Shown piece by piece: positions 1 through 64,000 of a stretch of DNA of 64,000 bases. This DNA comes from Shigella phage phi25-307. Each line of letters opens with the position of its first letter. Within the stretch, counting starts at the first letter, position 1. Made by a program: the position numbers and the translations under genes. The stretch lies in sequence record MG589383; one strand, written 5' to 3'. A model generated the notes under the pieces. It saw only the letters and a list, made by a program, of their open reading frames with translations. It had not been told where the DNA came from and made no database searches.

Positions 1-356
1 TTCAAAGGCATTTTACACTGTTCACGACCGAACAAATCAGTACGTCCTAGATTACGCAGGATGTTGTTAGAGTTAATCATCGACAGAACGTTAAGTTTAT
101 TCAGCGCGCTGAAGATTCCATCGGCCATTGATTTTCCGTAACCTTTACACGCTTTAATAAGCGCTCGCGGTAGATTAGTATAGATTTCAGACGGCATATG
201 AAAATCAAATTTACTAGTCAGTAATTGATGAACTTGGATAGCAATTTGCTCATAATTAAGTGCTCTGCGATCATTATGGTCTTTAAACCACACTTTAATC
301 TGTGAAGCACATAAACCGTTAATTTCATGTTTTACCGCATCAGATGTAATGCTCAT
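1..356 (-). CDS. hypothetical protein (partial; C-terminus lies beyond left window edge)
   Basis: Minus-strand frame opens at ATG 354-356 (GAGGAAA RBS upstream) and stays open to position 1; N-term MSITSDAVKHEINGL; no motif recognised. Confidence 0.4.
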   Translation of the reverse strand, partial: MSITSDAVKHEINGLCASQIKVWFKDHNDRRALNYEQIAIQVHQLLTSKFDFHMPSEIYTNLPRALIKACKGYGKSMADGIFSALNKLNVLSMINSNNILRNLGRTDLFGREQCKMPL

Positions 357-418
357 AACTATTTCCTCAGATTGAATTGGAACTCAAAACCATTATAACC
401 CGTCCTTGGGTAAAGCGT

Positions 419-946
419 TTATGCGTGAACCGTCTTTAAACGTTCTTCAAATTTCCGAAGAGTACTAATACGTTCTGCTTTCTGTTTTGTATAGTTTGCA
501 ATACGTTCTGAAGTGAGAGCGTATCGTTCGTTTACTGTTTCTTTCATGAAGTCAGGGATTTCACGAGAAGCTTTAATTTCATCAAACTTATCGAGTACTG
601 CCTGGTCTTCAGCGATTAAATTTTCGTACATCTCGATATCTTTCTTGATAAACTCGATATCTTCCTGGGTTACTTTGGATAAACGAGATGCTTTATCCTT
701 TTTGTACTGCTCGTTAGTTTCACGAGACCAGAATAATGTACGTTTTTTGTTAGTGTTTTTGTAGACTTCCACAATTCCAACTGAATCGATGATAACAATC
801 CAATTCCAGCGAGATTTGAAAATCTGACCTCCGTCCACGGTAATCTCGTTACCATAAGCAATGTCATTAAAGAACTTGCTTTGTGCTTCAGATTTAAATT
901 TACCGTCGTTATAATTTACCAGGTTGAAAATATCTTTAGCGTTCAT
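419..946 (-). CDS. hypothetical early protein, 175 aa
   Basis: ORF track; ATG at 944-946 preceded by GGAGG RBS and early promoter at 974-1002. Confidence 0.6.
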   Translation of the reverse strand: MNAKDIFNLVNYNDGKFKSEAQSKFFNDIAYGNEITVDGGQIFKSRWNWIVIIDSVGIVEVYKNTNKKRTLFWSRETNEQYKKDKASRLSKVTQEDIEFIKKDIEMYENLIAEDQAVLDKFDEIKASREIPDFMKETVNERYALTSERIANYTKQKAERISTLRKFEERLKTVHA

Positions 947-973
947 GTTTTACCTCCAGTAGTTGATAGGTCT

Positions 974-1002
974 ATAATAACATAACCATAGACCTTGTAA
1001 AC
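974..1002 (-). promoter_or_regulatory. early sigma70-type promoter (-35 GTTTAC, -10 TATTAT, 17-nt spacer)
   Basis: Plus strand shows gtaaac at 997-1002 and ataata at 974-979; -10 flanked by inverted repeat ggtctat/atagacc. Confidence 0.6.
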
Positions 1003-1004
1003 AA

Positions 1005-1292
1005 CTAAAAGAAACTTTTTTCGGTATTTTTTCCACTGAACCAAACCGATTTCGGAATTTTCTGTAATTTTTCAGATTTAAGTTTCTCTTCCTGTTCTTT
1101 CTTATATGCATCCTTGTCGTACTGGAACAACTCTAGGGCATTCTTTTGTAGACGGTCTAAGGTAATTAAGGCTTTAGTTTTTCCTTTCAAGGAAGAGTCC
1201 TGGCGAACCTCCTCGCTATATTGCATCGTAGAACTAACTATACGATGAGCATAGAGTTCGACTGCTGCTTTAATTTTTTGCATAAAATCCAT
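1005..1292 (-). CDS. hypothetical protein, 95 aa
   Basis: ORF track; ATG at 1290-1292 with AGAGGA RBS. Confidence 0.55.
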   Translation of the reverse strand: MDFMQKIKAAVELYAHRIVSSTMQYSEEVRQDSSLKGKTKALITLDRLQKNALELFQYDKDAYKKEQEEKLKSEKLQKIPKSVWFSGKNTEKSFF

Positions 1293-1430
1293 AACATATC
1301 CTCTTTGATTTGTACATCATTATTTTTAAATATTTCTATGCCCTCAGTAGGTTCCTGGTGTCCTTCTTTGAGGTAAGCCATATGATTATTCATCTTTATG
1401 GCTTTTGTTACCTCAGAACTTCCTATAAGC

Positions 1431-2432
1431 TTATTTCAGTAAAGTTACTTCAGAGATTTCCTCCCAACCATCTTTATCAGTTGAAATAAAATCTGCTACG
1501 TAAAGAGCCGTACGTAATGATACATTGCGAAGACGAGATACGTTAGCCTTCATCCAGGACAATGCTTTATACGTTTCTGCATCCGTCAGACCACGTTTCT
1601 GCATCATGTCAGTAGATAATATTACATCTTCAACTCGAACCATAATCTCTTCATTAGAGTGTACTCCAAGGTCGAGATACACTGAACGAGATACTAAAGC
1701 TTGAAGGTGTGGGGCAAGTTTCGAACCGCGTTCTAACTCTTTATCGATATCAACGTTAGTAATGAAAACGATAGTACCTTCAAACTCAAATTCTTTATCA
1801 ATACCCTTATCATCGAGATAAGATGACGCAGTGCTCCAACAAACTTTGCGTTTATCTCCGGTATCTAATGCTGCTTTAAGAAGGTTCAAGATGTCCATAT
1901 CTGAGAATACGTCAACGTCGTCGATTAAGAGAACGCTGTCTGCATCACGGTTGAGCCAAAGTTGTTCGTAAAGGCCAATACCAGAGATTTTACCATTAAT
2001 GCTTTTGTATTTGATGAAACCGTTATCATTAGCATTATTAAGTGCTTTATCCAGAGAATACGTCTTACCAATACCAGCTGCACCTGAAATAATGAGTGAA
2101 CGAATTTTACCATCGATAATGCCATTCGTCATCATGTTCATTACTTTAAAGCGTTTGTTGATACGAGTTTTCATATCTTCAGTGCTTTCAACAACTGCAA
2201 CTGGTGACGTCTCAACTCTTTCCATTACGATGTCTGATTTGAAGACCCATACTCCACGTTCAGAACCATCAATCATAACGAAAATTTTACCATCACCTAA
2301 GTGGGAACATTCAGGATTAAGCTTTGCCGGGAACCAGGTCTTTGTGGCAACATAAGAACCAGAGATTTCGTTATTACGATAGATACCTTTTTTGATTTGA
2401 ACGTTGAACATTTTATTCTCCAATTTACTCAT
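1431..2432 (-). CDS. P-loop NTPase (AAA+-like) with N-terminal domain of unknown function
   Basis: Walker A GAAGIGKT, Walker B-like VLLIDDVD, sensor-like TIVFITN in translation; ATG 2430-2432; early promoter 2450-2478. Confidence 0.7.
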   Translation of the reverse strand: MSKLENKMFNVQIKKGIYRNNEISGSYVATKTWFPAKLNPECSHLGDGKIFVMIDGSERGVWVFKSDIVMERVETSPVAVVESTEDMKTRINKRFKVMNMMTNGIIDGKIRSLIISGAAGIGKTYSLDKALNNANDNGFIKYKSINGKISGIGLYEQLWLNRDADSVLLIDDVDVFSDMDILNLLKAALDTGDKRKVCWSTASSYLDDKGIDKEFEFEGTIVFITNVDIDKELERGSKLAPHLQALVSRSVYLDLGVHSNEEIMVRVEDVILSTDMMQKRGLTDAETYKALSWMKANVSRLRNVSLRTALYVADFISTDKDGWEEISEVTLLK

Positions 2433-2449
2433 TTCGTTTCGATAGGTCT

Positions 2450-2478
2450 ATAATAACATGTTTAAAGCAAAAGTAAAC
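2450..2478 (-). promoter_or_regulatory. early sigma70-type promoter
   Basis: gtaaac 2473-2478, ataata 2450-2455 on plus strand; 17-nt spacer. Confidence 0.6.
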
Positions 2479-2480
2479 AA

Positions 2481-2699
2481 TTATTTGCGACGAGATTTTT
2501 TGGTAAGAGGTTGAAAGAACACTGCTTTACCGGCTGGGGTTAAGGTGACTCGTAATGCATTACCGATTCCTAAGGATGCTTTAACTAAACCTTTAGCTTT
2601 CAGTTCACCGAATGCTTGACGTTGTTCTGCATCACGAGTGTTAACCATAAGACCTTTATCACCTGCTTCACGAATCATTTCTAACATTTTGGTTTTCAT
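2481..2699 (-). CDS. small basic protein, 72 aa
   Basis: ORF track frame; start refined to ATG 2697-2699 with GAGGAG RBS (track start at 2756 is a GTG inside the promoter); early promoter 2728-2756. Confidence 0.5.
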   Translation of the reverse strand: MKTKMLEMIREAGDKGLMVNTRDAEQRQAFGELKAKGLVKASLGIGNALRVTLTPAGKAVFFQPLTKKSRRK

Positions 2700-2727
2700 T
2701 TTGTTCTCCTCTTGTTTTGATAGGTCT

Positions 2728-2756
2728 ATAGTATCATATCCTAAAAGCATGTACAC
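2728..2756 (-). promoter_or_regulatory. early sigma70-type promoter
   Basis: gtacac 2751-2756 and atagta 2728-2733 on plus strand (GTGTAC/TACTAT on minus). Confidence 0.5.
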
Positions 2757-2774
2757 TACTTTTTAAAAATATTT

Positions 2775-2803
2775 TAACCCCCTAAAGGGACCCGAAGGTC
2801 CCC
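2775..2803 (-). terminator. intrinsic terminator-like hairpin
   Basis: gggacc-cgaa-ggtccc stem-loop after the stop of 2808-3089, followed by U-rich run on minus strand. Confidence 0.4.
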
Positions 2804-2807
2804 ACAT

Positions 2808-3089
2808 TTACTTATCGCACTTAGCAACATAATTAGGCATATCACAGAATACGGAGCGAGTAACTACTCGGCCCTTTGACCATGCTTCAGTTGCTTGTCC
2901 GGCCGTGCTATTAATATAGCTTGATCTAATGTTCTCAATACCCTGAGAATGTGATGCATTTACCGAACCATTAGAAGGCCCAGAAGACTGGTTACCACCA
3001 GCTCCTGCACTACCGCCAGCAGCACCCGTGGTAGCACCAACAGAGAATGCCATCATTACTGCGAATAAACCAATTACTAATTTTTTCAT
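2808..3089 (-). CDS. secreted Gly/Ser-rich small protein (N-terminal signal peptide, C-terminal Cys pair)
   Basis: MKKLVIGLFAVMMAFSVGA hydrophobic leader, GAAGGSAGAGG tract, CDMPNYVAKC; GAGGT RBS. Confidence 0.55.
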   Translation of the reverse strand: MKKLVIGLFAVMMAFSVGATTGAAGGSAGAGGNQSSGPSNGSVNASHSQGIENIRSSYINSTAGQATEAWSKGRVVTRSVFCDMPNYVAKCDK

Positions 3090-3120
3090 ATTTACCTCAA
3101 GTTAATGGTTATTTATCTAC

Positions 3121-4110
3121 TTATTTATAGTAAGAATTATGATTTTCGAGATAGACTTGTTCAAGGAAGTCATCCCAGAAACTCATATCTACTTTTTGTT
3201 GCATGCCGTTCTTGGCAGCTTGTTCTGATGCTTGTTCAACTTGGTCAACGATATCTTCTAGGAATTCTTGTACAGTTTTAAATGTATGTTTACCAAGCTT
3301 AACATCGAGAATAAATGGAGCATCCTGAAGTGGGTAAACCAGGTCGCCTGTTTTGTAAATTTCCAATAATTGAAGTCCACCACGACATGCATGACTCAAT
3401 GCTTTCCAGTCAATACCTTCGTTAGCTTCTGCCTTACGAGCACGTTCACCATAGTTCTCTTCCAGTTTAACCAGGATGGCATTGAACTCTTTATTGGTTA
3501 ACGTGTCTTGGAATTTACGGTCTAACAGATTATAGAATGTTTGCTTACCTGTTTTCTCGTTTTCAGTTTCAATCCACGAAGCAAATTCACCTACGGGCAG
3601 AACATTCTTCATATGTGATAAACGAATTACTGCACCATTATCAAAGTATTGTCCCCATTCATTAGAACGTTTAAGGGCTTGACGAAGAACAGCCAGTCGA
3701 GAACCCTTGACGCCGTATTTAGAAGCTTGCTTACGAACATACCCTAAATAAGATTTCATGTTAGTAGTATAGAAACGAGACCTGTTGTCTTGAATATACT
3801 TCCACACGTCAGGCAAATCAGATTTAACTACTAAACTTGGTGGAGTGTGAAGCATATCTAATGCGACGGTTTCACCATCCGCAGCTAGTTTAAAGAAATA
3901 TTTGAGACTATACAACTCATGGTCCACGTCGTCTTTTGTGTTCTTAGAAGATGTGTTATTCGTGTTCTTGCTCATATGTTCTTTAACGTTACCGGTCAAG
4001 ATGTCACGAGCATGAGGGACGTAAATTTCTTTAAAATCAACGTCAGATTCAGGAGTAGACGTTCCATAAAGGTGGCTACCAAAGTAGCCTTTCATAATTG
4101 TTTTCATCAT
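3121..4110 (-). CDS. Pol-beta superfamily nucleotidyltransferase-like protein, 329 aa
   Basis: GSHLYGTSTPESDVDF matches the hG[GS]x9-13Dh[DE]h nucleotidyltransferase signature; ATGATGA overlap with upstream membrane-protein gene. Confidence 0.7.
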   Translation of the reverse strand: MMKTIMKGYFGSHLYGTSTPESDVDFKEIYVPHARDILTGNVKEHMSKNTNNTSSKNTKDDVDHELYSLKYFFKLAADGETVALDMLHTPPSLVVKSDLPDVWKYIQDNRSRFYTTNMKSYLGYVRKQASKYGVKGSRLAVLRQALKRSNEWGQYFDNGAVIRLSHMKNVLPVGEFASWIETENEKTGKQTFYNLLDRKFQDTLTNKEFNAILVKLEENYGERARKAEANEGIDWKALSHACRGGLQLLEIYKTGDLVYPLQDAPFILDVKLGKHTFKTVQEFLEDIVDQVEQASEQAAKNGMQQKVDMSFWDDFLEQVYLENHNSYYK

Positions 4111-4580
4111 TTAGCCTTATATTCAAGAGTAGGACAGACTTTTTCTTTACGAGCTTTAAGGTATTCGCCTATTAATGATTTCTTACGTTCAATAGGCTCA
4201 AGTCCATTTTTAATTCGTTCTTGGTTTTGCGCAATGAACTCAATTTCTTTATAATATTTTCTGTCGTTATATTTGTCTAACAACCAAGATGGACCAATTA
4301 TCAACCCGGCAGAAATAAAAGCCATGACTGATACCATTAAAATGCCTACGCCAATTGAGGCCGGAACTAATGTCCATAGACTGCTAAAAACAAAGAATCT
4401 AGTTAAAATTTCCTGGCCAATGATTACGACTGCTGCTAAAATCGCAAATCCAATAATTGAAACAGACAATACTGGGATTAACGTTTTCCAAAAATAAGCA
4501 CACAACGTTTTAGGGCGATTCCATGTACTATTGAACGCGGCATAAATTTTAAAGTGCCAAGAGTTTTCATTGATAATCAT
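4107..4580 (-). CDS. membrane protein, 157 aa
   Basis: Two long hydrophobic segments (LIPVLSVSIIGFAILAAVVIIG; GVGILMVSVMAFISAGLIIG); AAGGAA RBS; stop overlaps downstream start. Confidence 0.6.
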   Translation of the reverse strand: MIINENSWHFKIYAAFNSTWNRPKTLCAYFWKTLIPVLSVSIIGFAILAAVVIIGQEILTRFFVFSSLWTLVPASIGVGILMVSVMAFISAGLIIGPSWLLDKYNDRKYYKEIEFIAQNQERIKNGLEPIERKKSLIGEYLKARKEKVCPTLEYKAK

Positions 4581-4589
4581 AATAATTCC

Positions 4590-5120
4590 TTATTTCAAAG
4601 TCGGGATAATAGAATCAAGATAAGCTTTAAGAGCAACTGCTTCATCTTTGTCTAATGTAATGATATGCTGACGAAGGTCATCAATTTGACGAATAACTAC
4701 GACATCACCATCTTCATACGAAGGATTAACGCCTAGGACTGTTGTATAGTCAGGGCGGTCCTGATTTGTAATAAAAGCATTACGGCATTTAGCCCATTGA
4801 AGTTTGGCCTTTTTGGCTGTTTCAGATTCCACGAATTCTTTCACCTTAGTGACGAATGTTTTCCAATTATTAATAGAAAAACATTCGTCTTCAGTTTCGA
4901 TATTAACCCCACTATAAAGTCCATGATAAAAACGAACTTGGAGGTCTTCACCAATGTTAATTACAGATGCATGTCCCGGTGGATTGAGTTTCAAAATCTT
5001 GTCCAGTTCCATAGGAAGAATAGTAGCAGCATCATCTTCTTGTGTCAGAACATACACATAACCACGTTTTTCGATACATAAATCACCAAACAACTCGGTT
5101 GTTTCAATTACAGTTTTCAT
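4590..5120 (-). CDS. hypothetical protein, 176 aa
   Basis: ORF track frame; first ATG is at 5118-5120 (track start is TTG), 1 nt after upstream stop. Confidence 0.55.
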   Translation of the reverse strand: MKTVIETTELFGDLCIEKRGYVYVLTQEDDAATILPMELDKILKLNPPGHASVINIGEDLQVRFYHGLYSGVNIETEDECFSINNWKTFVTKVKEFVESETAKKAKLQWAKCRNAFITNQDRPDYTTVLGVNPSYEDGDVVVIRQIDDLRQHIITLDKDEAVALKAYLDSIIPTLK

Positions 5121-5121
5121 A

Positions 5122-5301
5122 TTATTCACCAATTAAAGTTTCAACAAAATTCACCAAAGCATTCTGGCAAGCATCAACCTGATTTTCATAAAAGTCTTCG
5201 TTATCATTTACCGCATGATAAGCTACATCATTCAAATCTGAATCAGCTTCACGTAAGTCACGGATAAGGTCCATCAATTTATTAGCTTGTTCACGGGTCA
5301 T
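5122..5301 (-). CDS. hypothetical small protein, 59 aa
   Basis: Hand-translated MTREQANKLMDLIRDLREADSDL...; ATGA overlap with upstream small ORF; below ORF-track size cutoff. Confidence 0.4.
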   Translation of the reverse strand: MTREQANKLMDLIRDLREADSDLNDVAYHAVNDNEDFYENQVDACQNALVNFVETLIGE

Positions 5302-5408
5302 TTTACCATACTCGTTTCAATAAGATTCACTATGCCGTTTACCATGTTATAAGTAAACATCGGATAATTGTATTGTACTACAACATAAGCGATAAGCAAA
5401 AGTTTCAT
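5298..5408 (-). CDS. hypothetical small hydrophobic protein, 36 aa
   Basis: Hand-translated MKLLLIAYVVVQYNYPMFTYNMVNGIVNLIETSMVK; GGAG RBS; sits between early promoter 5437-5466 and next gene. Confidence 0.25.
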   Translation of the reverse strand: MKLLLIAYVVVQYNYPMFTYNMVNGIVNLIETSMVK

Positions 5409-5436
5409 TTTGTTCTCCATTTGTTTTGGTAGGATT

Positions 5437-5466
5437 ACTATATCATAGTCCTACCAAGACGTAAAC
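5437..5466 (-). promoter_or_regulatory. early promoter with flanking inverted repeat
   Basis: gtaaac 5461-5466, actata 5437-5442; -10 flanked by ggtagga/tcctacc. Confidence 0.5.
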
Positions 5467-5672
5467 TACCGATTGTGTTTTAAATGTTGATAAAGTTCTT
5501 CAACTTGTTTAGGGTCCAAAACAATTAAGTCATTTTCTTGGCGAAGATAAATCCATCCCTTATCCCCACGGCCATTTTTACAAAACATCACCACCATATC
5601 ATCATCTTCAGCGCTTTCAGGTAAAAGTTCAAGTACACCGTCTTCAGATTTTCCAGTATAATCGTAAAGCAT
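5466..5672 (-). CDS. hypothetical small acidic protein, 68 aa
   Basis: ORF track frame; start refined to ATG 5670-5672 with GAGGA RBS. Confidence 0.5.
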   Translation of the reverse strand: MLYDYTGKSEDGVLELLPESAEDDDMVVMFCKNGRGDKGWIYLRQENDLIVLDPKQVEELYQHLKHNR

Positions 5673-5679
5673 AATGTCC

Positions 5680-5859
5680 TCACATAATCTCGTTAACATA
5701 CATTTGCAATTCGGTGTGGGCATCTGCCATCTTTTTCATAGCTCTGTTAATGTCGATGTCTCCATCTTCGCAACCATGAGCATTTTCCCAATCAGATACC
5801 GCATTAGCGTACTCTTCAATCAAAAACATCAACTTAGAAATCTTTTCTTTACGTGTCAT
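5680..5859 (-). CDS. hypothetical small protein, 59 aa (T4 rI.-1 position)
   Basis: ORF track frame; start refined to ATG 5857-5859 with GAGGAG RBS; early promoter 5887-5915. Confidence 0.5.
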   Translation of the reverse strand: MTRKEKISKLMFLIEEYANAVSDWENAHGCEDGDIDINRAMKKMADAHTELQMYVNEIM

Positions 5860-5886
5860 AACGTTCTCCTCTAGTAAGTAAGGACT

Positions 5887-5915
5887 ACTATAACACAACC
5901 TGAGGAAAAGTAAAC
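5887..5915 (-). promoter_or_regulatory. early sigma70-type promoter
   Basis: gtaaac 5910-5915, actata 5887-5892; follows the terminator at 5924-5954. Confidence 0.55.
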
Positions 5916-5923
5916 TGATAGAT

Positions 5924-5954
5924 GCCAAAAAGCCCCAACCATAAGGAAGGGGCT
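5924..5954 (-). terminator. intrinsic terminator after rI
   Basis: gcccc...ggggc hairpin followed by TTTTTGG on minus strand. Confidence 0.55.
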
Positions 5955-5960
5955 AGTAAA

Positions 5961-6263
5961 TTAGATAGATGTAGGCTCTAATTTTATTTTCATGAACTCG
6001 GCAAATTGTCTGGCAGTTTTTATGCCTTGTTCATGACATTCAAATGCATCATCACAGGGGCTATTTTTGTAATGCTTTGCCATATACTTATAGAATTTTT
6101 CAGAATTCTCGACATTTTGAATTTCAAACAAAGTATATACGTTTTTAATCCCTGATTCCATAAAGTTATCAAAATATGGGTCAGTGTACGCAGTACCAAC
6201 GATAGGAGTTGTTGCTGCAAAAAACCCCAGCATCGCCATGACAGCTATCGCTCTTAAGGCCAT
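5961..6263 (-). CDS. rI: lysis inhibition regulator rI (periplasmic antiholin-binding protein)
   Basis: Translation MALRAIAVMAMLGFF...DPYFDNFMESGIKNVYTLFE...CHEQG matches T4 RI as recalled; signal-anchor N-terminus. Confidence 0.85.
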   Translation of the reverse strand: MALRAIAVMAMLGFFAATTPIVGTAYTDPYFDNFMESGIKNVYTLFEIQNVENSEKFYKYMAKHYKNSPCDDAFECHEQGIKTARQFAEFMKIKLEPTSI

Positions 6264-6281
6264 ATAGGCCTCCTGTTAATT

Positions 6282-6488
6282 TTAGCCAGTATTTATTTTT
6301 CGCCTTTGGACGGCCTTAACATCTGTGAGGTATTTTTCCAGCTTGCGCTTGCGTGTATAATCAGCTTTAGAACCAGTTTGACGGATATCCTCGTTTAAAT
6401 GAGAAATAGAATGTCCTAATTCTCTTCGGATTTCATCCAATTGGGTTACAGTAAGATTACGAAGTTGTTTTTCGTTTAATTGCTGCAT
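6282..6488 (-). CDS. hypothetical small protein, 68 aa (T4 rI.1 position)
   Basis: ORF track; ATG 6486-6488, AGAGGT RBS; late-promoter-like TATAAATA on minus strand at 6513-6520. Confidence 0.5.
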
Positions 6489-6512
6489 ATATACCTCTTG
6501 GTTAGATATTAG

Positions 6513-6520
6513 TATTTATA
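6513..6520 (-). promoter_or_regulatory. late promoter motif TATAAATA (minus strand)
   Basis: Plus strand tatttata; ~25 nt upstream of the ORF starting at 6488. Confidence 0.35.
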
Positions 6521-7097
6521 ACAACCCTGTCAAATCATTCCAATGCTTCCGGCATAATGACACATATCTATCAGTATCACCAATTTCAATTTGACTGCCA
6601 TCTGTAATTGGAAGTCCGTCTTCAGTGACTCTAGCTACCATTGTGGCCTTTTTACCACAATGACAGACACCTTTAAGTTCAACAAGCTTATCGGCAATAG
6701 CCATTAATGCTTGAGAACCTTCAAATAGATTACCTTTAAAATCTGTTCGTAGTCCATATGCCATTACCGGCACATTGTATACGTCAACAATACGACTAAG
6801 TTGATACACCTTTTCAGTAGTTAAGAACTGAGCTTCGTCAACAAATACACAATGAATATCCTTTTGTGCTGTAGCCCATTTATAGAATTCAAAGATATCC
6901 ATGTCTTTTGTAATTATATTGGCGTCCTGACGAATACCAATACGAGAGACTATTTCACCTTTTGAATCGCGAGTATCAATAGCCGGTTTAAGAACTAATA
7001 CACCCATGCCACGTTCTTTATAGTTATGGGCGGCAGTCAAAAGAGAAGCAGATTTTCCAGCATTCATTGCTGCATAAGTAAAAATTAAACTCGCCAT
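6516..7097 (-). CDS. tk: thymidine kinase
   Basis: P-loop AMNAGKS, VDEAQF, Zn-ribbon CxxC...CRKH; 193 aa as in T4 Tk. Confidence 0.9.
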   Translation of the reverse strand: MASLIFTYAAMNAGKSASLLTAAHNYKERGMGVLVLKPAIDTRDSKGEIVSRIGIRQDANIITKDMDIFEFYKWATAQKDIHCVFVDEAQFLTTEKVYQLSRIVDVYNVPVMAYGLRTDFKGNLFEGSQALMAIADKLVELKGVCHCGKKATMVARVTEDGLPITDGSQIEIGDTDRYVSLCRKHWNDLTGLL

Positions 7098-7098
7098 C

Positions 7099-7287
7099 TT
7101 AGTCCTTAGTTAAATTTTCTAAATATGTTTCTAAATCATTTTCAGCTTTATCGATAGATTTTACTAATTCGTAGTATGTTTCAGCATCTCCATAATCCGA
7201 AGCCAATTCAAAAGATAAATCTCGTTCTAAACTAATAATTTCACTGATTAAAAATCGTATTTCATTCTTTTGTTCGCGAGTAATCAT
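7099..7287 (-). CDS. hypothetical small acidic protein, 62 aa
   Basis: ORF track; ATGA overlap with upstream gene. Confidence 0.5.
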   Translation of the reverse strand: MITREQKNEIRFLISEIISLERDLSFELASDYGDAETYYELVKSIDKAENDLETYLENLTKD

Positions 7288-7475
7288 AAGGAATTTATAT
7301 AATCAATAAGTTCTTGTTCTTTATCGTCGAAATCTTTACACAGTTCTTCGTATTCGTCGGTATTAAAAGGACCGCATTCATCGCAAACTTTTTCCAATTC
7401 ACTATTTTTATCAATAACTTCGTGAATAAGAGAAAACAGTCTGTCTTTTTGTTCTTTACTTAAACTCATAACCAT
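7284..7475 (-). CDS. hypothetical small protein, ~63 aa
   Basis: ORF track frame; first ATG at 7473-7475 (track start is TTG); alternative ATG at 7469. Confidence 0.5.
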   Translation of the reverse strand: MVMSLSKEQKDRLFSLIHEVIDKNSELEKVCDECGPFNTDEYEELCKDFDDKEQELIDYINSL

Positions 7476-7678
7476 GTAACCTTTAAGCAATATTCTTCTA
7501 CATGTTGTTTACGACCTTTCTTATCAATAAAGGTATATTCAACGAATGTTCCAATATAGTCTTTATCTACATCATGTGGACTATTAATTGGGCATTTAGT
7601 ACGGCAAATGCGTTCCCATTGACGAATAATTACTGCCTTATTCTTTGGGTCATATGGATGTGGATAATGTATATTCAT
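7466..7678 (-). CDS. hypothetical small Cys-containing protein, 70 aa
   Basis: ORF track frame; start refined to ATG 7676-7678 overlapping upstream stop (ATGA). Confidence 0.5.
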   Translation of the reverse strand: MNIHYPHPYDPKNKAVIIRQWERICRTKCPINSPHDVDKDYIGTFVEYTFIDKKGRKQHVEEYCLKVTWL

Positions 7679-8172
7679 AATAATGGTTCCCAATCAACAA
7701 TCACAATTTCTAGTTTAGTGGAATACGTATCTAAAATCTCTTCGATGACGTCCCAGTTTCCACCACCAATACCTGCACCAATTCTTGGCATATAAATTAC
7801 AGGCTTTGTTATCTTATTCTTTCCGAATTCATTTAATTCTATTATACAATTCATTAAAGCATAGTACTCAAAATTAGGTCCCGGCTCAAACTGCGTATAA
7901 AGATTAAAGCAATAAGCTTTATGGGTCTTAAAATATTTTTCATAAACCGAATAAGTCCCGAGTTTAGACTCGTCTCCGAATTCGGTTTGAAGTTTATCGG
8001 CTTCCAGAATTTTTGGATAAGCCTTTGCTAATTGTCCTGCCACACCGGCGCCCATTGTATGAAAACAATTACACCCGTGAGCAATATTATTACCTTTAGA
8101 AAACAGGGCGACAATATCGCCCTTGATATAGTTTTTAATCACTTGCTGCAAGTCCTCTAGTATAAGAGTCAA
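7675..8172 (-). CDS. macro-domain (ADP-ribose binding/processing) protein
   Basis: NIAHGCNCFHTMGAGVAGQL resembles the macro-domain glycine-rich ADP-ribose pocket; no in-frame ATG near 5' end (TTG at 8172 or GTG at 8142 after GAGGA). Confidence 0.6.
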   Translation of the reverse strand: MTLILEDLQQVIKNYIKGDIVALFSKGNNIAHGCNCFHTMGAGVAGQLAKAYPKILEADKLQTEFGDESKLGTYSVYEKYFKTHKAYCFNLYTQFEPGPNFEYYALMNCIIELNEFGKNKITKPVIYMPRIGAGIGGGNWDVIEEILDTYSTKLEIVIVDWEPLL

Positions 8173-8482
8173 CTAGACGGTCCACCATAGAATTGCATGC
8201 TGCCTTATCTTTAGGTTCCGCCACCGAGCATTCTAATATTTGCCATTTTTTATAGTATCTTTTAATTAAGGTAGACGCCTTGAACCTACTAGACGCCCCA
8301 TCTTTTTCTCCGTCTTTATACGCATATAACAATTTTTGTGAAAAATCTACTTTACACTCTTGACTTTTACCACAATAATCAGACGCCGTTCTGTTTGTAT
8401 ACTCCGTTACATCAGTATATGTAGTATTAGCAAGAGCGCTAAATGAAACCAAGCCAACTATTAAAGCCAACATTTTGGTCAT
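8135..8482 (-). CDS. secreted Cys-containing protein, 115 aa
   Basis: Signal peptide MTKMLALIVGLVSFSALA; four Cys; ATGA coupling to upstream gene. Confidence 0.55.
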   Translation of the reverse strand: MTKMLALIVGLVSFSALANTTYTDVTEYTNRTASDYCGKSQECKVDFSQKLLYAYKDGEKDGASSRFKASTLIKRYYKKWQILECSVAEPKDKAACNSMVDRLVDSYTRGLAASD

Positions 8483-9021
8483 TCTTTTATTTCCAGTAGT
8501 TTATTTGATTTAAGGTAATTAGCCTTTTCTAGGACTTCAGAAGCATATTTACTTCCAGCACTTGTCTTCCATCCCGCATTATATGAGGATATAGCTTTTC
8601 TTATATCCCCGTTATGTATATTTAACCAATAAGAAAATTCGATATAAGCCCATCTGGCTGAATTAGACCGCTTAGATAGCATTTTCTTAATTTGGGCATC
8701 AGTCATATTATAACCAAGCTGGTTAATTCTTGCCCTCATTGTTGGTAGATAATTTTGGAACATTCCATACGCATGGTGACCTTTCTTATCTTTAAGATTA
8801 ATACCTGCAGATGATTCCTGCCATAGTATTGCGGCCATTATGTATCCAAGTCCTTTCTTATGCATATTTTCATGCGTTTTAAATTTTCCATCCTTAGAAA
8901 ACTGTTCCCCAAACTGATAAGCATAATTCAAGTTATCGAGTTGGACATTACTAAAAGTATGCTCGGAGCTATGTGCTGATAATGAAAGAGCAAATAGACC
9001 AGCGAGTAGTGCTTTTCTCAT
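8479..9021 (-). CDS. secreted lytic transglycosylase-like (SLT-domain) protein
   Basis: Signal peptide MRKALLAGLFALSLSAHS; ILWQESSAG, GMFQ and SYNAGW motifs resemble the SLT catalytic Glu region. Confidence 0.6.
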   Translation of the reverse strand: MRKALLAGLFALSLSAHSSEHTFSNVQLDNLNYAYQFGEQFSKDGKFKTHENMHKKGLGYIMAAILWQESSAGINLKDKKGHHAYGMFQNYLPTMRARINQLGYNMTDAQIKKMLSKRSNSARWAYIEFSYWLNIHNGDIRKAISSYNAGWKTSAGSKYASEVLEKANYLKSNKLLEIKE

Positions 9022-9029
9022 GTTTACCT

Positions 9030-9488
9030 CTAGATTTTAATCACTGCTTTAGAAGCTTTTCCTGGTAGTCGTTTACTGTTAATAATAGCCATTCTGCATT
9101 GAAGAGTCTTCATTTTGAATGCTGGACTTTCGCGACAAACTGTAAGTCCTAACCAAAGATTTCCATCAGTTATTTCTAAACGGCCTGGACGATATTCGAC
9201 ACCTTCGACAAAATCTTCATCAACATCCGGACGTGCCGGCATTGATAAAAATTCTGCAACTTCTTTAACATGATTTTTTACTTTACGAAATAATTCAAAA
9301 ACGTAGTTCTCATCTATTTCTCTCTGTATAGCACGATCTAAGAGATGTTGAGAATACTTGATATGAAAGCCTGGTAGTCCAAGAGACTTTGCAGCATCTT
9401 TTATACCGGCATTTATTTTGCGGAACTCCGTTTCAAAGATTCGACGGAGTTTATTACGGCGGATAAAAACGTCAGAATTGATAGTCAT
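9030..9488 (-). CDS. regB: RegB site-specific endoribonuclease
   Basis: Translation MTINSDVFIRRNKLRR...FHIKYSQHLLDRAIQREIDE...GRLEITDGNLWLG...QCRMAIINSKRLPGKASKAVIK matches T4 RegB as recalled. Confidence 0.9.
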   Translation of the reverse strand: MTINSDVFIRRNKLRRIFETEFRKINAGIKDAAKSLGLPGFHIKYSQHLLDRAIQREIDENYVFELFRKVKNHVKEVAEFLSMPARPDVDEDFVEGVEYRPGRLEITDGNLWLGLTVCRESPAFKMKTLQCRMAIINSKRLPGKASKAVIKI

Positions 9489-9517
9489 TTTTGATTTCTC
9501 CTCTAGTTGACAGTTCT

Positions 9518-9546
9518 ATAGTAACACATCTAGAGGAGAAGTAAAC
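9518..9546 (-). promoter_or_regulatory. early promoter of regB with flanking inverted repeat
   Basis: gtaaac 9541-9546, atagta 9518-9523; flanked by ctcctctag/ctagaggag. Confidence 0.55.
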
Positions 9547-9550
9547 TACT

Positions 9551-9766
9551 TTATTGATAAAATGGAGTTAAAGCCCAAGATTCTTTAGATACCATATCGG
9601 CGAAATGCCTCATCTCTTCGATTTGGCGACGACGCTGGTCAGCATAGTCTTCTTCGCCTTCTTCCTTACAATCTTCAAGGTCTTCTTCAAGATACTTTAA
9701 GTATTCACTACAAATTTTGTTGACCTTTTCTTGAAAGTCCAATAACCCGGTAATAGTAGAAGCCAT
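9551..9766 (-). CDS. hypothetical small acidic protein, 71 aa
   Basis: ORF track; TAATG overlap with upstream gene. Confidence 0.5.
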   Translation of the reverse strand: MASTITGLLDFQEKVNKICSEYLKYLEEDLEDCKEEGEEDYADQRRRQIEEMRHFADMVSKESWALTPFYQ

Positions 9767-10032
9767 TAGTATTTTTCCTCAGGTCGAAATACCGCACGGC
9801 ATGCCCACATGCTGGCTTCTTTTAGATGTTGCTTAGCATACTTAAGAGCCTGCACTGCATCCATATCTTCTTTGGTTTGTTGCTCTGATTCATTTTCTTT
9901 CAAGATATATGCTTCTTCAATCAGAGCATCAAACATCAATCCAAGACGGACTTCTGCGTCTTTAATAGCGTTCACTTTACTGATTTTATCATCGGTATGT
10001 GGCTTGTAGCCTTTGATGTCTTCAATCGACAT
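9766..10032 (-). CDS. hypothetical small protein, 88 aa
   Basis: ORF track frame; start refined to ATG 10030-10032 with GAGGAAA RBS (track start 10200 would overlap the upstream gene by 180 nt). Confidence 0.5.
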   Translation of the reverse strand: MSIEDIKGYKPHTDDKISKVNAIKDAEVRLGLMFDALIEEAYILKENESEQQTKEDMDAVQALKYAKQHLKEASMWACRAVFRPEEKY

Positions 10033-10246
10033 AAGGAATTTCCTCATCGGTGGCAAGGTCATATTCAACCAATTGGATAGGCTCATTAATACCATATCCA
10101 CGTACAGTGATATCGGTTGACGGATATTTTCCAGTAATATCACCCGTTCTAAATGCTTCAATGAATGATTGCTCGCCTGAGCAACTAAACCAGGCGGCAA
10201 AACATTTTAAAACATCTTCAGACCCTTCTATAATCAATTTAGCCAT
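10022..10246 (-). CDS. hypothetical small acidic protein, 74 aa
   Basis: ORF track; start overlaps stop of GrcA-like gene. Confidence 0.5.
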   Translation of the reverse strand: MAKLIIEGSEDVLKCFAAWFSCSGEQSFIEAFRTGDITGKYPSTDITVRGYGINEPIQLVEYDLATDEEIPYVD

Positions 10247-10608
10247 TATAGACTCTCAGTAAAGGTACGAGCGATAACATCGCGCTGCTGTTCCGGAGTC
10301 AGAGAGTTAAAGCGAACTGCATAACCGGATACACGGATGGTCAGCTGTGGATATTTTTCAGGATGCTTAACTGCATCTTCCAGAGTTTCGCGACGCAGAA
10401 CGTTAACGTTCAGGTGTTGACCACCTTCAATTTTAACTTTAGGTTGATGTTCAATTTCAATTTCACGGGCATTCAAACCGTAGAAAATTTCCGGGTCTAC
10501 AATAGCGTCTTCTTTAAAAGTCTTAGAGACGATAATCCGGGCTTGAGTACCGTCTTCAAAATAAATAGTGCCTTTATGTACACCTTCAAGAATTTGATAT
10601 GCTTTCAT
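10246..10608 (-). CDS. autonomous glycyl-radical cofactor (GrcA/YfiD-like)
   Basis: C-terminal ~60 aa [60 protein letters not shown] is the glycyl-radical domain (RVSGY), near-identical to enterobacterial GrcA as recalled. Confidence 0.85.
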
Positions 10609-10614
10609 ATAACC

Positions 10615-10923
10615 TCAATTAGAAAATAAATTTATCCAAGATTTTTCTTTAATCAAAAATGGGTCGGAATTAAACGCCATTAAACTTTGAGTAATTAATC
10701 CCTTAAATGACCCATCAATAAATTCCATTTTGAAATGTGGAATACTAGTCATCAACCGTGCATTAGGAGCAGTACAAAGAACATGCTGCCCTGCGAACGG
10801 ACCTTTAGTCAAACGATATCGTTTAGGTTTAAAATGGTAAATCTCATAATTTTCTACAAGAGCCCTTTTATTGCATACTGGGCTGTTATAACAATACTCA
10901 AAAACTTCAATAGTGGTCATCAT
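10615..10923 (-). CDS. hypothetical protein, ~102 aa
   Basis: ORF track frame; start refined to ATG 10921-10923 within ATGATGA overlap with upstream stop. Confidence 0.5.
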   Translation of the reverse strand: MMTTIEVFEYCYNSPVCNKRALVENYEIYHFKPKRYRLTKGPFAGQHVLCTAPNARLMTSIPHFKMEFIDGSFKGLITQSLMAFNSDPFLIKEKSWINLFSN

Positions 10924-11459
10924 TGCATTCCAATCACAAAAAATTGAGGACGAGCAATACCGCCGATGCAATATTTGCTTTTGCAGCAGTGCTGTACTGA
11001 TTTAATATGGACATTGTAAATCTTATCCATATCAGGAGCTTTAATAGGCTCGTCAATTATATACAGAATACGAGAAAGCGTTAATCCACGGAATTTAGAA
11101 CCTTCATTGCCAATAAAACTACGGACAGAATCAGTAAATAAACGGAATCGAATATCATCGCTAGAATAACGAGAAAATTCTTTTTTAATGTTGCCAACAG
11201 AAATTTTAGCATAAGCTGAAGTATTAGAAAGAACAATAACTGTTCCACCATCGAGCAGCCAATTAGCGGCAAAATTAGTTACTGCAGTTGATTTACCAGA
11301 TTGTCTGCCACCATCTAAACGAAGTGTACAGTACTGCTTGAGTACGTCTTCAAATGGTGGGGCATAACCGTTCTTACAAATTTCTTCTACTCTAGCATCA
11401 GAATGGTGTGTAAAAGCATTCATCAGGGATAGATAAGGTCCAGTTAAAAATGTTCTCAT
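10920..11459 (-). CDS. P-loop kinase-like protein, 179 aa
   Basis: Walker A GGRQSGKST and hydrophobic strand TVIVLSNTS (cf. T4 polynucleotide kinase GCPGSGKST / VIISDTN); Walker B-like ILYIIDEP. Confidence 0.6.
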   Translation of the reverse strand: MRTFLTGPYLSLMNAFTHHSDARVEEICKNGYAPPFEDVLKQYCTLRLDGGRQSGKSTAVTNFAANWLLDGGTVIVLSNTSAYAKISVGNIKKEFSRYSSDDIRFRLFTDSVRSFIGNEGSKFRGLTLSRILYIIDEPIKAPDMDKIYNVHIKSVQHCCKSKYCIGGIARPQFFVIGMQ

Positions 11460-11632
11460 TTAGTTTCTCTTAAGGTTGGGGCCATTCCGTGGCACATGTT
11501 AGGTCCTTCGACTCGCTATGTAAACCCATTACCGCACTTGGGCTCGACCTTATTACAGGTTGGAAAAGGTACATCACTCAGAGGACTCGACGTTCATAAG
11601 GAGAGGTTGCGTTTCCCTTTATTAGACAAGAA
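11460..11632 (-). other. 173-nt GC-rich untranslated element with internal repeats
   Basis: No ORF on either strand; three copies of a GACTCGAC-like motif; 3' part shares a ~40-nt leader with the region upstream of the 11633-11962 gene. Confidence 0.4.
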
Positions 11633-11962
11633 TTATACTCTAGGCTTTTGAGCTTGTTTGGTATTGGATTCCCATGCGGCTTTGGTAATTTTGTTAGCGG
11701 CATAACCAAAGGCACTAGATAGAACACCTTTAGAGTTGAATACATCCAATCCAATAAGTACACCTGCTGTGTTAAATTTAGGAGCAAAGTACGCATTAGT
11801 TTTAGAAAGAGCTTTTTTCAATTCAGGGTCTTGAACCAAGCCATCAAAAACGCCTTTACCATTTACTTTATATGTTACTTTGGGATTTTTAGCTTCTTCG
11901 ATAGCAGCTTTCTGTTCCGCAGATAATGTAACTTCAGTGATAAACTCTTGATATGTTTTCAT
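11633..11962 (-). CDS. internal-protein-like protein with capsid targeting sequence, 109 aa
   Basis: Starts MKTYQEFITEV (T4 internal-protein CTS); start refined to ATG 11960-11962; long leader carrying promoter 12044-12073. Confidence 0.7.
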   Translation of the reverse strand: MKTYQEFITEVTLSAEQKAAIEEAKNPKVTYKVNGKGVFDGLVQDPELKKALSKTNAYFAPKFNTAGVLIGLDVFNSKGVLSSAFGYAANKITKAAWESNTKQAQKPRV

Positions 11963-12043
11963 TTTGTTCTCTCTAGGTTTAGACCATTCCATGGCCCATG
12001 AATTGTCCATTTTCCGTATTTACCACTCCAAGTAATTATGAAT

Positions 12044-12073
12044 ATACTATCACAATTCTAGGAGAAAGTAAAC
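12044..12073 (-). promoter_or_regulatory. early sigma70-type promoter
   Basis: gtaaac 12068-12073, atacta 12044-12049. Confidence 0.45.
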
Positions 12074-12075
12074 TG

Positions 12076-12378
12076 TTATTTACCTTTAATTACTTTAGCT
12101 GCTTCGATAGCCGCTTGCTGAAGGTCGTCCATAGACATACCGAATTTAGAAGCAAAGTTATCAATTTTCTTTTCGACCGCATTCAAAGGCTTGGCCTGTT
12201 TACCTTCATTAGCGCCTGGAAGAGCGAGAATACGCTCTTTGTCAATATAAAGGCTTACAAGTTTCTTACGGTCTTTATCGGACAAATCATGAAATGAATG
12301 GGCCTTTTTATTTATAGCGGCTTCTAATTTACCTGCACTCACTCGAGCTTCAGTAATAAATTCTTGATATGTTTTCAT
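12076..12378 (-). CDS. ipII: internal protein II-like
   Basis: CTS MKTYQEFITEA; 100 aa; adjacent to ipIII as in T4. Confidence 0.75.
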   Translation of the reverse strand: MKTYQEFITEARVSAGKLEAAINKKAHSFHDLSDKDRKKLVSLYIDKERILALPGANEGKQAKPLNAVEKKIDNFASKFGMSMDDLQQAAIEAAKVIKGK

Positions 12379-12419
12379 ATGTTTCCTTTAAATGTAAATA
12401 GGCCTAAGTACAGGCCTTA

Positions 12420-12998
12420 TTAATTACCACGGGCTGCATTAGCAACGGCATAAGCGTACTGAACATTAGCGTCTTTAAACGTACCTTTAGAGGTATCTAT
12501 TTCTGCCTTAAAGCCGCCTTTAGCCATAACATCAGCAAATTCTTTACGGAAAGCCATTGCGTCAAGACCTTTCCATGATGATTTGTGCTTGGCGAATTCA
12601 AGACCAGCGTAGTTGACAGCCTTAGCTAATTTATTATCAATAACCCATTTACCGGCTTTAGGCACAAACTTCGGTCCTTTTTGTTTAGAGAACAGTTTTA
12701 AATTCCAGCGACGAAGATCACTGTCGGCTTTAACAAAAGCTGCATCTAAGTTACTAGCAACAACATCTTCAATATGAGCAAATTTAAGTCCGTCAACTTC
12801 AATATTTAGGTCGGTACGCCAGCGAAGTCCTTCCCAAGCGAAAGCTTTAAAGTCGGAAGCTTTTGTAGCTAAGTATCGTTCAAGTGGAGCAGTTTTAGGG
12901 TCAAAGCCGTTTCCACCACGATAAGTCCACTCGTCCTTATTAATGCCTTGAGCTTTTCCTGCAAAGGCCTCGGCGATAAATTCTTTATATGTTTTCAT
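12420..12998 (-). CDS. ipIII: internal protein III
   Basis: CTS MKTYKEFIAEA; 192 aa; GINKDEWTYRGGNGFDPKTAP...KAEIDTSKG matches T4 IPIII as recalled. Confidence 0.85.
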   Translation of the reverse strand: MKTYKEFIAEAFAGKAQGINKDEWTYRGGNGFDPKTAPLERYLATKASDFKAFAWEGLRWRTDLNIEVDGLKFAHIEDVVASNLDAAFVKADSDLRRWNLKLFSKQKGPKFVPKAGKWVIDNKLAKAVNYAGLEFAKHKSSWKGLDAMAFRKEFADVMAKGGFKAEIDTSKGTFKDANVQYAYAVANAARGN

Positions 12999-13024
12999 TT
13001 TTGTTCCTATTGTTTTAATTCATG

Positions 13025-13339
13025 TTATTCTTTAGGGAAGTTTTTAGAGTATGCGTCATAAAGTTTATTGCCGATGCGACGGAAGACTCTAGCTGCAAAA
13101 CGGTTTTCAGGGTTTTTAATCATGATTTGCATCATGTAAGTTCCTGCATCCGAAAGAGCTTCTTCATAGTACCCATTAATTTCTTTAAGAGTCCTACGTT
13201 TACCACCAGGACCATCAACAGTAATTTTCCATTTACCTGTAGAAGTGCGGCTCGGTGGCTCAACTTGTTCAATCCAAATATAACCACCTTCAACGCGTTG
13301 ATTGGCGGATTCTGCAATAAATTCTTTATACGTTTTCAT
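13025..13339 (-). CDS. internal-protein-like protein with CTS, 104 aa
   Basis: Starts MKTYKEFIAES; no match to IPI/II/III recognised. Confidence 0.7.
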   Translation of the reverse strand: MKTYKEFIAESANQRVEGGYIWIEQVEPPSRTSTGKWKITVDGPGGKRRTLKEINGYYEEALSDAGTYMMQIMIKNPENRFAARVFRRIGNKLYDAYSKNFPKE

Positions 13340-13369
13340 TTTTGTTTCCTTGTTTGTTTTGATAGAGTA

Positions 13370-13399
13370 ATTATACCATATTAATACTTAAGCGTAAAC
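13370..13399 (-). promoter_or_regulatory. early sigma70-type promoter (-10 TATAAT)
   Basis: gtaaac 13394-13399, attata 13370-13375. Confidence 0.5.
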
Positions 13400-13402
13400 T
13401 GT

Positions 13403-13663
13403 TTAAGCTTTACCGCCAGAAATAATTCCGAAGTTGTTAAAATCATATCCAATATCGTCAACATCTACTTTAGGGCTTGCTACAACATAAGCAATTTCAC
13501 CACGTTTTGCATAGGTGTTGATTTCTTTACCATCGCCGCCTAGGAAAGAATACCCATTACGTTTTAATGAGCCAAAGTCTTCCGCATCACCAATGAAAGC
13601 TTTAACTTTAAATTTATGACCTTCGGCATCTGCTTCAGCGATAAATTCTTGATACATTTTCAT
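13403..13663 (-). CDS. internal-protein-like protein with CTS, 86 aa
   Basis: Starts MKMYQEFIAEA; early promoter 13370-13399 just downstream. Confidence 0.7.
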   Translation of the reverse strand: MKMYQEFIAEADAEGHKFKVKAFIGDAEDFGSLKRNGYSFLGGDGKEINTYAKRGEIAYVVASPKVDVDDIGYDFNNFGIISGGKA

Positions 13664-13669
13664 TTTTCC

Positions 13670-14083
13670 TTAGTAAATTGATTTACCATAGTATTTGTAC
13701 CAAGTAGGACGCTGAGCAATTTTTTCATCTAAGCGTGCTTGACTTATCGCAATGGACGCTTCGGACGGGACATAATTATTACGAAATTCGGCAGGGATGT
13801 CGGAAATATCCTGGACAGTCGTGTCCTTGATTTTGAAACCACGTTTCAAGCATTCAGCGATTAACTCGATTTGACGTAAACGTAAAAATTCGAGTTTGTC
13901 GTAAAAGAATGTTACATGACCTGTGCCTAAGATAAATGTTGGAGAGATTTTAAAATCCTTTACACGTTTACCGTTTTGAACATGTTTACGGACTGCACCA
14001 AATACACGTGGTAATTCACGATACTCGGCCATAAGATGTTGGTCGGTCAGTTCAGAAACAAGTGTTAAATTGATACGGGTCAT
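13670..14083 (-). CDS. denV: endonuclease V (pyrimidine-dimer DNA glycosylase/AP lyase)
   Basis: [12 protein letters not shown]...[18 protein letters not shown]...TWYKYYGK matches T4 DenV as recalled; start refined to ATG 14081-14083 with GGAGG RBS. Confidence 0.9.
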
Positions 14084-14110
14084 AATTTCCTCCAAGTAGT
14101 TGATGAATGT

Positions 14111-14140
14111 ATAGTATCAAAACCCTTGGAGGAAGTAAAC
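14111..14140 (-). promoter_or_regulatory. early promoter of denV with flanking inverted repeat
   Basis: gtaaac 14135-14140, atagta 14111-14116; flanked by cctccaag/cttggagg. Confidence 0.55.
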
Positions 14141-14141
14141 A

Positions 14142-14423
14142 CTATTTTTCTGAAGCGCCTGAAATATATTTTTCAAGACGTTGTTTCATCAACGAGCCGT
14201 TCTTAGCGATTTCTTCTGGTTTATCGCACATACGCAACAAGGCTTCAAGCTTAACGATATCACTGGTGCGCTCAAATTTGCGAGTATCTATCTTACTAGC
14301 AAGTTCAGAAATACGTGCTAATAGACTTTCAGCTTCAACCAAAGCTGCACCTAGCTTAGTTGCAAATGTGTCAGTAGCTTCGTTAAGAATAGATTCTGAT
14401 AAAAATTCACTATATGTTTTCAT
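14142..14423 (-). CDS. internal-protein-like protein with divergent CTS, 93 aa
   Basis: Starts [11 protein letters not shown] from ATG 14421-14423 (ATGA overlap with e stop); lies between e and denV. Confidence 0.65.
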
Positions 14424-14908
14424 ATATACGCTTTCCAAGTTCCTGTTTTAAATGTCGAGATTACGCGTTTCGCGCGATTAGGTGTCTGACGATACCATTT
14501 AGATTGGGCTAGATTTACTGCCGCTTCGTCCCAACGTTTCTGTTGAAGCATACGAAGAGAATTAGTAAAACCAGCGACGCCTGCTACACCCATTTGGAAG
14601 ACCATATTGACCAATGCACATCGACGAACTGCATCTAAAGAATCATATACCGGTTTAAGTTTAGCATTACCCAAGATTCCGCGAACAGCTTTATCAACGT
14701 CTTCATTAAATAACTTTTCAGCCTCATCAAGGGTAATTGTACCGTTGCATTTACGTCCGATCATTCTGTCAAGTTCAGCTTTAGCTACGGCTAAAGACGG
14801 GTTCTTTGTTACTAAATGACCTATGCCAATCGTCCAAAAGCCTTCAGTGTCTTTGTATAAAGTCAGTCTAAGACCTTCGTCATTACGAAGCATTTCAAAT
14901 ATATTCAT
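14420..14908 (-). CDS. e: lysozyme (endolysin)
   Basis: [29 protein letters not shown]...[27 protein letters not shown] matches T4 lysozyme; start ATG 14906-14908 with GGGAGG RBS inside a hairpin. Confidence 0.9.
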
Positions 14909-14910
14909 AA

Positions 14911-14934
14911 TACCTCCCACGTTTATAGGAGGTA
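14911..14934 (-). promoter_or_regulatory. RBS-sequestering hairpin in the lysozyme e leader
   Basis: Inverted repeat tacctcc / ggaggta with a 10-nt loop; the GGAGG RBS of e lies in one arm; TATAAAC late-promoter-like motif in the loop. Confidence 0.5.
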
Positions 14935-14942
14935 TTTATTAC

Positions 14943-15401
14943 TTATAGGATGGTAGTGAGCACCTTATATAATGATTTGCCCATTACATATTCCCATTGA
15001 GAAGGTTTAATTAAAGCGAATGCATCAAATTCAGGAATCTGTCGTCCGTCTGGGAATGTATGATAGGAATTACAAACACTGTTTCTGAATTGCTCGTGCT
15101 CTACAGGGATGGTATATAGGAACAGATGAATATTCTTATTGTCTGAGTAACGATGTTCACCTAGGTCTTTCAGGAAGGCAGGGTCATATTGTGTAAACCC
15201 AGTTTCTTCTTCGCATTCACGAATAGCTGCTTCAATAGGAGATTCACCGGGCTCGACACGACCTTTAGGAATATCCCACCGATGAGCTAAAGAACCTTTA
15301 GGACGAGAACCAGTTACACGCCCCATGAATAATTCTTTATCTTCGGTAAGGAAAATAATACCAGCTGATAGTTCTTTCACTTTATTTTTCTTACTCATCA
15401 T
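14943..15401 (-). CDS. nudE: Nudix hydrolase NudE
   Basis: Nudix box GRVEPGESPIEAAIRECEEETG; start chosen at ATG 15399-15401 (AGGAA RBS; ATGATGA overlap with upstream stop). Confidence 0.85.
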   Translation of the reverse strand: MMSKKNKVKELSAGIIFLTEDKELFMGRVTGSRPKGSLAHRWDIPKGRVEPGESPIEAAIRECEEETGFTQYDPAFLKDLGEHRYSDNKNIHLFLYTIPVEHEQFRNSVCNSYHTFPDGRQIPEFDAFALIKPSQWEYVMGKSLYKVLTTIL

Positions 15402-15796
15402 CTCAAATTCCTGCATTCGGTAATAAAACGTTCAACTTCATTATTCTTGGCCTTTATCTTGTCTTTACGTTCCTGTAAACTACTTTTAACAAGATTAATA
15501 ATGATGCCTACAGTACCTCCACCAATTATACCACCAATAATACTTACGATAGTAGATGCTAATAAGATGGCGATAATATCTAGTACAGCAAAGGCACTTA
15601 CTTTAGTACTAAAAAACCATATAGACGGTACAAATATAATCCATCCTGTTATCCATTGGCACTTATTGAAAAACCTTTCAAGCTCAGCTTGAGTTGTTCG
15701 TATTACTTCATCAATAGGTTGATATCCATTAATGTATCTGTTCACGATAATACCTGCTGGCTGGTCGATTTTAAATTCTTGGCAAATATGTTTCAC
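15398..15796 (-). CDS. membrane protein with C-terminal ERFITECR motif, 132 aa
   Basis: Hydrophobic segments incl. GGIIGGGTVGIIINL; only a GTG start at 15796 with no obvious RBS, so 5' end uncertain. Confidence 0.45.
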   Translation of the reverse strand: MKHICQEFKIDQPAGIIVNRYINGYQPIDEVIRTTQAELERFFNKCQWITGWIIFVPSIWFFSTKVSAFAVLDIIAILLASTIVSIIGGIIGGGTVGIIINLVKSSLQERKDKIKAKNNEVERFITECRNLR

Positions 15797-15867
15797 TAAG
15801 TAGGATGGACAGGATGTCCAATCTACTGAATAGTATGAAATACCTTCATTGCCATCAACTATTCATA

Positions 15868-16173
15868 TTATTTTCCTCGACATTCTTTAATGAAATTTTC
15901 TAGATTGGTAGATTCAATAGCTTTTTTACGAGCTTCTGCGTGTTCTTCTTCAGACAATTTACATTTATAATTGACCCAGACATTATGGTCGAAACTAGTC
16001 GTGGCATATAATAACAATGCTCCAACGAATAGCAAAAACGGTGATAAGAATACAAAACCAGGAACACCATCCATATCGTAAGCCTTTTGTAATACTGCAA
16101 CAGAAAGAGCTGCGTAAAAAGGTGATGCAAATATTGTTAAAAGACCAATTCGGTTGGTTTCGCCTAATTTCAT
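15868..16173 (-). CDS. membrane protein with C-terminal ENFIKECR motif, 101 aa
   Basis: Two hydrophobic segments; ATG 16171-16173, GAGGAG RBS; early promoter 16202-16231. Confidence 0.6.
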   Translation of the reverse strand: MKLGETNRIGLLTIFASPFYAALSVAVLQKAYDMDGVPGFVFLSPFLLFVGALLLYATTSFDHNVWVNYKCKLSEEEHAEARKKAIESTNLENFIKECRGK

Positions 16174-16201
16174 AATATTCTCCTCATGTTTTAATAGGAC
16201 T

Positions 16202-16231
16202 ACTATAACATAGTCCTATCATGTTGTAAAC
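16202..16231 (-). promoter_or_regulatory. early promoter with flanking inverted repeat
   Basis: gtaaac 16226-16231, actata 16202-16207; flanked by ataggact/agtcctat. Confidence 0.55.
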
Positions 16232-16243
16232 AGTTTTGCGAAA

Positions 16244-17200
16244 CTATTTGAAAGGTTTTACCATATGGAAATTTTGTTTGAAACGTTTGACATAATCATC
16301 ATGTCCTAAGCTTTGGTACATACTTACTACTTTGCTGTAGTTTTCCCAGGCATACTCACGGAACCAACCAGAGGTGATGCTTGTACAGACTTTTTCTAAT
16401 GCCATCATAAAACTGGCTTCAGGGTTAATTTTAAAGTCATTAGGAATCTGAGAACGTTCTAATGCTAGTACACATGATTCTTCGTATACACCGGCCAATT
16501 TGACCATTTCTGGTAATGATTCGAACTTCTCACGTGAGGTCATGACTTCAGAACCGTCTTTCATATAAAATGTATACGCTGGACGGTCTGTTAGTGCAAT
16601 GGCTTCATGAATAGTATCATGGTCATATGTATAGATATCATCTTTAAAGAACGCACTTTTAGAAGTGTCAAGAACCGGGTGAGCATAGTTCAAGGTTTCT
16701 TTCTGGCGTTTCAGCATAATTTCAGTAAGTTCATCGTTCAGTGTAACACCTTTACCACGAAGATACTGAATATGGTTCATAGTCTTTAAAAAGAACGGAT
16801 TATTTTTCTTGAAACGATGAGACATCTTAATTGCAAGACATATCTCAGGAGTTGCCCAGTAAAACCCATTCAAACAGTCTTTAGACAAATGTTTCTTGGC
16901 GTATTTTAAAAGGTCATAAGAAGACGTGAAATCTTCAGGAGTGAGTTCACCGACTAATTCACGGACATTAGTGATTGCCGGAACAATATACGCTTCAAAA
17001 TGAGTTTCGCGTCCATTATGGAAGCATTTGAAAACTTGGACATCAGGGTTATCTTGATGAACATATACACCCATCATTTGATTTTTGAATGTATTCCAAG
17101 AACCTTGGTCTGCAATAAAGTCCCAGTCACTATTTTTGATAGCGTTAGAATCAATAAGACCATGATAGTGAAGTGCACGAGAACCAATAACTAACATCAT
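16244..17200 (-). CDS. nucleotidyltransferase-like protein, 318 aa
   Basis: N-terminal IGSRALHYHGL...NSDWDF resembles the GS...DxD Pol-beta nucleotidyltransferase signature; GAGGAAA RBS. Confidence 0.55.
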   Translation of the reverse strand: MMLVIGSRALHYHGLIDSNAIKNSDWDFIADQGSWNTFKNQMMGVYVHQDNPDVQVFKCFHNGRETHFEAYIVPAITNVRELVGELTPEDFTSSYDLLKYAKKHLSKDCLNGFYWATPEICLAIKMSHRFKKNNPFFLKTMNHIQYLRGKGVTLNDELTEIMLKRQKETLNYAHPVLDTSKSAFFKDDIYTYDHDTIHEAIALTDRPAYTFYMKDGSEVMTSREKFESLPEMVKLAGVYEESCVLALERSQIPNDFKINPEASFMMALEKVCTSITSGWFREYAWENYSKVVSMYQSLGHDDYVKRFKQNFHMVKPFK

Positions 17201-17228
17201 AATATTTTCCTCGGATTAATTCATTAAC

Positions 17229-17468
17229 TTAAATTTCACGACATGCGATATCATATTCATCCCAGAGGTCATCGTGTGAAGCCTCTACCAATGGAACGAT
17301 TGTACCATTTATGTCTTCATTATAAGGGCAAATTGTACAGTGTGCATCTTCGAATCGAATGCCTTTGTGTTCAGATTTTTTATAACGCATATCGAATATC
17401 TTTGCAAACTTTTCACGAGTAATGGTTTTACCAACCACTTTGGTTCCGATACTTTCGTAATAAATCAT
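17229..17468 (-). CDS. hypothetical small Cys-rich protein, 79 aa
   Basis: ORF track; GGAG RBS; early promoter 17497-17526. Confidence 0.55.
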   Translation of the reverse strand: MIYYESIGTKVVGKTITREKFAKIFDMRYKKSEHKGIRFEDAHCTICPYNEDINGTIVPLVEASHDDLWDEYDIACREI

Positions 17469-17496
17469 TGTGGACTCCGTTTAATTTGATAGGACT

Positions 17497-17526
17497 ACTA
17501 TAACATAGCCCTATCTTGTTGTAAAC
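17497..17526 (-). promoter_or_regulatory. early promoter with flanking inverted repeat
   Basis: gtaaac 17521-17526, actata 17497-17502. Confidence 0.55.
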
Positions 17527-17554
17527 TGTTTTAGCAAGAATAACTAGATGATAC

Positions 17555-17728
17555 TCAGCCTTGAACAGTAATACTATTATTTGATACCGAGATTGCGTTC
17601 TGGAGATTCAGTCCTGCGGTATCTTCAATCCATAATGTAACTTCTTCGCGTTCTTCTGTTGCAATTTGGAACAGGTTTTCCAGGGCAGCTACTGCCGTAC
17701 GTACAGCACAATCTAATTCACGAGACAT
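17555..17728 (-). CDS. hypothetical small acidic protein, 57 aa
   Basis: Hand-translated MSRELDCAVRTAVAALENLF...; AAGGAAATCAT-ATG RBS; below ORF-track cutoff. Confidence 0.4.
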   Translation of the reverse strand: MSRELDCAVRTAVAALENLFQIATEEREEVTLWIEDTAGLNLQNAISVSNNSITVQG

Positions 17729-17737
17729 ATGATTTCC

Positions 17738-18010
17738 TTAGCAAGTGTGAGAAGACGCAATCCAACCGCCAGTTTCGAGGCTCAGATTGTAGTCGTATTG
17801 GTAAACGTCAGCCCATTCAGCATAGCCGTTTTTTGTACAACGTTCAAGATCGGCTTTAAGCTGTCCGGGTGAATGATAGGTTCCACCCATACCATAAGCT
17901 GGATACAAGTCGAATGTTGTGTTTTGTTTATCAGCAATTTCTTTGGCAGCATCAATAGCTGCATAGATTTTTGCTACAGCTTCAGCCAATTCGGTTTGTT
18001 CTTTAGACAT
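17738..18010 (-). CDS. small protein ending GGWIASSHTC (paralog of 18020-18325)
   Basis: ORF track; shares N-terminal MSK and C-terminal G-W-x-x-SS-x-x-C with the adjacent gene. Confidence 0.6.
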   Translation of the reverse strand: MSKEQTELAEAVAKIYAAIDAAKEIADKQNTTFDLYPAYGMGGTYHSPGQLKADLERCTKNGYAEWADVYQYDYNLSLETGGWIASSHTC

Positions 18011-18019
18011 AGTGATTCC

Positions 18020-18325
18020 TTAGCACAACGCAGAAGACGAAACCCAAGCACCTTCAGTAATAACGTAACCGTTACCTTCACGCTTAACATCGCCACCATT
18101 ATTTTCAATTTCATCTTTCATCCACTGGGATACGATTTCACCCTTAGGATAATAAGTACGACCGCTACCATAATCACCTACAGAAAATGATACGGCATAT
18201 TGGTCTGCGATCTTTGTTGCTTCTTCTTCGATACGTTCAGCTTGATTCAGAAGTTTATAAATTGCATCTGAAGCGGATTCGGCATCATTAAACTCTGGTA
18301 CTTTAATTTCAATAATCTTACTCAT
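18020..18325 (-). CDS. small protein ending GAWVSSSALC (paralog of 17738-18010)
   Basis: ORF track; tandem paralog. Confidence 0.6.
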   Translation of the reverse strand: MSKIIEIKVPEFNDAESASDAIYKLLNQAERIEEEATKIADQYAVSFSVGDYGSGRTYYPKGEIVSQWMKDEIENNGGDVKREGNGYVITEGAWVSSSALC

Positions 18326-18681
18326 TTTCTACATTCCTTAATAAAGTTTTCGATTGTTTCATTTTCACGTCTAGCTAGGAGTTCATTATAACTAATCATT
18401 TGAGAAGCGTAAATCTTTTTATTTTTCTTGTTATGGTTTATAAAATCGTAGTAAAAATAGACTACAGTACAAAATGATGCGATGGATGCAAAGGCTTGGG
18501 TATACCGTAAGTCCTGCCATTGGTCTGTGAATCCACCAGTGTTCCCTATAAATCCTAACACAACGCCGTCAATAAGAAATCCGACTAATCCAAAGGCAAA
18601 TCCCATGCCAATACTCATAATAAAAATTAGAATGTTCTCGCCAAGAGAAGGCCATACGGTTAAGAGTTGAGGCTTTTGCAT
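18322..18681 (-). CDS. membrane protein with C-terminal ENFIKECR motif, 119 aa
   Basis: Hydrophobic N-terminal two-thirds; AAGGAG RBS. Confidence 0.6.
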   Translation of the reverse strand: MQKPQLLTVWPSLGENILIFIMSIGMGFAFGLVGFLIDGVVLGFIGNTGGFTDQWQDLRYTQAFASIASFCTVVYFYYDFINHNKKNKKIYASQMISYNELLARRENETIENFIKECRK

Positions 18682-19055
18682 CTTATCTCCTTAACGAATT
18701 CCATAGCTTCTTCATATTCATACTTTTTAACAGCTTCATCATACTGAGCTTGGGCTTTTGCGCACTGAACTTTCCATTCTCTTAATCGGGCTCTGTGATG
18801 ACGTCCTTGGTACCAATATCCCACCCAGTTAATAGGCATTAATAAAAATGGTACAATAAACGACCCGGCTATAATAAGTAAAAACACTGCATCAGACGAT
18901 ATAACTTCACTAGAATCTAAAACAGCTCCTATAATCATAAAGATTAAAAATGCTAAAGCTAAAATAGGGCCAAATAGTACTTCGTTTGGGATTAATTTAC
19001 GCTTGTATTCATACGCCCAGGGCTTACTTGGCATGTATAGGGTTGGCTTTGACAT
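18660..19055 (-). CDS. membrane protein with C-terminal EFVKEIRCK motif
   Basis: ORF track frame; track start is TTG; first ATG at 19053-19055 used, 5' end uncertain. Confidence 0.5.
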   Translation of the reverse strand: MSKPTLYMPSKPWAYEYKRKLIPNEVLFGPILALAFLIFMIIGAVLDSSEVISSDAVFLLIIAGSFIVPFLLMPINWVGYWYQGRHHRARLREWKVQCAKAQAQYDEAVKKYEYEEAMEFVKEIRCKSLNS

Positions 19056-19620
19056 ATTCTCTACATTCCATAATAAATTGCTCAAGGATTAAATTGTTAG
19101 TGAAATTAGGACTAACAACCATGGTTTCATAAAGCGCATCAATAGCACTTAAAGCATCAGCTCTTTTAAGCAAAGGCTTGCCTTCATACATAGTTTCAGA
19201 ATCGACGATTAACGTAAAGTAATATTTTTTATTATCGACTAGAACTTCAGTATCGATATAAAACATGTTAGACCTTAAGAGCTTATCTCTAAAACCATAA
19301 TAATCTTCAGAGCGTTCGCTGATATAGTCCCGTTCAGTGTTTAAACAACAAACAGACCATGTAGGAGCAATGAAATCAGTGAATCTAATATCATGGTCTG
19401 CAACTAGTTTAGCAATAGCTCTGATATCATGAATCATAATACCTGGGGCTAATAAAGATTTTCGGTTATTTGCATATTCAGTTGTCTCATAAGAAGACGA
19501 CCAGTACCATTTACGTCCAGTTGCAACATATCGTAATGAATCAACTAAAGACGTAGGTGGATTTACCTTATTTCGGAACTCTTCGAACATTGAGTCAATA
19601 TCATTATTTTGGTTTCGCAT
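19024..19620 (-). CDS. hypothetical protein with C-terminal EQFIMECREY motif, 198 aa
   Basis: ORF track frame; start refined to ATG 19618-19620 with AAGGAG RBS. Confidence 0.55.
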   Translation of the reverse strand: MRNQNNDIDSMFEEFRNKVNPPTSLVDSLRYVATGRKWYWSSSYETTEYANNRKSLLAPGIMIHDIRAIAKLVADHDIRFTDFIAPTWSVCCLNTERDYISERSEDYYGFRDKLLRSNMFYIDTEVLVDNKKYYFTLIVDSETMYEGKPLLKRADALSAIDALYETMVVSPNFTNNLILEQFIMECREYVKANPIHAK

Positions 19621-19637
19621 GTTAACTCCTTTATTAT

Positions 19638-19661
19638 CCAAAAGGAGGACCGGAGTCCTCC
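19638..19661 (-). terminator. intrinsic terminator
   Basis: ggaggac-cgga-gtcctcc hairpin followed by TTTTGG on minus strand. Confidence 0.55.
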
Positions 19662-19669
19662 GTATTATT

Positions 19670-20263
19670 TTATTTCAAAGAGTTAATATATTCTTGTACA
19701 TCAGCAGAAGTGGTTTCGACACCAGCTGGAGTGCCATTGAACGTTTCAACACGAGTCAGAGTGTCTTCGATATCAACCTTAGTCAGTGCAGCGATTTCAA
19801 TTACATCATCAGCCGTAGAGATACCAAGGGCATTGGCTGCTCGAGTTTCACGAATGTATTCGAGTTTGATTGCCAGATTCTGACGAGCATCGTCAAGTTC
19901 AACCACCTTACGAGCAATTTCAATTCGCATAGCGGCATACCCGTCAGCTTTTGTATTAAGTTGTTCGGCAGTTCGACGATACAGAAGACCAAGCTTGGCA
20001 TGCATGGTAACATCTTGTCCTTCAGCCAGGAGCTTACGAATTTCACGTTCCTTAGAAGCGGCTTGCTTGTTCTTTTCATTAACAAGTTCGCGAATACGTT
20101 TTTCTTCATTAATAGATTTAACAGAAGCCGTTTTTAGTTCTTTGATTTGGGTAATCAACTTATCTGCAGCTGCGTTATACTGTTCTTCGACAGTCAGATT
20201 TTTAGCCATAGCAGTACTCAGTTTAGTGCGGATGAATTCAACAAGTTTCTTCAGTGTGTTCAT
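19670..20263 (-). CDS. coiled-coil protein, 197 aa
   Basis: Heptad-rich K/E/A/L composition; start refined to ATG 20261-20263; promoter 20305-20334 upstream, terminator 19638-19661 downstream. Confidence 0.55.
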
Positions 20264-20304
20264 ATTATTACCTTTCAATTGGTGGTTTATTATCCAATGA
20301 GAGC

Positions 20305-20334
20305 ATTATACTCTGCTCTCAAGAGTTTGTAAAT
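20305..20334 (-). promoter_or_regulatory. early promoter with flanking inverted repeat
   Basis: gtaaat 20329-20334, attata 20305-20310; flanked by gagagc/gctctc. Confidence 0.45.
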
Positions 20335-20561
20335 TATTTTTTAATCAAATTGACATAAAACTCGGCGTCTTCCGGGTGCATGCCTTCACAGTATTCTTCA
20401 ACCATGAACTTCTTAACAGCTTCATAAGGACCACTCAGATTAAGCTCAGTTGTCCAGAACTTGGAATCTTGGGCTGAATCGATACGAACTTCAGGGTGAC
20501 GGTTGCGAATAACTTCTTCGGTGTATTCATAATCAACGACATCAATACTAACTTTAGCCAT
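20334..20561 (-). CDS. hypothetical small acidic protein, 75 aa
   Basis: ORF track; AGAGGAAAAC RBS; early promoter 20590-20619. Confidence 0.55.
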   Translation of the reverse strand: MAKVSIDVVDYEYTEEVIRNRHPEVRIDSAQDSKFWTTELNLSGPYEAVKKFMVEEYCEGMHPEDAEFYVNLIKK

Positions 20562-20589
20562 TTTGTTTTCCTCTTGATTTGATGTGATT

Positions 20590-20619
20590 ACTATAACATA
20601 AACTTACTTAGATGTAAAT
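20590..20619 (-). promoter_or_regulatory. early sigma70-type promoter
   Basis: gtaaat 20614-20619, actata 20590-20595. Confidence 0.45.
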
Positions 20620-20772
20620 TATTTCAACGTCACCTTTAGCTGCTTTATAACCTTCAGCCCAAGATACAACAGAGTTTTTATCTGAGGATTCAAATTCAGG
20701 CATTGGACTTTCACCAATATTCACACAATATGTTTCTTCATTTTCATCGAACCAAATAATTAAAGTAATCAT
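20608..20772 (-). CDS. hypothetical small protein, 54 aa
   Basis: Hand-translated MITLIIWFDENEETYCVNIGESPMPEF...; GAGGAG RBS; early promoter 20803-20832. Confidence 0.4.
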   Translation of the reverse strand: MITLIIWFDENEETYCVNIGESPMPEFESSDKNSVVSWAEGYKAAKGDVEIIYI

Positions 20773-20802
20773 TTTGTTTACTCCTCTGTAGTTGATAAGT
20801 CT

Positions 20803-20832
20803 ATAGTATCACCATCCTTGGTGCTTGTACAT
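20803..20832 (-). promoter_or_regulatory. early sigma70-type promoter
   Basis: gtacat 20827-20832, atagta 20803-20808; conserved leader gttgataagtctatagtatcac. Confidence 0.5.
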
Positions 20833-20840
20833 CATTATTT

Positions 20841-21146
20841 TTAATTTTTCCAACTTAACAACTTGTAGTGTCCTTCATTAACACGTGGTTTATCCCAAGA
20901 AATACTAATATATGATTCACTGTCAATAGAAGTCGCCGGGTTTTTCTCTACCGTAAGACCTTCACTTTCTAGCCATTCAATAGTATTTGCGCATAAATCG
21001 GAAGAACACCTAATCGGAAACTGGCAAGATTTTTCACCTTTAGATGCAGCGTTATACATCTTTTCTAAAATACGCTTTTGCACGTTTTTAAAAATAGTTT
21101 CAGCGGATTCTTCAGATTTTTTATTCAGTTCAGTATAAAGATTCAT
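20841..21146 (-). CDS. hypothetical protein, 101 aa
   Basis: ORF track frame; start refined to ATG 21144-21146 directly after GAGGAG RBS; early promoter 21172-21201. Confidence 0.55.
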   Translation of the reverse strand: MNLYTELNKKSEESAETIFKNVQKRILEKMYNAASKGEKSCQFPIRCSSDLCANTIEWLESEGLTVEKNPATSIDSESYISISWDKPRVNEGHYKLLSWKN

Positions 21147-21171
21147 AATATTCTCCTCATTAATAGGGCTC

Positions 21172-21201
21172 ATAATATCTCAATCATAAGCCCGTGTAAA
21201 C
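21172..21201 (-). promoter_or_regulatory. early sigma70-type promoter
   Basis: gtaaac 21196-21201, ataata 21172-21177. Confidence 0.5.
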
Positions 21202-21203
21202 AA

Positions 21204-21467
21204 TTATTTCATATTATTGAAATAATCTTCCGCATCAAAATCGTTATCATGGTAAACTTTGGTAGACGATTTGGCGTAACCTTCAGCTGAGAACATATTA
21301 ATCACAACTTTAATTGTATACCACTGTCCGTCTTCATTACCCATTACTGCATAGGTTTCATACACCGGGTGTTCGGGTCCAATAACTTTAATATCATTCA
21401 CCGTACGTCCGAAATCTTCTGGAACGCATTTCATAAAGAAGTTGAACAGTTCACCGTAATTATCCAT
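21204..21467 (-). CDS. hypothetical small acidic protein, 87 aa
   Basis: ORF track frame; start refined to ATG 21465-21467 with GGAGA RBS; early promoter 21511-21540. Confidence 0.55.
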   Translation of the reverse strand: MDNYGELFNFFMKCVPEDFGRTVNDIKVIGPEHPVYETYAVMGNEDGQWYTIKVVINMFSAEGYAKSSTKVYHDNDFDAEDYFNNMK

Positions 21468-21510
21468 TTCATTCTCCAAGTTATTTTCTGTATCGGTAGT
21501 TGATAGTTGT

Positions 21511-21540
21511 ATAGTACCACGGAAGAACAGGGATGTAAAC
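21511..21540 (-). promoter_or_regulatory. early sigma70-type promoter
   Basis: gtaaac 21535-21540, atagta 21511-21516. Confidence 0.5.
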
Positions 21541-21666
21541 AGTTTTGTGAAAAAAAAAGTTTTTGTGGAATTCTAGGGCAGGGAGAGGAAATTAAAAAGT
21601 AGGATAATATATTATAAAGGGTATAAACTAAATGATGTGCCTAGAGAGGTCCAGAAAGGCCTAGAT

Positions 21667-21697
21667 ACCAAAAAGCCCCAACCTTTCGGAAGGGGCT
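21667..21697 (-). terminator. intrinsic terminator closing the tRNA/small-RNA transcription unit
   Basis: gcccc...ggggc hairpin plus TTTTTGG on minus strand; near-duplicate of the 5924-5954 terminator. Confidence 0.55.
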
Positions 21698-21748
21698 ATG
21701 CCTTGCGGCAACCTTGTCGGGGTTCCACCTGCTAAGGCAAGTGTTTGT

Positions 21749-21840
21749 ACGAAACGCCGGGATTCGAACCCGGTTATTAAGCAGTTGACGCTACTCAATA
21801 TTTTTAAAAGGCCATATCTCGACCATATCCGAACGTTCCG
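21749..21840 (-). ncRNA. tRNA-like element (possible degenerate tRNA or small stable RNA)
   Basis: Canonical T-arm CCGGGTTCGAATCCCGG followed by 7-nt strand CGTTTCG that pairs with upstream CGGAACG; no convincing D or anticodon arm found by eye; in untranslated stretch downstream of the tRNAs. Confidence 0.3.
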
Positions 21841-22008
21841 TCAAAAACGCTACTCGGCTTACGGCAAAGATATTTCCTCGAATCGATAATTCTGTGCGCC
21901 GTTTCTGCTGTGATGTAAGGGGATATTAACGAATCATAAAGATTTATTAAGACCAGTCCTTACTCAGGGAACATCAGTCCGACGACTTGCCGGTAGCGAC
22001 CCGGCTTC

Positions 22009-22353
22009 TTATTTTGGCATATCATCAATTTGTTCTCGACGCCGACGCCATAGATTAATCGCTTCATAAACACATTCTGCGTTTGGTATATGACGGCAAT
22101 AATATAATGATTCGCGTTTCTGGAACCGATGTTGTAATGGAATTTCGTTTAAAAGGTCTTTACGATCAAAGTATTCAAAACTAGTTAACCCAGAACGATT
22201 TTTAAGGAACTTCCAATGGCCAAATTCATTTTGGAAATAAACGTAATCAGCGTGTTGATATAACGAATTAATCAACCGGTCAGAAATAACTGTATCCTGT
22301 TCATTAAAATAAAACGTTAAATCATGAACTACCAGATAAATATTACCTTTCAT
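22009..22353 (-). CDS. hypothetical protein, 114 aa
   Basis: ORF track frame; start refined to ATG 22351-22353 with GAGGAAAAT RBS so it does not overlap tRNA-Arg. Confidence 0.5.
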   Translation of the reverse strand: MKGNIYLVVHDLTFYFNEQDTVISDRLINSLYQHADYVYFQNEFGHWKFLKNRSGLTSFEYFDRKDLLNEIPLQHRFQKRESLYYCRHIPNAECVYEAINLWRRRREQIDDMPK

Positions 22354-22371
22354 ATTTTCCTCACTTAAAGT

Positions 22372-22448
<77 letters not shown>

Positions 22449-22454
22449 AATATA

Positions 22455-22528
22455 TGACCCAGACCAGATTCGAACTGGTAACCTTTCCCTTATGAGGGGA
22501 CTGCTGCTAACCGTTGAGCTACAGGGCC
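22455..22528 (-). tRNA. tRNA with CAT anticodon (Met or lysidine-Ile type)
   Basis: Acceptor GGCCCTG/CTGGGTC (one mismatch), D-loop with GG, anticodon loop CTCATAA, T-arm ACCAG-TTCGAAT-CTGGT; D and anticodon stems imperfect. Confidence 0.55.
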
Positions 22529-22607
22529 TAAATAACTTTCTATTATGAAAGGCACTTTAGAGCACCTTTGGTAATAGAGTGTATGAATTAATAATAACAC
22601 ATAATTC

Positions 22608-23123
22608 TTAAAGCAAATCAATCATTTTAACGGTTGGCAAAACGATTTCTTCTTCAATATAAGCAAATTCGACACGTTCAACTACACGCAAGAAATCATA
22701 ATCATAATATTCAGAAGCATGGCCAAGAATATCAGTGAGACCTTCTGATACCAAATATCCGTTCTCACGGAACAGGTCAAATACACGTGATTCGTCTTCT
22801 TCAGATTTATTACCGAGGTCGACTTCAATATCAAAGACCTTTTTAATGAATTCTGGATAAAGCTGGTCTGAGAACAGTCCTTCAACCAAGTATTCATAGA
22901 TTAAAAGCGAGCAATCACTGAATAGTGTATTACCACAGTAACGTTCAGCTTTAGTACTAGAATGACGACTCTTAAATTTCTTCAAGAGATATTTAAACTG
23001 TTGGAGCTCATGCTCTTCTACACCAAATAATGTTTTGGTTTTATAGTTGTCACCGTCATTTTCCCAAGTAGTGACATCAATTACATAACCTTTAGGAATT
23101 GTACTGCCTAAACAAATATTCAT
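22608..23123 (-). CDS. hypothetical protein, 171 aa
   Basis: ORF track; immediately upstream of the tRNA pair. Confidence 0.55.
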   Translation of the reverse strand: MNICLGSTIPKGYVIDVTTWENDGDNYKTKTLFGVEEHELQQFKYLLKKFKSRHSSTKAERYCGNTLFSDCSLLIYEYLVEGLFSDQLYPEFIKKVFDIEVDLGNKSEEDESRVFDLFRENGYLVSEGLTDILGHASEYYDYDFLRVVERVEFAYIEEEIVLPTVKMIDLL

Positions 23124-23127
23124 TTAC

Positions 23128-23418
23128 TCACCGTACCATATTAATGTAATTATATTCAATGCAACGTAATTTCAAAGGATTCTTGAAAATATCATATTCA
23201 AGAGGACCTTTTTCTGTTTCAATAAAGAAATCAAAGTTAACTGTGTTAAATTTATCATCTTCACAGAGTAATTTAACCTGTGAAGACGAACGGTCGATGT
23301 AAACCTTTTCAACTTCAAAACATGTTAAAATGCCATAATCATCAATCAAGGCTTTAGCTGCTTCTTGATCATATTTATATCCATTTTCAATGGATGATAC
23401 TTTCGCATAAAGAATCAT
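23128..23418 (-). CDS. hypothetical protein, 96 aa
   Basis: ORF track; tightly packed in operon. Confidence 0.55.
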   Translation of the reverse strand: MILYAKVSSIENGYKYDQEAAKALIDDYGILTCFEVEKVYIDRSSSQVKLLCEDDKFNTVNFDFFIETEKGPLEYDIFKNPLKLRCIEYNYINMVR

Positions 23419-23420
23419 TA

Positions 23421-23795
23421 TTAACCTTTATCAACAATAGTATGTGTATGGGCATTTACGATTTGCCACCAGTCAAAACTATCGCCAAATCGTTTTGATT
23501 TATTGTCTTCAATAATTTGGCGTAATTCATCTTCAGTAGCGGCTTTCGCGATTAAATCAGCATATCCACCACGAGGATAATAATTATCACCTGCAAAAAG
23601 TAAAAAGTTTGGTTTAATATTATTAAACTCTTCAAGAGTAATAACTGTTCCACCAGGTTGAACAATATCTACATAACTATATCCTAATTTTTGAGCAGCA
23701 TCTACTGCTTCAAGCAGGGTATCATGAGCCCATCCAATTTGGCAATCTGGCTTTTCAGATGGATTAGCCTGATAATCCGCGTACACTTTATACAT
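23421..23795 (-). CDS. hypothetical protein, 124 aa
   Basis: ORF track frame; start refined to ATG 23793-23795 with AAAGGTGA RBS, 1 nt after upstream TAG. Confidence 0.55.
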   Translation of the reverse strand: MYKVYADYQANPSEKPDCQIGWAHDTLLEAVDAAQKLGYSYVDIVQPGGTVITLEEFNNIKPNFLLFAGDNYYPRGGYADLIAKAATEDELRQIIEDNKSKRFGDSFDWWQIVNAHTHTIVDKG

Positions 23796-23796
23796 T

Positions 23797-23982
23797 CTAT
23801 TCACCTTTTGCAATTTTATCCATAACGATAGCGATTAAGCCGATTAGAAATGCTACTACCAATGAGATAGAATTTTCTGTTGTTGTCAGTAGTCCACAAA
23901 TGAATCCTACAAACATCGAAAAACTAAAAGCCATTGAAGCAATTACTACAGCAACATTACGAATCAGTTCAGCACGTTTCAT
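23797..23982 (-). CDS. small membrane protein, 61 aa
   Basis: Two hydrophobic helices; GAGGAG RBS; early promoter 24011-24040. Confidence 0.5.
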   Translation of the reverse strand: MKRAELIRNVAVVIASMAFSFSMFVGFICGLLTTTENSISLVVAFLIGLIAIVMDKIAKGE

Positions 23983-24010
23983 TTTATTCTCCTCAGTAGT
24001 TGATAGGGTA

Positions 24011-24040
24011 ATAGTATCACTACCCTATCTAAAAGTAAAC
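24011..24040 (-). promoter_or_regulatory. early promoter with flanking inverted repeat
   Basis: gtaaac 24035-24040, atagta 24011-24016; flanked by gatagggta/taccctatc. Confidence 0.55.
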
Positions 24041-24051
24041 GGTTTTATAAA

Positions 24052-24360
24052 CTATTTTATTCCGCGTGATGCAATCGTATTCTGCCGTTTAACGCCAGTT
24101 TGTTTAAAGTTATGATTGTCGAGTTGATCGGTACGAGCAACTCCAAACGATGATTTAATCTTAGCTTTAGATCCTTTAGTTATAGAAATAAACATCTCGG
24201 GAGCCCCTTTCTTAAAGTCCGAAGCAATTACTTCAACACCGTTCTTAGCAAGTGACCTCAGAATTGCTTCCGCATACTCATCATCAAGACCCGCTTGAGT
24301 ATGAATAACGAATGTCTTTGGTGCAGCTGCTTCACAGATAAATTCTTTGAAAGTTTTCAT
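24052..24360 (-). CDS. internal-protein-like protein with CTS at the ipI locus, 102 aa
   Basis: Starts MKTFKEFICEA; directly upstream of 57B where T4 carries ipI; early promoter 24391-24420. Confidence 0.7.
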   Translation of the reverse strand: MKTFKEFICEAAAPKTFVIHTQAGLDDEYAEAILRSLAKNGVEVIASDFKKGAPEMFISITKGSKAKIKSSFGVARTDQLDNHNFKQTGVKRQNTIASRGIK

Positions 24361-24390
24361 TTTATTTTCCTAATTAATTTTGATAGGACT

Positions 24391-24420
24391 ACTATAACAT
24401 AGTCCTATCAGCATGTAAAC
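24391..24420 (-). promoter_or_regulatory. early promoter with flanking inverted repeat
   Basis: gtaaac 24415-24420, actata 24391-24396; flanked by ataggact/agtcctat. Confidence 0.55.
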
Positions 24421-24433
24421 TGTTTTGTGAAAA

Positions 24434-25119
<686 letters not shown>

Positions 25120-25123
25120 TTTA

Positions 25124-25858
25124 TTACCTTAAGATTGTTTCAATTTTAGAATAAAGCTCTTCTAAAGAGCCGTCGTTTGTAATAACTAAATCGCCTTCTT
25201 CAATAGGCAACCCAGCTTCTGTAATATGTTTATCAACGGATTCCGTACCAGAGCGAACCACATGAATAACTGTAGCACCCATCGCTCTAGCGGTTTCCAT
25301 TTCATGGACTTGACGTGTATCGGTTACAACATAGTAATCGAAATCACTTCCAATATAATCCATATAGTTTAATGCAAAAAGTTTAACCCAATACATACGG
25401 TCAAATAAATTAACGACAACATCCGTACCGAGGGCTTGCATAAGACGGCGGATTGACCATGTGTCGTTGATATTATTTATAGCTTCACGCAGGGCTTCAT
25501 ATGGTTTAATATCTAGATATGAATACCCACCTTCTAATGATGATAATACTTTAACATTATTAATTGGTAAATATTGACTTTGTAAATAAATTAGCGCTTC
25601 TTCTATTAATTCAATAACATCCAACTTATTGATATTTAATGGTGTTTCACGGTCATATCCAACACCTTCAAAGTATTCATATTTCAACTCAGTGAATACA
25701 TCAGGATTTTCAGCATGCCTACGTCCCCAGGCTATTGCTAGAGCGTCTTTAATCGGATATGCCAATTGGTATTTTACGGATTTAAAGTTTGAATTGATGT
25801 AATCGGCAGTAGTGTCTTTACCACTACGTTTGATGCCGCTTAAAAAGATTAGCTCCAT
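25124..25858 (-). CDS. 1: deoxynucleoside monophosphate kinase (gene 1)
   Basis: MELIFLSGIKRSGKDTTADYI P-loop; 244 aa; matches T4 gp1 as recalled. Confidence 0.9.
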   Translation of the reverse strand: MELIFLSGIKRSGKDTTADYINSNFKSVKYQLAYPIKDALAIAWGRRHAENPDVFTELKYEYFEGVGYDRETPLNINKLDVIELIEEALIYLQSQYLPINNVKVLSSLEGGYSYLDIKPYEALREAINNINDTWSIRRLMQALGTDVVVNLFDRMYWVKLFALNYMDYIGSDFDYYVVTDTRQVHEMETARAMGATVIHVVRSGTESVDKHITEAGLPIEEGDLVITNDGSLEELYSKIETILR

Positions 25859-25911
25859 AGGTTTTCCTCATATAATTTATGAATGATTATAACATACGGA
25901 GCTAGAAGCGA

Positions 25912-26496
25912 TTAACGCAAGGAAGGGTGTCTAGAAATGGATTTAGATTCGACCGCTTGACGTGGCTGTTGAGATACAATGACTTCACCATCCTTTTCTA
26001 TCGTCATATACGCGTAGTGAATAGTTGCTACGCACGTAACGGCAGGGTCAGAGTCTTCGGTGTAACTAAATTCAATTTCACTCAAATCAGAAATCCATGG
26101 TTTATAGAAATTTGCCGTCAAAACTACTTCGGTCTTATTGTTGTTTAAAATGTGCAAAGTAACAAACTCGGGACCATCTGAGTGGGCCGTATTATGTCCG
26201 GTTATATAGTTATTAGTGCTGAGCATCCATTTATACATGTTCATCCAGGACGTCATGTCTTCATCAACTATAAATCGTACAACAAAAGGGTCATATTCAA
26301 ATGTGGTGCCTGCACGCATTGCACGTCCTAACCCCATTGTGCCTGTCACAGTTTCAACAACAGGAATTCTCACACCTGGTAATGGAGCCGTTTGGGCATT
26401 GAGCACAAAACCTGAAGTTCGTGTACTATCTGGGATATCCACAACAAAGTTTGTTATATTTGTTTGGTTAAAAATCTGTCTCGCTGGACGAGTCAT
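25912..26496 (-). CDS. 3: gp3 tail completion / sheath stabiliser
   Basis: MTRPARQIFNQTNITNFVVDIPDSTRTSGF matches T4 gp3 N-terminus as recalled; start refined to ATG 26494-26496 (track start is GTG). Confidence 0.8.
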   Translation of the reverse strand: MTRPARQIFNQTNITNFVVDIPDSTRTSGFVLNAQTAPLPGVRIPVVETVTGTMGLGRAMRAGTTFEYDPFVVRFIVDEDMTSWMNMYKWMLSTNNYITGHNTAHSDGPEFVTLHILNNNKTEVVLTANFYKPWISDLSEIEFSYTEDSDPAVTCVATIHYAYMTIEKDGEVIVSQQPRQAVESKSISRHPSLR

Positions 26497-26598
26497 AAGC
26501 ACCTCAAAAACGCTTTAATAAAAATGCAGTATAATGGTTTTAGGTCTCTTCCATTAATCCGGTTCAACAGAATATCAGAAGAACGGAAGAGAATAGAA

Positions 26599-27420
26599 TT
26601 AAGATTTCCAAACAGTATTCGCAGAGAAACGTTTTCCTTTTGACATAAACTGCTGAGTAGGTAACATGATTATGTTAGCCCAGTCTTTAGGAGCTATTTC
26701 TGTTATTGTTCCTCTAATGTGGCCTGGCAGGTATGCTTTAATCATTTTGTCAGCACCTTGAAATCCTTTCACCTTGCTCCAGTCTATCTTCAACTTTGTG
26801 TTATTAGTAATAGTAGTTGTGCTAGCATATTGCTTCAGCAATTCTTCAAGAAACTGTTGTCGTGCTTTAGGTGGGATATAGTGCAAGTTTAACCCATACA
26901 TCAAATTATGTTTACCTAATCCTAAATAAATAATCAAAGGATATCGGTCCCAGTACGGCAGAGTATCTTTATGTTTAGCATCATACACGTAAGTATAAAT
27001 TTTGCCTGGCGTAGGCTTGACTACTTTATGACCTTTTACACTTTTCTTAATTGTTTCAACAAACCACTTAGATGATTTGTTGTTTACTGCTGCGCCTTCA
27101 TTTCTAATCTTTTCTCGTATTGAACTGCGAAACGAGTTTATCATCAGAAGTTGACGTTCTTGCTTATTGAGTTTATTTTTAGGTTTAGATTCAAGCGTTT
27201 CAATTTTCTGTTCAGTTTTAATAGCTGATGCATATTTAGACATTGCAGACTTAAACGTCGAGTATTTTATTCCTTTTGATTCTGCAAATGCTTTTGCAGT
27301 GATTCCTTTCTCTTTAGCTTTCTTGTATTCTAATCCTACCTTAATCCATTTTCTTTCGTTAATAGACCTTGCGATCTTAACGACTTGTACCCCTTCAGAT
27401 ATAACTTGGAATATGCTCAT
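26599..27420 (-). CDS. 2: gp2 DNA end-protector protein
   Basis: 273 aa; synteny 1-3-2-4; AAGGGG RBS. Confidence 0.8.
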
Positions 27421-27422
27421 AA

Positions 27423-27872
27423 TTACCCCTTGTATCCGAGTTTTCTAAGACCATCTTCGGTTAGAACTCGGAATTTTATATTTCTCTTTTCAGCAACAGC
27501 TGAGGCAGCTTTCCATTTGTCACAGTTCACAGACCAGGTATATATTTCATTCATATAACGTTTCTTTGCTGCGGTAGTAAGATTTGCAGGCTTAATAGGT
27601 GGTTGAGTTTCTTTCTTTGGTTTTATTTCTACAAAGAACTCTTGACCTGATGCATCTTTCATCCATATGTCCATATAGTACCGACGTTTTTTACCTTCAG
27701 CATTACAAAAATATGGAATTACTGCTGTTTCACTACCCCATGCAATAATTTCTGGATTTTTATCTAACCATTCGAAAAAGAATTTTTCCCAGTTTGAACG
27801 ATACGTTATTTTGGTATGGTCTCCACGGTATTTTTTTAAATTTTTTGGGACCCATTTACCAGAGTAGGCCAT
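27423..27872 (-). CDS. 4: gp4 head completion protein
   Basis: [11 protein letters not shown]...[27 protein letters not shown] matches T4 gp4 as recalled; start refined to ATG 27870-27872 with AAGGAGG RBS. Confidence 0.9.
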
Positions 27873-27883
27873 GTTGTCCTCCT

Positions 27884-27891
27884 TATAAATA
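27884..27891 (+). promoter_or_regulatory. late promoter TATAAATA for gene 53
   Basis: Exact TATAAATA 43 nt upstream of the gp53 start. Confidence 0.6.
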
Positions 27892-27898
27892 GTATTAT

Positions 27899-27906
27899 TA
27901 TTTATA
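27899..27906 (-). promoter_or_regulatory. late promoter TATAAATA for gene 4 (divergent)
   Basis: Plus strand tatttata, 27 nt upstream of the gp4 ATG on minus strand. Confidence 0.6.
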
Positions 27907-27933
27907 CCAATTTCATATTGGAAGGAGACTATC

Positions 27934-28509
27934 TTGTTATTTACATTCTTCGACCCAATAGGATATAGTGCTAAAACAGTTAATAAGAACGCACCTACTA
28001 TTCCTATGACAGACATATTTCGTAACTATAAAGAGTACTTTAAGCGTGTTGCTGCCAATTATAGATTACGTTCTTATTACATTAAAGGCTCTCCGCGTCC
28101 TGAAGAACTAGCAAACATAATTTATGGCAACCCTCAATTATACTGGGTCCTTTTGATGTGTAATGACAACTATGATCCGTATTATGGTTGGATTACATCT
28201 CAGGAAGCAGCGTATCAAGCTTCTATTCAGAAATATGCTAATGCTGGCGGTGACCAAGTTCTTTATCATATTAATGAAAATCGTGAGAAATTTTACAATT
28301 TGGTTTCATATCCGGACGAGCCTTTAGTGTGGTACGATAAAGGTGATGAAGCTCGTAAGTATCCGCAATATAAAGGACCTTTAGCTGCAGTAGATACTTA
28401 TGAAGCGGCAGTATTAGATAATGAAAAACTTCGTAAAATAAAAATTGTTGCAAAAGAAGATATAAACTCGTTTATCACAGATTTGATTCGTGAGATGGAG
28501 ATTGCATAA
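27934..28509 (+). CDS. 53: gp53 baseplate wedge subunit
   Basis: MLFTFFDPIGYSAKTVNKNAPTIPMTDIFRNYK matches T4 gp53 as recalled; initiation codon is TTG at 27934 after GGAAGGAGA RBS, no in-frame ATG. Confidence 0.9.
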   Translation: MLFTFFDPIGYSAKTVNKNAPTIPMTDIFRNYKEYFKRVAANYRLRSYYIKGSPRPEELANIIYGNPQLYWVLLMCNDNYDPYYGWITSQEAAYQASIQKYANAGGDQVLYHINENREKFYNLVSYPDEPLVWYDKGDEARKYPQYKGPLAAVDTYEAAVLDNEKLRKIKIVAKEDINSFITDLIREMEIA

Positions 28510-30242
28510 TGGAAATGATTAGCAGTAGCCTTAATTGGTTCGTGGGTGTTGTCGAGGACAGAATGGACCCATTAAAACAAGGGCGAGTTCGAGTTCGAGT
28601 CGTTGGTCTTCATCCGGCGCAGAGAACACAAGGTGATGTACAAGGTATTCCTACAGAAAAACTTCCATGGATGACTGTTATTCAACCTATTACGTCTGCA
28701 TCAATGTCAGGTATTGGTGGTTCTGTTACAGGACCTGTTGAAGGAACTCGAGTATATGGTCATTTCTTAGACAAATGGAAAACAAACGGGATTGTACTTG
28801 GTACATACGGCGGAATAGTACGTGAAAAGCCTAATAGACTTGAAGGTTTTTCAGACCCGACAGGCCAATATCCGCGACGTTTAGGTAGTGATACGAACGT
28901 ATTAAACCAAGGTGGTGAAGCTGGTTATTATTCGAACTCTAACGTAATTCAAGATAACAACTTGGATTATGGTATAAACCCAGATGATACAGATTTAGCA
29001 AATATTCCAGAAGATGATGACCCTAATTTTACAATAACAGAAATGTTACGTCGTGACGAAGGTCTTCGTGATAAAGTGTATTGGGACCATCTCGGGTATC
29101 CTACAGTAGGTATTGGACACCTTATAGTAATGGAAAAAACCCGAGATATGTCTCGAATTAATAAATTATTATCTGATCAAGTAGGGCGTGAAGTAACAGG
29201 AAATCCGGGAACTATTACATTAGAAGAAGCAACAGCGTTATTTGAGAAGGACCTTGCTAAGATGCAGAAAGACATTCGTTCTAATTCTAAAGTAGGTCCT
29301 GTTTATGCTAAAATGAACAGATCTCGCCAAATGGCATTAGAAAACATGTGCTTCCAGATGGGCGTAGGCGGTGTAGCAAAATTCAATACTATGCTTAAAG
29401 CAATGGCCACAGGTGATTGGAAAACCGCATACAAATCTGGACGCGATTCGTTATGGTTCCAACAGACTAAAGGACGCGCTTCACGTGTAACAACAATTAT
29501 TTTAACCGGTAACATGGAATCATACGGTGTTCCTGTTAAAACACCACCTTCACCAGGAGTTGGTGCCGATTTAGTTACTAGAAATACCGATCCAGAAGAC
29601 CCAGCTGGTCCTCCTGTTCCGTTAGATTCACGTATCCTTTTTAAAGAACCTGAATCAAGTTATCGTGGTGAGTATCCATATGTTCATGCTATGGAAACAG
29701 AAAGCGGTCACATCCAAGAATTTGACGATACTCCAGGTAATGAACGTTATCGCTTAGTTCATCCAACAGGGTCATATGAGGAAGTTTCTCCGTCTGGGCG
29801 TCGTACTCGTAAAACTGTAGAAGACCTTTTTGACATCACTAATGGCGATGGGAACTTCTTGATTTCTGGTGATAAGCTTGTTAACGTTGGTGCTAATGAA
29901 ATATATTATAACATGGCAGACCGCCTCCATCAAATAGACGGCAATGACACAATCTTTATTCGTGGTAACCAATCTAAAACTGTTGAAGGCGATGGAACTC
30001 TTTACGTTAAGGGTAATATCAAAATAGTTGTTGACGGAAATGCAGATATTCTTGTTAAAGGTGATGCTAAAACTCAGGTCGAAGGGAATCATGATTACAC
30101 CGTCAACGGAAACGTTAAATGGACTGTTAATGGTAATGTTGATATGACTGTTGCCGGGGATTGGGCAGAAACAATGTCTACAATGAGCTCAGTAGCTTCA
30201 GGACAATACACTGTTGACGGATCTCGTATTGATATTGGGTAA
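28509..30242 (+). CDS. 5: gp5 baseplate hub subunit and tail lysozyme
   Basis: T4-lysozyme-like domain (GLRDKVYWDHLGYPTVGIGHL) plus C-terminal VxGxxxxxV beta-helix repeats; 577 aa. Confidence 0.95.
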   Translation: MEMISSSLNWFVGVVEDRMDPLKQGRVRVRVVGLHPAQRTQGDVQGIPTEKLPWMTVIQPITSASMSGIGGSVTGPVEGTRVYGHFLDKWKTNGIVLGTYGGIVREKPNRLEGFSDPTGQYPRRLGSDTNVLNQGGEAGYYSNSNVIQDNNLDYGINPDDTDLANIPEDDDPNFTITEMLRRDEGLRDKVYWDHLGYPTVGIGHLIVMEKTRDMSRINKLLSDQVGREVTGNPGTITLEEATALFEKDLAKMQKDIRSNSKVGPVYAKMNRSRQMALENMCFQMGVGGVAKFNTMLKAMATGDWKTAYKSGRDSLWFQQTKGRASRVTTIILTGNMESYGVPVKTPPSPGVGADLVTRNTDPEDPAGPPVPLDSRILFKEPESSYRGEYPYVHAMETESGHIQEFDDTPGNERYRLVHPTGSYEEVSPSGRRTRKTVEDLFDITNGDGNFLISGDKLVNVGANEIYYNMADRLHQIDGNDTIFIRGNQSKTVEGDGTLYVKGNIKIVVDGNADILVKGDAKTQVEGNHDYTVNGNVKWTVNGNVDMTVAGDWAETMSTMSSVASGQYTVDGSRIDIG

Positions 30243-30245
30243 TAT

Positions 30246-30761
30246 ATGGCACAAATACTTCCTTTAAATACCGACTTAGGAGAAGACATGGAAGGGGCGT
30301 CTATTGACGTCCTTTTTACTCCACAGTTAGAAACAACCGAAACTTTAGTGTCAATAAATATAACAGATTATGAACCGACACAAGGCATTACGGTAGATGG
30401 TAATCGTTTATATGGAACATATGAAAGTGTGTTTAGCTTTTCTTCGGATGCATTGAAATACCGATTAAATGACGATTTTGAAACCGCATCTTCATGGGAT
30501 GATTTACCAAAAGATGAATCCGCACAGTTATATTTGTGGAGAGCTCCTCAGAATCTTCGTAAAGTGTTTAGTTATACGGTTGAAATGATTTATAACTACC
30601 AAGAAGAAAGTTCATCAGGCGGTTCTAGAAGTGACTCTGGTACAGAACCTCCACCGGCTCCAGTACAAAAAACTCTTACTAAGGTTTATACAAAAACTAT
30701 AGTAGGAAATTGGAGCAAATGGGCTCAACAATTACGAAACTATGTTTATGTGAGGCCGTGA
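30246..30761 (+). CDS. 5.1: gp5.1-like protein
   Basis: ORF track; position between 5 and 5.4. Confidence 0.7.
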
Positions 30762-30763
30762 AA

Positions 30764-31057
30764 ATGTCTGGTTTAAGTTACGACAAGTGCGTTACAACAG
30801 GTCATGAAGCATGGCCTCCTACTGTAATAAATGCTTCCCAATCTAAAGTGTTCACCGGCGGTATTCCTGTTCTTGTGGCAGGAGACCAAATAACACCTCA
30901 TACAGAAATTAAAAAACCATACGAGACTCATGGAGGTGTTACTGAACCTCGTACATCTAAAGTATACGTCACTGGTAAAAAGGCTGTTCAAATGGCTGAC
31001 CCAATTTCATGCGGGGATACTGTTTCTCAGGCCTCGTCAAAAGTCTTTATAAAATAG
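30764..31057 (+). CDS. 5.4: gp5.4 PAAR-repeat spike-tip protein
   Basis: [19 protein letters not shown]...PISCGDTV matches T4 gp5.4 as recalled; start refined to ATG 30764. Confidence 0.85.
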
Positions 31058-31065
31058 GAATTAAA

Positions 31066-33039
31066 ATGGCAAACACTCCTGTAAATTATCAATTAACACG
31101 AACAGCGAATGCTATTCCCGAGATTTTTATCGGGGGCACATTTGCCGAAATCAAACAGAACATTATCGAATGGCTCAACGGGCAGAATGAATTTCTTGAT
31201 TATGATTTTGAAGGTTCGCGTTTAAACGTATTGTGTGACCTTTTAGCATATAACACTCTTTACATCCAACAGTTCAGTAATAGTGCAGTGTATGAAAGTT
31301 TTATGCGTACTGCAAACTTGCGTAGTTCTGTTGTACAAGCGGCTCAAGATAACGGATATCTGCCTTCATCTAAATCAGCAGCACAAACAGAAATTATGCT
31401 CACATGTACGGATGCATTAAATAGAAACTATATCACCATTCCACGTGGCACTCGTTTCTTAGCATACGCTAAAGATACTTCTGTTAACCCGTATAACTTT
31501 GTTTCTACTGAAGATGTCATTGTAGTTAAAGACAAAAATAACCAATATTTTCCACGTCTTCGATTAGCTCAAGGACGTATTGTTCGCACTGAATTAACAT
31601 TTGATAGATTAAAACCTATCATTATTCGTGATAAGAATATTGACCGTAATTTGGTTAAGTTGTATGTTGACGGAGCAGAATGGATTAACTGGACTCGTAA
31701 GTCGATGGTTCACGCTGGTTCTACGTCAACAATCTATTATATGCGTGAAACAGTTGATGGGAACACTGAATTTTATTTTGGTGAAGGTGAAATCTCTATT
31801 AACACATCAGAAGGCGCGTTAACATCTAACTATATTGGTGGCCTTAAACCTGTTCAGGGTTCTAAAATCGTAATTGAGTATATTTCTACTAATGGCGCAG
31901 ATGCTAACGGTGCTGTAGGATTTTCTTATGCTGATACATTAGCTAATATCACGGTAATCGGTATTAACGAGAACCCTAGCAATAACCCAGACTTTGTTGG
32001 GGCCGATGGTGGTGGTGACCCTGAAGATATTGAACGTATCCGCGAATTAGGCACAATTAAACGCGAAACTCAACAACGTTGTGTAACCGCTTCCGATTAT
32101 GACACATTCGTCTCTGAGCGGTTTGGTTCTATTATTCAAGCGGTTCAAACATTCACGGATTCATCTAAACCAGGGTACGCATATATTGCTGCTAAGCCTA
32201 AATCTGGATTGTATTTGACTTCTGTCCAACGTGATGATATCAAAAACTATTTGAACGATTATAACTTAGGGACTATTACACCTGTTGTTATTTCGCCTGA
32301 TTATTTGTTTATCAAAATGAATATCAAAGTTACATACGCGTTGAATAAACTCCAAGAATCAGAACAATATCTTGAAGGGCAAATTATTAATAAAATTGAC
32401 CGATACTATATTGAAGATGTAGAAATTTTTAACTCATCGTTTGCAAAATCTAAAATGCTAACTTATGTCGATGATGCAGATATTTCTATTATTGGTTCTT
32501 CAGCTACTATTCAAATGGTTCGCGAAGTACAAAACTTCTATAAAACGCCTGAGGCCGGTATTAAATACAATAATCAGATTAAAGATAGATCGATGGAATC
32601 TAATATATTCTCGTTTGATTCGCACAGACCTAATCCAGAAAATGCAAACGAAACTATTAAATACGGTGTTCGCATAGTATCTTCTGACCGTAATGACCGT
32701 GGCATAGGTCAAGTTATTATTGGTCCATTTGCAGACGGTGATGTTGTTGAAAACGAAAATATACAACCTTATACAGGTAATGATTTTAATAAACTTACTG
32801 TTACTGACGGACGAAACAAATACTATTCAATTGGTGAAGTGAATTATCCCGCCGATTCGATTTATTGGAACATTGCTAAAATTGACCTCACTTCAGACCG
32901 TTTTGAAGTTCAAACAATTGAACTTTATTCCGACCCTGCAGATGATATTATTTTTACAAAGGATGGTTCTTTAATCGTATTCGAAAATGACTTACGTCCT
33001 CAGTACTTAACTATAGATTTGGAGCCTATTTCACAATGA
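31066..33039 (+). CDS. 6: gp6 baseplate wedge subunit
   Basis: MANTPVNYQLTRTANAIPEIF matches T4 gp6; start refined to ATG 31066. Confidence 0.9.
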   Translation: MANTPVNYQLTRTANAIPEIFIGGTFAEIKQNIIEWLNGQNEFLDYDFEGSRLNVLCDLLAYNTLYIQQFSNSAVYESFMRTANLRSSVVQAAQDNGYLPSSKSAAQTEIMLTCTDALNRNYITIPRGTRFLAYAKDTSVNPYNFVSTEDVIVVKDKNNQYFPRLRLAQGRIVRTELTFDRLKPIIIRDKNIDRNLVKLYVDGAEWINWTRKSMVHAGSTSTIYYMRETVDGNTEFYFGEGEISINTSEGALTSNYIGGLKPVQGSKIVIEYISTNGADANGAVGFSYADTLANITVIGINENPSNNPDFVGADGGGDPEDIERIRELGTIKRETQQRCVTASDYDTFVSERFGSIIQAVQTFTDSSKPGYAYIAAKPKSGLYLTSVQRDDIKNYLNDYNLGTITPVVISPDYLFIKMNIKVTYALNKLQESEQYLEGQIINKIDRYYIEDVEIFNSSFAKSKMLTYVDDADISIIGSSATIQMVREVQNFYKTPEAGIKYNNQIKDRSMESNIFSFDSHRPNPENANETIKYGVRIVSSDRNDRGIGQVIIGPFADGDVVENENIQPYTGNDFNKLTVTDGRNKYYSIGEVNYPADSIYWNIAKIDLTSDRFEVQTIELYSDPADDIIFTKDGSLIVFENDLRPQYLTIDLEPISQ

Positions 33040-36000
33040 CAGTAAAAGCGCCAGCAGTCACAAGTCTCAGAATATCCAAGTTGTCCGCTAACCAAGTTCA
33101 AATACGCTGGGATGACGTTGGTGCTAATTTCTACTATTTCGTAGAAATTGCTGAGACTAAAACGGCAGACGGGGAAATAATTCCCCCTGCCAGCTACAAA
33201 TGGACAAATTTAGGATATACTCCTAATAGCAACTGGTTCGAAAGTAGCTTAGACCCATTAACTTCTTATATTATTCGTGTATCAACTGCCGCCGAAGGCT
33301 TCGAGAGATCTGATTGGGTATATACCGAAATATTTGAATCATTTCAGACCAACGCGTATACATTTCAACATATGATTGAAATGCAATTGGCTAATACTTT
33401 TATTAGAGAAAAATTTACAAATAACAACACGGCTTATGTCGATTTTAATAACGACACTATAATGGCAGCTCTAATGAATGAATCGTTCCAATTTAGCCCT
33501 GCTTATGCGGATATTTCATCTATTAAAAATTTCATTATTGGTGAAAATGAGTATCATGAAATTCAAGGTTCGATTCAACAGGTGTGTCATGATATAAACC
33601 GTGTTTATTTGATGGAATCCGAAGGAATTCTTTATTTGTTTGAACGGTATCAGCCTGTGGTTAAAGTCTCTAATGATAAGGGACAAACCTGGAAATCGGT
33701 TAAATTGTTTAATGACCGTGTAGGGTACCCTGTATCAAGAACAGTGTATTACCAGACAGATTACACCACGTATGTTCTTGGGTATGATAAATTATTTTAC
33801 GGCCGTAAATCAACAGACGTTCGTTGGTCTGCTGATGATGTGAGATTTAGTTCTCAAGATATAACATTTGCTAAAATTGGTGACCAGTTAAATTTAGGAT
33901 TTGATGTAGAAATATTTGGTAACTACGCATCATTACCTGCTAACGTATCACGTATTGCAGAAGCTATCGTTTGCAATGACGATTATGTATATGTTGCTGC
34001 TCGAGATAAAGTCCGTTTTATTAAAACTAGTAATGCCCCTATTGATTCAGACCCGTTATCTCCGACATATTCCGAACGTTTGTTTGAACAAGAAACATTT
34101 AACATCACAGGTAACCCTAAGGCAGTTTGCTATAAAATGGATTCTGTCGGTGGTAAAATATTTGCACTGATTATCGGTGAAGTTGTTAATCTTAATGACG
34201 ACCCGAGGACCACTCCTATTGTTGATTCTGCTGATAAAGGTGTTTACGTTCTAGACCATGATGCTGGCACATTTAAACGTGTGTTTGGTAATACTGAAGA
34301 AGAACGCCGTCGTATTGAACCTGGGTACACCAGTATGTCTACTGATGGTGTTGAGTTATCTATTTCATCTAGTAATTTTAAATTTTTAGAATCAGATATT
34401 GTTGATGACCAAAAAACACAAGCCAAGTACGGTTTAATCGGTGCTGTTAAATACGAGTATCCTCGCGAATGGTTGGCTGATAAACATTATCATATGATGT
34501 CATTTATTTCAACCGAAGACTCTCAATGGGAATCATTCACTCCTCAACCGATGGAATACTATGCTGAGCCATTCTTTAGTTATTCTAGAAAGTCTGGTAC
34601 TCGTTGTTGGATTGATAACTCAGACAAGGCCGTTGTAATTTATTCTGATTTACTTTACACTAAGGTTATTGAGAGTCGTCCACTTAGTTCTTCAGACCGT
34701 GAAGTTCATGAATATTGGAAGGACGGTGACTGTACAATAGTGATGCCTAACGTAGATTTCACCGGATTTAAAAAATATGCATCCGGCATGATTTTCTATA
34801 AATCATCAGGTGAGATTATTTCTTATTATGATTTTAGTTATCGTGTTAGAGATAATGTTTCTATAATTTGGAAGCCTACTAATATATTCTTAACAGCATC
34901 GTTACAAAACCAAGAAAAAGATACCACATGGTCTCCTGTGGAAGAGAATGGTATTGCGGACCCAGATTTACGACCATTGCTCACTACAATGATGCCGGAG
35001 TCTTATCTTTTAGATAATACAAACTTCGAAGCATTCTGCGAGGCTTATATTCAGTATCTTTCTGACGGCTATGGGACCCATTATAACAACCTTTTAAATC
35101 TTATTAAAAATCAATATCCACGAGAAGAACATGCGTGGGAATATTTATGGTCTGAGATTTATAAACGAAACATTTACTTAAACGCCGAAAAACGCGATTT
35201 AGTGTCTCGTTTCTTTGAATCAAGAAGTTATGACTTCTATTCAACTAAAGGAACTGAAGCATCATATAAATTCTTGTTTAAAGTGCTTTATAATGAAGAT
35301 GTTGAAATTGAAATTGAATCTAGTTCCGGGACCGAATATGATATCATCATTGAATCTGATTCGTTGACAGAAGATTTGGTCGGTCAAACCATATACACCG
35401 CTACAGGACGTTGTAATGTTACGTATATCGAGAGAAGTTACTCTAAAGGTAAATTACAATGGGCTGTAACAATTCACAACCTCTTAGGTCGTTTAATCCA
35501 AGGACAGGAAGTTAAAGCTGAAAGACTCCCTGGTTTTGAAGGTGAAATTGTTCGTGGTATTAAAGGTAAGGAGCTTTCTCAGAACAACATCGATTACATA
35601 AATCGTGGTAGAGCATACTACGTAATGAAGATTAAATCTAAACTTCCATCATCTCGTTGGAAATCAGACGTATTACGTTTTGTTCATCCAGTTGGATTTG
35701 GATTTATCGCAATTACCCTTCTCACAATGTTTATTAACACTGGATTAACACTTAAACATGTTGAAACCATTATTAATAAATACAAAAACTATAAGTGGGA
35801 TTCTGGATTACCGACTAAATATGCAGACCGAGTGGCTAAATTAGACCCACAAGGAAATGTTGAGTTTAACCCTATTACAGGTGAAGCGATATATGAAATA
35901 GGCCCTATGGCTGGTCAAGATTATCCATTGCCTGAAGATTATAACGCTGAAAACAATAACTCCATATTTCAAGGTCAACTTCCATCGGAACGACGTAAAC

Positions 36001-36134
36001 TGATGAGCCCATTATTTGATGCGTCCGGAACAACATTCTCTAGATTTAGAGATTTGGTTGAACAACGGTTAATCGATAATGTAGGAAATCCAAGAGACCC
36101 CGTGAATCCACCACAGGTTAAATTAGATGAATGA
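33036..36134 (+). CDS. 7: gp7 baseplate wedge initiator
   Basis: 1032 aa as in T4 gp7; synteny. Confidence 0.9.
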   Translation: MTVKAPAVTSLRISKLSANQVQIRWDDVGANFYYFVEIAETKTADGEIIPPASYKWTNLGYTPNSNWFESSLDPLTSYIIRVSTAAEGFERSDWVYTEIFESFQTNAYTFQHMIEMQLANTFIREKFTNNNTAYVDFNNDTIMAALMNESFQFSPAYADISSIKNFIIGENEYHEIQGSIQQVCHDINRVYLMESEGILYLFERYQPVVKVSNDKGQTWKSVKLFNDRVGYPVSRTVYYQTDYTTYVLGYDKLFYGRKSTDVRWSADDVRFSSQDITFAKIGDQLNLGFDVEIFGNYASLPANVSRIAEAIVCNDDYVYVAARDKVRFIKTSNAPIDSDPLSPTYSERLFEQETFNITGNPKAVCYKMDSVGGKIFALIIGEVVNLNDDPRTTPIVDSADKGVYVLDHDAGTFKRVFGNTEEERRRIEPGYTSMSTDGVELSISSSNFKFLESDIVDDQKTQAKYGLIGAVKYEYPREWLADKHYHMMSFISTEDSQWESFTPQPMEYYAEPFFSYSRKSGTRCWIDNSDKAVVIYSDLLYTKVIESRPLSSSDREVHEYWKDGDCTIVMPNVDFTGFKKYASGMIFYKSSGEIISYYDFSYRVRDNVSIIWKPTNIFLTASLQNQEKDTTWSPVEENGIADPDLRPLLTTMMPESYLLDNTNFEAFCEAYIQYLSDGYGTHYNNLLNLIKNQYPREEHAWEYLWSEIYKRNIYLNAEKRDLVSRFFESRSYDFYSTKGTEASYKFLFKVLYNEDVEIEIESSSGTEYDIIIESDSLTEDLVGQTIYTATGRCNVTYIERSYSKGKLQWAVTIHNLLGRLIQGQEVKAERLPGFEGEIVRGIKGKELSQNNIDYINRGRAYYVMKIKSKLPSSRWKSDVLRFVHPVGFGFIAITLLTMFINTGLTLKHVETIINKYKNYKWDSGLPTKYADRVAKLDPQGNVEFNPITGEAIYEIGPMAGQDYPLPEDYNAENNNSIFQGQLPSERRKLMSPLFDASGTTFSRFRDLVEQRLIDNVGNPRDPVNPPQVKLDE

Positions 36135-37131
36135 TTCAAGTGTTATCTATCGTGCAATAGTTACATCAAAATTTAGAACAGAGAAAATGCTGAATTTTTA
36201 TAATTCAGTTGGGGATGGAGATGATAAGAACTCCATTTATATTACGTTTGGACGTTCAGAGCCTTGGGCGTCAAATGAAAATGAGGTGGGCTTCGCCCCA
36301 CCTTATCCTACAGATTCTGTTCTTGGTGTTACTGATATGTGGACCCATATGATGGGTACCGTTAAAGTTTTACCTTCAATGTTAGATTCTGTTATTCCTA
36401 GACGTGATTGGGGAGATGTGCGATATCCAGACCCTTACACGTTTAGAATTAACGATATAGTCGCATGTAATACTGCTCCTTACAACGCGACAGAAGTTGG
36501 AGCTGGTTGGTTAATTTACCGTTGTTTAGATGTCCCTGACGTAGGGCTCTGTTCAATAGAATCTTTAGATAATAAAGATGAATGTCTTAAATTAGGTGGT
36601 AAATGGACTCCGTCTGTTCGTTCTATGTCTCCTCCTGAAGGCAGAGGCGATGCTAATGGGGTTATCGAAACCGGTGATGGATATATTTGGGAATACCTTT
36701 ATGAGATTCCTGCCGATGTGTCAATTAACCGTTGCACTAATGAATATCTTGTAGTTCCATGGCCGGAAGAAATTAAAGAAGACCCCGCCCGTTGGGGATA
36801 TGAAAATAACTTAACTTGGCAACAAGATGACTACGGCTTGATTTACCGTGTTAAAGCCAATACGATGCGGTTTAAAGCATATTTTGATTCTGTTTATTTC
36901 CCTGAGGCAGCTTTGCCTGGTAACAAGGGTTTTAGACAGATATCAATTATCACAAACCCGTTAGAAGCTAAGAAAAATCCAAATGACCCTAATGTTAAAG
37001 CAGAAAAGGATTATTACGACCCTAGAGACCTGCAGCGTCATTCCGGTGAAATGATTTATATGGAAAACCGACCACCTGTTATTATGGCAATGGACCAAAC
37101 AGAAGAAATTAACATTTTGTTTATGTTTTAA
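36127..37131 (+). CDS. 8: gp8 baseplate wedge subunit
   Basis: 334 aa; synteny; terminator follows. Confidence 0.9.
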   Translation: MNDSSVIYRAIVTSKFRTEKMLNFYNSVGDGDDKNSIYITFGRSEPWASNENEVGFAPPYPTDSVLGVTDMWTHMMGTVKVLPSMLDSVIPRRDWGDVRYPDPYTFRINDIVACNTAPYNATEVGAGWLIYRCLDVPDVGLCSIESLDNKDECLKLGGKWTPSVRSMSPPEGRGDANGVIETGDGYIWEYLYEIPADVSINRCTNEYLVVPWPEEIKEDPARWGYENNLTWQQDDYGLIYRVKANTMRFKAYFDSVYFPEAALPGNKGFRQISIITNPLEAKKNPNDPNVKAEKDYYDPRDLQRHSGEMIYMENRPPVIMAMDQTEEINILFMF

Positions 37132-37134
37132 TTA

Positions 37135-37160
37135 GGGAGCCTTCGGGCTCCCATTTTTGT
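37135..37160 (+). terminator. intrinsic terminator after gene 8
   Basis: gggagcc-ttcg-ggctccc hairpin followed by atttttgt. Confidence 0.7.
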
Positions 37161-37163
37161 ATC

Positions 37164-37171
37164 TATAAATA
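37164..37171 (+). promoter_or_regulatory. late promoter TATAAATA for gene 9
   Basis: Exact motif after the gp8 terminator, 33 nt before the gp9 ATG. Confidence 0.6.
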
Positions 37172-37203
37172 GAATATAATATCGGACAACAAAAGGCAGA
37201 ATT

Positions 37204-38076
37204 ATGGCATTTTTTAAGCAAACTCCTAAACAATTAATCGATACCGGCGAAATTGGTAATGCCTCAACAGGTGATATCTTATTCGACGGTGGTAATAAAA
37301 TAAATGACGATATCAACGCTATTTACAATGCATTTGGCGATCAACGTAAAATGGCCGTAGCAGATGGAACCGGACCTACAGGTCAAACTATTCATGCCAC
37401 AGGCTATTATCAAAAAGGAAAGGCTGTCGATTATCAAACTCCTATTAAACCTGGCACCATGCATGATATTGATGCTTCTGATGGCGGTGTGATTGTTATT
37501 ATTGACCGTCCTGAATTAGGTGACTCTGTAGAATTCATAAACTCTAATGGGTCTATTTCTGTTAACAATCCTTTAAGTATCCAAGTAACCGATGGTTCAA
37601 TTAAAGGCGTTCTTAATAATCTTGTTATTTCCACCCCTTATACCCATGTTGTTCTTCGTTGTATTGAAATTAATGGGCCAACTTCAGTATGGAATTATTC
37701 TACTGATAGCATGTTTGGGCAGAAAGAATCTCCTGTCGATGGGACTTGGAGTCTTACAGGAAACACAGTTTCTATTCCTCTCTTTTATCGTACAGATTAT
37801 AACATGGCTAAATTGCTTGTTACATGCCAATCCGCTGACGGTAGAAAAATAAAAACATGCGAAATAAATATTCTAATAGATACAATTAACTCAGAAGTTC
37901 TTTCTACCGAATTTGCAGTAATGCGAGTTGGTAATGTAGATGAAACCGACGAGATTGCTAATATTAGCTTTAGTATTATTAACAACTTTGTTACTATGAC
38001 GATTACATCTGATATTATTGGATTACGTTCGGCAGTTAAAATTATCTCAACTCAGAAAATTGGGGTCGCTCAATAA
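37204..38076 (+). CDS. 9: gp9 baseplate wedge / long-tail-fibre socket
   Basis: 290 aa; late promoter 37164-37171; synteny. Confidence 0.9.
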   Translation: MAFFKQTPKQLIDTGEIGNASTGDILFDGGNKINDDINAIYNAFGDQRKMAVADGTGPTGQTIHATGYYQKGKAVDYQTPIKPGTMHDIDASDGGVIVIIDRPELGDSVEFINSNGSISVNNPLSIQVTDGSIKGVLNNLVISTPYTHVVLRCIEINGPTSVWNYSTDSMFGQKESPVDGTWSLTGNTVSIPLFYRTDYNMAKLLVTCQSADGRKIKTCEINILIDTINSEVLSTEFAVMRVGNVDETDEIANISFSIINNFVTMTITSDIIGLRSAVKIISTQKIGVAQ

Positions 38077-39881
38077 TGAAACAAAATATTAAAATTGGTA
38101 ACGTCGTTGATGACGGACAAGGCGATTACCTTCGTCGAGGTGGTGAAAAAATAAATGAGAACTTTGACGAAATCTATTATGAATTAGGTGATGGTGAAGT
38201 TCCTTATTCCGCTGGCGCATGGAAGACTTATGATGCGGCTGATGGTCTTAATCTTAATGCCGCTTGGGGTAAATCTTATGCAATTAATACTACTTCTGGA
38301 CGAGTTTCAGTAAATCTTCCTAAAGGGACAATTGCAGACTATAATAAAGTTATTCGTGCTCGTGACGTATTTGCAACTTGGAACATTAACCCTGTTACTT
38401 TAATTCCGGCAAACGGAGACACGATTAAAGGTTCTTCATCTCCGGTAGAAATTAACGTTCAGTTCTCTGATTTAGAATTAGTTTATTGTGCTCCTGGACG
38501 TTGGGAATACATCAAGAACAAACAAATTGATAAAATAGTTAGCTCTGACATTAGTAATGTCGCTCGTAGAGAATATCTGGTTGAAACCCAAGGTCAGACC
38601 GATTTCATGGATGTTTTTAACGGGACCTCTTATAACGTTAATAACATTCGCGTAAAACATCGTGGCAACGAATTGTATTATGGTGATGTATTCAGTGATA
38701 ATAGTGATTTTGGTTCTCCAGGCGCTAATCCTGGTGAACTGGTTGCACTCGATGGATTTAATATTAGATTACGCCAACCGTGTAATGTTGGGGACACTGT
38801 ACAAATTGAGACATTCCTAGATGGTGTTTCTCAGTGGCGTAGTTCATATACTCGTCGCCAAGTTCGCATTTTAGATAGTAAATTGACTGCTAAAAAGTCT
38901 ATTGATGGAAGTATTTACGTCACTGATTTGAGTACATTCCGGTCTATTCCATTTACAGCATTTGGTATTAATCCTACAGAACCACCTAACCCGAATTCGT
39001 TAGAAGTTCGCTTCAATGGTATTCTCCAAGAATTAGCTGGTACTGTTGGAACTCCTATTTTCCGCTGTGAAGGTGTAGATGCTGATTCTGAAGAGTCATG
39101 TGCTAATCTCGGCGGGACATGGACTCAATCGTATACAGATTATGCGATTGAATATACTGATAATATCCCTAGCGCAATTCTGTTTGACCGTCAATTTGAA
39201 GACCAAGACATTATTACCATCACATGGTTTAATAACGATTTAGGAACTCTTCTTGAAATGGACGAAATCCTTGATGTCGCTGATGAGAAATATGTTTCTC
39301 AAGGGTCTAACATTGAAATTACTGGTGACGTGGCATTAACCGATTTCGATAAAATTGGATGGCCTAATGTAGAACCTGTTCCTAAGTATGAACGTGAATT
39401 CTCGACTATCTCAGCAATATTTGATACAATTTATCCTGTCGGGACTATTTACGAAAATGCGGTTAACCCTAATAATCCGGCCACTTATTTAGGTTTTGGT
39501 TCGTGGAAAATTTGGGGACAAGGCAAAGTATTAGCAGGTTGGAATGATGACGCGTCAGATCCTAATTTTGCATTAAATAATAATGACCTTGACGTCAATG
39601 GTAACCCTACTCATACCGCAGGTGGGACCGTTGGTGTAACAACCATCACATTAGAAAATGCTGATTTACCAGCTACACAAACCGATGAAAAGGTTCTTAT
39701 TTCTGATGATAATGGTACAGTAATTATAGGCGGATGCCAATACGACCCAGATGAAGAAGGTCCTATTTACACTAAATATCGTGAAGACCATGCAAAGACT
39801 AATGGATCTCATGTTCCAGCGCGTTCTATAACTAATATTCAGCCATCTATAACTGTATACCGTTGGGTAAGGATTGCATAA
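38076..39881 (+). CDS. 10: gp10 baseplate wedge subunit and tail pin
   Basis: 601 aa; synteny. Confidence 0.9.
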
Positions 39882-40540
39882 TGACTGTACTTAATACAAA
39901 GGCGGGAGTTATTTCCCGTCATGCTGATTTTTTGAATTACAGAAAAAATCCAGCTCAAATTGATGTTTTAAACAACCAAGCTGTAGGTTCCGTGACTATT
40001 TCTCAGTTAGCTCGTGGTTTTTATGATGCTAACGTAGAATCTGCAATAAATGATGTCCATAATATGGCACGAGCTGATATTGGTACTGTTGTCACAAACA
40101 CTTCAGGCGTATCGCCTGAAGGTACAGCACAAGTTGATTATTGGACTTTTTCTGGCGATGTTCTCGACGATACTTTGGCCCCTGGAACGCCGGTCGTTAT
40201 TAACGTATTTGGACTTGCTGTTAAAGCAACAATCGGTATGACTGATAACGAATTAACGGCACAAGTTCGTATAGCTTTACAAGAAGCCATTGCTAATCAA
40301 ATCGCTATTTCTTCTTATAAAGACCATCCGACCGAAGGTAATAAACTTCAGGTGACATATTTGGATAACCAACGTCATGTGTTGCCAACATATGCTTCGT
40401 TTGGTGTAACAATTTCGCAAGAAATTTTGTCTGAAGCAAAATCCGGATACGGAACATGGAATTTATTGGGTGCCCAAACGGTTACTCTTGATAACCATAG
40501 CACTCCTACCGTTTTCTACCACTTTGTGAGAGCCTCATGA
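39881..40540 (+). CDS. 11: gp11 baseplate wedge subunit and tail pin
   Basis: [18 protein letters not shown] matches T4 gp11; start refined to ATG 39881 in TAATG overlap with gp10. Confidence 0.9.
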
Positions 40541-42120
40541 GTAATAACAATACATACCAACACGTTTCAAACGAATCCATTTACGTTGAATTCGACCCTA
40601 CGGGGTCGAATTTTCCAGATACAGTCACTAATGTCCAAGCCGCATTAGCTGCTATTTCTCCTTCAGGTGTTAACGGCGTACCGGAAGCAACAACTACTAC
40701 ACCAGGAATTATTCAAATAGCTACTCCACAAGAAGTTATTGATGGATTAGATAATAGTAAAGCTGTTACTCCGGCAACACTGAATGCTCGTCTACAATAT
40801 CCTAATGCAACCGAAACTCAATATGGCTTAACTCGTTATGCTACTGAAGACGAAGCAGTAACCGGAGCTATTGACGATGCATCAATTACTCCGCTTAAAT
40901 TGAATCAAAAAATAGACAATGTATTTCAGACAAAAGTGTCAACAGAAGCAACAAATGGTGTAATTAAAATTTCAACTTCTGCCGCGGCATTAGCTGGTTC
41001 TGACGATACAACGGCAATGACTCCGTTAAAAACGCAACAATTAGCAATTAAACTTATTTCGCAAATTGCTCCAAATAATAGTGACGCCACCGAATCTATT
41101 ACAGGTGTTGTTCGTTTGGCTACAGTCGCTCAAGCACAACAAGGCACCCTGCGTGAAGGCTATGCAATTTCACCTTATACCTTTATGAATTCAGTAGCAT
41201 CAGAAACTAATAAAGGCGTCGTTAAACTAGGGACACAGACTGAAGTAAATAGTAACAACTCTTCAGCTGTAGTGACCGGCGCAACATTAAACGGGCGTGG
41301 GGCTACAACTTCTTTACGTGGAGTTGTTCGTTTAACTACACAAGCGGGTAGCCAATCAGGTGGCGATGGTTCTTCTGCCCTTGCTTGGAATGCTGATGTT
41401 ATCCACCAACGAGGTGGGCAAACTATTAATGGCACGCTTCGCATTAATAATACGTTGACGGTTGGTTCTGGTGGAGCTAATATAACTGGTAATGTCAATA
41501 TGACAGGTGGTTATATTCAAGGCAATCGTATTGTGACTCAAAATGAATTAGACCGAATTCTTCCAGTTGGCGCTATTACAATGTGGGCTGCAGATAGTTT
41601 ACCGAGTTCTGACTGGCGCTTCTGTCATGGTGGGACCGTTTCTGCTTCAGAATGTCCAGTATATGCTTCCAGAATTGGGACACGATATGGTGGTAGTTCT
41701 TCTAACCCAGGTTTGCCTGATATGCGTGGACTATTTGTTCGTGGCTCAGGTCGTGGTAATCATTTAACTAACCCTAATGTTAATGGTAATGACCAATTTG
41801 GTAAGCCTCGTCTGGCGGTAGGTTGTACCGGTGGATATGTCGGTGAAGTGCAAAAACAACAGATGTCATATCATAAGCATGCTGGCGGTTTTGGTGAACA
41901 TGACGATTCCGGTGCATTTGGTAATACTCGTCGTTCAAACTTTGTTGGTACTCGTAAAGGACTTGACTGGGATAACCGTTCATATTTTACTAACGAGGGA
42001 TATGAAATTGATCCAGCGTCTCAGCGTAACTCTAAATATACCATGAATCGTCCAGAATTAATTGGAAATGAAACTCGCCCATGGAATATTTCTTTAAACT
42101 ATATCATTAAGGTAAAATAA
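40537..42120 (+). CDS. 12: gp12 short tail fibre
   Basis: 527 aa as in T4 gp12; repetitive beta-rich middle. Confidence 0.9.
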
Positions 42121-43568
42121 TGACTGATATAACTCTGGTAGATTTACCATATGTTGACGGCCCGCCAGACGCGGGTCAGAGTCGTATTGAATGGATTAAA
42201 AACGATGAAGAAATAACAGGTGCTGACACAAAATACGGTTCTGAAGGTGTAATGAACCGTCCTATTGTTGAAGTTCAACGTAACGTAGAAGCGTTAGATG
42301 TTAATATTAAAACTATAGCATCTTCTTTGAATACGGCCAATGAAGATATCAAAGCTATTCAAGGTATTTTAGATGTTTCTGGGGATGTTGATGCTCTTGC
42401 ACAGATAGGCCAGAACACCCAAGATATCGATGTCATTAAAGTCACAGTTCAAACCCATGCTAGTGAATTGAATGATTTGAATGAACATATTGATGCGAAT
42501 ACTGATGATATTGGTGTTTATAATCAGGAAACAGATTCAGTTTATAGAACTGTTCGTAACGACCTGCTTTGGATTAAAAATGAATTAGGACAATATACCG
42601 GTCAAGATATTAACGGGGTTCCTACTCCAGGAAATGATAGCACTGGTATGAAACGCCGTATTATGACTAATAGCTCCGTAATTGTTGACCACGGTGTTCG
42701 ATTAACTGATTTAGAAACTAAATTTGCTGATTCTGACGTCGGCTCTTTAACTAATGAAGTCGAACACTTACGCGAAGAAATGGGGCCTCGCACTTCTTTC
42801 ACTACTCCAGTATTTAGTCGTCTTTCTGGTATTGATTTAACTTTGTCGCGTCAAAATGCTGACTTAGATGGCATTAAACAGTCTATTGGGTATCCTAATA
42901 CGACTTCTATTATTACTACAACTAATGCAAATAGTTCAGCAATAAACGACATTAATCTTGAGCTCAATCAATCAGGTGGTATTAAACCTCGTTTGACTAC
43001 AGTAGAAACTGCCATTGGCGCTGATGATTTGCCTACTACAATCCAAGGACGTATTAAACTCAATACTGATGCTATCGGAGCATTGAACACTGTTGTCGGC
43101 TCTGATTCTTCGTCAGGATTGCGTTTTAATGTGTCATGGTTAAATAACGTAGTCGGTGTTGACGCTTCAGGTGGGAAACCGGAACCAGAAGGCTCTTTGC
43201 TTTATCGTACTAGAGCGCTTGAAGGATCTATCGGTGAGATGAGTAATGACATTCAGAACATTCAAACTGATGTTGGGACTAATAGCACAGGAATTAAGGG
43301 TTCTGTAAACACATTAAATACTCTTATAAATGGCACCAACCCAAATGGTTCGACTGTTGAAGAACGTGGTATATTGCCTACAGTTAAAAGTCATGATACG
43401 ACAATTAATGGTTTAACTTCTAGAATTGCTACTCTTGAAACTGATTTGGCCGCTGCAGAAGCTGAAATCCAAACTCTTAAGGAAGCTGGATATATTGAAG
43501 ATGCTCCTTCAGACGGTAAATTCTATGTTCGCAAAGATGGTGCATGGGTTGAACTTCCTACAGCTTAA
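42120..43568 (+). CDS. wac: fibritin (whisker antigen control) Wac
   Basis: Coiled-coil body and C-terminal foldon GYIEDAPSDGKFYVRKDGAWVELPTA. Confidence 0.9.
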   Translation: MTDITLVDLPYVDGPPDAGQSRIEWIKNDEEITGADTKYGSEGVMNRPIVEVQRNVEALDVNIKTIASSLNTANEDIKAIQGILDVSGDVDALAQIGQNTQDIDVIKVTVQTHASELNDLNEHIDANTDDIGVYNQETDSVYRTVRNDLLWIKNELGQYTGQDINGVPTPGNDSTGMKRRIMTNSSVIVDHGVRLTDLETKFADSDVGSLTNEVEHLREEMGPRTSFTTPVFSRLSGIDLTLSRQNADLDGIKQSIGYPNTTSIITTTNANSSAINDINLELNQSGGIKPRLTTVETAIGADDLPTTIQGRIKLNTDAIGALNTVVGSDSSSGLRFNVSWLNNVVGVDASGGKPEPEGSLLYRTRALEGSIGEMSNDIQNIQTDVGTNSTGIKGSVNTLNTLINGTNPNGSTVEERGILPTVKSHDTTINGLTSRIATLETDLAAAEAEIQTLKEAGYIEDAPSDGKFYVRKDGAWVELPTA

Positions 43569-43600
43569 TGAAAAGGGCCTTCGGGCCCTAAAGGATTTAT

Positions 43601-44527
43601 ATGTCAGGTTATAATGCACAAAACCCTAAAGAATTAAAGGACGTAATATTACGTCGTTTAGGCGCTCCTATTGTAAATGTTGAATTAACTACAGATCAAA
43701 TTTATGATTGTATTTCACGAGCGTTAGAACTTTATGGCGAATACCATTTTGACGGGTTGAATAAAGGTTTCCATGTATTTTTTGTTGATGACGAAGAAAA
43801 ATACCGTCACGGCGTATTTGATATGCGCGGTTCTAACGTATTTGCTGTAACAAGAATTATAAGAACAAATGTTGGCTCTATTACTTCAATGGATGGTAAT
43901 GCAACTTATCCATGGTTCACTGATTTCCTTTTAGGAATGGCCGGTGTTTCAGGTGGTATGGGTAGTAATTGCGGTAAATTCTACGGCCCGAACGCTTTTG
44001 GCGCTGATCTAGGGTATTATTCTCAATTAGTATCTTATATGGGTATGCTTCAAGATATGATTGCTCCTCTTCCAGATTTTTGGTTTAACTCTGCAAACGA
44101 GCAATTAAAAGTAATGGGTAACTTTAGACAGAAAGACGTCATTATCGTTGAATCGTATGTTCGCTCTTATATCGAGACCCATAAGATGGTAGGAAATACA
44201 GTAGGGTACGGTCAAGTAGGTCCTCGTGATTCATGGTCTATTTCTGAACGTTATGATAATCCAGACCATAATTTGGTCGGACGTCGAGTTGGTGAAGATC
44301 CTGCAACTAAACAAGGCGCATATAACAACCGCTGGGTTAAAGATTATGCAACTGCATTAGCTAAAGAGCTTAATGGGCAAATTCTTGCTAAACATCAAGG
44401 TATGATGTTACCGGGTGGCGTCACTGTTGATGGCGTTCGATTAATTGAAGAAGCTCGTTTAGAGAAAGAAGCTTTACGAGAAGAGTTATATTTACTGGAC
44501 CCTCCTGCAGGTATTTTGGTAGGTTAA
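43601..44527 (+). CDS. 13: gp13 neck protein
   Basis: 308 aa; synteny. Confidence 0.9.
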
Positions 44528-44528
44528 T

Positions 44529-45293
44529 ATGGCAACTTATGATAAAAATCTTTTCGCCAAACTAGAAAATCGCGGTGGGTATTCTCAGACAAATGAGACC
44601 GAAATCCTCAATCCATTTGTCAATTTTAATAACTATGAGAATAGTCAGACATTAGCCGATGTTCTAGTGGCAGAAAGCATACAGATGCGCGGTATTGAAT
44701 GTTTTTATGTTCCACGTGAATATGTTGCCGTGGACCTTATCTTTGGTGAGGACCTTAAAAATAAATTTACTAAAGCATGGAAATTTGCTGCATATCTGAA
44801 CTCTTTTGAAGGTTATGAAGGAGCGAAATCGTTCTTCAGCAACTTCGGAATGCAAGTTCAAGACGAAGTTACATTATCTATTAACCCGGGTCTTTTCAAA
44901 CACCAGGTCAACAATCAGGAGCCCAAGGAAGGTGATTTAATATACTTCCCAATGGACAACAGTTTGTTTGAGATTAACTGGGTTGAACCATATGACCCAT
45001 TCTATCAAGTAGGTAAAAATGCGATTCGTAAAATTACTGCAGGCAAGTTTATTTACTCTGGCGAAGAAATCAATCCGGTGCTTCAGAAAAATGAAGGTAT
45101 CAATATACCTGAATTTAGTGACTTGGAACTTAACCCTGTTAGAAATCTTGACGGTATCCATGACATTAATATCGATGAATATTCTGAAGTTGAGCAAATC
45201 AATTCAGAGGCAAGTGAATACGTTGAGCCGTATGTAGTAGTTAACAACCGTGGTAGACAAAATTCACCATTTGACGATGGGTTTATGAATTAA
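44529..45293 (+). CDS. 14: gp14 neck protein
   Basis: 254 aa; synteny. Confidence 0.9.
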
Positions 45294-45345
45294 TAAATAG
45301 ATAAGATAAAGCAAACACCGGTCGAAAGGCCGGTTAGGAGAAATG

Positions 45346-46167
45346 ATGTTTGGTTATTTTTACAACTCGTCGTTCAGGCGATATATCACAATGATGGGCG
45401 ATTTGTTTTCAAATATCCAAGTTATCCGTCAATTGTCTACAGGCAATAAATTAATTAGAGTTCCTATTACGTATGCATCTAAAGAGCACTTTATGATGAA
45501 ACTTAATAAATGGACCTCTATAAACTCACAAGAAGATGTGGCCAAAGTCGAAACTATTCTACCACGTATAAATCTCCAAATGGTAGATTTCGTTTATAAC
45601 CCAACGTTTAAAACGAATATATTGAATAACTCTCTTTTGAGTAAATCGACTAAGGATATTGTAGACCAATACAACCCATCACCAATTAAAATGATTTTTG
45701 AACTGAGCATCTTTACTCGTTATGAAGATGATATGTTCCAAATCGTTGAGCAAATTATTCCATATTTTCAGCCGCATTTTAATACGACTATGATTGAGCA
45801 ATATGGGCAGGATATTCCATTTGAAAGGGATATTAAAGTCGTATGGATGGCAGCATCAATGGATGAACAAATAGACGGTGATAATTTATCTCGTCGACGT
45901 TTAGAGTGGTCATTAACATTTGAAGTAAATGGATGGATGTATCCTCCGGTAGGCGCAGCAGAAGGCCTTATTAAAACGACTTATCTTGATTTTCATGCTA
46001 ATGAACGAGACCTTCAATCAGCCGCCAGCGTTTTTGAATCAGTTGATACAGAAATTAAACCGAGAGACGTTGAAGCACAAGATTGGAATGGCGAAGTTGA
46101 ACAAACTTATACTCACGATATTCCAATCCCGACTCCACCAACCCCTCCTGGTCCTAGAAAACAATAA
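45346..46167 (+). CDS. 15: gp15 tail sheath stabiliser / tail terminator
   Basis: MFGYFYNSSFRRY matches T4 gp15; second ATG chosen for RBS spacing. Confidence 0.9.
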   Translation: MFGYFYNSSFRRYITMMGDLFSNIQVIRQLSTGNKLIRVPITYASKEHFMMKLNKWTSINSQEDVAKVETILPRINLQMVDFVYNPTFKTNILNNSLLSKSTKDIVDQYNPSPIKMIFELSIFTRYEDDMFQIVEQIIPYFQPHFNTTMIEQYGQDIPFERDIKVVWMAASMDEQIDGDNLSRRRLEWSLTFEVNGWMYPPVGAAEGLIKTTYLDFHANERDLQSAASVFESVDTEIKPRDVEAQDWNGEVEQTYTHDIPIPTPPTPPGPRKQ

Positions 46168-48493
<2,326 letters not shown>

Positions 48494-48520
48494 AAATAAA
48501 GCAAATTAAGAGGAATTAAA

Positions 48521-50503
48521 ATGGCACTTCTCTCTCCGGGCGTTGAGCTCAAAGAAACTACCGTACAGAGTACTGTAGTTAATAACTCCACTGGTACTGC
48601 TGCCCTGGCTGGAAAATTCCAATGGGGACCGGCATTCCAGATTAAACAAATCACTGATGAAGTTTCATTAGTTGATATGTTTGGTACTCCTAATACGGAT
48701 ACAGCAGATTATTTCATGTCTGCTATGAACTTCCTTCAATATGGTAATGACCTTCGTGTTGTACGCGCAGTTGATCGTGATACTGCTAAGAACTCATCTC
48801 CTGTAGCAGGCAATATTGAATTCACAATCTCTGCCACTGGTAGTAACTATGCAGTTGGCGATAAAATTATCGTTAAGTATTTGACCGAAACTGTTGAAGC
48901 AGATGGTTATGTCACTTCAGTTGATGTCGATGGTAAAATTCTTAACATTTATATCCCAACCGGTAAAATTATTGCTCGTGCAAAAGAAATTAATGAATAT
49001 CCGGCATTGGGTTCTAATTGGACCGCCGAAGTTGCCAGTTCTTCTTCTGGACTTTCTGGCGTTATTACAATTGGTTCTATCGTAACCGATTCGGGTATTC
49101 TGTTAACTGAAGTTGAAACTTCTGAAGAAGCTATTACTTCTCTAACTTTCCAAGAATCTATTAAAAAATATGGTGTCCCAGGCGTAGTTGCTCTTTATCC
49201 TGGTGAACTTGGCGACCAGCTTGAAATTGAAATCGTATCTAAAGCAGACTATGACAAAGGTGCTTCAGCACAGTTAAAAATTTATCCTGATGGTGGTACT
49301 CGTGCATCTACTGCTAAAGCAGTGTTTGGATATGGCCCACAAACTGATGACCAATATGCAATTATCGTTCGTCGTAACGATGCTGTAGTTCAGAGCGTAA
49401 TTCTTTCTACTAAGCGTGGTGAACGCGATATTTATGGTAGTAATATCTTTATTGATGATTTCTTTGCTAAAGGCGCAAGCAATTATATTTTCGCTACTGC
49501 ACAAGGTTGGCCAAAAGGTTTCTCTGGCGTAATCAAACTGAGTGGTGGCTTATCATCTAATGAAACGGTTGACGCTGGTGATTTAATGGAAGCTTGGGAT
49601 TTGTTTGCTGACCGTGAATCTGTTAATGCGCAGTTGTTTATTGCTGGTTCTTGTGCAGGTGAATCTTTAGAAGTTGCTTCTACAGTTCAGAAACATGTTG
49701 TAGCAATTGGTGATTCTCGCCAAGATTGTTTGGTTCTTTGCTCACCGCCACGTGCAACTATAGTCGGTATTCCTGTTAATCGTGCAGTTGATAATCTGGT
49801 TGATTGGCGTACTGCGTCAGGAACTTACACTGATAATAACTTTAATATAAGTTCTACTTATGCTGCTATTGACGGTAACTATAAATATCAATATGACAAA
49901 TATAATGACGTGAATCGTTGGGTTCCATTAGCTGCTGATATTGCTGGTCTTTGTGCTCGCACAGACAATATTTCTCAGCCTTGGATGTCTCCTGCCGGTT
50001 ATAACCGTGGACAAATTCTTAACGTTATTAAGCTTGCAATTGAAACTCGCCAACCACAGCGTGATCGTTTGTATCAGGAAGCTATTAACCCTGTTACTGG
50101 TACCGGTGGTGATGGGTATGTTCTGTATGGTGATAAAACTGCCACTTCTGTTCCTTCACCATTTGACCGTATTAACGTTCGTCGTTTGTTCAATATGGTT
50201 AAAACGAACATTGGTTCAGCATCTAAATATCGCCTGTTTGAATTGAACAACGCATTTACCCGTTCTTCTTTCCGTACAGAGACTTCTCAATATCTACAGG
50301 GTATTAAAGCTCTCGGTGGTGTATATAACTTTAAAGTTGTTTGTGATACTACCAATAACACACCAGCAGTTATCGACCGTAATGAATTTGTAGCTACTTT
50401 CTACTTACAACCTGCCCGCTCGATAAATTATATTACGTTGAACTTTGTAGCAACAGCAACGGGTGCCGATTTCGACGAACTAATTGGTACTGTAAGTGGC
50501 TAA
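48521..50503 (+). CDS. 18: gp18 tail sheath protein
   Basis: 660 aa; late promoter 48486-48493. Confidence 0.95.
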   Translation: MALLSPGVELKETTVQSTVVNNSTGTAALAGKFQWGPAFQIKQITDEVSLVDMFGTPNTDTADYFMSAMNFLQYGNDLRVVRAVDRDTAKNSSPVAGNIEFTISATGSNYAVGDKIIVKYLTETVEADGYVTSVDVDGKILNIYIPTGKIIARAKEINEYPALGSNWTAEVASSSSGLSGVITIGSIVTDSGILLTEVETSEEAITSLTFQESIKKYGVPGVVALYPGELGDQLEIEIVSKADYDKGASAQLKIYPDGGTRASTAKAVFGYGPQTDDQYAIIVRRNDAVVQSVILSTKRGERDIYGSNIFIDDFFAKGASNYIFATAQGWPKGFSGVIKLSGGLSSNETVDAGDLMEAWDLFADRESVNAQLFIAGSCAGESLEVASTVQKHVVAIGDSRQDCLVLCSPPRATIVGIPVNRAVDNLVDWRTASGTYTDNNFNISSTYAAIDGNYKYQYDKYNDVNRWVPLAADIAGLCARTDNISQPWMSPAGYNRGQILNVIKLAIETRQPQRDRLYQEAINPVTGTGGDGYVLYGDKTATSVPSPFDRINVRRLFNMVKTNIGSASKYRLFELNNAFTRSSFRTETSQYLQGIKALGGVYNFKVVCDTTNNTPAVIDRNEFVATFYLQPARSINYITLNFVATATGADFDELIGTVSG

Positions 50504-50535
50504 TAAGACGCCTGATGGGCTATTTCGGTAGCCCA

Positions 50536-50543
50536 TATAAATA
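50536..50543 (+). promoter_or_regulatory. late promoter TATAAATA for gene 19
   Basis: Exact motif following the hairpin at 50517-50534. Confidence 0.6.
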
Positions 50544-50616
50544 TAACTATATCGTTTAAAAATTAATTCTATGGGCATCCGGTTAATCCTAAGCCCATAT
50601 TACTACAGAGGCTAAT

Positions 50617-51108
50617 ATGTTTGTAGATGACGTAACTCGCGCCTTCGAATCAGGTGATTTCGCTCGCCCTAACCTGTTTGAAGTAGAAATCTCTTATCTT
50701 GGGCAAAACTTTAGCTTCCAGTGTCGTGCTACGGCTCTTCCTGCTGCGATCGTTGAAAAGGTTCCTGTTTCTTATATGAACCGTAAAATTAACGTGGCTG
50801 GTGATCGTACATTCGATGATTGGACTATTACAGTAATGAACGATGATGCTCATAGCATTCGTCAGAAATTTGTTGATTGGCAAGGTATTGCAGCAGGACA
50901 AGGTAATGAAATTACCGGTGGTAAACCTGCTGAATATAAAAAGACTGCTATCGTTCGTCAATTTGCTCGTGATGCTAAAACGGTCACTAAAGAAGTTGAA
51001 ATTGTTGGCTTGTGGCCTACTAACGTTGGTGAAGTATCTCTTGACTGGGACAGCAATAACGAGATTGAAACGTTCGAAGTAACTCTTGCTCTTGATTGGT
51101 GGGAATAA
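50617..51108 (+). CDS. 19: gp19 tail tube protein
   Basis: 163 aa; late promoter 50536-50543. Confidence 0.95.
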   Translation: MFVDDVTRAFESGDFARPNLFEVEISYLGQNFSFQCRATALPAAIVEKVPVSYMNRKINVAGDRTFDDWTITVMNDDAHSIRQKFVDWQGIAAGQGNEITGGKPAEYKKTAIVRQFARDAKTVTKEVEIVGLWPTNVGEVSLDWDSNNEIETFEVTLALDWWE

Positions 51109-51156
51109 TCTGGTTGGGGAGAAATCCCCAGCTTCCCGTGATGACGGAGAAGTCCA

Positions 51157-51164
51157 TATAAATA
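51157..51164 (+). promoter_or_regulatory. late promoter TATAAATA for gene 20
   Basis: Exact motif following the hairpin at 51115-51130. Confidence 0.6.
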
Positions 51165-51192
51165 TAACTATAATTCCCATTCGGAGAATACA

Positions 51193-52764
51193 ATGAAATT
51201 TAATATCTTAAGTTTGTTTGCTCCATGGGCAAAAATGGACGAACGTGATTACAAAGACCAAGAAAAAGAAAATTTAGAATCTATCACCGCACCAAAATTG
51301 GACGACGGCGCTAAAGAATATGAAGTATCTGAAAATGAAGCACAGCAAACATATAATGCTATGTTTCAGAGAATGTTCGGTAGTCAAGAACCAGGGCTCA
51401 AATCAACCCGTGAATTAATCGATACGTATCGAAATTTGATGACGAACTATGAAGTGGATAACGCGGTCTCTGAAATAGTTTCCGATGCTATCGTGTATGA
51501 AGATGATACAGAAGTCGTTTCTATAAATTTAGACAACACAAAATTTAGTCCAAATATCAAATCAATGATGTTGGATGAATTTAATGAAGTGTTAAATCAT
51601 TTATCTTTCCAACGTAAAGGTTCAGATCATTTTAGACGTTGGTATGTGGATTCTCGAATTTTCTTCCATAAAATTATTGACCCTAAACGCCCTAAAGAAG
51701 GTATTAAAGAGCTTCGTCGTTTAGACCCACGTCAAGTTCAATATGTCCGTGAAGTTATTACAACCACTGAAGCCGGTGTTAAAATAGTCAAGGGTTATAA
51801 AGAATATTTCATTTATGACACATCACACGAATCTTATGCTTGTGATGGTCGCATATATGAAGCTGGCACAAAAATAAAAATCCCTAAAGCCGCGATTGTT
51901 TATGCCCATTCTGGTTTAGTTGATTGCTGTGGTAAAAATATCATCGGTTATTTGCATCGGGCTATTAAGCCAGCGAACCAATTAAAACTTCTTGAAGATG
52001 CCGTCGTAATTTATCGTATTACTCGTGCTCCCGATCGTCGTGTATGGTACGTTGATACAGGTAATATGCCTTCAAGAAAAGCAGCAGAACATATGCAACA
52101 TGTTATGAATACGATGAAAAACCGTATTGCATATGATGCTACTACAGGCAAGATTAAAAACCAGCAGCATATTATGTCGATGACCGAAGATTATTGGTTA
52201 CAACGACGTGATGGTAAAGCAGTAACAGAAGTTGACACATTACCAGGTGCAGATAATACCGGAAATATGGAAGATGTACGTTGGTTCCGTAATGCGCTTT
52301 ATATGGCTTTACGTATTCCTATTACCCGTATTCCAAGTGACCAAGGTGGTATACAGTTTGATGCTGGCACTTCTATTACACGAGATGAATTGTCATTTGG
52401 TAAATTTATTCGTGAGCTGCAACATAAATTTGAAGAGATATTCCTAGACCCGCTTAAAACTAATTTAATTCTTAAAGGAATTATTACAGAAGATGAGTGG
52501 AATGATGAAATAAATAATATTAAGATAAAATTTCATCGGGATAGTTATTTCTCGGAATTAAAGGATGCTGAGATTCTGGAGCGTCGCATTAATATGCTTC
52601 AGATGGCCGAACCATTTATTGGTAAATATATTTCTCACAGAACAGCTATGAAAGATATTCTTCAGATGTCTGACGAGGAAATTGAACAAGAGGCTAAGCA
52701 AATTGAAGAAGAGTCGAAAGAGGCTCGTTTCCAAGACCCCGACCAAGAACAAGAGGATTTTTAA
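51193..52764 (+). CDS. 20: gp20 portal vertex protein
   Basis: 523 aa; late promoter 51157-51164. Confidence 0.95.
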
Positions 52765-52994
52765 TGGACGATTTAATTCAAGCTATTAAATCAAACGACC
52801 TCGTTGCTACTCGAAAGTTTTTTGAAAGTGCAATGGCAGAAAAAACGGTTCGTTTGATTGAAGCACGCAAAGCAGAAATCGCTTCTCAATTTTTGATTGA
52901 AGGCGAAGAACCTGAAGAAGAGAAAGCTTCGGAAGACGACGAAGACGAAGATGATGACGATGAAGACGAATATGATGATGAGGACGATGAATAA
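52764..52994 (+). CDS. 67: gp67 prohead core protein
   Basis: 76 aa with acidic D/E tail; synteny. Confidence 0.8.
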
Positions 52995-53419
52995 TGTATC
53001 TTATCCCTGAATCTTATGAATTGGTACTCGAAAATGTCGAAGCACTTATTCCTGAAGCACAGGGCCGAATCGATGCATTGTCTTCTGCTCTCGATATTGA
53101 CGATATAAATACTATTATCGAGAACATGCTTGAAACTGAAACGGATTTAGCTGTTGCAATGGCTTCCATTATTAATGAAGAACAGTTAAATGAGTTTATC
53201 GTTAAACATGTTTCTTCTCGTGGTGAAGTCACTCGCACTAAAGACCGTAAAACTCGTGAACGTAACGCGTTCCAAACAACCGGTCTTTCTAAAGCAAAAC
53301 GTAGACAAATCGCTCGTAAGGTCGTTAAAGCTAAAAAAGCTAACCCTTCAGGCCAAGTTAAAGGCTTGCGTAAGCGTAAAAAAGCTCTTAAACGTCGTAA
53401 AGCATTAGGATTAAGCTAA
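52994..53419 (+). CDS. 68: gp68 prohead core protein
   Basis: 141 aa with basic C-terminus; synteny. Confidence 0.8.
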
Positions 53420-54060
53420 TGAATAAACCCGAGTTACTTATTGAAACTTGGGGTCAACCCGGTGAGATTATTGATGGCGTTCCAATGTTGGAATCTCATG
53501 ATGGAAAAGATTCTGGCTTAAAACCAGGGCTTTATATAGAAGGTATTTTTCTTCAGGCAGAGGTTGTTAACCGAAATAAACGTTTATATCCTAAACGCGT
53601 TTTGGAAAAAGCAGTAAGTGACTATATTAAAGAACAAGTCGCAACCAAACAAGCCCTTGGAGAATTAAACCATCCACCTCGTGCAAATGTTGACCCCATG
53701 CAAGCCGCTATCATTATTGAAGATATGTGGTGGAAAGGAAACGATGTATATGGACGTGCTAGAATTATTGAAGGCGACCATGGTCCCGGCGATAAATTAG
53801 CTGCTAATATACGAGCTGGTTGGATTCCAGGTGTTTCCTCTCGTGGTCTTGGTTCTTTAACCGACACCAATAAAGGGTACCGTATCGTGAACGAAGGATT
53901 TAAATTAACCGTCGGCGTAGATGCCGTATGGGGACCTTCTGCTCCAGATGCTTGGGTTACTCCTAAACAAATATCAGAATCAGAAAATTCGGTGGAAATC
54001 ACCAAAAACAGTGCTGACGAAGCATTTAAAGCTCTCGCAGAGAGTTTAAAAGCATTATAA
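53419..54060 (+). CDS. 21: gp21 prohead core scaffold protein and protease
   Basis: [12 protein letters not shown] matches T4 gp21 as recalled; 213 aa. Confidence 0.9.
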   Translation: MNKPELLIETWGQPGEIIDGVPMLESHDGKDSGLKPGLYIEGIFLQAEVVNRNKRLYPKRVLEKAVSDYIKEQVATKQALGELNHPPRANVDPMQAAIIIEDMWWKGNDVYGRARIIEGDHGPGDKLAANIRAGWIPGVSSRGLGSLTDTNKGYRIVNEGFKLTVGVDAVWGPSAPDAWVTPKQISESENSVEITKNSADEAFKALAESLKAL

Positions 54061-54063
54061 ATA
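54056..54063 (+). promoter_or_regulatory. late promoter TATAAATA for gene 22
   Basis: Exact motif overlapping the gp21 stop. Confidence 0.6.
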
Positions 54064-54093
54064 ATAATGTAATCTAAACCACAGGACACTAAA

Positions 54094-54906
54094 ATGATCA
54101 AAGAACAACTTTTGAAAGAAGCTCAGAACATCGAGACTTCAGTTGCTCTTAATAGTGTTTTCGAATCAGTAGAACTGTCTCCGGACGTTAAAGCTAATTT
54201 CAGCACTGTATTCGAAGCCACCGTTAAGCAGGAAGCAGTCAAACTGGCTGAATCTCATATCAAAGCCATCGCCGAAAAGGCCGAAGAAGAAGTTGAAAAG
54301 GCTAAAGAAGATGCTGAAGAGAAAGCTGATAAAAAATTGGCTGAACAAGCTTCTAAATTCCTAGACCATCTTGCAAAAGAATGGCTCGCAGAAAACCAAA
54401 TCGCAGTTGATAAAGGCATTAAAGCTGATTTGTTCGAATCCATGCTTGGTGGTCTGAAAGAACTGTTTGTTGAACATAACGTTGTTGTTCCAGAAGAATC
54501 TGTAGATGTTGTAGCAGAAATGGAAGAAGAGCTGGCCGAACATAAAGAAGAAACCGCTCGTTTGTTCGAAGAAGTTACCAAACGTGATGCATATATCAAT
54601 TACGTTCAGCGTGAAACCGCTATTATTGAAAGCGTAAAAGACCTGACTGAATCTCAGAAAGAAAAAGTTATTGGCCTGGTTGAAGGTATGGATTATTCTG
54701 ACGCATTTGGTACTAAGTTAACTGCTATTGTAGAAATGGTTAAAGGTTCTACTAAAGAAGAAGCCGCTATTACCGAAGGTATAAATACAGTTGACAATGA
54801 CGCTGCCGGTCTTAATTTTGTTGCCGAAGCAGTTGACACTACCACAACTCAGGTAGAACAGAATTCTAATGTAAGTTTATATGCGAAAGTCGCATCTCGT
54901 TTCTAA
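54094..54906 (+). CDS. 22: gp22 prohead core scaffold protein
   Basis: Acidic coiled-coil 270 aa; late promoter 54056-54063. Confidence 0.9.
   Translation: MIKEQLLKEAQNIETSVALNSVFESVELSPDVKANFSTVFEATVKQEAVKLAESHIKAIAEKAEEEVEKAKEDAEEKADKKLAEQASKFLDHLAKEWLAENQIAVDKGIKADLFESMLGGLKELFVEHNVVVPEESVDVVAEMEEELAEHKEETARLFEEVTKRDAYINYVQRETAIIESVKDLTESQKEKVIGLVEGMDYSDAFGTKLTAIVEMVKGSTKEEAAITEGINTVDNDAAGLNFVAEAVDTTTTQVEQNSNVSLYAKVASRF
54780..54787 (+). promoter_or_regulatory. late promoter TATAAATA for gene 23 (inside gene 22)
   Basis: Exact motif ~140 nt upstream of the gp23 ATG. Confidence 0.5.
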
Positions 54907-54923
54907 TTTAAAGGTTAACACAA

Positions 54924-56492
54924 ATGACTACTATCAAAACTAAAGCTCAGCTCGTAGACAAATGGAAAGAACTGCTGGAAGGTGAAGGCCTGCCGGAAAT
55001 CGCTAATAGCAAGCAGGCTATTATCGCTAAAATCTTCGAAAACCAGGAAAAAGATTTCGAAGTATCCCCTGAATATAAAGACGAGAAAATCGCTCAGGCG
55101 TTTGGTTCTTTCTTGACCGAAGCTGAAATTGGCGGTGACCATGGTTATAATGCTCAGAACATCGCAGCGGGTCAAACCTCTGGTGCAGTAACCCAAATTG
55201 GGCCGGCAGTTATGGGTATGGTTCGACGTGCTATTCCTAATCTGATCGCTTTTGATATTTGTGGTGTTCAGCCTATGAACAGCCCTACCGGTCAGGTATT
55301 TGCTCTCCGTGCAGTATATGGTAAAGACCCTATCGCTGCTGACGCTAAAGAAGCTTTCCATCCGATGTATGCTCCGGAGGCGATGTTCTCTGGTCAGGGT
55401 GCTGCTAAGAAATTCCCAGCTCTGGCTGCTGGCACACAAACCACAGCAGGTGATATCTATACTCACTTCTTCCAGGACACTGGTACTGTGTATTTGCAGG
55501 CTTCTGTTCAAGTAACAATTGATGCTGGCGCTACCGATGCAACTAAATTAGATGCTGAAATTAAGAAACAAATGGAAGCTGGTGCACTGGTAGAAATCGC
55601 TGAAGGTATGGCTACTTCTATCGCTGAACTTCAGGAAGGCTTCAATGGTTCTACCGACAACCCGTGGAACGAAATGGGCTTCCGTATCGACAAACAAGTT
55701 ATTGAAGCTAAATCTCGTCAGCTGAAAGCAGCTTACTCCATCGAATTGGCACAAGACCTCCGTGCAGTACACGGTATGGATGCTGATGCTGAACTGAGTG
55801 GTATTCTTGCTACTGAAATTATGCTGGAAATCAACCGTGAAGTTGTTGACTGGATTAACTACTCCGCTCAGGTTGGTAAATCTGGTATGACTAATATCGT
55901 TGGTTCTAAAGCTGGTGTATTTGACTTCCAGGACCCGATTGATATCCGTGGTGCTCGTTGGGCCGGTGAAAGCTTTAAAGCTCTGTTGTTCCAGATTGAT
56001 AAAGAAGCAGTTGAAATTGCTCGTCAAACCGGTCGTGGTGAAGGTAACTTCATTATCGCTTCCCGTAACGTAGTTAACGTACTGGCTTCAGTTGATACTG
56101 GTATTTCTTACGCTGCACAGGGTCTGGCTTCTGGTTTTAATACCGACACTACTAAATCTGTATTTGCCGGTGTACTTGGTGGTAAATACCGCGTATACAT
56201 CGACCAGTATGCTAAACAGGATTACTTCACCGTTGGTTACAAAGGCGCCAACGAAATGGATGCAGGTATTTACTATGCTCCTTACGTTGCACTTACCCCA
56301 CTGCGTGGTTCCGATCCTAAGAACTTCCAGCCGGTAATGGGCTTTAAAACTCGTTACGGTATCGGTGTTAACCCGTTTGCTGAAAGTTCCCTGCAGGCTC
56401 CAGGTGCTCGCATCCAGTCCGGTATGCCGTCTATCCTGAACAGCCTTGGTAAGAACGCTTACTTCCGCCGTGTATATGTAAAAGGCATCTAA
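54924..56492 (+). CDS. 23: gp23 major capsid protein
   Basis: Near-identical to T4 gp23 along its length as recalled. Confidence 0.97.
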   Translation: MTTIKTKAQLVDKWKELLEGEGLPEIANSKQAIIAKIFENQEKDFEVSPEYKDEKIAQAFGSFLTEAEIGGDHGYNAQNIAAGQTSGAVTQIGPAVMGMVRRAIPNLIAFDICGVQPMNSPTGQVFALRAVYGKDPIAADAKEAFHPMYAPEAMFSGQGAAKKFPALAAGTQTTAGDIYTHFFQDTGTVYLQASVQVTIDAGATDATKLDAEIKKQMEAGALVEIAEGMATSIAELQEGFNGSTDNPWNEMGFRIDKQVIEAKSRQLKAAYSIELAQDLRAVHGMDADAELSGILATEIMLEINREVVDWINYSAQVGKSGMTNIVGSKAGVFDFQDPIDIRGARWAGESFKALLFQIDKEAVEIARQTGRGEGNFIIASRNVVNVLASVDTGISYAAQGLASGFNTDTTKSVFAGVLGGKYRVYIDQYAKQDYFTVGYKGANEMDAGIYYAPYVALTPLRGSDPKNFQPVMGFKTRYGIGVNPFAESSLQAPGARIQSGMPSILNSLGKNAYFRRVYVKGI

Positions 56493-56516
56493 TCTTAATT
56501 GATTAAATCTTATTTT

Positions 56517-56545
56517 GGGAGACTTCGGTCTCCCATTTTTGGTTT
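56517..56545 (+). terminator. intrinsic terminator after gene 23
   Basis: gggagac-ttcg-gtctccc hairpin followed by atttttggtttt. Confidence 0.7.
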
Positions 56546-56814
56546 TATTTCTGTGCAATTTCGATGTAAGTTTTCAAAATATTTTGCCAATTAGGCATAC
56601 CTTCTTGGACATATGCAGGAGAACCGTCTTTGTTTTTGAATGATGCAAGTTTATCAGTGGCCCAATAACCTTTAGCTCGAGCTTCAGAATCAACTTTCAT
56701 CCATACTTTGTTGAAGGCATTACCATTAACTTTTGCACCATATTTTTCTACTAACTTAACTGCTTCAGCTTCCAGAACTTTTAAAGTATCTCGTAAGAAA
56801 CGTGCTTTAGTCAT
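56545..56814 (-). CDS. hypothetical early protein, 89 aa, antisense to the flanking late genes
   Basis: ORF track; ATG 56812-56814, GAGGAG RBS, early promoter 56845-56874. Confidence 0.6.
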   Translation of the reverse strand: MTKARFLRDTLKVLEAEAVKLVEKYGAKVNGNAFNKVWMKVDSEARAKGYWATDKLASFKNKDGSPAYVQEGMPNWQNILKTYIEIAQK

Positions 56815-56844
56815 TTTGTTTACTCCTCTGTAGTTGATAAGTCT

Positions 56845-56874
56845 ATAGTATCACATACCAAATACGTTGTAAAC
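56845..56874 (-). promoter_or_regulatory. early promoter inside the late capsid gene cluster
   Basis: gtaaac 56869-56874, atagta 56845-56850; leader identical in style to the early-region promoters. Confidence 0.55.
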
Positions 56875-56880
56875 AATCTT

Positions 56881-56888
56881 TATAAATA
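56881..56888 (+). promoter_or_regulatory. late promoter TATAAATA for gene 24
   Basis: Exact motif 28 nt before the gp24 ATG. Confidence 0.6.
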
Positions 56889-56915
56889 ATCTATATCACA
56901 TAAGGAAAAAATGCA

Positions 56916-58199
56916 ATGAGTAAAATCCAAAAATTATTGCGTGAATCTACAACGTCTACTAGCAACTCAATTGGTCGCCCAAATCTCGTTGCTTTGACTC
57001 GCGCTACGACTAAATTAATATATTCTGACATTGTAGCAACACAAAGAACTAATCAACCTGTTGCTGCTTTTTATGGTATCAAATATCTTAACCCAGATAA
57101 CGAATTCACATTTAAAACTGGTGCTACTTATGCGGGTGAAGTTGGATATGTAGACCGAGAAAAAATTACTGAGCTCACAGAAGAATCAAAAGTCACACTA
57201 AATAAAGGCGATTTTTTCAAATATAATAATATCGTCTATAAAGTGTTAGAAGATACACCGTTTGCAGATATTCAAGAAAGTGATCTAGAATTAGCTCTTC
57301 AGATTGCAGTCGTTCATTTAAAGGTACGGTTATTTTCAGATGCAGCGGTAACAAGCAAATTTGAAAGCTCTGATAGCGAAATTTCTGATGCAAGATTCCA
57401 GATTAATAAATGGCAAACTTCAGTCAAATCTCGTAAACTTAAAACTGGCCTCACGGTCGAATTAGCGCAAGATTTGGAAGCGAATGGATTTGATGCCCCT
57501 AACTTCTTAGAAGATTTGCTTGCTACTGAAATGGCAGATGAAATTAATAAAGATATTCTTCAGTCTTTAATTACTGTATCGAAACGTTATAAAGTTACTG
57601 GAATTACTGACACTGGATTTATTGACTTGAGCTATGCATCCGCTCCAGAAGCAGGTCGTTCATTATATCGAATGGTGTGTGAAATGGTATCACACATTCA
57701 AAAAGAGACAACTTATACTGCAACGTTTTGTGTAGCCTCAGCTCGTGCAGCTGCTATTCTTGCTGCTTCCGGTTGGTTAAAACATAAGCCAGAAGATGAC
57801 AAGTATCTTTCACAAAATGCTTATGGATTCTTGGCAAATGGATTACCTCTTTACTGCGATACCAACAGCCCGTTAGATTATGTTATTGTGGGTGTTGTAG
57901 AAAATCTCGGCGAAAAAGAAATTGTAGGGTCCATCTTTTATGCTCCATACACTGAAGGAGTAGATTTAGATGACCCGGAACATGTCGGTGCATTTAAAGT
58001 CGTAGTTGATCCAGAAAGCTTGCAACCATCTATCGGATTATTGGTTAGATATGCTTTATCTGCGAATCCTTACACAGTAGCAAAAGATGAAAAAGAAGCG
58101 AGAGTAATTGATGGTGGGGACATGGATAAAATGGCAGGACGTTCAGACTTGTCTGTTTTACTCGGTGTTAAATTGCCTAAAATTATTATAGATGAATAA
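56916..58199 (+). CDS. 24: gp24 capsid vertex protein
   Basis: Matches T4 gp24 as recalled; late promoter 56881-56888. Confidence 0.95.
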   Translation: MSKIQKLLRESTTSTSNSIGRPNLVALTRATTKLIYSDIVATQRTNQPVAAFYGIKYLNPDNEFTFKTGATYAGEVGYVDREKITELTEESKVTLNKGDFFKYNNIVYKVLEDTPFADIQESDLELALQIAVVHLKVRLFSDAAVTSKFESSDSEISDARFQINKWQTSVKSRKLKTGLTVELAQDLEANGFDAPNFLEDLLATEMADEINKDILQSLITVSKRYKVTGITDTGFIDLSYASAPEAGRSLYRMVCEMVSHIQKETTYTATFCVASARAAAILAASGWLKHKPEDDKYLSQNAYGFLANGLPLYCDTNSPLDYVIVGVVENLGEKEIVGSIFYAPYTEGVDLDDPEHVGAFKVVVDPESLQPSIGLLVRYALSANPYTVAKDEKEARVIDGGDMDKMAGRSDLSVLLGVKLPKIIIDE

Positions 58200-58227
58200 A
58201 AAAAGGGACCTTACGGTCCCTTTTTTG
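58199..58227. terminator. bidirectional intrinsic terminator between convergent gene 24 and rnlB
   Basis: aaaaa-gggacc-ttac-ggtccc-tttttt: A-tract and T-tract flank a GC hairpin. Confidence 0.7.
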
Positions 58228-59226
58228 TTATGATACTAATTCAATCCATGCAGGACGCAGAACATCTTGCACCATTCGGACCAATTCTTTCTTAACAAGA
58301 TTCGGATTATCAGATGATGTTAATACAATACCTTCACGAGAAGTTTCTTCCAGAATATCTTGAACAGTCAATCCCATCACTTTGCCAAAATCTTTTGGCG
58401 TTACAGCACCAATCTTAGAAATAACATTATTAACACGGTTTAATGTAACATAACAAGCTAGAACATCAAGCAAGTTTTTGTCAGTTTCTGTTAATGGAAC
58501 CTGAGTTTTAATAGGCTTATCAGACTTTTTCTTTTCACTGAATTTAGAGTTCTTGCACTTAATAGCTACACGAGTACCGTTTGGCAACCATTTAGGGAAA
58601 CAAGGCTTCAGAACATAACCTTCTGCCGTATTATCGCCAATAACATTAGCATCAAATACACAATTATTTGCTTCTACAAGGTCTTCTGACGCAGTAGCAT
58701 TATAAGCGGCTAAGACGGAATCAAGGTCGTTTGGAATCATGATAAGAGCATCAAATGTTCCACGACCAAGCATTGGTGCCATTTTAAAACCGAATTCATT
58801 ACAGAAATCTTGCATTTCGTAATCGGTCAAATACGTATTATCACCACTTTCTGTATTGATAAGGATATCGAACACATAAAAATCTTTTTCACCGTAGTCA
58901 ACACCTTTCTGGATTCCACCACCAGCGAATTCACCAAATACTTGATATGATACTGCTCGAGCTTCGTGCATTAATTCCTGAACGGCTTTAATAGCTTTAT
59001 CATACTTCTTGAGTACGATTTCATAGCCGTAAAAATCTTCTGCTGGAAGAATAGGGCCTGTGCGCTTGGCGCATGTGACGTTGTCACGTTCAATTATTAA
59101 CGAGAAGTTAGTCCCATGGATTTTCTCACGTGCTACCCAAACACCAGTAATCAAACCATTAGTGTAGAGTTTTTCAATAAACTTAGAGTTGTAGTGGTTT
59201 TCAAGACTGCTGTATTTCTTAAACAT
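58228..59226 (-). CDS. rnlB: RNA ligase 2
   Basis: [21 protein letters not shown]...EKIHGTN (KxHGxN motif I) matches T4 Rnl2 as recalled. Confidence 0.9.
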
Positions 59227-59317
59227 AAATCACCATTATAAATAATAATATCAAAATAATTAGCAGAGACTCTATCTCCGGTCCAATGTTTAATTTGAAT
59301 GGATAGAACCTAGATTC

Positions 59318-59343
59318 ATTATACCATCAAAAAATGTAAAGCA
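59318..59343 (-). promoter_or_regulatory. MotA-dependent middle-type promoter candidate upstream of rnlB
   Basis: Minus strand reads TGCTTTA (MotA-box-like) then 13 nt then TATAAT. Confidence 0.35.
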
Positions 59344-59345
59344 TA

Positions 59346-59597
59346 CTAGAACTTGATTTCTATCCAGTGCCCATCACGCTGGTCGTGATTAATTTTGTAC
59401 TGAAAGCCGTTATCACGGAACCACTCCCCGATTTGCTCGGTGATAGTTAAATCGTTCTTTGACGGATAGTACGTAAATTGTGTCTGGCCTTTGTCAGCGG
59501 CTTTCTCTGCCATCACAGAGAAGTTAGTAATAAAATCTTTCAACAAATTGGCTTTAGTGGCCAGCGCCCTTTCTCTTAATTCCTGTGCAAAACTCAT
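59346..59597 (-). CDS. hypothetical protein, 83 aa (T4 24.2 position)
   Basis: ORF track; ATGA overlap with upstream gene. Confidence 0.6.
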   Translation of the reverse strand: MSFAQELRERALATKANLLKDFITNFSVMAEKAADKGQTQFTYYPSKNDLTITEQIGEWFRDNGFQYKINHDQRDGHWIEIKF

Positions 59598-59788
59598 TTC
59601 TTCACCTTTTTGTTAATCAAACGTTTACGGTATACAACTTTTTCTTTTGCTTTAAACTTTGACCGAGCTGTCTCGGCTTTAGTCCATAGTAATCCAACTT
59701 CTTTAGGTTGTAAACCGATTTTTTGAGCAATTTCTACGAATGAAAATCCCGCCTCATGTAATGTATAAACTTCAACTTCAGCTCTCAT
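59594..59788 (-). CDS. small putative helix-turn-helix protein, 64 aa (T4 24.3 position)
   Basis: GFSFVEIAQKIGLQPKEVGLLW HTH-like; start refined to ATG 59786-59788 (track start is TTG). Confidence 0.55.
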   Translation of the reverse strand: MRAEVEVYTLHEAGFSFVEIAQKIGLQPKEVGLLWTKAETARSKFKAKEKVVYRKRLINKKVKK

Positions 59789-59850
59789 AATCAATCCCGT
59801 ATTATTTGGTTTGTGCCATTATATACATCAATCTCAAGATGTGTTTGTAT

Positions 59851-59883
59851 GCTTTAAAAACGAAGAAAGGGGCCGAAGCCCCT
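59851..59883 (-). terminator. intrinsic terminator after hoc
   Basis: aggggc-cgaa-gcccct hairpin followed by U-rich run on minus strand. Confidence 0.55.
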
Positions 59884-59888
59884 TACGA

Positions 59889-61019
59889 TTATGGATATGT
59901 ATAGATGATACCAGTTTCCAAAGCAGTTTTATGGATAATGTATCCATTACGTGATTCTTGAACATCAACTTCTGGATAGTCTTTCAACATCTTCTGAAGA
60001 GTGTAACGATGCAGGTAGTATTTACTATCCGGATCTTCAGTTTTCCAATCTTTACCTTCTTCAGTCATTTTTTGGATTTCATCCATAACCCACCAACCGC
60101 ACCAGATATAAGCTGAAGTACGATGTGGAAGAGGATGAACATAAGGTAGTTCACCTTCTGGTTCTGGAGCAACTTTATCAGTCACTTGAACTTGACCTTC
60201 TGCTGTAATAGTTTTGCTATCGTAATCAGTTGCAGTAATAGTTGCAGTCACTTCAATAGTTTGACTTCCAATAGATGATGTATCAACGGTGTATACATTA
60301 GTTGATCCTTCTACAGGAGAAGAATCTTTCTTCCATGAATACGTAATTTGCGCTTCTTCCGGGGCATCAGTGACATTAGCAGTAAATGTAGCCGAAGCAT
60401 CTTGCTGAACATTAATAGAAGGAGGAGTCAATGTAACCTGTGGATTCATTGTCTTCTTATTAACTGCCAATGATACTTCATTAGAAGTAACTTCTTTTGC
60501 ATCATAATCTGCCGCGGTTACTTGAGCTACGCATTTAATTCTTTTTACTCCACTTGTAGTTGGAGTGTAATTGAATGTAACACTAGTTGCTTCGCTCACA
60601 GGAGAATCATCTACATACCATTGATACGTAGCAGATGCACCTGATGGCTGCGAAGCTAAAGCAGCAGTAAATTCAACAGCTGTTCCGATTACTCCTTCTG
60701 GAGGACTATTAGGAGTTACAGCTAAGGTAGTTGTTTGTGTCTTATTTTGAACTGTGATAGTTGTACTAATTTCAGCTGTTTCAGCTTCAGAATCAGGAAT
60801 AGTATTTGTTGCAACTACCTTAATAGTCTTTTGACCAGCAGGTCCTTTTAACACATAATCAAAAGTTTCTGCTGATCCTACTTGAGGAGCATCGTCTACA
60901 CTCCATGCATAGGTAATAGTTCCACCTCCAGTTTCACCACTGGGAGTAGCAGTAAACTGCTTAGTCTCATCTATAACTCCAGTAGGGGTTTTAGGAGTTA
61001 TATCAACTGTAAAAGTCAT
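59889..61019 (-). CDS. hoc: Hoc highly immunogenic outer capsid protein
   Basis: Three Ig-like repeats plus C-terminal YVHPLPHR...IWCGWWVMDEIQKM capsid-binding domain; matches T4 Hoc as recalled. Confidence 0.9.
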   Translation of the reverse strand: MTFTVDITPKTPTGVIDETKQFTATPSGETGGGTITYAWSVDDAPQVGSAETFDYVLKGPAGQKTIKVVATNTIPDSEAETAEISTTITVQNKTQTTTLAVTPNSPPEGVIGTAVEFTAALASQPSGASATYQWYVDDSPVSEATSVTFNYTPTTSGVKRIKCVAQVTAADYDAKEVTSNEVSLAVNKKTMNPQVTLTPPSINVQQDASATFTANVTDAPEEAQITYSWKKDSSPVEGSTNVYTVDTSSIGSQTIEVTATITATDYDSKTITAEGQVQVTDKVAPEPEGELPYVHPLPHRTSAYIWCGWWVMDEIQKMTEEGKDWKTEDPDSKYYLHRYTLQKMLKDYPEVDVQESRNGYIIHKTALETGIIYTYP

Positions 61020-61028
61020 AAGTTATCC

Positions 61029-61697
61029 TTATTTTAATGTTACGAAAGAAGAATTACGAGATTCACGAATTAGAACTGATCCATCGCGATTAATATAATA
61101 AATTAAGCTAAATAATGTTTGGTGAGCAGAAGCATGCACAAAACTAGTTGGACGAGATTTCCAATCCGGGGTTTCGGCTATCCATTGATAAATCCACCAA
61201 GGAACAGTAACATATCCTGGGGCTTTGCCTAATTTAATGAGTGTAGGACTAAAATTTTCAGGCAGAACAAATTTTACTTCTTTATTTACCTCTGTCTCAG
61301 GCTCTTTTTCAGATTCAACAACCTGAGTAATTGCTTCTTCGAATTTATCATGGTCGAATTCTTTTTCTTGTTCGACAACTTCTAATACTTCAACTTGTTC
61401 TGTTGGAGAATCAAACAACAGAATAGCTTCTTCTTTAACTTCTTCGTTGGTGAAATTAACACCGTCCACATCATCTGCGGCAGTAATTAAATCGGTGATA
61501 GATAATCCATCAGTTTCAGGTAATGGTTCATCAGCCAGTGCGTTAAGAGCTTCTTCGATATCAATAACAATATTATCGAATGATTTTGTTTTCTTAACAC
61601 TAATGCCAAATTGTTCCGCGTATTCAAACAGTTTAGCTTTGGCTTCCTTTTTATCAGAAAGAGCACGTAACTCTTCAATATAGTCTTTATCGATCAT
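61029..61697 (-). CDS. inh: Inh inhibitor of prohead protease
   Basis: 222 aa acidic; position between hoc and uvsW; assigned by synteny. Confidence 0.75.
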   Translation of the reverse strand: MIDKDYIEELRALSDKKEAKAKLFEYAEQFGISVKKTKSFDNIVIDIEEALNALADEPLPETDGLSITDLITAADDVDGVNFTNEEVKEEAILLFDSPTEQVEVLEVVEQEKEFDHDKFEEAITQVVESEKEPETEVNKEVKFVLPENFSPTLIKLGKAPGYVTVPWWIYQWIAETPDWKSRPTSFVHASAHQTLFSLIYYINRDGSVLIRESRNSSFVTLK

Positions 61698-61710
61698 GGT
61701 ATTTCCTCAT

Positions 61711-61718
61711 TATAAATA
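61711..61718 (+). promoter_or_regulatory. late promoter TATAAATA upstream of uvsW
   Basis: Exact motif 30 nt before the uvsW ATG, in the divergent inh/uvsW intergenic. Confidence 0.5.
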
Positions 61719-61747
61719 TAACTATATTTATTACATGGTAATTTGAC

Positions 61748-63262
61748 ATGACTGACATTAAAGTACATTTTTATGATTTTAGTCACGTGCGCATTGAATG
61801 CGACGAAAGTACGTTTTACGAACTTCGTGACTTTTTTAGCTTTGAAGCTGACGGGTATAAATTTAACCCAAAATATCGCTATGGGCAATGGGATGGTAGA
61901 ATTCGACTTTTAGATTACAATCGTTTGTTACCATATGGACTTGTAGGACAAATAAAAAAGTTCTGTAACAATATGAGTTATTCTGTATGGATTGACCCTA
62001 AAATCTTTGAGACTGAAGACCTTACCAGGGAAGATTTTGACGCATGGCTTTCTAAACAAGAAATTTATTCTGGCAACGCCAAAATCGAACCACATTGGTA
62101 TCAAAAAGATGCAGTATATGAAGGACTAGTTAACCGTCGTCGAATTTTAAACCTTCCGACATCAGCAGGTAAATCACTAATCCAAGCACTTTTAGCTCGA
62201 TATTATCTAGAGAACTATGAAGGTAAAATTCTCATTATCGTCCCTACAACAGCATTGACAACCCAGATGGCTAATGATTTTGTTGATTATCGCTTGTTTA
62301 GCCATTCGATGATTAAGAAAATTGGCGGTGGTGCTGATAAAGCAGACAAATCTAAAAACGACGCTCCAATTATTGTTGGCACATGGCAAACTGTAGTTAA
62401 GCAGCCTAAAGAATGGTTCTCTCAGTTCGGTATGATGATGAATGATGAATGTCACTTAGCAACAGGCAAAAGTATTTCTTCAATCATCTCAGGATTAAAT
62501 AATTGCATGTTTAAATTCGGTTTATCTGGCTCATTAAGAGACGGAAAAGCCAATGTAATGCAGTACGTAGGTATGTTCGGTGAAATCTTCCGTCCTGTTA
62601 GCACGTCTAAATTAATGGAAGACGGACAGGTAACTGAGCTTAAGATTAATAGTATTTTCCTTCGTTATCCGGACGAATTCACTGTTAAATTAAAAGGTAA
62701 AACATACCAAGAAGAAGTTAAAATTATTACCGGACTAAAACGACGTACAAAGTGGATTGCTCAACTTTCAGTCAAATTGGCTAAGAAAGACGAGAACGCC
62801 TTTGTAATGTTTAAACACGTTACACACGGTAAAGAAATATTTGAAGCTATTAAAGAGCTTGGATACGAAAAAGTTTATTACGTATCAGGTGAAGTTGATA
62901 CTGAAACACGTAACGCGCTTAAAGTCATGGCAGAAAATGGTAAAGGCATTATTATTGTCGCATCATATGGAGTATTCTCTACTGGTATTTCAGTCAAGAA
63001 TCTTCATCATGTTATTTTCGCCCATGGTGTTAAATCAAAAATTATCGTACTTCAAACCGTAGGTCGCGTGCTTCGTAAGCATGGTTCTAAAGCTGTTGCT
63101 ACAGTTTGGGATCTCATAGATGACGCAGGTGTAAAACCTAAATCATTAAATACTAAAAAGAAGTATACTCATCTTAATTACTTGTTAAAACACGGTATTG
63201 ATCGTATCCAACGTTACGCTGATGAGAAATTTAACTATGTAATGAAAACAATTAATTTATAA
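61748..63262 (+). CDS. uvsW: UvsW DNA/RNA helicase
   Basis: SF2 motifs PTSAGKS, DECH, TVGRVLR; matches T4 UvsW as recalled. Confidence 0.9.
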   Translation: MTDIKVHFYDFSHVRIECDESTFYELRDFFSFEADGYKFNPKYRYGQWDGRIRLLDYNRLLPYGLVGQIKKFCNNMSYSVWIDPKIFETEDLTREDFDAWLSKQEIYSGNAKIEPHWYQKDAVYEGLVNRRRILNLPTSAGKSLIQALLARYYLENYEGKILIIVPTTALTTQMANDFVDYRLFSHSMIKKIGGGADKADKSKNDAPIIVGTWQTVVKQPKEWFSQFGMMMNDECHLATGKSISSIISGLNNCMFKFGLSGSLRDGKANVMQYVGMFGEIFRPVSTSKLMEDGQVTELKINSIFLRYPDEFTVKLKGKTYQEEVKIITGLKRRTKWIAQLSVKLAKKDENAFVMFKHVTHGKEIFEAIKELGYEKVYYVSGEVDTETRNALKVMAENGKGIIIVASYGVFSTGISVKNLHHVIFAHGVKSKIIVLQTVGRVLRKHGSKAVATVWDLIDDAGVKPKSLNTKKKYTHLNYLLKHGIDRIQRYADEKFNYVMKTINL

Positions 63263-63287
63263 GGGCTTCGGCCCTTAGGAGATAAAA

Positions 63288-63521
63288 ATGGTACTTGAAT
63301 TTAAACAATTTTTATACGAAGCATCTATTGACGAATTCATGGGTAAAATTGCTAGTTGTCATACCTTAGAAGGGCTTGAAGAATTGGAAGCTTATTATAA
63401 GAAACGTATAAAAGAAACGGAATTAAAAGATACAGATGATATTTCTGTCAGGGATGCCTTAGCAGGTAAGCGTGCCGAACTTGAAGGCGACGATGATGAG
63501 GATGAGGAAGAAGACTTCTAA
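63288..63521 (+). CDS. uvsW.1: UvsW.1
   Basis: 77 aa with acidic tail; follows uvsW as in T4. Confidence 0.8.
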   Translation: MVLEFKQFLYEASIDEFMGKIASCHTLEGLEELEAYYKKRIKETELKDTDDISVRDALAGKRAELEGDDDEDEEEDF

Positions 63522-63577
63522 TTAAAAAAGGCCCGACCTTTTTGGAAGGGCCAAAACCATAGGCAAAAAAGGTAACA

Positions 63578-63745
63578 CTATAGTAAAAGTTGGGTTTCAT
63601 TCAATTGCTCTTCTGAACTTTCTGAAACCGGCATTTGTTGGACATAATTATAACAAGGACCAGGATGTGCTGGTCCTTTGTCTGTTTCAACAACCAATGC
63701 AGAATCGATTGGAGTTTTACAGACAACACAAATCTTATCTGACAT
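63578..63745 (-). CDS. UvsY.-2-like small Cys-containing protein, 55 aa
   Basis: Hand-translated MSDKICVVCKTPIDSALVVETDKGPAHPGPCYNY...; AGGAGG RBS; TATAAATA on minus strand at 63775-63782. Confidence 0.55.
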   Translation of the reverse strand: MSDKICVVCKTPIDSALVVETDKGPAHPGPCYNYVQQMPVSESSEEQLNETQLLL

Positions 63746-63774
63746 GATTGCCTCCTAAGTTGAAATTACATATC

Positions 63775-63782
63775 TATTTATA
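63775..63782 (-). promoter_or_regulatory. late promoter motif TATAAATA (minus strand) upstream of uvsY.-2
   Basis: Plus strand tatttata, ~30 nt upstream of the ATG at 63745. Confidence 0.4.
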
Positions 63783-64000
63783 CTATTCGCATACACATAT
63801 CGATACCCATATCTTTTGTATAAAAATACTCGTCGATATACCCAGCAAACTTCCCTTTAATATAAAGGACGTCTTCGCCACAAGGATGGTCCGCCAGAAT
63901 AAGAATATCCTGGCAACGTAGACGATACTTTTCCATTAAGAATTTAATTTCGGTTTCAAATTCTTCATCGTTATTAAAGGCATCTTCAATTGAATAACGC
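63778..64000 (-). CDS. hypothetical protein (partial; N-terminus beyond right window edge)
   Basis: Open minus-strand frame from window edge to TAA at 63778-63780; ...DHPCGEDVLYIKGKFAGYIDEYFY... Confidence 0.45.
   Translation of the reverse strand, partial: RYSIEDAFNNDEEFETEIKFLMEKYRLRCQDILILADHPCGEDVLYIKGKFAGYIDEYFYTKDMGIDMCMRIV

Follow-up and report, generated by a model that had tools for sequence, protein, structure and literature searches.

The 173-nt spacer between the internal-protein-like gene and the vs.8 homologue of Shigella phage phi25-307 (sequence record MG589383) is made up of two modules, an RNA fold at 11511-11620 (module 1) and a leader at 11460-11510 (module 2). Module 1, which occupies the 5' ~110 nt of the spacer, is an independently folding RNA backed by covariation, and it is new at the family level only: no Rfam family corresponds to it, and no description of it was found in the literature searched. 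Module 2 is a translation-initiation leader specific to T4-like phages. Here, the window is the whole 64,000-nt stretch of phage DNA that was analyzed, and coordinates refer to it unless another record is named. The two modules and their neighbors are as follows.

11460-11632, minus strand: spacer, 173 nt, between the stop codon of the internal-protein (IP) gene (11633-11635) and the ATG at 11459
11511-11620, minus strand: structured RNA domain (module 1), from P1 to the 3' strand of PK, based on alignment A1 and model R1
11460-11510, minus strand: 3' leader (module 2), T4-like-specific, based on alignment A2
10920-11459, minus strand: vs.8 homologue, a 179-aa P-loop protein, 88.8% identical to T4 vs.8
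11633-11962, minus strand: IP-like gene, MKTYQEFI... with a capsid-targeting N-terminus; phrog_3966
NC_000866 64793-64938, complement: T4 counterpart of the element, in the denV/vs.8 spacer

The spacer and its flanking genes

The original prediction described the spacer as ORF-free and GC-rich, and both descriptions hold. Only mechanical ORFs of 35-36 aa were found, none of them conserved, and the GC content of 11450-11600 is 0.47-0.49 versus ~0.38 in the flanking genes; other stretches nearby (e.g. 10550-10750 and 13300-13450) are AT-rich, with a GC content of 0.25-0.32. The three GACTCGAC-like repeats that had been reported were reduced to two exact GTCGAGYC copies in the spacer. When one mismatch is allowed, the motif has 33 matches in the window versus 38.9 expected, a count not above expectation, and the sites do not form a repeat family. 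In relatives, the GTCGAGYC sites fall in differing structural places (the P1b loop, the junction of the three-way junction and the pseudoknot tail), and the first GACTCGAC-like site reads GAACAUUGUUCC instead. The locus is part of a hyperplastic region.

The 179-aa protein had been called a P-loop protein with a PNK-like strand. Its Walker A motif (GGRQSGKST) is present; the PNK-like assignment found no backing, as Pfam gives only sub-threshold Terminase_6N (E 0.0014) and AAA_14. Among PHROGs, the protein matches phrog_1488 (a 177-position profile with no annotated function; residues 3-179, E 1.3e-77), plus a distant terminase large subunit profile.

In the T4 RefSeq record, the vs.8 ORF (NC_000866 64253-64912) extends through the RNA fold and is annotated as protein-coding. 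It is extremely improbable that vs.8 begins within the element and takes its N-terminus from it, as in this reference, even though in T4 no stop interrupts the 51-54 codons before the conserved start, a stretch that holds several ATGs. Only the two T4 records are open in this way: an in-frame stop lies 0-45 codons 5' of the conserved start in 50 of 51 distinct relatives (0-25 in most), and the window has a TAA stop directly before the ATG. Moreover, the N-terminal reading frame through the fold is not conserved among relatives, indels are not multiples of three, and the length of the PHROG profile, which covers nearly all of the short protein, fits the short start. The 88.8% identity given above was counted from the MRTFLTGPYLS start of T4 vs.8.

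Structure of module 1

Module 1 has a P1/PK pseudoknot around a perfect three-way junction composed of P3, P2, P4 and a UAA linker. The 5' side of the P1 loop pairs with a stretch 7-8 nt 3' of P3 to form PK, and the junction core of ~32 nt is almost invariant. The parts are given below in 5' to 3' order.

11616-11620, minus strand: P1 5' strand (AAAGG), pairs with 11565-11569
11608-11614, minus strand: PK 5' strand, within the P1 loop; in the window only CGC at 11609-11611 pairs
11571-11607, minus strand: variable arm P1c/P1a/P1b, here a long and irregular hairpin; other families have a short arm or none
11565-11569, minus strand: P1 3' strand (CCUUU), pairs with 11616-11620
11561-11564, minus strand: P3 5' strand (UCCA), pairs with 11525-11528; P3 closes the three-way junction
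11547-11560, minus strand: P2 hairpin ACCU-GUAAUA-AGGU with a GURRNA hexaloop, from comparison A4
11532-11546, minus strand: P4 hairpin with a GA/G internal loop, C-GA-GCC-CAAG-UGC-G-G; it stacks directly on P2
11529-11531, minus strand: junction linker UAA between P4 and P3, invariant in 65/65 R1 matches (A3, A4)
11525-11528, minus strand: P3 3' strand (UGGG), pairs with 11561-11564
11511-11517, minus strand: PK 3' strand; in the window, GCG at 11514-11516

The suggestion that the spacer is structured or encodes a small RNA is strongly supported by this covarying, pseudoknotted fold, which is conserved far beyond close relatives. Covariance analysis of A1 (24 T4-like homologues) revealed that 86.7% of paired cells are filled by pairs versus 77.7% after shuffling, a value reached by 0/500 shuffles, and that the covariation score is 0.245 versus 0.084 for shuffled alignments (again 0/500); with slid partners, the score collapses to at most 0.062. 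Within these 24 sequences, covariation occurs in helices P1, P1c, PK and P3, and PK and P1c were recovered independently by RNAalifold. P1 (A1 columns 8-12/59-63) and PK (columns 14-20/112-118), both covarying, cross as in an H-type pseudoknot. In an anchored test over 25 lineages, cognate PK helices between J1 and the tail were better than non-cognate ones (permutation p ~1e-5). This test replaced an unconstrained duplex-energy comparison of cognate and non-cognate flanks, which gave a weak signal (p = 0.04), and an automatic helix picker (p = 0.003), which often took P1a for P1. The core model R1 scores 76.3 bits (E 3.6e-27) at the spacer, its sole match in the window.

The strand is fixed as well, since many G.U pairs identify the gene strand as the transcribed one. 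Ivi-like variants change CUCCGG/CCGGAG to UUCCGG/CCGGAA, with the U.G intermediate present. The nested conserved structure has a predicted energy of -5.8 kcal/mol versus -22 for the minimum free energy fold of the same 120 nt, and the whole spacer folds worse than its shuffles (z = +2.6). Given this weak predicted energy, the fold must rely on tertiary contacts, Mg2+ or a partner. RNAalifold also proposed a GUAA/UUAC helix (A1 columns 96-99/106-109), which is confined to the long-form T4-like group and clashes with P3, a helix that covaries; it is at most an alternative or tertiary contact.

The individual helices show how the pairing is maintained. The closing pair of P1 (A1 column 12-59) is GC in 12 sequences, CG in 11 and AU in one, and is never unpaired. 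Other families have GGGAA/UUCCC, GGGAG/CUCCC, GGGG/CCCC, GGAAC/GUUCC or GAGGG/CCCUC at P1, and further ones GCGGG/CCUGC, GAGUG/CACUC or AGCGC/GCGCU. PK has only 3 bp in the window sequence; in A1 its pairs are CG (8), AU (6) and GU (4) at column 16-116, CG (22) and UA (2) at 17-115, CG (12), UA (6), AU (4) and GC (2) at 18-114, and GC (18) and CG (6) at 19-113, with none unpaired at the last two. The P1c pair at column 21-57, first seen by RNAalifold, is AU in 12 sequences, CG in 11 and GC in one, again never unpaired. P1a (CUCA/UGAG) carries paired one-nucleotide deletions (CUA/UAG) in L070, L092, L076 and L080. In T4, the variable arm forms a 6-bp hairpin; in Ivi and Pylas, it is single-stranded.

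P3 is CG in 16 and GC in eight sequences at A1 column 65-103, and its innermost pair (family-wide A4, column 9-42) takes the forms AU (21), UA (11), CG (7), UG (7) and GC (2), with 0 of 48 distinct sequences unpaired. The P2 stem is invariant in 47 of these 48, and copy L075b shows a double change from A-U to G-C. All loop variants of P2 (GUAAUA, GUAACA, GUAAAA, GUAGAA, GUAGCA, GUGAAA, GUAGUA, GUGACA and GUGGCA) retain G1, U2, R3, R4 and A6. The C-G and GC/GC pairs of P4 are nearly invariant, and covariation in P4 is seen both in divergent second copies (GCC-CGC-GGC in L017b, GUC-CGC-GAC in L075b and GAGAC-CGC-GUCUC in L080b) and in relatives (GCG-CAA-CGC in L087 and GCC-UUUU-GGC in L074). The UAA linker is retained even in the strongly diverged L080b, a copy missed by R1.

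The GURRNA hexaloop is GNRA-like. Several possible resemblances were set aside: to the 23S rRNA 1093-1098 loop (a GUAAUA hexaloop), to UGUAAU in the Alu domain of SRP, to the GUAACAAGGU stretch at the 16S 3' end, to the anticodon loops of tRNA-Tyr/His (for CUGUA/CUGUG) and to the AAGUGC of ToxI.

Distribution, genomic context and the duplicated leader

A total of 1107 phage records match the spacer, and a 39-nt core is 90-97% identical between genomes that are otherwise unalignable. R1 yields 65 plus 36 matches at ≥38 bits. The element is conserved in close relatives and also far beyond the T4-like phages: T4 itself has the fold, with the denV/vs.8 spacer as the sole R1 match (L112 2353-2405), and so do rV5-like, N4-like (Pylas) and 45-kb Ivi-like phages as well as uncultured viral contigs. 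Apparently, it is common to several enterobacterial phage groups without evident kinship.

In T4-like phages, the fold lies outside the tRNA cluster. The distance from the preceding stop codon to the element is 0-15 nt, and in T4 the element starts directly at the denV stop; it is always located 60-75 nt upstream of a same-strand ORF, with the conserved leader between them. The gene that follows varies, being vs.8 or, in L015, L062 and L066, an IP gene; vs.8 homologues were found only in T4-like phages. Tandem copies of the element are present in L017, L075 and L080, and such copies occur in CC31-like phages. No convincing promoter or terminator of the element's own was detected in T4-like phages.

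Among the non-T4-like loci scanned, 16 of 22 have tRNA genes, on the element's strand wherever strands were compared. In L088 the order is tRNA-Glu, element, tRNA-Met; in L091 the element directly follows tRNA-Ser and precedes a terminator. Its place in both L091 and L096 is close to the 3' end of the unit, just 5' of the terminator. Elsewhere the fold stands by itself beside an intrinsic terminator; in Ivi-like phages, such a terminator precedes the element. A sigma70-like promoter sequence lies 3' of the element in Ivi, L184, L127 and L114 (TTGGCA in L165), and rV5-like phages have a promoter-like sequence between the element and the next ORF. A search for a shared partner protein among the flanking ORFs of 13 lineages returned only terminase, portal and endolysin synteny and nothing common with T4-like phages, and comparison of the whole Ivi genome with the window gave no shared partner gene either.

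The Rfam scan proposed in the original prediction was carried out, and no family matches the element. With the 4227 covariance models of Rfam 15 at gathering score, only two tRNAs at 22.4 kb were found in the window. At E<=10, region 11300-12150 gave only four chance matches to eukaryotic lncRNA and snoRNA models, and 12 homologous loci at E<=1 gave nothing on the element. The Rfam ribozyme models (hammerhead, twister, twister-sister, pistol, hatchet, HDV and others) have no match at E<=10. ARAGORN and the Rfam tRNA model, run for tRNA and tmRNA, detected neighboring tRNAs and never the element. A blastn search of 5,426 E. coli genomes with the spacer returned no match. The single "plasmid" match covers only the 43-nt core and lies in a 137.5-kb record, the length of an rV5-like phage genome. 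In addition, 32 pattern-scan matches in genome contigs were rejected as chance occurrences in coding DNA because none has the P2 context and ~17 are expected by chance (an estimate).

Module 2, which was found in T4-like homologues only, and the sequences related to it are listed here.

11503-11509, minus strand: A-N-GGA motif GAAGGAC of the leader, conserved in A2
11481-11493, minus strand: leader hairpin GCCA-CGGAA-UGGC, conserved in sequence without covariation, with CACGGAA in the loop
11466-11471, minus strand: RBS region AAGAGA; no GGA in the Shine-Dalgarno (SD) region of the window
11963-12023, minus strand: second leader copy, before the IP-like gene that starts at 11962; it lacks the structured core according to R1
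12044-12073, minus strand: early-promoter-like GTTTACT-N17-TAGTAT upstream of the IP leader, read from sequence

The invariant columns of A2 are ATGGA/AAGGA and GCCANGGAA. The duplication of the leader that was originally proposed is borne out: the 64 kb contain exactly two occurrences of CATGNGCCANGGAATGG (11482-11498 and 11984-12000, both on the minus strand), where 0.12 are expected, and the homology spans ~65 nt (11963-12023 versus the element tail in A2). The copy before the IP gene is nearer to the T4-type element tail (GGUAAAUACAGAAAUGGACAAUUCAUGCGCCACGGAAUGGCCCAAAC) than to the window's own tail. A shared translational operator, which had been suggested from a duplicated leader plus a structured spacer, is possible but no more than that; what is duplicated is the 3' leader, and the structured core is not. 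The two conserved A-N-GGA motifs lie ~20 nt apart, within the 10-63 nt spacing of CsrA-type sites, and one of them is in a hairpin loop. Some relatives have UAGGAA at the SD region, where the window has AAGAGA. In L003, AUACAUGGAUGA matches 10 of the 12 positions of RUACARGGAUGU, the CsrA SELEX consensus.

The promoter-like sequence at 12044-12073 is similar to TTTACW-N17-TAYWAT, the consensus of PeSL promoters in PST/T4 (PMC4122927); it was unlisted by the promoter scan because it scores only 8/12. Inside the element, TTTACA-N17-TAACAT scores 9/12, with no terminator hairpin before it. Promoter-like matches in the region are at background level (6 versus 5.0 expected), and the idea of a promoter at this sequence was set aside.

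Possible functions and known systems

Based on its structure, wide distribution and genomic context, we tentatively favor, at a little under even confidence, the reading that module 1 is a stable, self-contained trans-acting RNA whose junction docks a conserved partner, and not a cis control of vs.8. It would act as a self-contained RNA. Other phages apparently produce it along with tRNAs or from a small gene of its own, and in T4-like phages it may form part of an early polycistronic transcript running from the denV/IP genes to vs.8, from which processing would probably free it. A protein of the host or the phage, or a small ligand, may dock on the near-invariant junction core, and the RNA could take part in host take-over or counter-defence by acting as a sponge or decoy. 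A related reading, possible but not probable, would make module 1 a stand-alone RNA class exchanged by apparently unrelated virulent enterobacterial phages and expressed beside tRNAs, either an orphan aptamer or decoy or a new small ribozyme. An orphan aptamer or decoy could sequester a host immune or house-keeping component, such as a nuclease that targets tRNAs, an enzyme that modifies them or a signalling nucleotide.

Several other explanations were weighed against the trans-acting RNA. A cis-acting leader, that is, a riboswitch-like aptamer or protein-binding operator that sets translation or stability of vs.8 or the IP gene via the 3' leader, is rather unlikely. The constant distance to a same-strand start codon with the conserved leader between, the aptamer-like combination of conserved junction nucleotides and covarying helices, the tandem copies in CC31-like phages, and the paired A-N-GGA motifs, including the L003 sequence, all speak for it; the distance and the tandem copies are also a layout expected of a cis-acting leader. 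Outside T4-like phages, however, what comes after the element is a tRNA, a terminator or promoter-like sequence, leaving nothing to regulate, and this lack of a downstream gene argues against a purely cis-regulatory role. Moreover, the following gene varies even among T4-like phages, the IP-gene leader copy works without the core, and no covarying alternative pairing that sequesters the SD was found. It is improbable that module 1 is a processing element, a new self-cleaving ribozyme or a host-RNase target through which polycistronic or tRNA-operon transcripts would be cleaved at one defined position. Small ribozymes typically combine a compact pseudoknot and three-way junction with unpaired nucleotides that hardly vary, and the element sits in tRNA operons, where exact processing is needed, and between cistrons in T4-like phages; yet the Rfam ribozyme models fail to match even at E<=10, no conserved candidate cleavage dinucleotide is evident at helix ends, and RNase P and RNase E already process tRNA operons.

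About as doubtful is an element of transcript architecture that blocks 3'-to-5' exonucleases or modulates Rho or RNA polymerase; it would stabilize the upstream IP/denV (or tRNA) transcript or allow the polymerase to read on. The start just past the upstream stop codon, the position before the terminator in L091 and L096, and a junction threaded by a pseudoknot are what such an element might show. A stabilizer needs stability, however, and the nearest-neighbor energy is weak; simple hairpins do that job elsewhere in the genome (e.g. 12400-12417), and a purely steric role leaves the near-invariance of 32 nt across phage families unexplained. A DNA-level origin, as a recombination linker or PeSL-like promoter cassette left by IP-cassette shuffling with no RNA function, is disfavored and very improbable. 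The hyperplastic region, the duplicated 3' leader with its T4-type affinity, the internal TTTACA-N17-TAACAT and the PeSL cassettes documented in T4-type phages (PMC2839356, PMC4122927) count in its favor. Against it stand three signatures of RNA pairing (paired deletions, double substitutions that compensate each other, and G.U intermediates confined to one strand), together with the background level of promoter-like matches and the presence of the core in phage families not known for PeSLs.

T4 is among the most intensively studied viruses, and a fold of ~110 nt between denV and vs.8 went unrecognized in it, masked by the over-extended vs.8 ORF in RefSeq. The near-identity of the 32-nt core in myoviruses (T4-like and rV5-like), an N4-group podovirus and 45-kb siphovirus-like phages points to horizontal spread and strong selection, implying selection on nearly every core nucleotide. 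Phage tRNA genes have recently been treated as counter-defence loci, and its usual home among tRNA genes makes the fold a concrete and easily testable candidate for an RNA player in phage-host conflict. At a minimum, this study yields a candidate Rfam family, a corrected vs.8 start and a secondary-structure model for mutagenesis.

Among known systems, T4 rnaC and rnaD (species 1/2) are also phage-encoded, structured, non-tRNA small RNAs among tRNA genes with no assigned function, and the fold shares such a tRNA context in rV5-like, Pylas-like and several uncultured phages. They lie within the T4 tRNA cluster, whereas the fold of T4-like phages does not. Homology was rejected: no sequence or structural similarity was found, and R1 has no match at rnaC or rnaD. 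GOLLD and ROOL, phage- and prophage-associated RNAs of unassigned function, are likewise often beside tRNA genes; they are several hundred nucleotides long and have Rfam models, whereas the fold is ~90-170 nt and has none. A cryo-EM preprint is available for this group of RNAs (10.1101/2024.12.08.627333). Riboswitch aptamers built on three-way junctions and pseudoknots resemble the fold, in likeness only, in their covarying helices, near-invariant junction nucleotides and occasional tandem copies, and the fold's GNRA-like loop is available for a tertiary contact. Unlike riboswitches, the fold outside T4-like phages lacks both an expression platform and a downstream gene of consistent type, and no Rfam riboswitch matches it. 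The T-even gene 32 mRNA likewise carries a pseudoknot in an intercistronic leader, where the knot nucleates binding of the gene's own product on an adjacent unstructured stretch; no sequence similarity to this operator was found, and the fold, unlike it, also exists without a downstream gene.

For module 2 only, CsrA/RsmA-type leaders are comparable in having two A-N-GGA motifs at similar spacing, one in a loop, just 5' of the RBS; the window SD lacks GGA and the motif is short, so that the CsrA link is a candidate only. In PeSLs (Arbiol et al. 2010, PMC2839356; Comeau et al. 2014, PMC4122927), a stem-loop stands before TTTACW-N17-TAYWAT, an order not seen in the element; a PeSL-like hairpin with TTTACA is present at 12400-12417. 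The duplicated piece differs in lying downstream of the promoter and in carrying a hairpin and RBS, and the structured core is not a PeSL. Like the spacer modules, however, PeSLs are short conserved non-coding cassettes of hyperplastic regions that recur before different genes, and by analogy cassette spread of the PeSL type could be the origin of the 3' leader duplication.

A structured RNA at the vs.8 locus

The 173-nt spacer carries a member of an RNA family with a pseudoknot and a three-way junction that is common to several apparently unrelated virulent enterobacterial phage groups. The source of the window is a T4-like (Tequatrovirus-type) phage, in which every gene discussed at this locus lies on the minus strand.

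Genes around the spacer, in order of transcription
14920-14420, minus: lysozyme gene e
14095-13670, minus: denV
down to 11633, minus: array of internal-protein (IP)-like genes with the capsid-targeting N-terminus MKTY(Q/K)EFI
11632-11460, minus: spacer, 173 nt
11459-10920, minus: P-loop protein, 179 aa
farther along, minus: a GrcA-like gene, then regB

The IP-like array (11633-14438) comprises five or six genes with MKTY(Q/K)EFI at each start; for the final gene, translation really starts at 11962, 16 codons downstream of the mechanical ORF start (12010). A PeSL-like, terminator-like hairpin, AGGCCU-GUACUU-AGGCCU followed by AUUUACAUU, was observed at 12400-12417; it also occurs directly 5' of the short-form element in one relative (L018), with a related sequence in another (L020). 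The window has two tRNA genes in 64 kb (Arg-TCT and Met-CAT, 22372-22528), about 11 kb from the fold, unlike in other phage families.

The P-loop protein is a homolog of T4 vs.8 (88.8% identity; phrog_1488, annotated function unknown). The PNK-like label given to it in the original prediction has to be dropped, as Pfam returned sub-threshold P-loop matches alone (Terminase_6N, AAA_14) and nothing PNK-like. The spacer indeed contains no ORF of note and is GC-richer than its flanking genes (0.47-0.49 vs about 0.38). The three GACTCGAC-like repeats reported in it do not form a repeat family: there are two exact GTCGAGYC copies, sites of this type with one mismatch allowed number 33 in the window (under the expected 38.9), and in relatives they fall in structurally different, partly non-conserved places.

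In the T4 RefSeq record (NC_000866.4), vs.8 is annotated at 64253-64912 (1754-2413 of the fetched locus L112), just 26 nt from denV; since the fold (GGGAAC...) runs from 64938 down, it lies within the annotated ORF. The frame upstream of the vs.8 start is open in two T4 records alone, for 51-54 codons. The window has a TAA immediately before the ATG of the vs.8 homolog, and the other relatives compared have in-frame stops 0-45 codons (0-25 in most) upstream of the conserved MRTFLTGPYLS-type start, which corresponds to NC_000866 64792 (complement) and window 11459. The PHROG profile of the vs.8 family (177 positions) matches residues 3-179 of the short protein. Judged from these sequences, the element is non-coding and the T4 annotation conceals the fold; the RefSeq annotation of vs.8 probably begins about 40 codons too early. 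The RefSeq T4 leader also carries a 9-nt duplication (CTTATAGAG) relative to another T4 record.

Pseudoknot and three-way junction

The helices were read from A1, an alignment of 24 distinct long-form T4-like sequences.

Helices of the fold in the window
11620-11616 with 11569-11565, minus: P1, AAAGG/CCUUU
11614-11608 with 11517-11511, minus: PK, in the window just CGC/GCG pairs
11607-11571, minus: P1c/P1a/P1b arm, a long irregular hairpin
11564-11561 with 11528-11525, minus: P3, UCCA/UGGG
11560-11547, minus: P2, ACCU-GUAAUA-AGGU
11546-11532, minus: P4, C-GA-GCC-CAAG-UGC-G-G
11531-11529, minus: linker, UAA

Because their strands are interleaved, P1 and PK form a pseudoknot; P3, P2, and P4 make a perfect three-way junction placed between the 3' strands of P1 and PK. 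The many G.U pairs identify the gene strand as the folded one. Paired cells in A1 amounted to 86.7%, against 77.7% in column shuffles, and the covariation score was 0.245 against 0.084 (in both cases 0 of 500 shuffles reached the observed value), dropping to ≤0.062 once partners were slid by 1-3 columns. Convincing individual column pairs include PK 18-114 (CG12 UA6 AU4 GC2, none unpaired) and 19-113 (GC18 CG6), P1 12-59 (GC12 CG11 AU1), P1c 21-57 (AU12 CG11 GC1), and P3 65-103 (CG16 GC8). PK and P1c were recovered by RNAalifold independently of the hand-read model, and in four phages the two strands of P1a have each lost one nucleotide (CUCA/UGAG to CUA/UAG). In the P2 hexaloop, G1, U2, R3, R4, and A6 are conserved and position 5 varies, a pattern that suggests a GNRA-like loop with one base extruded. 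By nearest-neighbour energy the conserved nested structure is weak (-5.8 kcal/mol vs an MFE of -22), and the whole spacer folds less well than shuffled sequence (z = +2.6); the helices being short, folding probably depends on tertiary contacts, Mg2+, or a partner. The long arm strands (11571-11607; CCUCUCCUYA/UGAGUGAUG, CCUCAU/AUGAGG in T4) resemble an anti-SD/SD pair, and no such strands were seen in non-T4-like families.

R1, a covariance model of the core (53 positions), detected a single copy in the window (76.3 bits; next best match, 9.3 bits) and 65 plus 36 copies in the fetched loci. The innermost P3 pair, which flanks the core, was unpaired in 0 of 48 distinct sequences of a model-guided alignment (AU21 UA11 CG7 UG7 GC2). 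P2 and P4 are almost invariant; covariation in them appears in the diverged second copies of tandem pairs and in distant members (P2, GCCU/AGGC; P4, GCC-CGC-GGC, GUC-CGC-GAC, GAGAC-CGC-GUCUC, GCG-CAA-CGC, and GCC-UUUU-GGC). P1 and PK were found in every lineage with differing sequences: P1 as GGGAA/UUCCC (T4), GGGAG/CUCCC (L019), GGGG/CCCC (nomo), GAGGG/CCCUC (Ivi), GAGUG/CACUC (Pylas), GGAAC/GUUCC, GCGGG/CCUGC, and AGCGC/GCGCU; PK as CGCCGA/UCGGUG, ACAC/GUGU, CUCGA/UCGAG, GUGAGGG/CCCUUAC, CUCCGG/CCGGAG, UUCCGG/CCGGAA, CUUAG/CUGAG, and CGGA/UCCG. When PK was examined across 25 lineages in anchored windows (12 nt after the P1 5' strand and 18 nt after the P3 3' strand), cognate helices scored 11.76 versus 9.13 for non-cognate combinations, and the observed mean was reached in 0 of 100,000 permutations. 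The structured spacer originally proposed, with covariance as its check, is strongly supported as a pseudoknot plus three-way junction backed by covariation (A1, R1, and PK permutations).

CC31-like (Karamvirus-type) phages have two tandem fold copies upstream of vs.8, the second diverged (L017 8970-9235; L075 5089-5252; L080 180-323). In the second copy of L080, P2 has grown to 8 bp, no GURRNA loop is left, and P4 reads GAGAC/GUCUC; the UAA linker and P3 are retained.

Distribution and genomic context

The spacer alone matched 1107 phage records by blastn, with 77-99% identity in Tequatrovirus-type phages and 81-89% in T4-like phages of Klebsiella, Enterobacter, Yersinia, and Citrobacter. Identity over a 39-nt core (11563-11525) is 90-97% in 136-kb rV5-like Vequintavirus genomes, N4-like Pylas, and 45-kb phages such as Ivi, whose genomes are otherwise unalignable with T4; all these matches lie in unannotated DNA without an ORF. 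IMG/VR and metagenome pattern scans followed by a covariance-model filter added uncultured lineages (loci L072, L073, L074, L077, L088, L091, L094, L096, L110, L154, and L165). Conservation in relatives, which the original prediction called for, therefore extends far outside close relatives by blastn and by pattern scans with the covariance model. Nothing resembling the element was found in E. coli genomes, and when 185,579 prokaryotic genomes were scanned for the pattern, only chance matches came up, all without the adjacent hairpin. Eighteen records named Campylobacter phage (including MG065676.1) match the rV5-like element, that of phage A116 being 97.6% identical to phage nomo across 249 nt, and the core is also present in a 137.5-kb E. 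coli "plasmid" (CP057073.1); all of these entries are probably sequences of rV5-like phages that were mislabelled or came in as contaminants.

Outside T4-like phages, 16 of the 22 loci scanned contain tRNA genes, on the element's strand wherever strands were compared. The element lies between tRNA-Glu and tRNA-Met (L088), immediately after tRNA-Ser with an intrinsic terminator next (L091), about 100 nt past four tRNAs (L073), some 500 nt 5' of the tRNA array and separated from it by a promoter-like sequence (rV5-like phages), or beside tRNAs in a 1-kb non-coding stretch and within a long terminal stem (Pylas-like phages). In Ivi-like phages, which lack tRNAs, it begins about 25 nt past the endolysin terminator and is followed in most by a TTGACA promoter-like sequence; in L096 and L110 a terminator lies downstream. 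Homologs of vs.8 are confined to T4-like loci, which makes the fold a self-contained unit whose function is independent of vs.8.

In Klebsiella phage Pylas (L025), the ORF-free stretch of ~1 kb containing the fold (972-1979; 66769-67776) adjoins four tRNAs. The terminal stem sequences (GUGCUCUU..GUUGUG / CACAAC..AAGAGCAU) repeat farther along, and 1617-1752 gave weak sub-threshold Rfam matches to permuted and beta tmRNA. A motif of rV5-like phages, CCCnUAGAGGGnCUUGAwAGUGC, made up of a small hairpin and a conserved tail, lies on either side of the element (L001 1425-1470; L012 640-690; also L104 and L095) and may act as a signal for processing or as a promoter signal.

Duplicated leader and possible functions

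The predicted leader duplication holds: the 64 kb contain exactly two copies of CATGNGCCANGGAATGG (0.12 expected), and the similarity spans about 65 nt. The spacer ends in a piece of ~50 nt, specific to T4-like phages, that contains GAAGGAC, the hairpin GCCA-CGGAA-UGGC, and AAGAGA-N8-AUG. Starting at GGUAAAUAC, the IP-gene copy (11963-12023) can be aligned with the tail of the short, T4-type element; the R1 scan of the window found no fold core in this copy, and an early-promoter-like sequence (GTTTACT-N17-TAGTAT) lies upstream of it at 12073-12044. On sequence grounds, this copy looks like a derivative whose 5' part was replaced by the early-promoter-like sequence. Modular shuffling has been described for T4-type hyperplastic regions, and the duplication fits non-coding cassette reuse in them (PMC2839356, PMC4122927). 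The duplicated piece was also considered as a PeSL and rejected, not itself being one. Two A-N-GGA motifs with a spacing of about 20 nt are retained in both leaders (11463-11510 and 11968-12010), the second of them in the hairpin loop. These motifs resemble CsrA-type sites, a likeness that may serve as a lead only; AUACAUGGAUGA in locus L003 agrees at 10 of 12 positions with the CsrA SELEX consensus.

We tentatively favour, with confidence somewhat short of even, a stable RNA that would act in trans, its near-invariant junction binding a conserved partner. This reading draws on the element standing alone among tRNAs, its occurrence without any gene to control, the extreme conservation of its unpaired and short-helix sequence (about 32 nt), and its location in accessory regions, where it accompanies IP genes and tRNAs, both with known roles in counter-defence. 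A cis-acting aptamer or operator controlling vs.8/IP translation in T4-like phages is unlikely. We give little credence to a new ribozyme or processing signal, and just as little to a transcript stabiliser or anti-termination element. A DNA-level recombination remnant is highly improbable, and the chance of a coding sequence is practically negligible.

The element represents a structured RNA family matching nothing in Rfam or the searched literature. Against Rfam 15, the window copy had no match at E≤10 and twelve homologs had none at E≤1; no tRNA or tmRNA was called on it, and identity with T4 rnaC or rnaD was rejected, these being unrelated. The searched literature yielded no matching RNA family, and no expression or binding data for any member. 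The fold displays the membership features of none of the described families; in architecture it is like junction-plus-pseudoknot aptamers, and in context the element is like rnaC/rnaD and the large RNAs GOLLD and ROOL, which are likewise phage RNAs of unknown function adjoining tRNAs.

Follow-up and report, generated by a model that had tools for sequence, protein, structure and literature searches.

Seven leader-bearing internal protein genes of a Mosigvirus phage belong to a known, variable repertoire of probable anti-restriction proteins

The 64,000-nucleotide stretch of Shigella phage phi25-307 analysed here (record MG589383; hereafter the window) is from a Mosigvirus, an RB69-like T-even phage, and contains exactly seven open reading frames (ORFs) that open with the capsid targeting sequence (CTS) of T4; each of them lies on the minus strand. 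These seven genes are real, but they are part of a variable repertoire of probable anti-restriction proteins; because this repertoire has been described since 1994, the finding made in the initial annotation is correct yet not new. We consider it likely that they are the ip genes of Mosigvirus, whose protein bodies are injected and each inhibit one Type IV restriction enzyme variant. The ORFs, lettered A to G, are as follows.

11633-11962, minus strand: A, 109 aa; leader MKTYQEFITE; mature body pI 9.7; homolog of RB69 ORF123c
12076-12378, minus strand: B, ipII ortholog, 100 aa
12420-12998, minus strand: C, ipIII ortholog, 192 aa
13025-13339, minus strand: D, Ip10 gene, 104 aa; mature body pI 9.6; homolog of RB69 ORF124c
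13403-13663, minus strand: E, 86 aa; leader MKMYQEFIAE; acidic body, pI 5.2; homolog of RB69 ORF125c
14142-14423, minus strand: F, divergent Ip5 family, 93 aa; pI 6.3; counterpart RB69 ORF127c
24052-24360, minus strand: G, Ip7 gene, 102 aa; mature body pI 9.85; counterpart RB69 ORF156c

The set was recovered both from the ORF listing and from a regular-expression scan of the whole window in six frames with the strict pattern M-K-[TM]-[YF]-x-E-F-[IL]-x-E, and a looser CTS motif returned the same seven ORFs and no others. When the window was shuffled, the strict pattern was matched in 0 of 100 mononucleotide and 0 of 100 codon-block shuffles, versus seven matches observed. The seven ORFs therefore stand at the positions first assigned to them; the MKT opening ascribed to all of them fails for E alone, which begins with MKM. 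In all seven, the distance from the preceding in-frame stop to the CTS start is 2-19 codons. Every leader is aromatic at position 4 and has Phe at position 7, the targeting determinants (M-K-[T/M]-[Y/F]-x-E-F), and carries the gp21 processing motif (I/L)-x-E at residues 8-10 (ITE, ITE, IAE, IAE, IAE, LSE and ICE). Experiments have demonstrated that leader residues 4 and 7 matter for targeting and residues 8 and 10 for processing (PMC9026906), and foreign proteins have been packaged by the CTS alone (PMC3012670, PMC9026906). F has a second possible gp21 site at LNE15|A. The prohead core genes expected to recognise and process the leader occupy positions 52764..54906 on the plus strand.

52764-52994, plus strand: gp67 (Pfam GP67, 4e-22)
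52994-53419, plus strand: ORF in the gp68 position, assigned by position only, with no Pfam match
53419-54060, plus strand: gp21 protease (Pfam Peptidase_S77, 3e-107)
54094-54906, plus strand: gp22 scaffold (Pfam T4_CASP, 5e-89)

Comparison with the T4 and RB69 maps places the genes in the two hypervariable Ip loci, with six ORFs (A-F) around denV and e and one (G) beside 57B. G lies directly downstream of 57B (24434-24889), in agreement with its earlier placement in the ipI slot. A T4-type ipI gene is absent from the 57B locus, and RB69 ipI has no counterpart anywhere in the window. Several of the genes are accompanied by recognisable expression signals.

13370..13398, minus strand: sigma-70/T4-early-type promoter upstream of D (TTTACG, 17-nt spacer, TATAAT)
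24391..24419, minus strand: T4-early-type promoter upstream of G (TTTACA, 17-nt spacer, TATAGT, with TG)
12036..12075 (approximate), minus strand: promoter-like region upstream of A, found by eye, tttactttctcctagaattgtgatagtatattc versus T4 tgtttactttctcttggaattgtgatagtatattc; like the T4 ipIII promoter
12400..12417, minus strand: terminator-like hairpin between ipIII and ipII

The G promoter is similar to the sequence upstream of T4 ipI, and the GTTTAC-type architecture is likewise present upstream of T4 ipI, ipII and ipIII. No late-promoter motif (TATAAATA) occurs directly upstream of any of the seven genes, and none was seen upstream of the T4 ip genes, which were inspected by eye rather than by pattern search. 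Ribosome-binding sites, also judged by eye, are of the AGGA type in B, C, D, E and G, read GAGAG in A and are weak in F. F lacks a dedicated promoter. Its ATG and the stop codon of the lysozyme gene e overlap, which suggests that F is translationally coupled to e.

We then considered the identity of each body. B and C, first described as IPII-like and IPIII, are indeed orthologs: each is 93% identical to the corresponding T4 protein, the DNA identities are 93.6% and 89%, and the proteins match phrog_7857 and phrog_5341, respectively. Once the first 10 residues are left out, the other five proteins (A, D, E, F and G) have no BLAST similarity to T4 IPI, IPII or IPIII or to one another. None of them matches phrog_4363, the family of T4 Ip1, and none resembles Ip1, Ip2, Ip3 or the internal protein Bas37_0260 outside the leader. 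The claim that these five have no T4 counterpart thus holds against T4 itself, but beyond T4 three of them fall into named families, G as Ip7, D as Ip10 and F as a member of the Ip5 family (ip gene names as used in the T2, RB32, PP01, SP18 and VR25 records). D clusters at the 90% level with "Ip10 [Enterobacteria phage Pol]" (CAA84455) and is 71% identical to phage SP18 Ip10 and 72% to VR25 ip10 (188 phage records). Over 102 aa, G shares 91-92% identity with ip7 of T2 and RB32 (282 records); its close relatives are named "Ip7 protein" by their sources, and its sole strong BFVD match is Ip7. F is 47-51% identical over 84 aa to ip5 of T2, PP01 and wV7 (E-values 1e-15 to 2e-17) and 48% identical to Bas37_0261, has homologs in 495 records, and shares a match to phrog_3499 with Bas37_0261 when the mature bodies alone are scanned. 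Homologs of E are found in 216 phage records, among which RB69 ORF125c is annotated as "internal head protein" in RefSeq, as is the RB69 homolog of F. For A, tblastn found homologs in 89 phage records, always annotated as hypothetical, and every close match among the matches listed is an RB69-like phage; A matches phrog_3966 and is represented by merely 2 clusters among 5.8 billion proteins. The A family carries no ipN name. We also observed that IPII and IPIII of T4 are basic, whereas E (pI 5.2) and F (pI 6.3) range from acidic to near neutral. Across roughly 70 T4-like loci, about 28 distinct body families stand behind the leader.

Of the HMM and structure searches proposed for the bodies, the former matched families (phrog_3966 for A, phrog_3499 for F); the predicted structures gave no clue to function: the G model has a generic ferredoxin-like core (pLDDT 65), and the D model was unusable (pLDDT 49). 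The C-terminal tail of G is conserved, basic and disordered.

Comparison with RB69 altered one part of the initial annotation, which had called the set expanded. This description does not apply to the genus, because RB69 also has seven CTS-type genes. RB69 ORF123c, 124c, 125c, 127c and 156c correspond directly to A, D, E, F and G, and the RB69 backbone is about 97% identical to the window around the denV locus and about 89% identical at the 57B locus. The two phages differ in that RB69 lacks ipII and ipIII, both present in the window, and has ipI and ORF149c as extras. The RB69 copy of F (ORF127c) has a scrambled leader, MKTYMNFYQNLSLNE, and the alignment to the RB69 copy of D is broken into two pieces. 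The genes missing from RB69 form a single block.

11970..12972, minus strand: T4-type ipII-ipIII cassette, missing from RB69, with both junctions in CTS codons (junction alignment)

This cassette is 89-94% identical to T4, whereas the window on both sides of it is about 97% identical to RB69, and the flanking denV and e are merely 71-78% identical to T4. The location of the junctions within CTS codons is an addition of the present analysis, and cassette edges in this position fit shuffling by recombination. G, for its part, is 91-95% identical to Tequatrovirus Ip7 versus about 63% to Ip7 of other Mosigvirus phages, which suggests that it was exchanged between genera. Recombination in the conserved CTS codons and promoter sequences could swap whole cassettes, and the repertoire would be variable for this reason.

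By analogy with T4, the 10-residue CTS would bind each protein to the gp22/gp67/gp68 core during prohead formation, after which gp21 would cleave following Glu10. The mature bodies, of 8-20 kDa, would remain inside the capsid with the DNA, at a few hundred copies each in T4, and enter the host along with it. There, each body would most likely serve as a specific stoichiometric inhibitor of one Type IV enzyme variant (GmrSD/BrxU family, McrBC), enzymes that would cut the hypermodified phage DNA ahead of any phage gene expression. We infer packaging, cleavage, injection and an anti-restriction role for A, D, E, F and G; a literature search found no virion proteomics for these bodies. The original reading of the ORFs as leader-bearing internal proteins with candidate anti-defence bodies fits the leader residues, the two Ip loci and the gp21 and scaffold genes. 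An anti-defence role of internal proteins has already been published (PMC3012670, PMC12373910). Ip1, Ip2 and Ip3 each block a different GmrSD enzyme, with no cross-protection (PMC12373910, Silas 2025), and the authors of PMC12373910 proposed the same role for other Ip-locus genes. IPIII is required on host ECOR17 and is active in trans without its CTS (PMC9391042). In addition, Bas37_0260, which is encoded in the ipI locus and carries a CTS, acts as an inhibitor of McrBC (bioRxiv 10.1101/2025.11.20.689424).

Arabinosylated Mosigvirus DNA is cleaved by the GmrSD-family enzyme BrxU (PMC13390438). It is conceivable, though doubtful, that A, and possibly E, inhibits a Type IV enzyme that recognises arabinosylated 5-hydroxycytosine, for which a BrxU-like GmrSD is the obvious candidate. 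If so, A would be the first case of an anti-restriction protein paired with arabinosylated 5-hydroxycytosine, a Mosigvirus-specific modification. A specialization of A and E for arabinosylated DNA would also explain the negative screens with glucosyl-hmC phages, in which none of the active GmrSD variants of a panel was reproducibly inhibited by Ip4-10 (PMC12373910 supplement). By name, Ip4-10 include Ip5, Ip7 and Ip10, and the panel used glucosyl-hmC T-even phages.

The same lack of reproducible activity of Ip4-10 on the tested GmrSD variants would be expected if the five bodies were injected anti-defence proteins directed against non-Type IV systems, such as incoming-DNA sensors or other first-response defences. 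One non-T4 Ip hits McrBC, not GmrSD, and the five bodies are mutually unrelated, with two of them acidic or near neutral. Moreover, annotation in relatives places the neighbouring 57B in the Acb1 anti-CBASS family, so the region gathers other types of anti-defence gene as well. We nevertheless regard targets outside Type IV restriction as unlikely. All four Ips with identified targets (Ip1, Ip2, Ip3 and Bas37_0260) inhibit modification-dependent restriction enzymes, each of Type IV; a protein delivered before the onset of transcription is of greatest use against nucleases that act on incoming DNA; and the negative Ip4-10 screen covered few enzymes and used glucosyl-hmC T-even phages rather than Mosigvirus DNA.

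Two further explanations dispense with a host target. Some or all of the five bodies could be mainly structural, associated with the core or the DNA and aiding assembly, charge neutralisation or packing. T4 IPIII mutants have slower head assembly and smaller bursts, and internal-protein lysines touch DNA phosphates in the head (PMC9026906, PMC3012670); the basic character of A, D and G (pI 9.6-9.85) and of the G tail would suit such a role. A structural function is nonetheless very improbable, as T4 can do without its IP genes on laboratory hosts, IPIII functions from a plasmid without a CTS, and E and F are not basic. Presence and absence among close relatives is also extreme (2 genes in Bas37, 7 each in RB69 and the window), a pattern that accessory host-range genes fit better than structural ones. 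Alternatively, some ORFs could be decaying or unexpressed cassette remnants that keep a leader only through recent recombination. The scrambled leader of F and the two-piece alignment of D in RB69 indicate that individual copies do decay, and F has neither its own promoter nor a strong ribosome-binding site. We give this explanation almost no weight, since all seven ORFs are intact in the window, each body is kept at at least 95% identity in 26 to 231 other phage genomes, and a ribosome-binding site was recognisable by eye in all but F, whose start overlaps the e stop. Inhibition of Type IV restriction enzymes is our preferred reading. Counting against it are the negative Ip4-10 screen, the lack of resemblance between the five bodies and the Ips with identified targets, the low pI of E and F, the missing late-promoter motifs and the uninformative structure models.

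Because injected Ips act ahead of phage gene expression, they help decide the wild-host range of T4-like phages, which bears on the selection and engineering of therapeutic phages. The window offers a compact set of five candidates on an arabinosylated-DNA phage background.

Bas37_0260 of phage KarlGJung is like the window genes in its leader, its ipI-type locus and its small size, and it sets a precedent for a non-T4 Ip able to inhibit Type IV restriction. It is a separate family, matching phrog_8111 alone in mature-body scans. Its BLAST matches comprise essentially the leader only; the exception is a faint match to G over 52 residues (E = 4e-5), which takes in the leader. Profile comparison with G and E by hhalign gave a probability of 0.6% or less. 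Its neighbour Bas37_0261 is a homolog of F, for which the consulted passages of bioRxiv 10.1101/2025.11.20.689424 report no phenotype. DarA, DarB and Hdf of phage P1 are likewise head-packaged, injected anti-restriction proteins (PMC12810830); the Dar proteins are unrelated in sequence and targeting mechanism and act against Type I restriction, and the likeness is by analogy only. Among the Ip5, Ip7 and Ip10 proteins known from T-even phages (Repoila et al. 1994 EMBO J, the year from which the name Ip10 dates), F represents a divergent branch of Ip5, located between e and denV and not in the ipI locus. The Ip proteins of T4 itself share with the window genes the CTS, the gp21 motif, the two loci and the promoter type and are of similar size, whereas Ip1, Ip2 and Ip3 have no detectable sequence relation to the bodies of A, D, E, F and G. 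Another difference is the gene order, which is e-F-denV-E-D-ipIII-ipII-A in the window and e-ipIII-ipII-denV in T4. Set against these systems, the window is a clear example of cassette exchange at leader codons and not a new kind of system.

We scanned the whole window in six frames, together with an ORF listing from 10.5 to 25.5 kb, for the T4 capsid targeting sequence (CTS, the 10-residue "leader"). Exactly seven ORFs, here called A to G, start with M-K-[T/M]-[Y/F]-x-E-F-[I/L]-x-E, and all are on the minus strand:

A, 11633-11962, minus strand: 109 aa, no T4 counterpart
B, 12076-12378, minus strand: 100 aa, ipII ortholog
C, 12420-12998, minus strand: 192 aa, ipIII ortholog
D, 13025-13339, minus strand: 104 aa, no T4 counterpart
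E, 13403-13663, minus strand: 86 aa, no T4 counterpart; leader opens MKM
F, 14142-14423, minus strand: 93 aa, no T4 counterpart
G, 24052-24360, minus strand: 102 aa, no T4 counterpart

The leader motif had no occurrences in 100 mononucleotide and 100 codon-block shuffles, a relaxed version of it recovered the same seven ORFs and no others in the window, and the seven leaders are closely alike at the DNA level. The pattern scan and shuffles thus confirm the count and coordinates in the initial annotation, but not its description of every leader as MKT, since E has MKM.

By megablast, the closest relatives of the window are Mosigvirus phages (RB69-like T-even phages), with S143_2 and ESh15 as best matches. 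Several proteins encoded in the window have identical counterparts in Shigella phage phi25-307, another Mosigvirus. Gene order is e - F - denV - E - D - ipIII - ipII - A - vs.8 at the first locus and tRNA.4 - G - 57B - 57A - gene 1 at the second, in agreement with the earlier placing of G in the ipI slot adjoining 57B. In T4, these two loci hold ipIII/ipII and ipI, respectively, and in RB69 they are occupied by ORFs annotated "internal head protein." The head genes lie at 51.2-58.2 kb (portal gp20, gp67, an ORF in the gp68 position, gp21 prohead protease, gp22 scaffold, gp23, and gp24), and gp21 matches Peptidase_S77 (3e-107). Because the gp20-gp24 region, including gp21, gp22, and gp67, is encoded in the window, the machinery that in T4 recognizes and removes the leader is present.

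Several neighboring genes were also noted. Directly upstream of G, 57B (24434-24889, minus) bears the annotation Acb1-like anti-CBASS protein in relatives, so that a known anti-defense gene adjoins the Ip locus. Just downstream of the first cluster lies the vs.6 homolog (10246-10608, minus), for which relatives carry the annotation autonomous glycyl radical cofactor (GrcA-like). There are only two tRNA genes, Arg-tct and Met-cat (22372-22448 and 22455-22528, minus); RB69 also has two, whereas T4 has eight at this position. Between nudE and an e.6-like gene, five minus-strand ORFs (15398-15796, 15868-16173, 18322-18681, 18660-19085, and 19024-19641) have a common C-terminal F-[I/V]-x-E-[C/I]-R, with ends such as ...ENFIKECRGK, ...ENFIKECRK, and ...ERFITECRNLR. 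Several of them resemble small membrane proteins, and the five are possibly paralogs that have kept a C-terminal tag.

The T4 late-promoter motif TATAAATA is absent within 110 nt upstream of all seven leader-bearing genes. It is likewise not visible by eye in the upstream regions of the T4 ip genes, and its absence therefore does not argue against A to G as ip genes. GTTTAC-type early promoters precede A, D, and G, the same arrangement as in T4 ipI, ipII, and ipIII, while C, E, and F lie close behind the preceding gene, with the ATG of F overlapping the stop codon of the lysozyme gene e. A ribosome-binding site is recognizable by eye for all seven except F. A perfect TATAAATA occurs at 12316 (minus) within the ipII coding sequence, approximately 350 nt upstream of A; as read by eye, a Val-to-Ile codon difference from T4 accounts for it.

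B and C are 93% identical to T4 IPII and IPIII. Without their leaders, A, D, E, F, and G have no BLAST similarity to T4 IPI, IPII, or IPIII or among themselves, so the earlier statement that these five bodies (the mature proteins predicted to remain after gp21 cleavage) have no recognizable T4 counterpart is correct for T4 itself. Outside T4, most have named relatives. G matches ip7, as annotated in T2 and RB32, at 91 to 92% identity and is present in 282 phage records. D falls in the same 90% cluster as "Ip10 [Enterobacteria phage Pol]" (CAA84455), is 71 to 72% identical to the ip10 products encoded by SP18 and VR25, and is carried by 188 records. F, found in 495 records, shares 47 to 51% identity with ip5 of T2, PP01, and wV7 and 48% with Bas37_0261. 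E corresponds to RB69 ORF125c, a RefSeq "internal head protein" (216 records), and A to RB69 ORF123c (89 records); A is called "hypothetical protein" in all matches listed and forms just two clusters among 5.8 billion proteins. The exact sequences of six of the seven leader ORFs are already deposited in public databases.

A and D have phrog_3966 in common, and E and G have phrog_2667 in common. Paralogy within these pairs was considered and rejected: profile-profile comparison of the mature bodies, with profiles built from surveyed homologs, gave probabilities below 1% for each pair tested. The two PHROGs are probably heterogeneous, possibly joined via the common leader. BLAST, mature-body PHROG scans, and profile comparison also rejected the identification of any Ip of the window with the McrBC inhibitor Bas37_0260. 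No Pfam match reached the family threshold, and a literature search for Ip7 to Ip10 by name found unrelated papers only.

The initial annotation had called for HMM and structure-prediction searches of the bodies, and those run here contributed little. In the AlphaFold2 model of G, of moderate quality (pLDDT 65), a beta-alpha-beta-beta-alpha-beta core leads into a tail that is disordered, conserved, and basic. The model of D (pLDDT 49) is unreliable and was left out of the fold search. Sequence searches of G and D against solved structures gave nothing significant. Among 1.84 billion representatives, an Ip7 profile picked up three true relatives only; a fourth match, to a repeat protein, was spurious. 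The families are narrow, phage-restricted orphans.

Alignment with RB69 and T4 revealed a mosaic. Positions 10001-11969 and 12973-15404 are approximately 97% identical to RB69, whereas the intervening 11970-12972, containing ipII and ipIII, is missing from RB69 and is 89 to 94% identical to T4, compared with just 71 to 78% for the flanking denV and e. The same 33 nt of RB69, which open ORF123c, align with the beginnings of A and C alike, and a three-way alignment locates the crossover within the leader codons. Phage S143_2 differs from the window in having no ipII, with the junction again in the leader codons. At the second locus, RB69 ipI is missing from the window, and its leader and promoter align with those of G. 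In the model reportedly proposed by Repoila et al. in 1994, cassettes are shuffled by recombination at conserved leader and regulatory sequences, and the junctions aligned here fit that model.

Cassettes also appear in different genera and at different loci. G is 91 to 95% identical to Tequatrovirus Ip7 and only approximately 63% identical to Ip7 of other Mosigvirus phages, and a protein identical to D is found in a Tequatrovirus, which indicates that cassettes move between genera. The Ip5/F body family occupies the ipI locus in Bas37 (13864-14121) and T2 but lies between e and denV in the window (14142-14423), indicating movement between the two Ip loci as well. In ECO07P2, D lies at almost the same coordinates as in the window, but the gene order differs and the match in coordinates is a coincidence.

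By analogy with T4, the leader would bind each protein to the scaffolding core, gp21 would cut after Glu10, and the body would be kept with the DNA and then injected. The 10-residue leader by itself packages foreign proteins, with residues 4 and 7 controlling targeting and residues 8 and 10 controlling processing (PMC9026906, PMC3012670); these four residues are conserved in all seven leaders. Our literature search found no virion proteomics for Mosigvirus Ips. Silas et al. showed that T4 Ip1, Ip2, and Ip3 each block a different GmrSD enzyme, put the number of further Ips in related phages at ten or more, and proposed that every gene in the two Ip loci targets variants of the GmrSD defense family; in their panel of GmrSD systems, ip4-10 gave no reproducible inhibition (PMC12373910). 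Srikant et al. (2022) found IPIII to be required for infection of host ECOR17 and to act in trans without its leader (PMC9391042). A 2025 preprint reports that Bas37_0260, a leader-bearing protein of the ipI locus, inhibits McrBC (bioRxiv 10.1101/2025.11.20.689424). The GmrSD-family enzyme BrxU cuts Mosigvirus DNA, which contains arabinosylated 5-hydroxycytosine (PMC13390438). Because of these findings on Ip1-3, Bas37_0260, and BrxU, we consider subtype-specific inhibition of modification-dependent restriction enzymes the most likely role of A, D, E, F, and G, although all five are unrelated to Ip1-3 and Bas37_0260. The original view of the five bodies as candidate co-injected anti-defense effectors agrees with the current literature.

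The gene class, the families Ip5, Ip7, and Ip10, and the anti-defense hypothesis are already described, literature on Ip function now extends well beyond IPI, and near-identical genes occur in hundreds of deposited genomes. The mosaic structure is the sole observation that goes beyond reidentification. Interest lies in what the five bodies act on, in the background of arabinosylated DNA, and in cassette junctions clearly bounded by the leader. A survey of approximately 70 T4-like loci, with DenV or 57B as anchor, yielded approximately 28 distinct body families that share this leader, and each of the five families of the window recurs among them. RB69 ORF149c (15551-15991 of RB69, 146 aa, CTS MKTYAEFLTE) belongs to the e.8-tRNA region rather than to either classical Ip locus and has no counterpart in the window. 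The F homolog RB69 ORF127c (6923-7204 of RB69) begins MKTYMNFYQNLSLNE, unlike the leader of F itself; its leader codons look like the product of a double frameshift, and the RB69 copy may therefore escape packaging, or its record may be faulty. The set in the window had been called expanded, which does not hold for the genus: RB69 likewise has seven leader-bearing ORFs (123c, 124c, 125c, 127c, 149c, ipI, and 156c), whereas T4 has three such genes and phage Bas37 two.

Follow-up and report, generated by a model that had tools for sequence, protein, structure and literature searches.

A probable counterpart of the T4 gene e translational switch in an RB69-like Shigella phage

Gene e of Shigella phage phi25-307, which encodes the lysozyme, is preceded by a leader that we consider to be orthologous to the translational switch of T4 gene e and of the Mosigvirus (RB69) type, with a probability of roughly 0.85. 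Our analysis covered a window of 64,000 nucleotides (the whole stretch of DNA that was analysed, from sequence record MG589383), in which the ribosome-binding site (RBS) of e lies within a hairpin and a putative late promoter overlaps the 5′ arm of the same hairpin. RNA folding predicts that the site is closed in transcripts that read through from upstream and much easier to open in transcripts that start at the late promoter. The e leader is a textbook example of how promoter choice can control translation through the position of the mRNA 5′ end.

In T4, early read-through transcripts fold the leader and lysozyme synthesis is reduced about 100-fold (McPheeters 1986, via PMC3014915), and transcripts from two late promoters, which are without the 5′ part of the structure, are well translated (PMC3014915). 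In the legend of a figure in that source, the mapped 5′ ends are marked as products of the upstream promoter. The review further states that close T4-type relatives are predicted to possess leaders of this sort, in all of which the region for the 5′ strand contains a late promoter, and gives the structure as absent in Aeh1, 44RR, 25, and 31 (Uzan & Miller 2010, Virol J 7:360, Figure 5A; PMC3014915). The T4 mechanism had been described in an initial annotation of the window, made from the letters of the DNA, as one in which the RBS is occluded early and late transcripts starting internally are translated; this account matches the literature (PMC3014915). Our literature search for RB69 or phi25-307 found no 5′ end mapping, structure probing, reporter assay, or start-site data.

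Results

The window is that of an RB69-like Mosigvirus. Over the e region it is 99.4% identical to phage S143_2 and 98% identical to RB69, and the RB69 leader is identical to that of the window. Gene e (14420..14908, minus strand, as are all features discussed below unless otherwise stated) encodes a T4-type lysozyme/endolysin of 162 amino acids (Pfam Phage_lysozyme, 7.5e-14) with about 83% amino acid identity to T4 e, and its ATG (14908-14906) corresponds to the T4 start (MNIFEML...). A mechanically generated ORF list had given a GTG at 14920 as the start of e; we rejected this candidate because it is sited in the hairpin loop, whereas the ATG at 14908 fits the T4 N-terminus and has a properly spaced Shine–Dalgarno (SD) sequence. 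The gene 5′ of e is nudE (14943..15416), a NUDIX hydrolase gene identified by Pfam (NUDIX, 2.1e-16) and by synteny with T4 and RB69. Its stop codon TAA (14945-14943) is separated from the e ATG by a spacer of 34 nt, which reads AATAAATAcctccTATAAACGtgggaggtattATG on the minus (sense) strand; a second rendering of its letters in the sense direction is TAAgtAATAAATAcctccTATAAACGtgggaggtattATG. Judging from the Pfam matches and the T4 and RB69 annotation, this spacer between nudE (e.1) and e, which holds the hairpin leader, is the orthologous position of the T4 leader. On the other side of e lies an internal-head-protein-like ORF of 93 amino acids (14142..14423; PHROG 3499 'internal head protein', 1.2e-46), whose ATG shares bases with the stop codon of e (ATGA); it is therefore likely to be expressed together with e from one late transcript.

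The 5′ arm of the leader hairpin begins 6 nt beyond the nudE stop codon. A perfect inverted repeat of 9 bp pairs AAUACCUCC (14936-14928) with GGAGGUAUU (14917-14909), and the minimum free energy (MFE) fold adds U·G, A-U, and U·G pairs to give a 12-bp helix (14909-14920 / 14925-14936). In this 12-bp form, the 5′ arm AAUACCUCCUAU (14925..14936) and the 3′ arm GUGGGAGGUAUU (14909..14920, with the perfect 9-nt portion at 14909-14917) enclose a tetraloop, AAAC (14921..14924); with the 9-bp perfect repeat alone, the loop comprises 14918-14927. The hairpin alone has a predicted energy of −15.3 kcal/mol. The SD sequence GGAGG (14913..14917), 4 nt upstream of the ATG, lies wholly within the 3′ arm, the anti-SD core CCUCC (14932-14928) lies in the 5′ arm, and the 3′ arm reaches the base directly before the AUG. 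The initial annotation had assigned the GGAGG of e to one arm of an inverted repeat, and it does lie there; the coordinates given in that annotation are all correct. The 7-bp repeat that it described (tacctcc, 14911-14917; ggaggta, 14928-14934) is also real, but the length of the stem was understated, the helix being 9–12 bp long.

The leader structure exceeded what is expected by chance in four tests. The fold of the 81-nt context had a z of −2.9, with 1 of 200 dinucleotide shuffles folding equally well, and in the read-through RNA the SD had an unpaired probability of about 0.0001. We also carried out a constrained shuffle, in which the octamer of the putative promoter, the SD, and all flanks were held fixed and only the 15 nt between octamer and SD were permuted. 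None of 1000 such shuffles occluded the SD as fully as the native sequence, and about 13% of them had an SD unpaired probability below 0.05. In a third test, we ranked the 92 called genes of the window by the energy needed to open the RBS (positions −13 to +3). Gene e came first with 16.8 kcal/mol, the median being 5.0 (z = 3.6). The fourth test was recurrence, the structure being present again at the orthologous site of many genera (see below).

A comparison of the folding of early read-through RNA with that of late RNA had been proposed as a check on the switch, and its outcome agreed with the proposal. Opening the stretch from SD to AUG costs 17.0 kcal/mol in the read-through RNA and 5.75 kcal/mol in the predicted late RNA, so that the two differ by 11.26 kcal/mol. 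Under the identical metric, the T4 leader gave 15.15 versus 3.90 kcal/mol (difference, 11.25), and ten other lineages gave differences of 6–12.6 kcal/mol. The late RNA used here, started as specified by the octamer AATAAATA (see below), begins UAUAAACGUGGGAGGUAUUAUG and is without the CCUCC anti-SD. It is predicted to be only partly open, the SD being about 19% unpaired on average, because the SD region pairs weakly with codons 7–9; T4 is comparable in this respect (0.28). By the yardstick of opening energy, the leader is thus predicted to be as good a switch as the validated T4 one.

We then considered where late transcription would start. T4-type late promoters consist of an 8-bp element spanning −13 to −6 (PMC1524935, PMC2988020). 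A putative gp55-type late promoter octamer of this kind, AATAAATA (14933..14940), ends 24 nt before the ATG, and its final 4 nt double as the beginning of the 5′ arm. A near-consensus octamer had been noted earlier as lying just upstream of the hairpin; the octamer is present at 14940-14933, although it shares 4 nt with the 5′ arm rather than preceding it. It is an A(−13) variant of TATAAATA, and this single deviation is of the commonest T4 type: A(−13) occurs in 9 of 50 T4 late promoters and is the commonest variant there (PMC2988020), and RB69 and other relatives often have A or T at −13 (PMC1524935). From the −13 to −6 rule (PMC1524935) and the P23 scaffold (PMC7892883), we infer a late start at 14926..14927, with U14927 or A14926, the sixth nucleotide past the octamer, as +1. 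CCUCC would then occupy −5 to −1 and therefore be absent from the late RNA.

The distribution of related octamers in the window bears on this assignment. AATAAATA occurs at 10 sites, four of which are within 60 nt of a gene start; these precede e (24 nt), rI and inh (26–27 nt), and gp15 (43 nt), all of which are late-class genes. For TATAAATA, 8 of 19 sites are followed within 60 nt by a called gene start, with a spacing of 24–32 nt, and for TATAAACN the corresponding count is 2 of 20 (the e site and one at 28461 on the plus strand). The segment at −5 to −1 of the e promoter, CCTCC, is GC-rich. Late promoters usually have AT-rich DNA 3′ of the octamer, which is a tendency (PMC2988020); a GC-rich segment at this position is also found in T4, whose own e promoter has CCTTC and whose P23 has CTCCT at −5 to −1 (PMC7892883). 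An HMM-based list published for RB69, with 31 late promoters, contains no site between 58,753 and 72,830, leaving the e promoter uncalled. This omission is not strong counter-evidence, because the similarly placed AATAAATA before inh was apparently missed as well (the list has no minus-strand entry for it).

To see how widely the arrangement is shared, we collected e loci from IMG/VR and from named phages, which yielded 19 distinct leaders; protein identity ranged down to about 60%. All 19 have NATAAATA (A most often, also T and G) at −28 to −34, in every case overlapping or abutting the 5′ arm, with the anti-SD core in −5 to −1 throughout, and in all 19 the SD is essentially fully paired in the predicted read-through RNA. 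The layout is present in at least 10 genera of Tevenvirinae (Mosig-, Tequatro-, Dhaka-, Gapriver-, Marfa-, Kagamiyama-, Moon-, Jiaoda-, Karam-, and Tegunavirus). The helix is extended by different means in different groups: outward in Mosig-, Tequatro-, Dhaka-, and Gaprivervirus, where the promoter AAUA pairs with UAUU of the SD–AUG gap, and inward (UAUC/GAUA) in Marfa-, Karam-, Moon-, Jiaoda-, and Kagamiyamavirus, where the sequences are CUCCUAUC / GAUAGGAG. In every lineage the 3′ arm is the SD and stops at the AUG, and the sequence and length of the loop vary freely. Individual base changes were observed within the stem. In SP18 a U-A pair has given way to C-G, a compensated change that makes the SD GGGGG and the anti-SD CCCC; in EcS1 a C-G pair has been replaced, again with compensation, by A-U; and T4 and CIP9 have C-G to U·G changes. 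A perfect second octamer, TATAAATA, occurs solely in Tequatrovirus; the other genera have TATACTCA, TATAATCA, TATC.., and similar sequences in its place.

A covariance model built from 22 leaders recovered the window site with 47.4 bits (E = 1.6e-7), and a search of Rfam with 14300-15500 returned no family at E ≤ 1. Covariation was counted in a single register on alignments made with MAFFT and re-aligned with Infernal, in which the ACCUCC and ACUCC lineages are one column out of phase. This count gave 69.8% paired cells, a score that 282 of 500 shuffles equalled or exceeded; the result is non-significant because the two lineage groups differ by one base in register. The lineages were then analysed each in its own register, so that the support from covariation consists of lineage-wise inspection and a few compensatory events. 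Outside Tevenvirinae the arrangement dwindles. The Aeh1-like phage Assk showed no occlusion; it has a terminator-like hairpin upstream, and its RBS is free. Our survey thus agrees with the 2010 review on the Aeh1 group.

Repression of e in early RNA presupposes that early transcripts reach it. A consensus scan found a candidate early (sigma-70 type) promoter, TTTACA-17-TATAGT with a TG element, at 16202..16230, upstream of ORFs that lead into nudE and e, and a second, similar candidate at 17497-17525, both resembling T4 early promoters. One weak terminator-like site was found at 15692-15678, inside an e.2-like ORF. Published predictions for RB69 put strong early promoters upstream of e, at 67,959 and 69,254, and leave 71,365-59,923, a span that includes e, free of terminators. 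Early read-through into e is therefore plausible on these predictions. Separately, ribosomes that finish at the nudE stop codon, 6 nt from the stem, might open its outer A-U pairs. In T4, the gap from stop to stem is 7 nt and thus nearly the same, and T4 repression holds nevertheless; by analogy, the same may apply here.

Two octamers in the leader could in principle serve as the late promoter, since a degenerate one, TATAAACG (14920..14927), stands where, by comparison with T4, the second perfect TATAAATA of that phage is located. It starts in the inner 5′ arm, crosses the loop, and reaches one base into the 3′ arm. The initial annotation had pointed to TATAAAC in the loop, on the sense strand, as late-promoter-like; the motif is there, as TATAAAC(G) at 14927-14920, but probably has no such role. 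That TATAAACG acts alone, or that both octamers act as in T4 with its perfect loop TATAAATA, is unlikely in our estimate. Besides its position, what speaks for TATAAACG is that it retains A(−12), A(−9), and A(−8): in the gp55 cryo-EM structure, base-specific pockets take the flipped −12, −9, and −8 bases (PMC7892883). Since AATAAATA and TATAAACG both keep these bases, however, the structure does not discriminate between them. On the other side, TATAAACG deviates from the consensus at two positions, −7 and −6, and deviation at more than one position is found in just 2 of 50 listed T4 late promoters (PMC2988020). Its kind is also poorly represented near gene starts (2 of 20 sites for TATAAACN versus 8 of 19 for TATAAATA), and a perfect second octamer is confined to Tequatrovirus. 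Moreover, with a loop 2 nt shorter than that of T4, the predicted +1 of TATAAACG falls at −6 relative to the ATG, giving an RNA, GGUAUUAUG, from which the SD is deleted. Given the two mismatches, the want of association with gene starts, and the loss of the SD, TATAAACG is probably a non-functional look-alike of the second T4 promoter, which would reduce the two-promoter layout of T4 to one here. The upstream octamer AATAAATA is most likely the operative late promoter. Substitution of AATAAATA to ACTAAATA and of TATAAACG to TCTAAACG would separate the contributions of the two motifs.

The hairpin itself might have come about incidentally, if an octamer followed by CTCC chanced to complement a strong SD nearby, and have no regulatory role. 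CTCC past the octamer is not unique to e, as T4 P23 has TATAAATACTCCTG; the covariation count in a single register was non-significant, and the constrained shuffles brought the unpaired probability of the SD below 0.05 in the proportion given above. Against this stand the rank of the e RBS as the most occluded among the 92 genes, the absence of an equal among the 1000 shuffles, and the retention of the helix in at least 10 genera by differing pairs and compensatory changes while the loop varies freely. The T4 structure, in addition, has been demonstrated to repress translation, by about 100-fold (PMC3014915). We regard an incidental hairpin as very improbable. Still less credence attaches to a hairpin that mainly serves the nudE mRNA, as a 3′ stabiliser or processing barrier, or that weakly attenuates read-through into e. 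Stable stem-loops can block 3′ exonucleases, and this one, with its −15.3 kcal/mol, stands just past the nudE stop codon. The stem is followed by AUGAAUAUAUUUG, without a U-tract, and the terminator scan did not flag the hairpin, for which reasons we rejected a terminator reading. A 3′ stabiliser would have no need of a 3′ arm that in all lineages coincides with the SD and runs up to the AUG, and the T4 precedent is translational (PMC3014915), although the two roles are not mutually exclusive. The reading that we prefer remains a translational switch on e.

Discussion

Our analysis suggests the following course of events for e. Early in infection, transcripts from upstream early promoters would traverse nudE into e and carry the entire 34-nt spacer, which would fold into the hairpin of 9–12 bp with CCUCC paired to the SD GGAGG. 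We propose that, with the SD paired to the anti-SD and the helix abutting the AUG, the 30S subunit cannot bind and no lysozyme is made. After the onset of replication, gp55-RNA polymerase would take AATAAATA (14940-14933) as its −13 to −6 element and start RNA at about 14927, directly 3′ of the anti-SD. The hairpin would then be impossible, and e would be translated. The early read-through RNA, the activity of AATAAATA, the late start site, and the translational outcome are what we infer in this scheme; the anatomy of the sequence, the predicted thermodynamics, the orthology with T4, and the conservation of the layout across genera were observed or computed directly.

The suggestion made at the outset, that the T4 arrangement is preserved here, is upheld computationally by the orthologous locus, the pairing of the SD, and the near identity of the opening-energy differences (11.26 versus 11.25 kcal/mol). 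The two leaders share the nudE–e spacer as their locus, the 3′ arm GGAGGUAUU, the SD–AUG spacing, a late-promoter octamer overlapping the 5′ arm, and the size of the switch (11.3 versus 11.25 kcal/mol). They differ in several details. The orthologous T4 leader, TATAAATAccttcTATAAATActtaggaggtattATG, contains two perfect late-promoter octamers (TATAAATA), whereas phi25-307 has the A(−13) variant as its upstream octamer and the degenerate TATAAACG in the loop. A C-G pair in the stem here is U·G in T4, and the loop has 10 nt instead of 12 and here can zip to a tetraloop, the hairpin being about 3 kcal/mol more stable (−15.3 versus −12.3). The T4 switch is experimental, and the one described here is predicted. 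These differences from T4, namely a single variant promoter and a hairpin stronger by about 3 kcal/mol, are minor.

The same principle, by which the SD or AUG is masked in read-through RNA, operates in T4 soc, gene 49, and I-TevI (PMC3014915), where a late promoter in or next to the structure gives rise to translatable RNA (PMC3014915). These are different genes with different sequences, and the RB69 counterparts of soc and 49 fall outside the window. As to the e leader itself, the finding is already known, in that such leaders were predicted for T4-type phages in the 2010 review (PMC3014915). Compared with the leaders in that review, our survey adds post-2010 genera, energetics, and within-genome controls. 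An intact leader in an RB69-like phage thus confirms a published expectation and is no new biology.

Two consequences for annotation follow. The start of e is best placed at the T4-equivalent ATG, the RB69 GenBank record beginning 15 nt downstream, and A(−13) octamers should be accepted as late promoters. The comparative set of leaders also supplies natural stem variants, which could guide mutational tests.

We further put forward, as a tentative pair of ideas that we hold together and that may well prove wrong, that in at least 10 genera a single stretch of 5 nt in the DNA is under constraint twice over, as the spacer of the promoter and as the anti-SD of the RNA, and that Mosigviruses run the switch on a single, weaker promoter with A(−13) and a GC-rich spacer, a decayed loop promoter, and a stronger hairpin. 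If the single weaker promoter is indeed what these phages use, endolysin would be made later or at a lower level than in T4, and lysis would be tuned in a lineage-specific manner. The device as a whole would serve to prevent premature synthesis of endolysin from early read-through transcripts.

Start codon of e and the leader of its Nanhuvirus homolog

In the GenBank record of RB69 (AY303349; locus L002), e is annotated as starting at an internal ATG (MLRNDEG...), which lies 15 nt downstream of the ATG equivalent to that of T4 (L002 2269–2286, corresponding to window positions 14908–14891). Since the upstream ATG has a properly spaced GGAGG Shine-Dalgarno (SD) sequence and agrees with the T4 N-terminus, the sequence comparison indicates that RB69 e as deposited is probably 5 codons too short. 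Such a short annotation obscures the relation between the hairpin and the ribosome-binding site (RBS).

The e homolog of Cronobacter phage LPCS28, a Nanhuvirus, has an SD-sequestering hairpin of 14 bp (−17.8 kcal/mol; L062 346–394), longer than that of e in the window. It has no NATAAATA upstream; in its place, TCTAAATA spans the 5′ arm and the loop of the hairpin. TCTAAATA is similar to CTAAATA, the late-promoter consensus reported for Aeh1. The LPCS28 leader might therefore represent this same switch, with a divergent late promoter at its base.

Late-promoter octamers and further candidate masked RBSs

The AATAAATA octamer before e (RB69 ~65,713–65,720) is absent from the 31 predicted RB69 late promoters of Nolan et al. 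(2006; Additional File 5), a list that apparently also has no minus-strand entry for the inh site (RB69 ~114,7xx). From these two omissions, late promoters of the A(−13) type seem to have been under-called in that list. The window contains two back-to-back divergent pairs of late-promoter octamers, located on opposite strands ~7 bp apart. One pair consists of a plus-strand TATAAATA (61711–61718), which precedes a 504-aa ORF, and a minus-strand AATAAATA (61725–61732), which precedes inh; both members of the other (27884–27891, plus; 27899–27906, minus) are TATAAATA.

Next after e in predicted RBS opening energy were the starts at 21698 (plus), 25858 (minus) and 14083 (minus; denV), with values of 13.8–15.0 kcal/mol against a window median of 5.0. 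The folding predictions suggest that these may be additional structure-masked translation-initiation regions.

Regions flanking e

RB69ORF130c, a small ORF of ~225 bp between e.2 and nudE in RB69 (L002 1550–1786), is missing from the window (~15398–15416). In most RB69-like relatives the match is split into two pieces over 1276–1277 bp, compared with 1051 bp in the window; S143_2 is the only collinear one among those matched. The e.2-like membrane-protein ORF, situated between e and the candidate early promoters, contains a terminator-like stem that is weak (TCAAGC-TGA-GCTTGA and then AAGGTTTTTC; 15678–15692, minus). Were this stem active, less early transcription would be expected to read through into e.

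Downstream, e and the following minus-strand ORF (14423–14142) share an ATGA (14420–14423), in which the stop codon of e overlaps the start codon of that ORF. This ORF, which matches the PHROG ‘internal head protein’, and two further tandem minus-strand ORFs (13663–13403 and 13339–13025) share the N-terminus MKTY(S/Q/K)EF(L/I)(S/A)E, which resembles the capsid-targeting sequence of T4 internal proteins. Translational coupling of ORF 14423–14142 to e is probable, which would place this ORF, too, downstream of the hairpin switch.

Follow-up and report, generated by a model that had tools for sequence, protein, structure and literature searches.

A conserved C-terminal motif in the e.2–e.5 accessory proteins of an RB69-like phage and its possible docking to the PspA-like protein e.6

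The window analysed here is a 64-kb stretch (64,000 nucleotides) of Shigella phage phi25-307 (MG589383), an RB69-like Mosigvirus and thus an RB69/T4-type phage. Five of its ORFs were described in an earlier note as paralogous small proteins with a similar C-terminus, belonging to a family that was not recognised. The minus-strand location, the coordinates and the C-termini given there are correct; the genes themselves are the long-annotated T4-type accessory genes e.2, RB69ORF133c (ORF133c below), e.3, e.4 and e.5. Each ORF matched a PHROG profile over its full length (E-values of 1.3e-36 for e.2, 9e-50 for e.3, 5.5e-62 for e.4, 3.6e-94 for e.5 and 4.1e-68 for RB69ORF133c), and the gene order from nudE to e.6 is that of RB69 and T4. 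Profile match and synteny together place all five in their orthologous groups, with the match of e.2 lacking the N-terminal part of the profile. Pfam, NCBIfam and PADLOC yielded no match above threshold, either for the five proteins or for e.6; newer, precomputed Pfam labels (PF26896, PF26873 and PF26876) sit on fragments and homologues of these families. Database families handle e.2, e.3, e.4, e.5 and RB69ORF133c singly and give no function. The genes and elements of the region are, in the direction of transcription:

20305..20333, minus strand: early-type sigma-70 promoter-like site 5' of e.6 (TTTACA-17-TATAAT, 11/12; consensus scan only)
19670..20263, minus strand: e.6, 197 aa, predicted PspA/Vipp1-like coiled-coil protein, PHROG 1203; candidate common partner
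19644..19661, minus strand: GC-rich hairpin with TTTT directly behind it, located after the stop of e.6 and ahead of the Shine-Dalgarno sequence and start of e.5
19024..19620, minus strand: e.5, 198 aa, soluble, without transmembrane segment, PHROG 2607
19060..19077, minus strand: motif codons of e.5 (FIMECR)
18660..19055, minus strand: e.4, 131 aa, two transmembrane segments (2TM), tail ...MEFVKEIRCKSLNS, PHROG 2604
18681..18698, minus strand: motif codons of e.4 (FVKEIR, Ile for Cys)
18322..18681, minus strand: e.3, 119 aa, 2TM, tail ...IENFIKECRK, PHROG 2330
18328..18345, minus strand: motif codons of e.3 (FIKECR)
16202-16230, minus strand: early-type promoter-like site of ORF133c alone (promoter scan)
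15868..16173, minus strand: RB69ORF133c homologue, 101 aa, 2TM, tail ...LENFIKECRGK, PHROG 9798
15877..15894, minus strand: motif codons of ORF133c (FIKECR)
15797..15867, minus strand: deletion scar, from comparison with RB69
15398..15796, minus strand: e.2, 5'-truncated, 2TM, tail ...VERFITECRNLR, PHROG 2203
15410..15427, minus strand: motif codons of e.2 (FITECR)

The hairpin between e.6 and e.5 is a possible attenuating terminator. The e.4 gene shares 32 nt with e.5 and 22 nt with e.3, and the AAGGAG of its motif Lys-Glu codons doubles as the Shine-Dalgarno sequence of e.3. The truncated e.2 begins with a GTG that no Shine-Dalgarno sequence precedes, and its stop codon overlaps the start of nudE; residues 2–130 of the protein align to positions 33–166 of the PHROG 2203 profile, and the e.2 of RB69, for comparison, has 163 aa. 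In the scar, codons 1–3 of RB69ORF132c (ATG AAT AGT) run into TGA, and the 3' part holds conserved e.2 N-terminal codons in another frame, without a start codon.

From the alignments, the core of the shared tail motif reads Φ-x-x-F-[IV]-x-x-C-[RK], in a predicted C-terminal helix; the Glu preceding the Cys is lineage-specific and conserved only in four genera. When the 64 kb are translated in all six frames, the strict pattern [DE]xF[IV]xE[CI]R has exactly four matches, all at the C-termini of motif genes (15398-15796, 15868-16173, 18322-18681 and 19024-19620); about 0.02 would be expected by chance (a rough estimate made by hand). The e.4 protein (18660-19055, EFVKEIR) misses this pattern, with its acidic residue off by one and Ile in place of Cys. 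As a cross-validation with a substitution model, the 520 ORFs of the window were also searched with a tail HMM of 16 columns. Its training set consisted of 82 motif segments, all of them taken from distant genera, that is, from loci whose e.6 is at most 65% identical to that of the window and without Mosig-, Tequatro-, Dhaka- and Gaprivervirus. Exactly these five proteins ranked first, with E-values of 2.8e-6 (ORF133c), 1.5e-4, 4.4e-3, 6.7e-3 and 0.03 (e.4), and the next match had an E-value of 0.27. The loose core alone is a weaker control, not being rare in the AT-rich proteome of the window: F[IV]xxC[RK] was observed five times in tails versus 0.4 times per window in residue shuffles, and the fifth match (25927-26148, plus strand) is an antisense ORF within a longer minus-strand ORF.

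The motif was found in orthologues from T4, MX01 (Dhakavirus), DK-13 (Gaprivervirus), KLB31 and IME523 (Kanagawavirus), JY1 (Jiaodavirus), Merlin (Moonvirus), Vettismorki (Winklervirus), GAP161 and the Aeromonas phages 65.2 and AS-gz. Altogether, no fewer than 37 families at the BLAST level and 12 genera carry it. Among 108 distinct instances from 37 BLAST families, F is present in 104, C in 88 and R in 103. The e.4 lineage has I, V, M or S at the position of the Cys, which is therefore not strictly required, and the variable position +3 differs between paralogues of one genome, so that covariation of this position with e.6 is not to be expected. On the gene strand of the sampled loci the core lies in the last 25 residues of 145 ORFs and elsewhere in one; in symmetric 8 kb flanks around e.6, 106 motif ORFs are downstream and one is upstream. 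A tail-profile search of a 5.8-billion-protein collection returned only nine short same-family fragments and is uninformative on distribution. A C-terminal degron was considered and rejected, because the distance of the motif from the C-terminus ranges from 0 to 25 residues across families (EQFIMECR of e.5 stands 11 residues ahead of it). The cleavage consensus of the T4 prohead protease gp21 is L/I-x-E, and FIKECR contains I-x-E; this candidate was rejected because the Glu is kept only within the four genera and because the motif proteins are membrane or cytoplasmic proteins, not head proteins.

The earlier note placed the conservation at the protein level and quoted two codon strings, both of which are exact. 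Across the 108 instances the codons vary freely (Phe: TTT 65, TTC 39; Cys: TGT 46, TGC 42; Arg: all six codons in use), which shows selection at the protein level and largely excludes a DNA-level signal. Such a signal would make the motif a by-product of purine-rich Lys, Glu and Arg codons that form the Shine-Dalgarno sequence and start of the downstream gene. In this region AAG GAG ATA AGA TG of e.4 indeed holds the e.3 Shine-Dalgarno sequence and ATG, AAGGAA of e.3 lies 9 nt ahead of the next ATG, and the e.4 ATG begins 4 nt past the motif Arg codon of e.5. However, the distance between the motif and the following start codon is never the same, ORF133c has no overlapping downstream gene, Pseudotevenvirus keeps the motif 24–25 residues ahead of the stop, and invariance is seen at F, I/V, C and R rather than at the K and E that form Shine-Dalgarno sequences. 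The use of all synonymous codons largely refutes this explanation, which we regard as highly improbable.

After removal of the motif, a single BLAST cluster unites e.3 and e.4, which profile searches tie to nine further 2TM families; a motif-masked profile search gave no links with E < 0.01 among the e.2-like, e.5-like, ORF133c and e.3/e.4-like groups. Paralogy thus stands for e.3 and e.4 and is too strong a term for e.2, ORF133c and e.5, the last of which, soluble and of 198 aa, is not small either. The e.2 and ORF133c proteins have the motif and the 2TM-plus-tail layout in common, and e.5 shares the motif alone. If the similarity were merely inherited from old tandem duplicates, with the C-terminus kept for an internal structural reason and no shared partner, one could understand the relation of e.3 to e.4 outside the motif, the 2TM-plus-tail layout of e.2, ORF133c, e.3 and e.4, and the weak motif-inclusive PHROG cross-matches of ORF133c to the e.2 family (E = 0.0019) and the e.3 family (0.098). 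Simple inheritance is nevertheless unlikely, as the motif also occurs on soluble proteins (e.5-like proteins of 178–315 aa and proteins of ∼95 aa) that are dissimilar to the membrane proteins once it is masked, and is the most conserved part of the e.5-like proteins. In an alignment of 19 non-redundant e.5-like sequences the three invariant columns are the motif F, the motif C and one Asn, and the best-conserved 8-column window is the motif. The remainder diverges fast: identity to the T4-type orthologues is 46–49% for e.5 and 35–40% for e.3, where the motif reads KEFVIDCRKIK. An e.5 profile found six matches among 1.84 billion representatives, all close relatives or fragments and none linking a known domain. 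Divergence within the e.5-like family is too rapid for HMMER to follow. Since the motif is the best-conserved block of otherwise fast-diverging proteins, a common partner, as proposed in the earlier note, is the most economical reading.

Two hydrophobic segments are present in each of e.2, ORF133c, e.3 and e.4 and none in e.5, in line with the four transmembrane proteins counted before. The tails of the 2TM proteins comprise 30–55 residues with 8–11 Lys/Arg and are predicted to be cytoplasmic by the positive-inside rule, as had been supposed; the charge distribution of e.4 predicts an N-in/C-in topology. An AF2 model of e.5, built on a shallow alignment of 13 sequences, has a pLDDT of 59 and places the motif in a helix (residues 177–192) with a pLDDT of ∼76; the helix could pack inside e.5 instead of docking elsewhere, a point on which so poor a model is uninformative. 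A Foldseek search of PDB with this model gave no meaningful match. The helix has a hydrophobic stripe (positions −3, 0, +1 and +4) flanked by basic residues and lies at or near the C-terminus. In this it may resemble the terminal amphipathic helices of MinD and FtsA with their basic flanks, carried in the case of e.5 by a soluble protein. The tail might thus lie in the plane of the membrane and bring e.5 there, without any protein partner. The hydrophobic moment was above that of shuffles for e.3 (p ∼0.02) and e.2 (p ∼0.07) but was not significant for ORF133c, e.4 and e.5; the fractions of shuffles that reached the observed moment were 0.02 (e.3), 0.07 (e.2), 0.13 (ORF133c), 0.25 (e.4) and 0.53 (e.5). 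Membrane-targeting helices conserve amphipathicity, not residue identity. In the phage helix, unlike those of MinD and FtsA, F, C and R hardly vary over the 37 families, and the helix is also found on proteins that are already embedded in the membrane. In addition, acidic residues stand directly ahead of the motif. A purely membrane-binding role is therefore unlikely.

The adjacent e.6, overlooked in the earlier note, is the best partner candidate. Its product is predicted to be a PspA/Vipp1-like protein of the ESCRT-III superfamily. The AF2 model (pLDDT 76) consists of an N-terminal helix and a long helical hairpin (helices 2–22, 25–80 and 86–145), and Foldseek against PDB returned Vipp1 at ranks 1–8 (E-values of 4.6e-4 to 2.6e-2), with PspA (7abk) and CdvB2 also listed. 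An e.6 homologue is reported to match PspA (4WHE) with 99.9% in HHpred (PMC7862958). At the sequence-profile level, e.6 did not match PspA_IM30 (PF04012) or the NCBIfam PspA models, and hhalign of the e.6 alignment, which is of low diversity (Neff 2.2), against an approximate E. coli PspA sequence was not significant. The e.6 of the window is 88% identical to the T4-type protein; judged from identities, conserved e.6 (88%) versus divergent e.5 (46–49%) and e.3 (35–40%) appears as a hub-and-adaptor pattern.

The ORF following e.6 is e.5-like with the core near the C-terminus in 51 of 55 loci from at least 12 genera, and an e.5-like ORF lies directly 3' of e.6 in every e.6-positive genus sampled. 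In the first sample, 44 of 48 e.6 loci have the core in the last 30 residues of the next ORF; of the other four, the first carries the motif a little more distant from the C-terminus, another contains a frameshift and two read F[IV]NYCI. All seven further loci of the second sample have the motif, 7–25 residues from the C-terminus. The pair moves as a unit: phages of Aeromonas and Cronobacter have e.6 together with the e.5-like gene at another location, beside nrd genes. This synteny could also mirror an inherited operon structure rather than contact.

Tentatively, we interpret the tail as a helix by which the five proteins dock, on the cytoplasmic side, to a common partner, with e.6 as the most plausible candidate. 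Each of the five tails would end in a two-turn amphipathic helix with an acidic N-terminal and a basic C-terminal flank, capping the Lys/Arg-rich cytoplasmic tail in the four 2TM proteins and ending the soluble domain in e.5. The motif would then be a portable protein-docking module that amino-acid selection preserves, whereas the other parts of the proteins change fast or are unrelated. The e.6 product is the likeliest partner, its gene probably heading the same transcription unit as the motif genes; the 2TM proteins would tether or position e.6 at the inner membrane, soluble e.5 would regulate or cap it, and membrane integrity may be affected.

A docking helix for another partner is possible, if doubtful. 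That partner might be a conserved host protein (for instance PspA, FtsH or another gamma-proteobacterial inner-membrane factor), or the tails might bind one another in a hetero-oligomer in which the 2TM proteins serve as anchor for soluble e.5. The conservation and specificity of the motif serve this explanation equally, as do the several motif proteins per genome (2–5 in most Tevenvirinae loci), the two e.5-like paralogues of Aeromonas phage 65.2 and the gamma-proteobacterial hosts of all motif-positive phages. However, Aeromonas AS-gz and Pseudotevenvirus loci keep the motif with a single motif protein within the sampled flanks, which argues against purely mutual binding. RB49 also infects E. 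coli, yet e.6 was not found in it by tblastn or HMM and the core is present in 0 of its 1446 ORFs; a phage-encoded partner fits this one e.6-less control genome better than a host one.

PspA-family proteins work with small membrane partners. As for PspA with PspB and PspC in enterobacteria and LiaI-LiaH in Bacillus, the phage locus has a gene for a (predicted) PspA-family coiled-coil protein beside those of small inner-membrane proteins. By this analogy, e.2, ORF133c, e.3 and e.4 with e.6 would resemble PspB/PspC or LiaI recruiting PspA or LiaH: one conserved hub with several small partners whose cytoplasmic C-terminal helices could recruit it. Searches with the Pfam and NCBIfam models of PspB, PspC and LiaI/LiaF gave no match to e.2–e.4 or ORF133c; in Pfam, e.4 had only sub-threshold matches to Yip1 and LapA, and e.2 and e.3 had none. 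Unlike Psp partners, the candidate e.6 partners are phage-encoded, number 2–5 per genome, diverge rapidly and have F-[IV]-x-x-C-[RK] in common, and e.5 is soluble. To our knowledge, this motif has not been described for Psp partners. The putative reuse of a short C-terminal amphipathic helix as a docking tag also recalls MIM-MIT pairs of ESCRT-III systems. MIM motifs sit on ESCRT-III subunits and bind MIT domains of Vps4-type ATPases, whereas the phage motif is on the putative partners and the cluster has neither an MIT domain nor an AAA ATPase.

More speculatively, and with considerable doubt, T-even-type phages might encode a PspA/ESCRT-III-like membrane-maintenance machine (e.6) into which an expandable and rapidly evolving set of adaptors plugs via the conserved C-terminal helix. 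The universal e.5-like protein would be one such adaptor, alongside 2TM proteins and small soluble ones, and the array would steer e.6 to particular membrane sites or lesions. Its purpose might be to keep the inner membrane energised through prolonged lysis inhibition or, alternatively, to neutralise membrane-depolarising abortive-infection effectors. If the hub-and-adaptor hypothesis is confirmed, the tail would be the first partner-recognition motif to be defined for a viral PspA-family protein, and one would have to ask why lytic phages should spend effort on maintaining the inner membrane. If the partner is not e.6, the motif remains a handle for finding the actual one.

T4 is the best-studied lytic phage, and e.2 to e.6 have been without an assigned function since its genome was annotated; a sharply defined common tail motif yields a concrete and cheap hypothesis of one hub with many adaptors. 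Literature searches on e.2–e.5 were without relevant results, two phage functional-genomics papers pass over these genes in their main texts, and no record was found that describes the common tail motif or connects it with e.6. According to supplementary material of PMC11879866, e.2–e.5 were of unknown function in T4 as of 2025, and knock-down of e.2 to e.6 in T4 caused no laboratory fitness defect. Across the complete genome of T4, the core is present in e.3, e.5 and the e.2 remnant and nowhere else.

The window derives from an RB69-like Mosigvirus, and its 15300-19700 segment shares 97.6% identity with Escherichia phage vB_VIPECOMC06 and 96.4% with RB69. Five genes with a common C-terminal motif lie here between nudE/e (lysozyme) and e.6, all of them on the minus strand; they were identified from PHROG profiles together with the RB69 and T4 annotations.

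Genes of the motif cluster and the gene that heads it (window coordinates)
15398-15796, minus strand: e.2, PHROG 2203
15868-16173, minus strand: homologue of RB69ORF133c (ORF133c), PHROG 9798
18322-18681, minus strand: e.3, PHROG 2330
18660-19055, minus strand: e.4, PHROG 2604
19024-19620, minus strand: e.5, PHROG 2607
19670-20263: e.6, head of the cluster

Searches of the local Pfam, NCBIfam and PADLOC libraries gave no significant match for any of the five products. In a large protein collection, fragments and homologues bear the newer Pfam labels PF26896, PF26873 and PF26876, which are precomputed. For e.4 (18660-19085, minus strand) the start is ambiguous among TTG at 19085 (141 aa), ATG at 19055 (131 aa; the start in the closest relative) and the later ATG of the RB69 record (124 aa); e.4 overlaps the end of e.5 with each of them. 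The cluster also holds a 318 aa homologue of RB69ORF134c (16244-17200, minus strand; Pfam DUF7277 and DUF7275, E = 5e-79), which all Tevenvirinae genera sampled keep within the same gene cluster.

When all six frames of the 64 kb window were translated, the strict pattern [DE]xF[IV]xE[CI]R was matched four times, once each at the C-termini of e.2, ORF133c, e.3 and e.5. The e.4 tail (MEFVKEIR) is one position off and carries Ile at the Cys position. The loose core F[IV]xxC[RK] was matched by five tails (these four and one in an antisense ORF), against ~0.4 matches per window in shuffles, and is too common to be telling alone; a cross-validated substitution-model test was therefore run. With a 16-column tail HMM, trained on 82 motif segments of distant genera (Mosig-, Tequatro-, Dhaka- and Gaprivervirus left out), exactly the five proteins ranked first among 520 ORFs (E 2.8e-6 to 0.03; E = 0.27 for the next ORF). 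The common motif described in the earlier note, whose quoted C-termini and codon strings were exact, was confirmed and proved broader than noted; its frequency was above chance, and the tails were related under a substitution model. The antisense match, the sole other F[IV]xxC[RK] in the window (WFIEICRQ; 25927-26148, plus strand), lies in a 73 aa ORF within a 196 aa minus-strand ORF and is due to chance.

A consensus was drawn from 108 distinct instances in 37 BLAST-level families. It consists of F (104/108; position 0), I/V (106/108), C (88/108; position +4) and R (103/108), with a hydrophobic residue at -3 and acidic or polar residues at -2/-1. Between I/V and C stand a variable residue, often K, and one that is E in four genera and otherwise G, Q, Y, M, N or S; the e.4 lineage has I/V/M instead of Cys. 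Most proteins have 0-15 residues between the end of the motif and the stop, and the e.5-like proteins (encoded directly after e.6 in T4-type phages) of Pseudotevenvirus have 24-25. Phe is encoded by TTT 65 and TTC 39 times, Cys by TGT 46 and TGC 42 times, and all six Arg codons are in use. This codon usage shows selection at the amino-acid level, as had been proposed from the differing codons of the window copies. It could be argued that the motif is a by-product of nucleotide-level constraint, as some Lys/Glu/Arg codons also form the Shine-Dalgarno sequence of an overlapping downstream gene (e.4 into e.3, e.3 into the next gene). However, the spacing from motif to start varies, ORF133c has no such overlap, and the residues whose codons form Shine-Dalgarno sequences are not the invariant ones; this explanation is essentially excluded.

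Four of the five proteins (e.2, ORF133c, e.3 and e.4) have two hydrophobic segments each, in agreement with the four membrane proteins predicted earlier, followed by a tail of 40-56 residues with 8-11 Lys/Arg; no hydrophobic segment was present in e.5. For e.4, the charge pattern (N-terminus and tail positive, the loop acidic and free of Lys/Arg) indicates a predicted N-in/C-in topology. Motif positions -3, 0, +1 and +4 fall on one helix face; an alternative to a protein-docking helix is that the tail is a lipid-binding amphipathic helix.

The earlier note took the five proteins for paralogues. When the motif and all residues after it were removed before BLAST and profile comparison, e.3 and e.4 still fell into one BLAST cluster, which profiles connected to nine other families with two transmembrane segments (2TM), so this relationship stands. 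The e.2-like proteins formed a second group, the e.5-like proteins a third and soluble proteins of ~95 aa a fourth, and profile comparison linked ORF133c to no other group; the PHROG cross-matches of ORF133c to the e.2 and e.3 families are weak and include the motif. The motif is therefore a module that recurs on at least four scaffolds, which are unrelated or only very distantly related to each other; it is more than the tail of a single duplicated gene.

The motif is retained in orthologues that are otherwise just 35-49% identical. In T4, the tails are KEFVIDCRKIK (e.3), KFVKESRCKSQS (e.4) and EKFVKECREYVK (e.5), and the e.2 remnant still codes for NNFITECRKLK despite two in-frame stops. These stops are a TAG and then a TAA (AF158101.6 67472-67960; 1073-1561 of our T4 locus, L006); the annotated 102 aa product is without the second transmembrane segment and the tail, which is encoded in the downstream remnant. 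The motif was also found in MX01, DK-13, Yersinia P8, KLB31, IME523, JY1, Merlin, Vettismorki, Aeromonas 65.2 and AS-gz, and GAP161. Further motif-bearing families comprise several extra 2TM proteins per genome and the soluble ~95 aa proteins, such as LDAFIQMCRRNQNVSS of KLB31. Among gene-strand ORFs of the fetched loci, 145 had the core within their last 25 residues, versus one ORF with the core elsewhere. In the whole T4 genome it is confined to the e.2 remnant, e.3 and e.5. Retention of the motif by descent alone is a further alternative to retention for docking.

The motif is genomically linked to e.6. The ORF directly after e.6 carried the core within its last 30 residues in 44 of 48 e.6-containing loci. 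These were drawn from IMG/VR contigs as well as annotated phages (Tequatro-, Mosig-, Dhaka-, Gapriver-, Kanagawa-, Jiaoda-, Moon-, Winkler-, Ishiguro-, Tulane- and Pseudotevenvirus, and further contigs). Among the four exceptions, one ORF had the motif slightly farther from the end, one was frameshifted and two had F[IV]NYCI. The core also followed e.6 in 7/7 further loci. Within symmetric 8 kb flanks, 106 motif ORFs were downstream of e.6 and one upstream. The e.6/e.5-like pair of Aeromonas and Cronobacter phages lies in a different neighbourhood, beside nrd genes; the pair is intact there and the motif kept, and no 2TM copies were found within the flanks sampled. An alignment of 19 non-redundant e.5-like proteins has only three invariant columns: the motif F, the motif C and one Asn. 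In the T4-type coliphage RB49, e.6 was absent by tblastn with three divergent queries and by HMM, and the core was absent from all 1446 ORFs of the whole genome.

e.6 is far better conserved than the rest of the cluster (88% identical to the T4 type, ~61-65% to the Klebsiella/Enterobacter phage types) and is preceded by an early-type promoter-like site. In its AF2 model (pLDDT 76), an N-terminal helix is followed by a long helical hairpin, and the C-terminal helices are short. Foldseek against the PDB placed Vipp1 at ranks 1-8 (E 4.6e-4 to 2.6e-2), and PspA and archaeal CdvB2 were also listed. No match was obtained in Pfam or NCBIfam, a profile search of PDB sequences reached Vipp1 at E ~1 only, and hhalign against an approximate PspA sequence was non-significant. 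One GenBank record labels its e.6 homologue 'shock protein A'. Taken together, e.6 is quite probably PspA/Vipp1-like, a resemblance already on record from a genome announcement, in which HHpred matched an e.6 homologue to E. coli PspA 4WHE at 99.9% (PMC7862958). Past the e.6 stop, and ahead of the ribosome-binding site of e.5, is a hairpin followed by TTTT (GGAGGACTCCGGTCCTCC; 19644-19661, minus strand), which could be a partial terminator yielding more e.6 than downstream products.

The pattern fits a conserved hub with fast-evolving adaptors that retain one docking helix, and we infer that e.6 is the most economical hub. The common partner suggested in the earlier note is plausible, with e.6 as the candidate, and that interpretation is partly supported overall: it holds for the protein-level motif, but the five proteins are not all paralogues. 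PspB/PspC-PspA and LiaI-LiaH are known systems that offer an analogy for membrane tethering. We liken e.6 and the motif-tailed proteins to such a PspA-family hub with small partner proteins, and propose as a mechanism that the 2TM proteins would tether e.6 at the cytoplasmic face of the inner membrane and that e.5 may act as a soluble regulator. Alternatively, the docking helix may bind not e.6 but a host protein, or the tails may bind one another. A 2025 genome-wide knock-down in T4 scored e.2 to e.6 as 'Not Fit' (no fitness defect) and listed them as of unknown function (PMC11879866 supplement). A literature search found no paper on the common tail or on the function of e.2-e.5; the motif in its generalised form, the finding that it is restricted to the neighbourhood of e.6, the universal e.6/e.5-like pairing and the adaptor hypothesis are new here.

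A second tandem family, PHROG 899 (soluble, 70-100 aa), occurs at 17738-18010 and 18020-18325 (both minus strand) and in further loci (L004 6282-7321, L005 6351-7372, L008 2801-3875 and L012 9066-9835), with 2-5 copies per genome amid the motif-tailed membrane genes. Its members end in W-[VIF]-[SA]-S-S-x-x-C directly before the stop (GAWVSSSALC, GGWIASSHTC, WVSSSMEC, WQPSSC). DK-13 and KLB31 have proteins ending in W-x-SSSY-x-C, and a 57 aa ORF of the window (17555-17728, minus strand) is homologous to their N-terminal part; since its stop precedes this ending, the ORF is apparently a truncated member of the same family.

Compared with RB69, the window has lost RB69ORF132c (228 aa) and the first ~10 codons of e.2 through a deletion (15797-15867 and the 5' end of 15398-15796). 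The scar, ATG AAT AGT TGA, consists of the first three codons of RB69ORF132c and a stop, and the only start left for e.2 is a GTG without Shine-Dalgarno sequence. RB69ORF130c is likewise missing. The closest relative, vB_VIPECOMC06, has this layout too.
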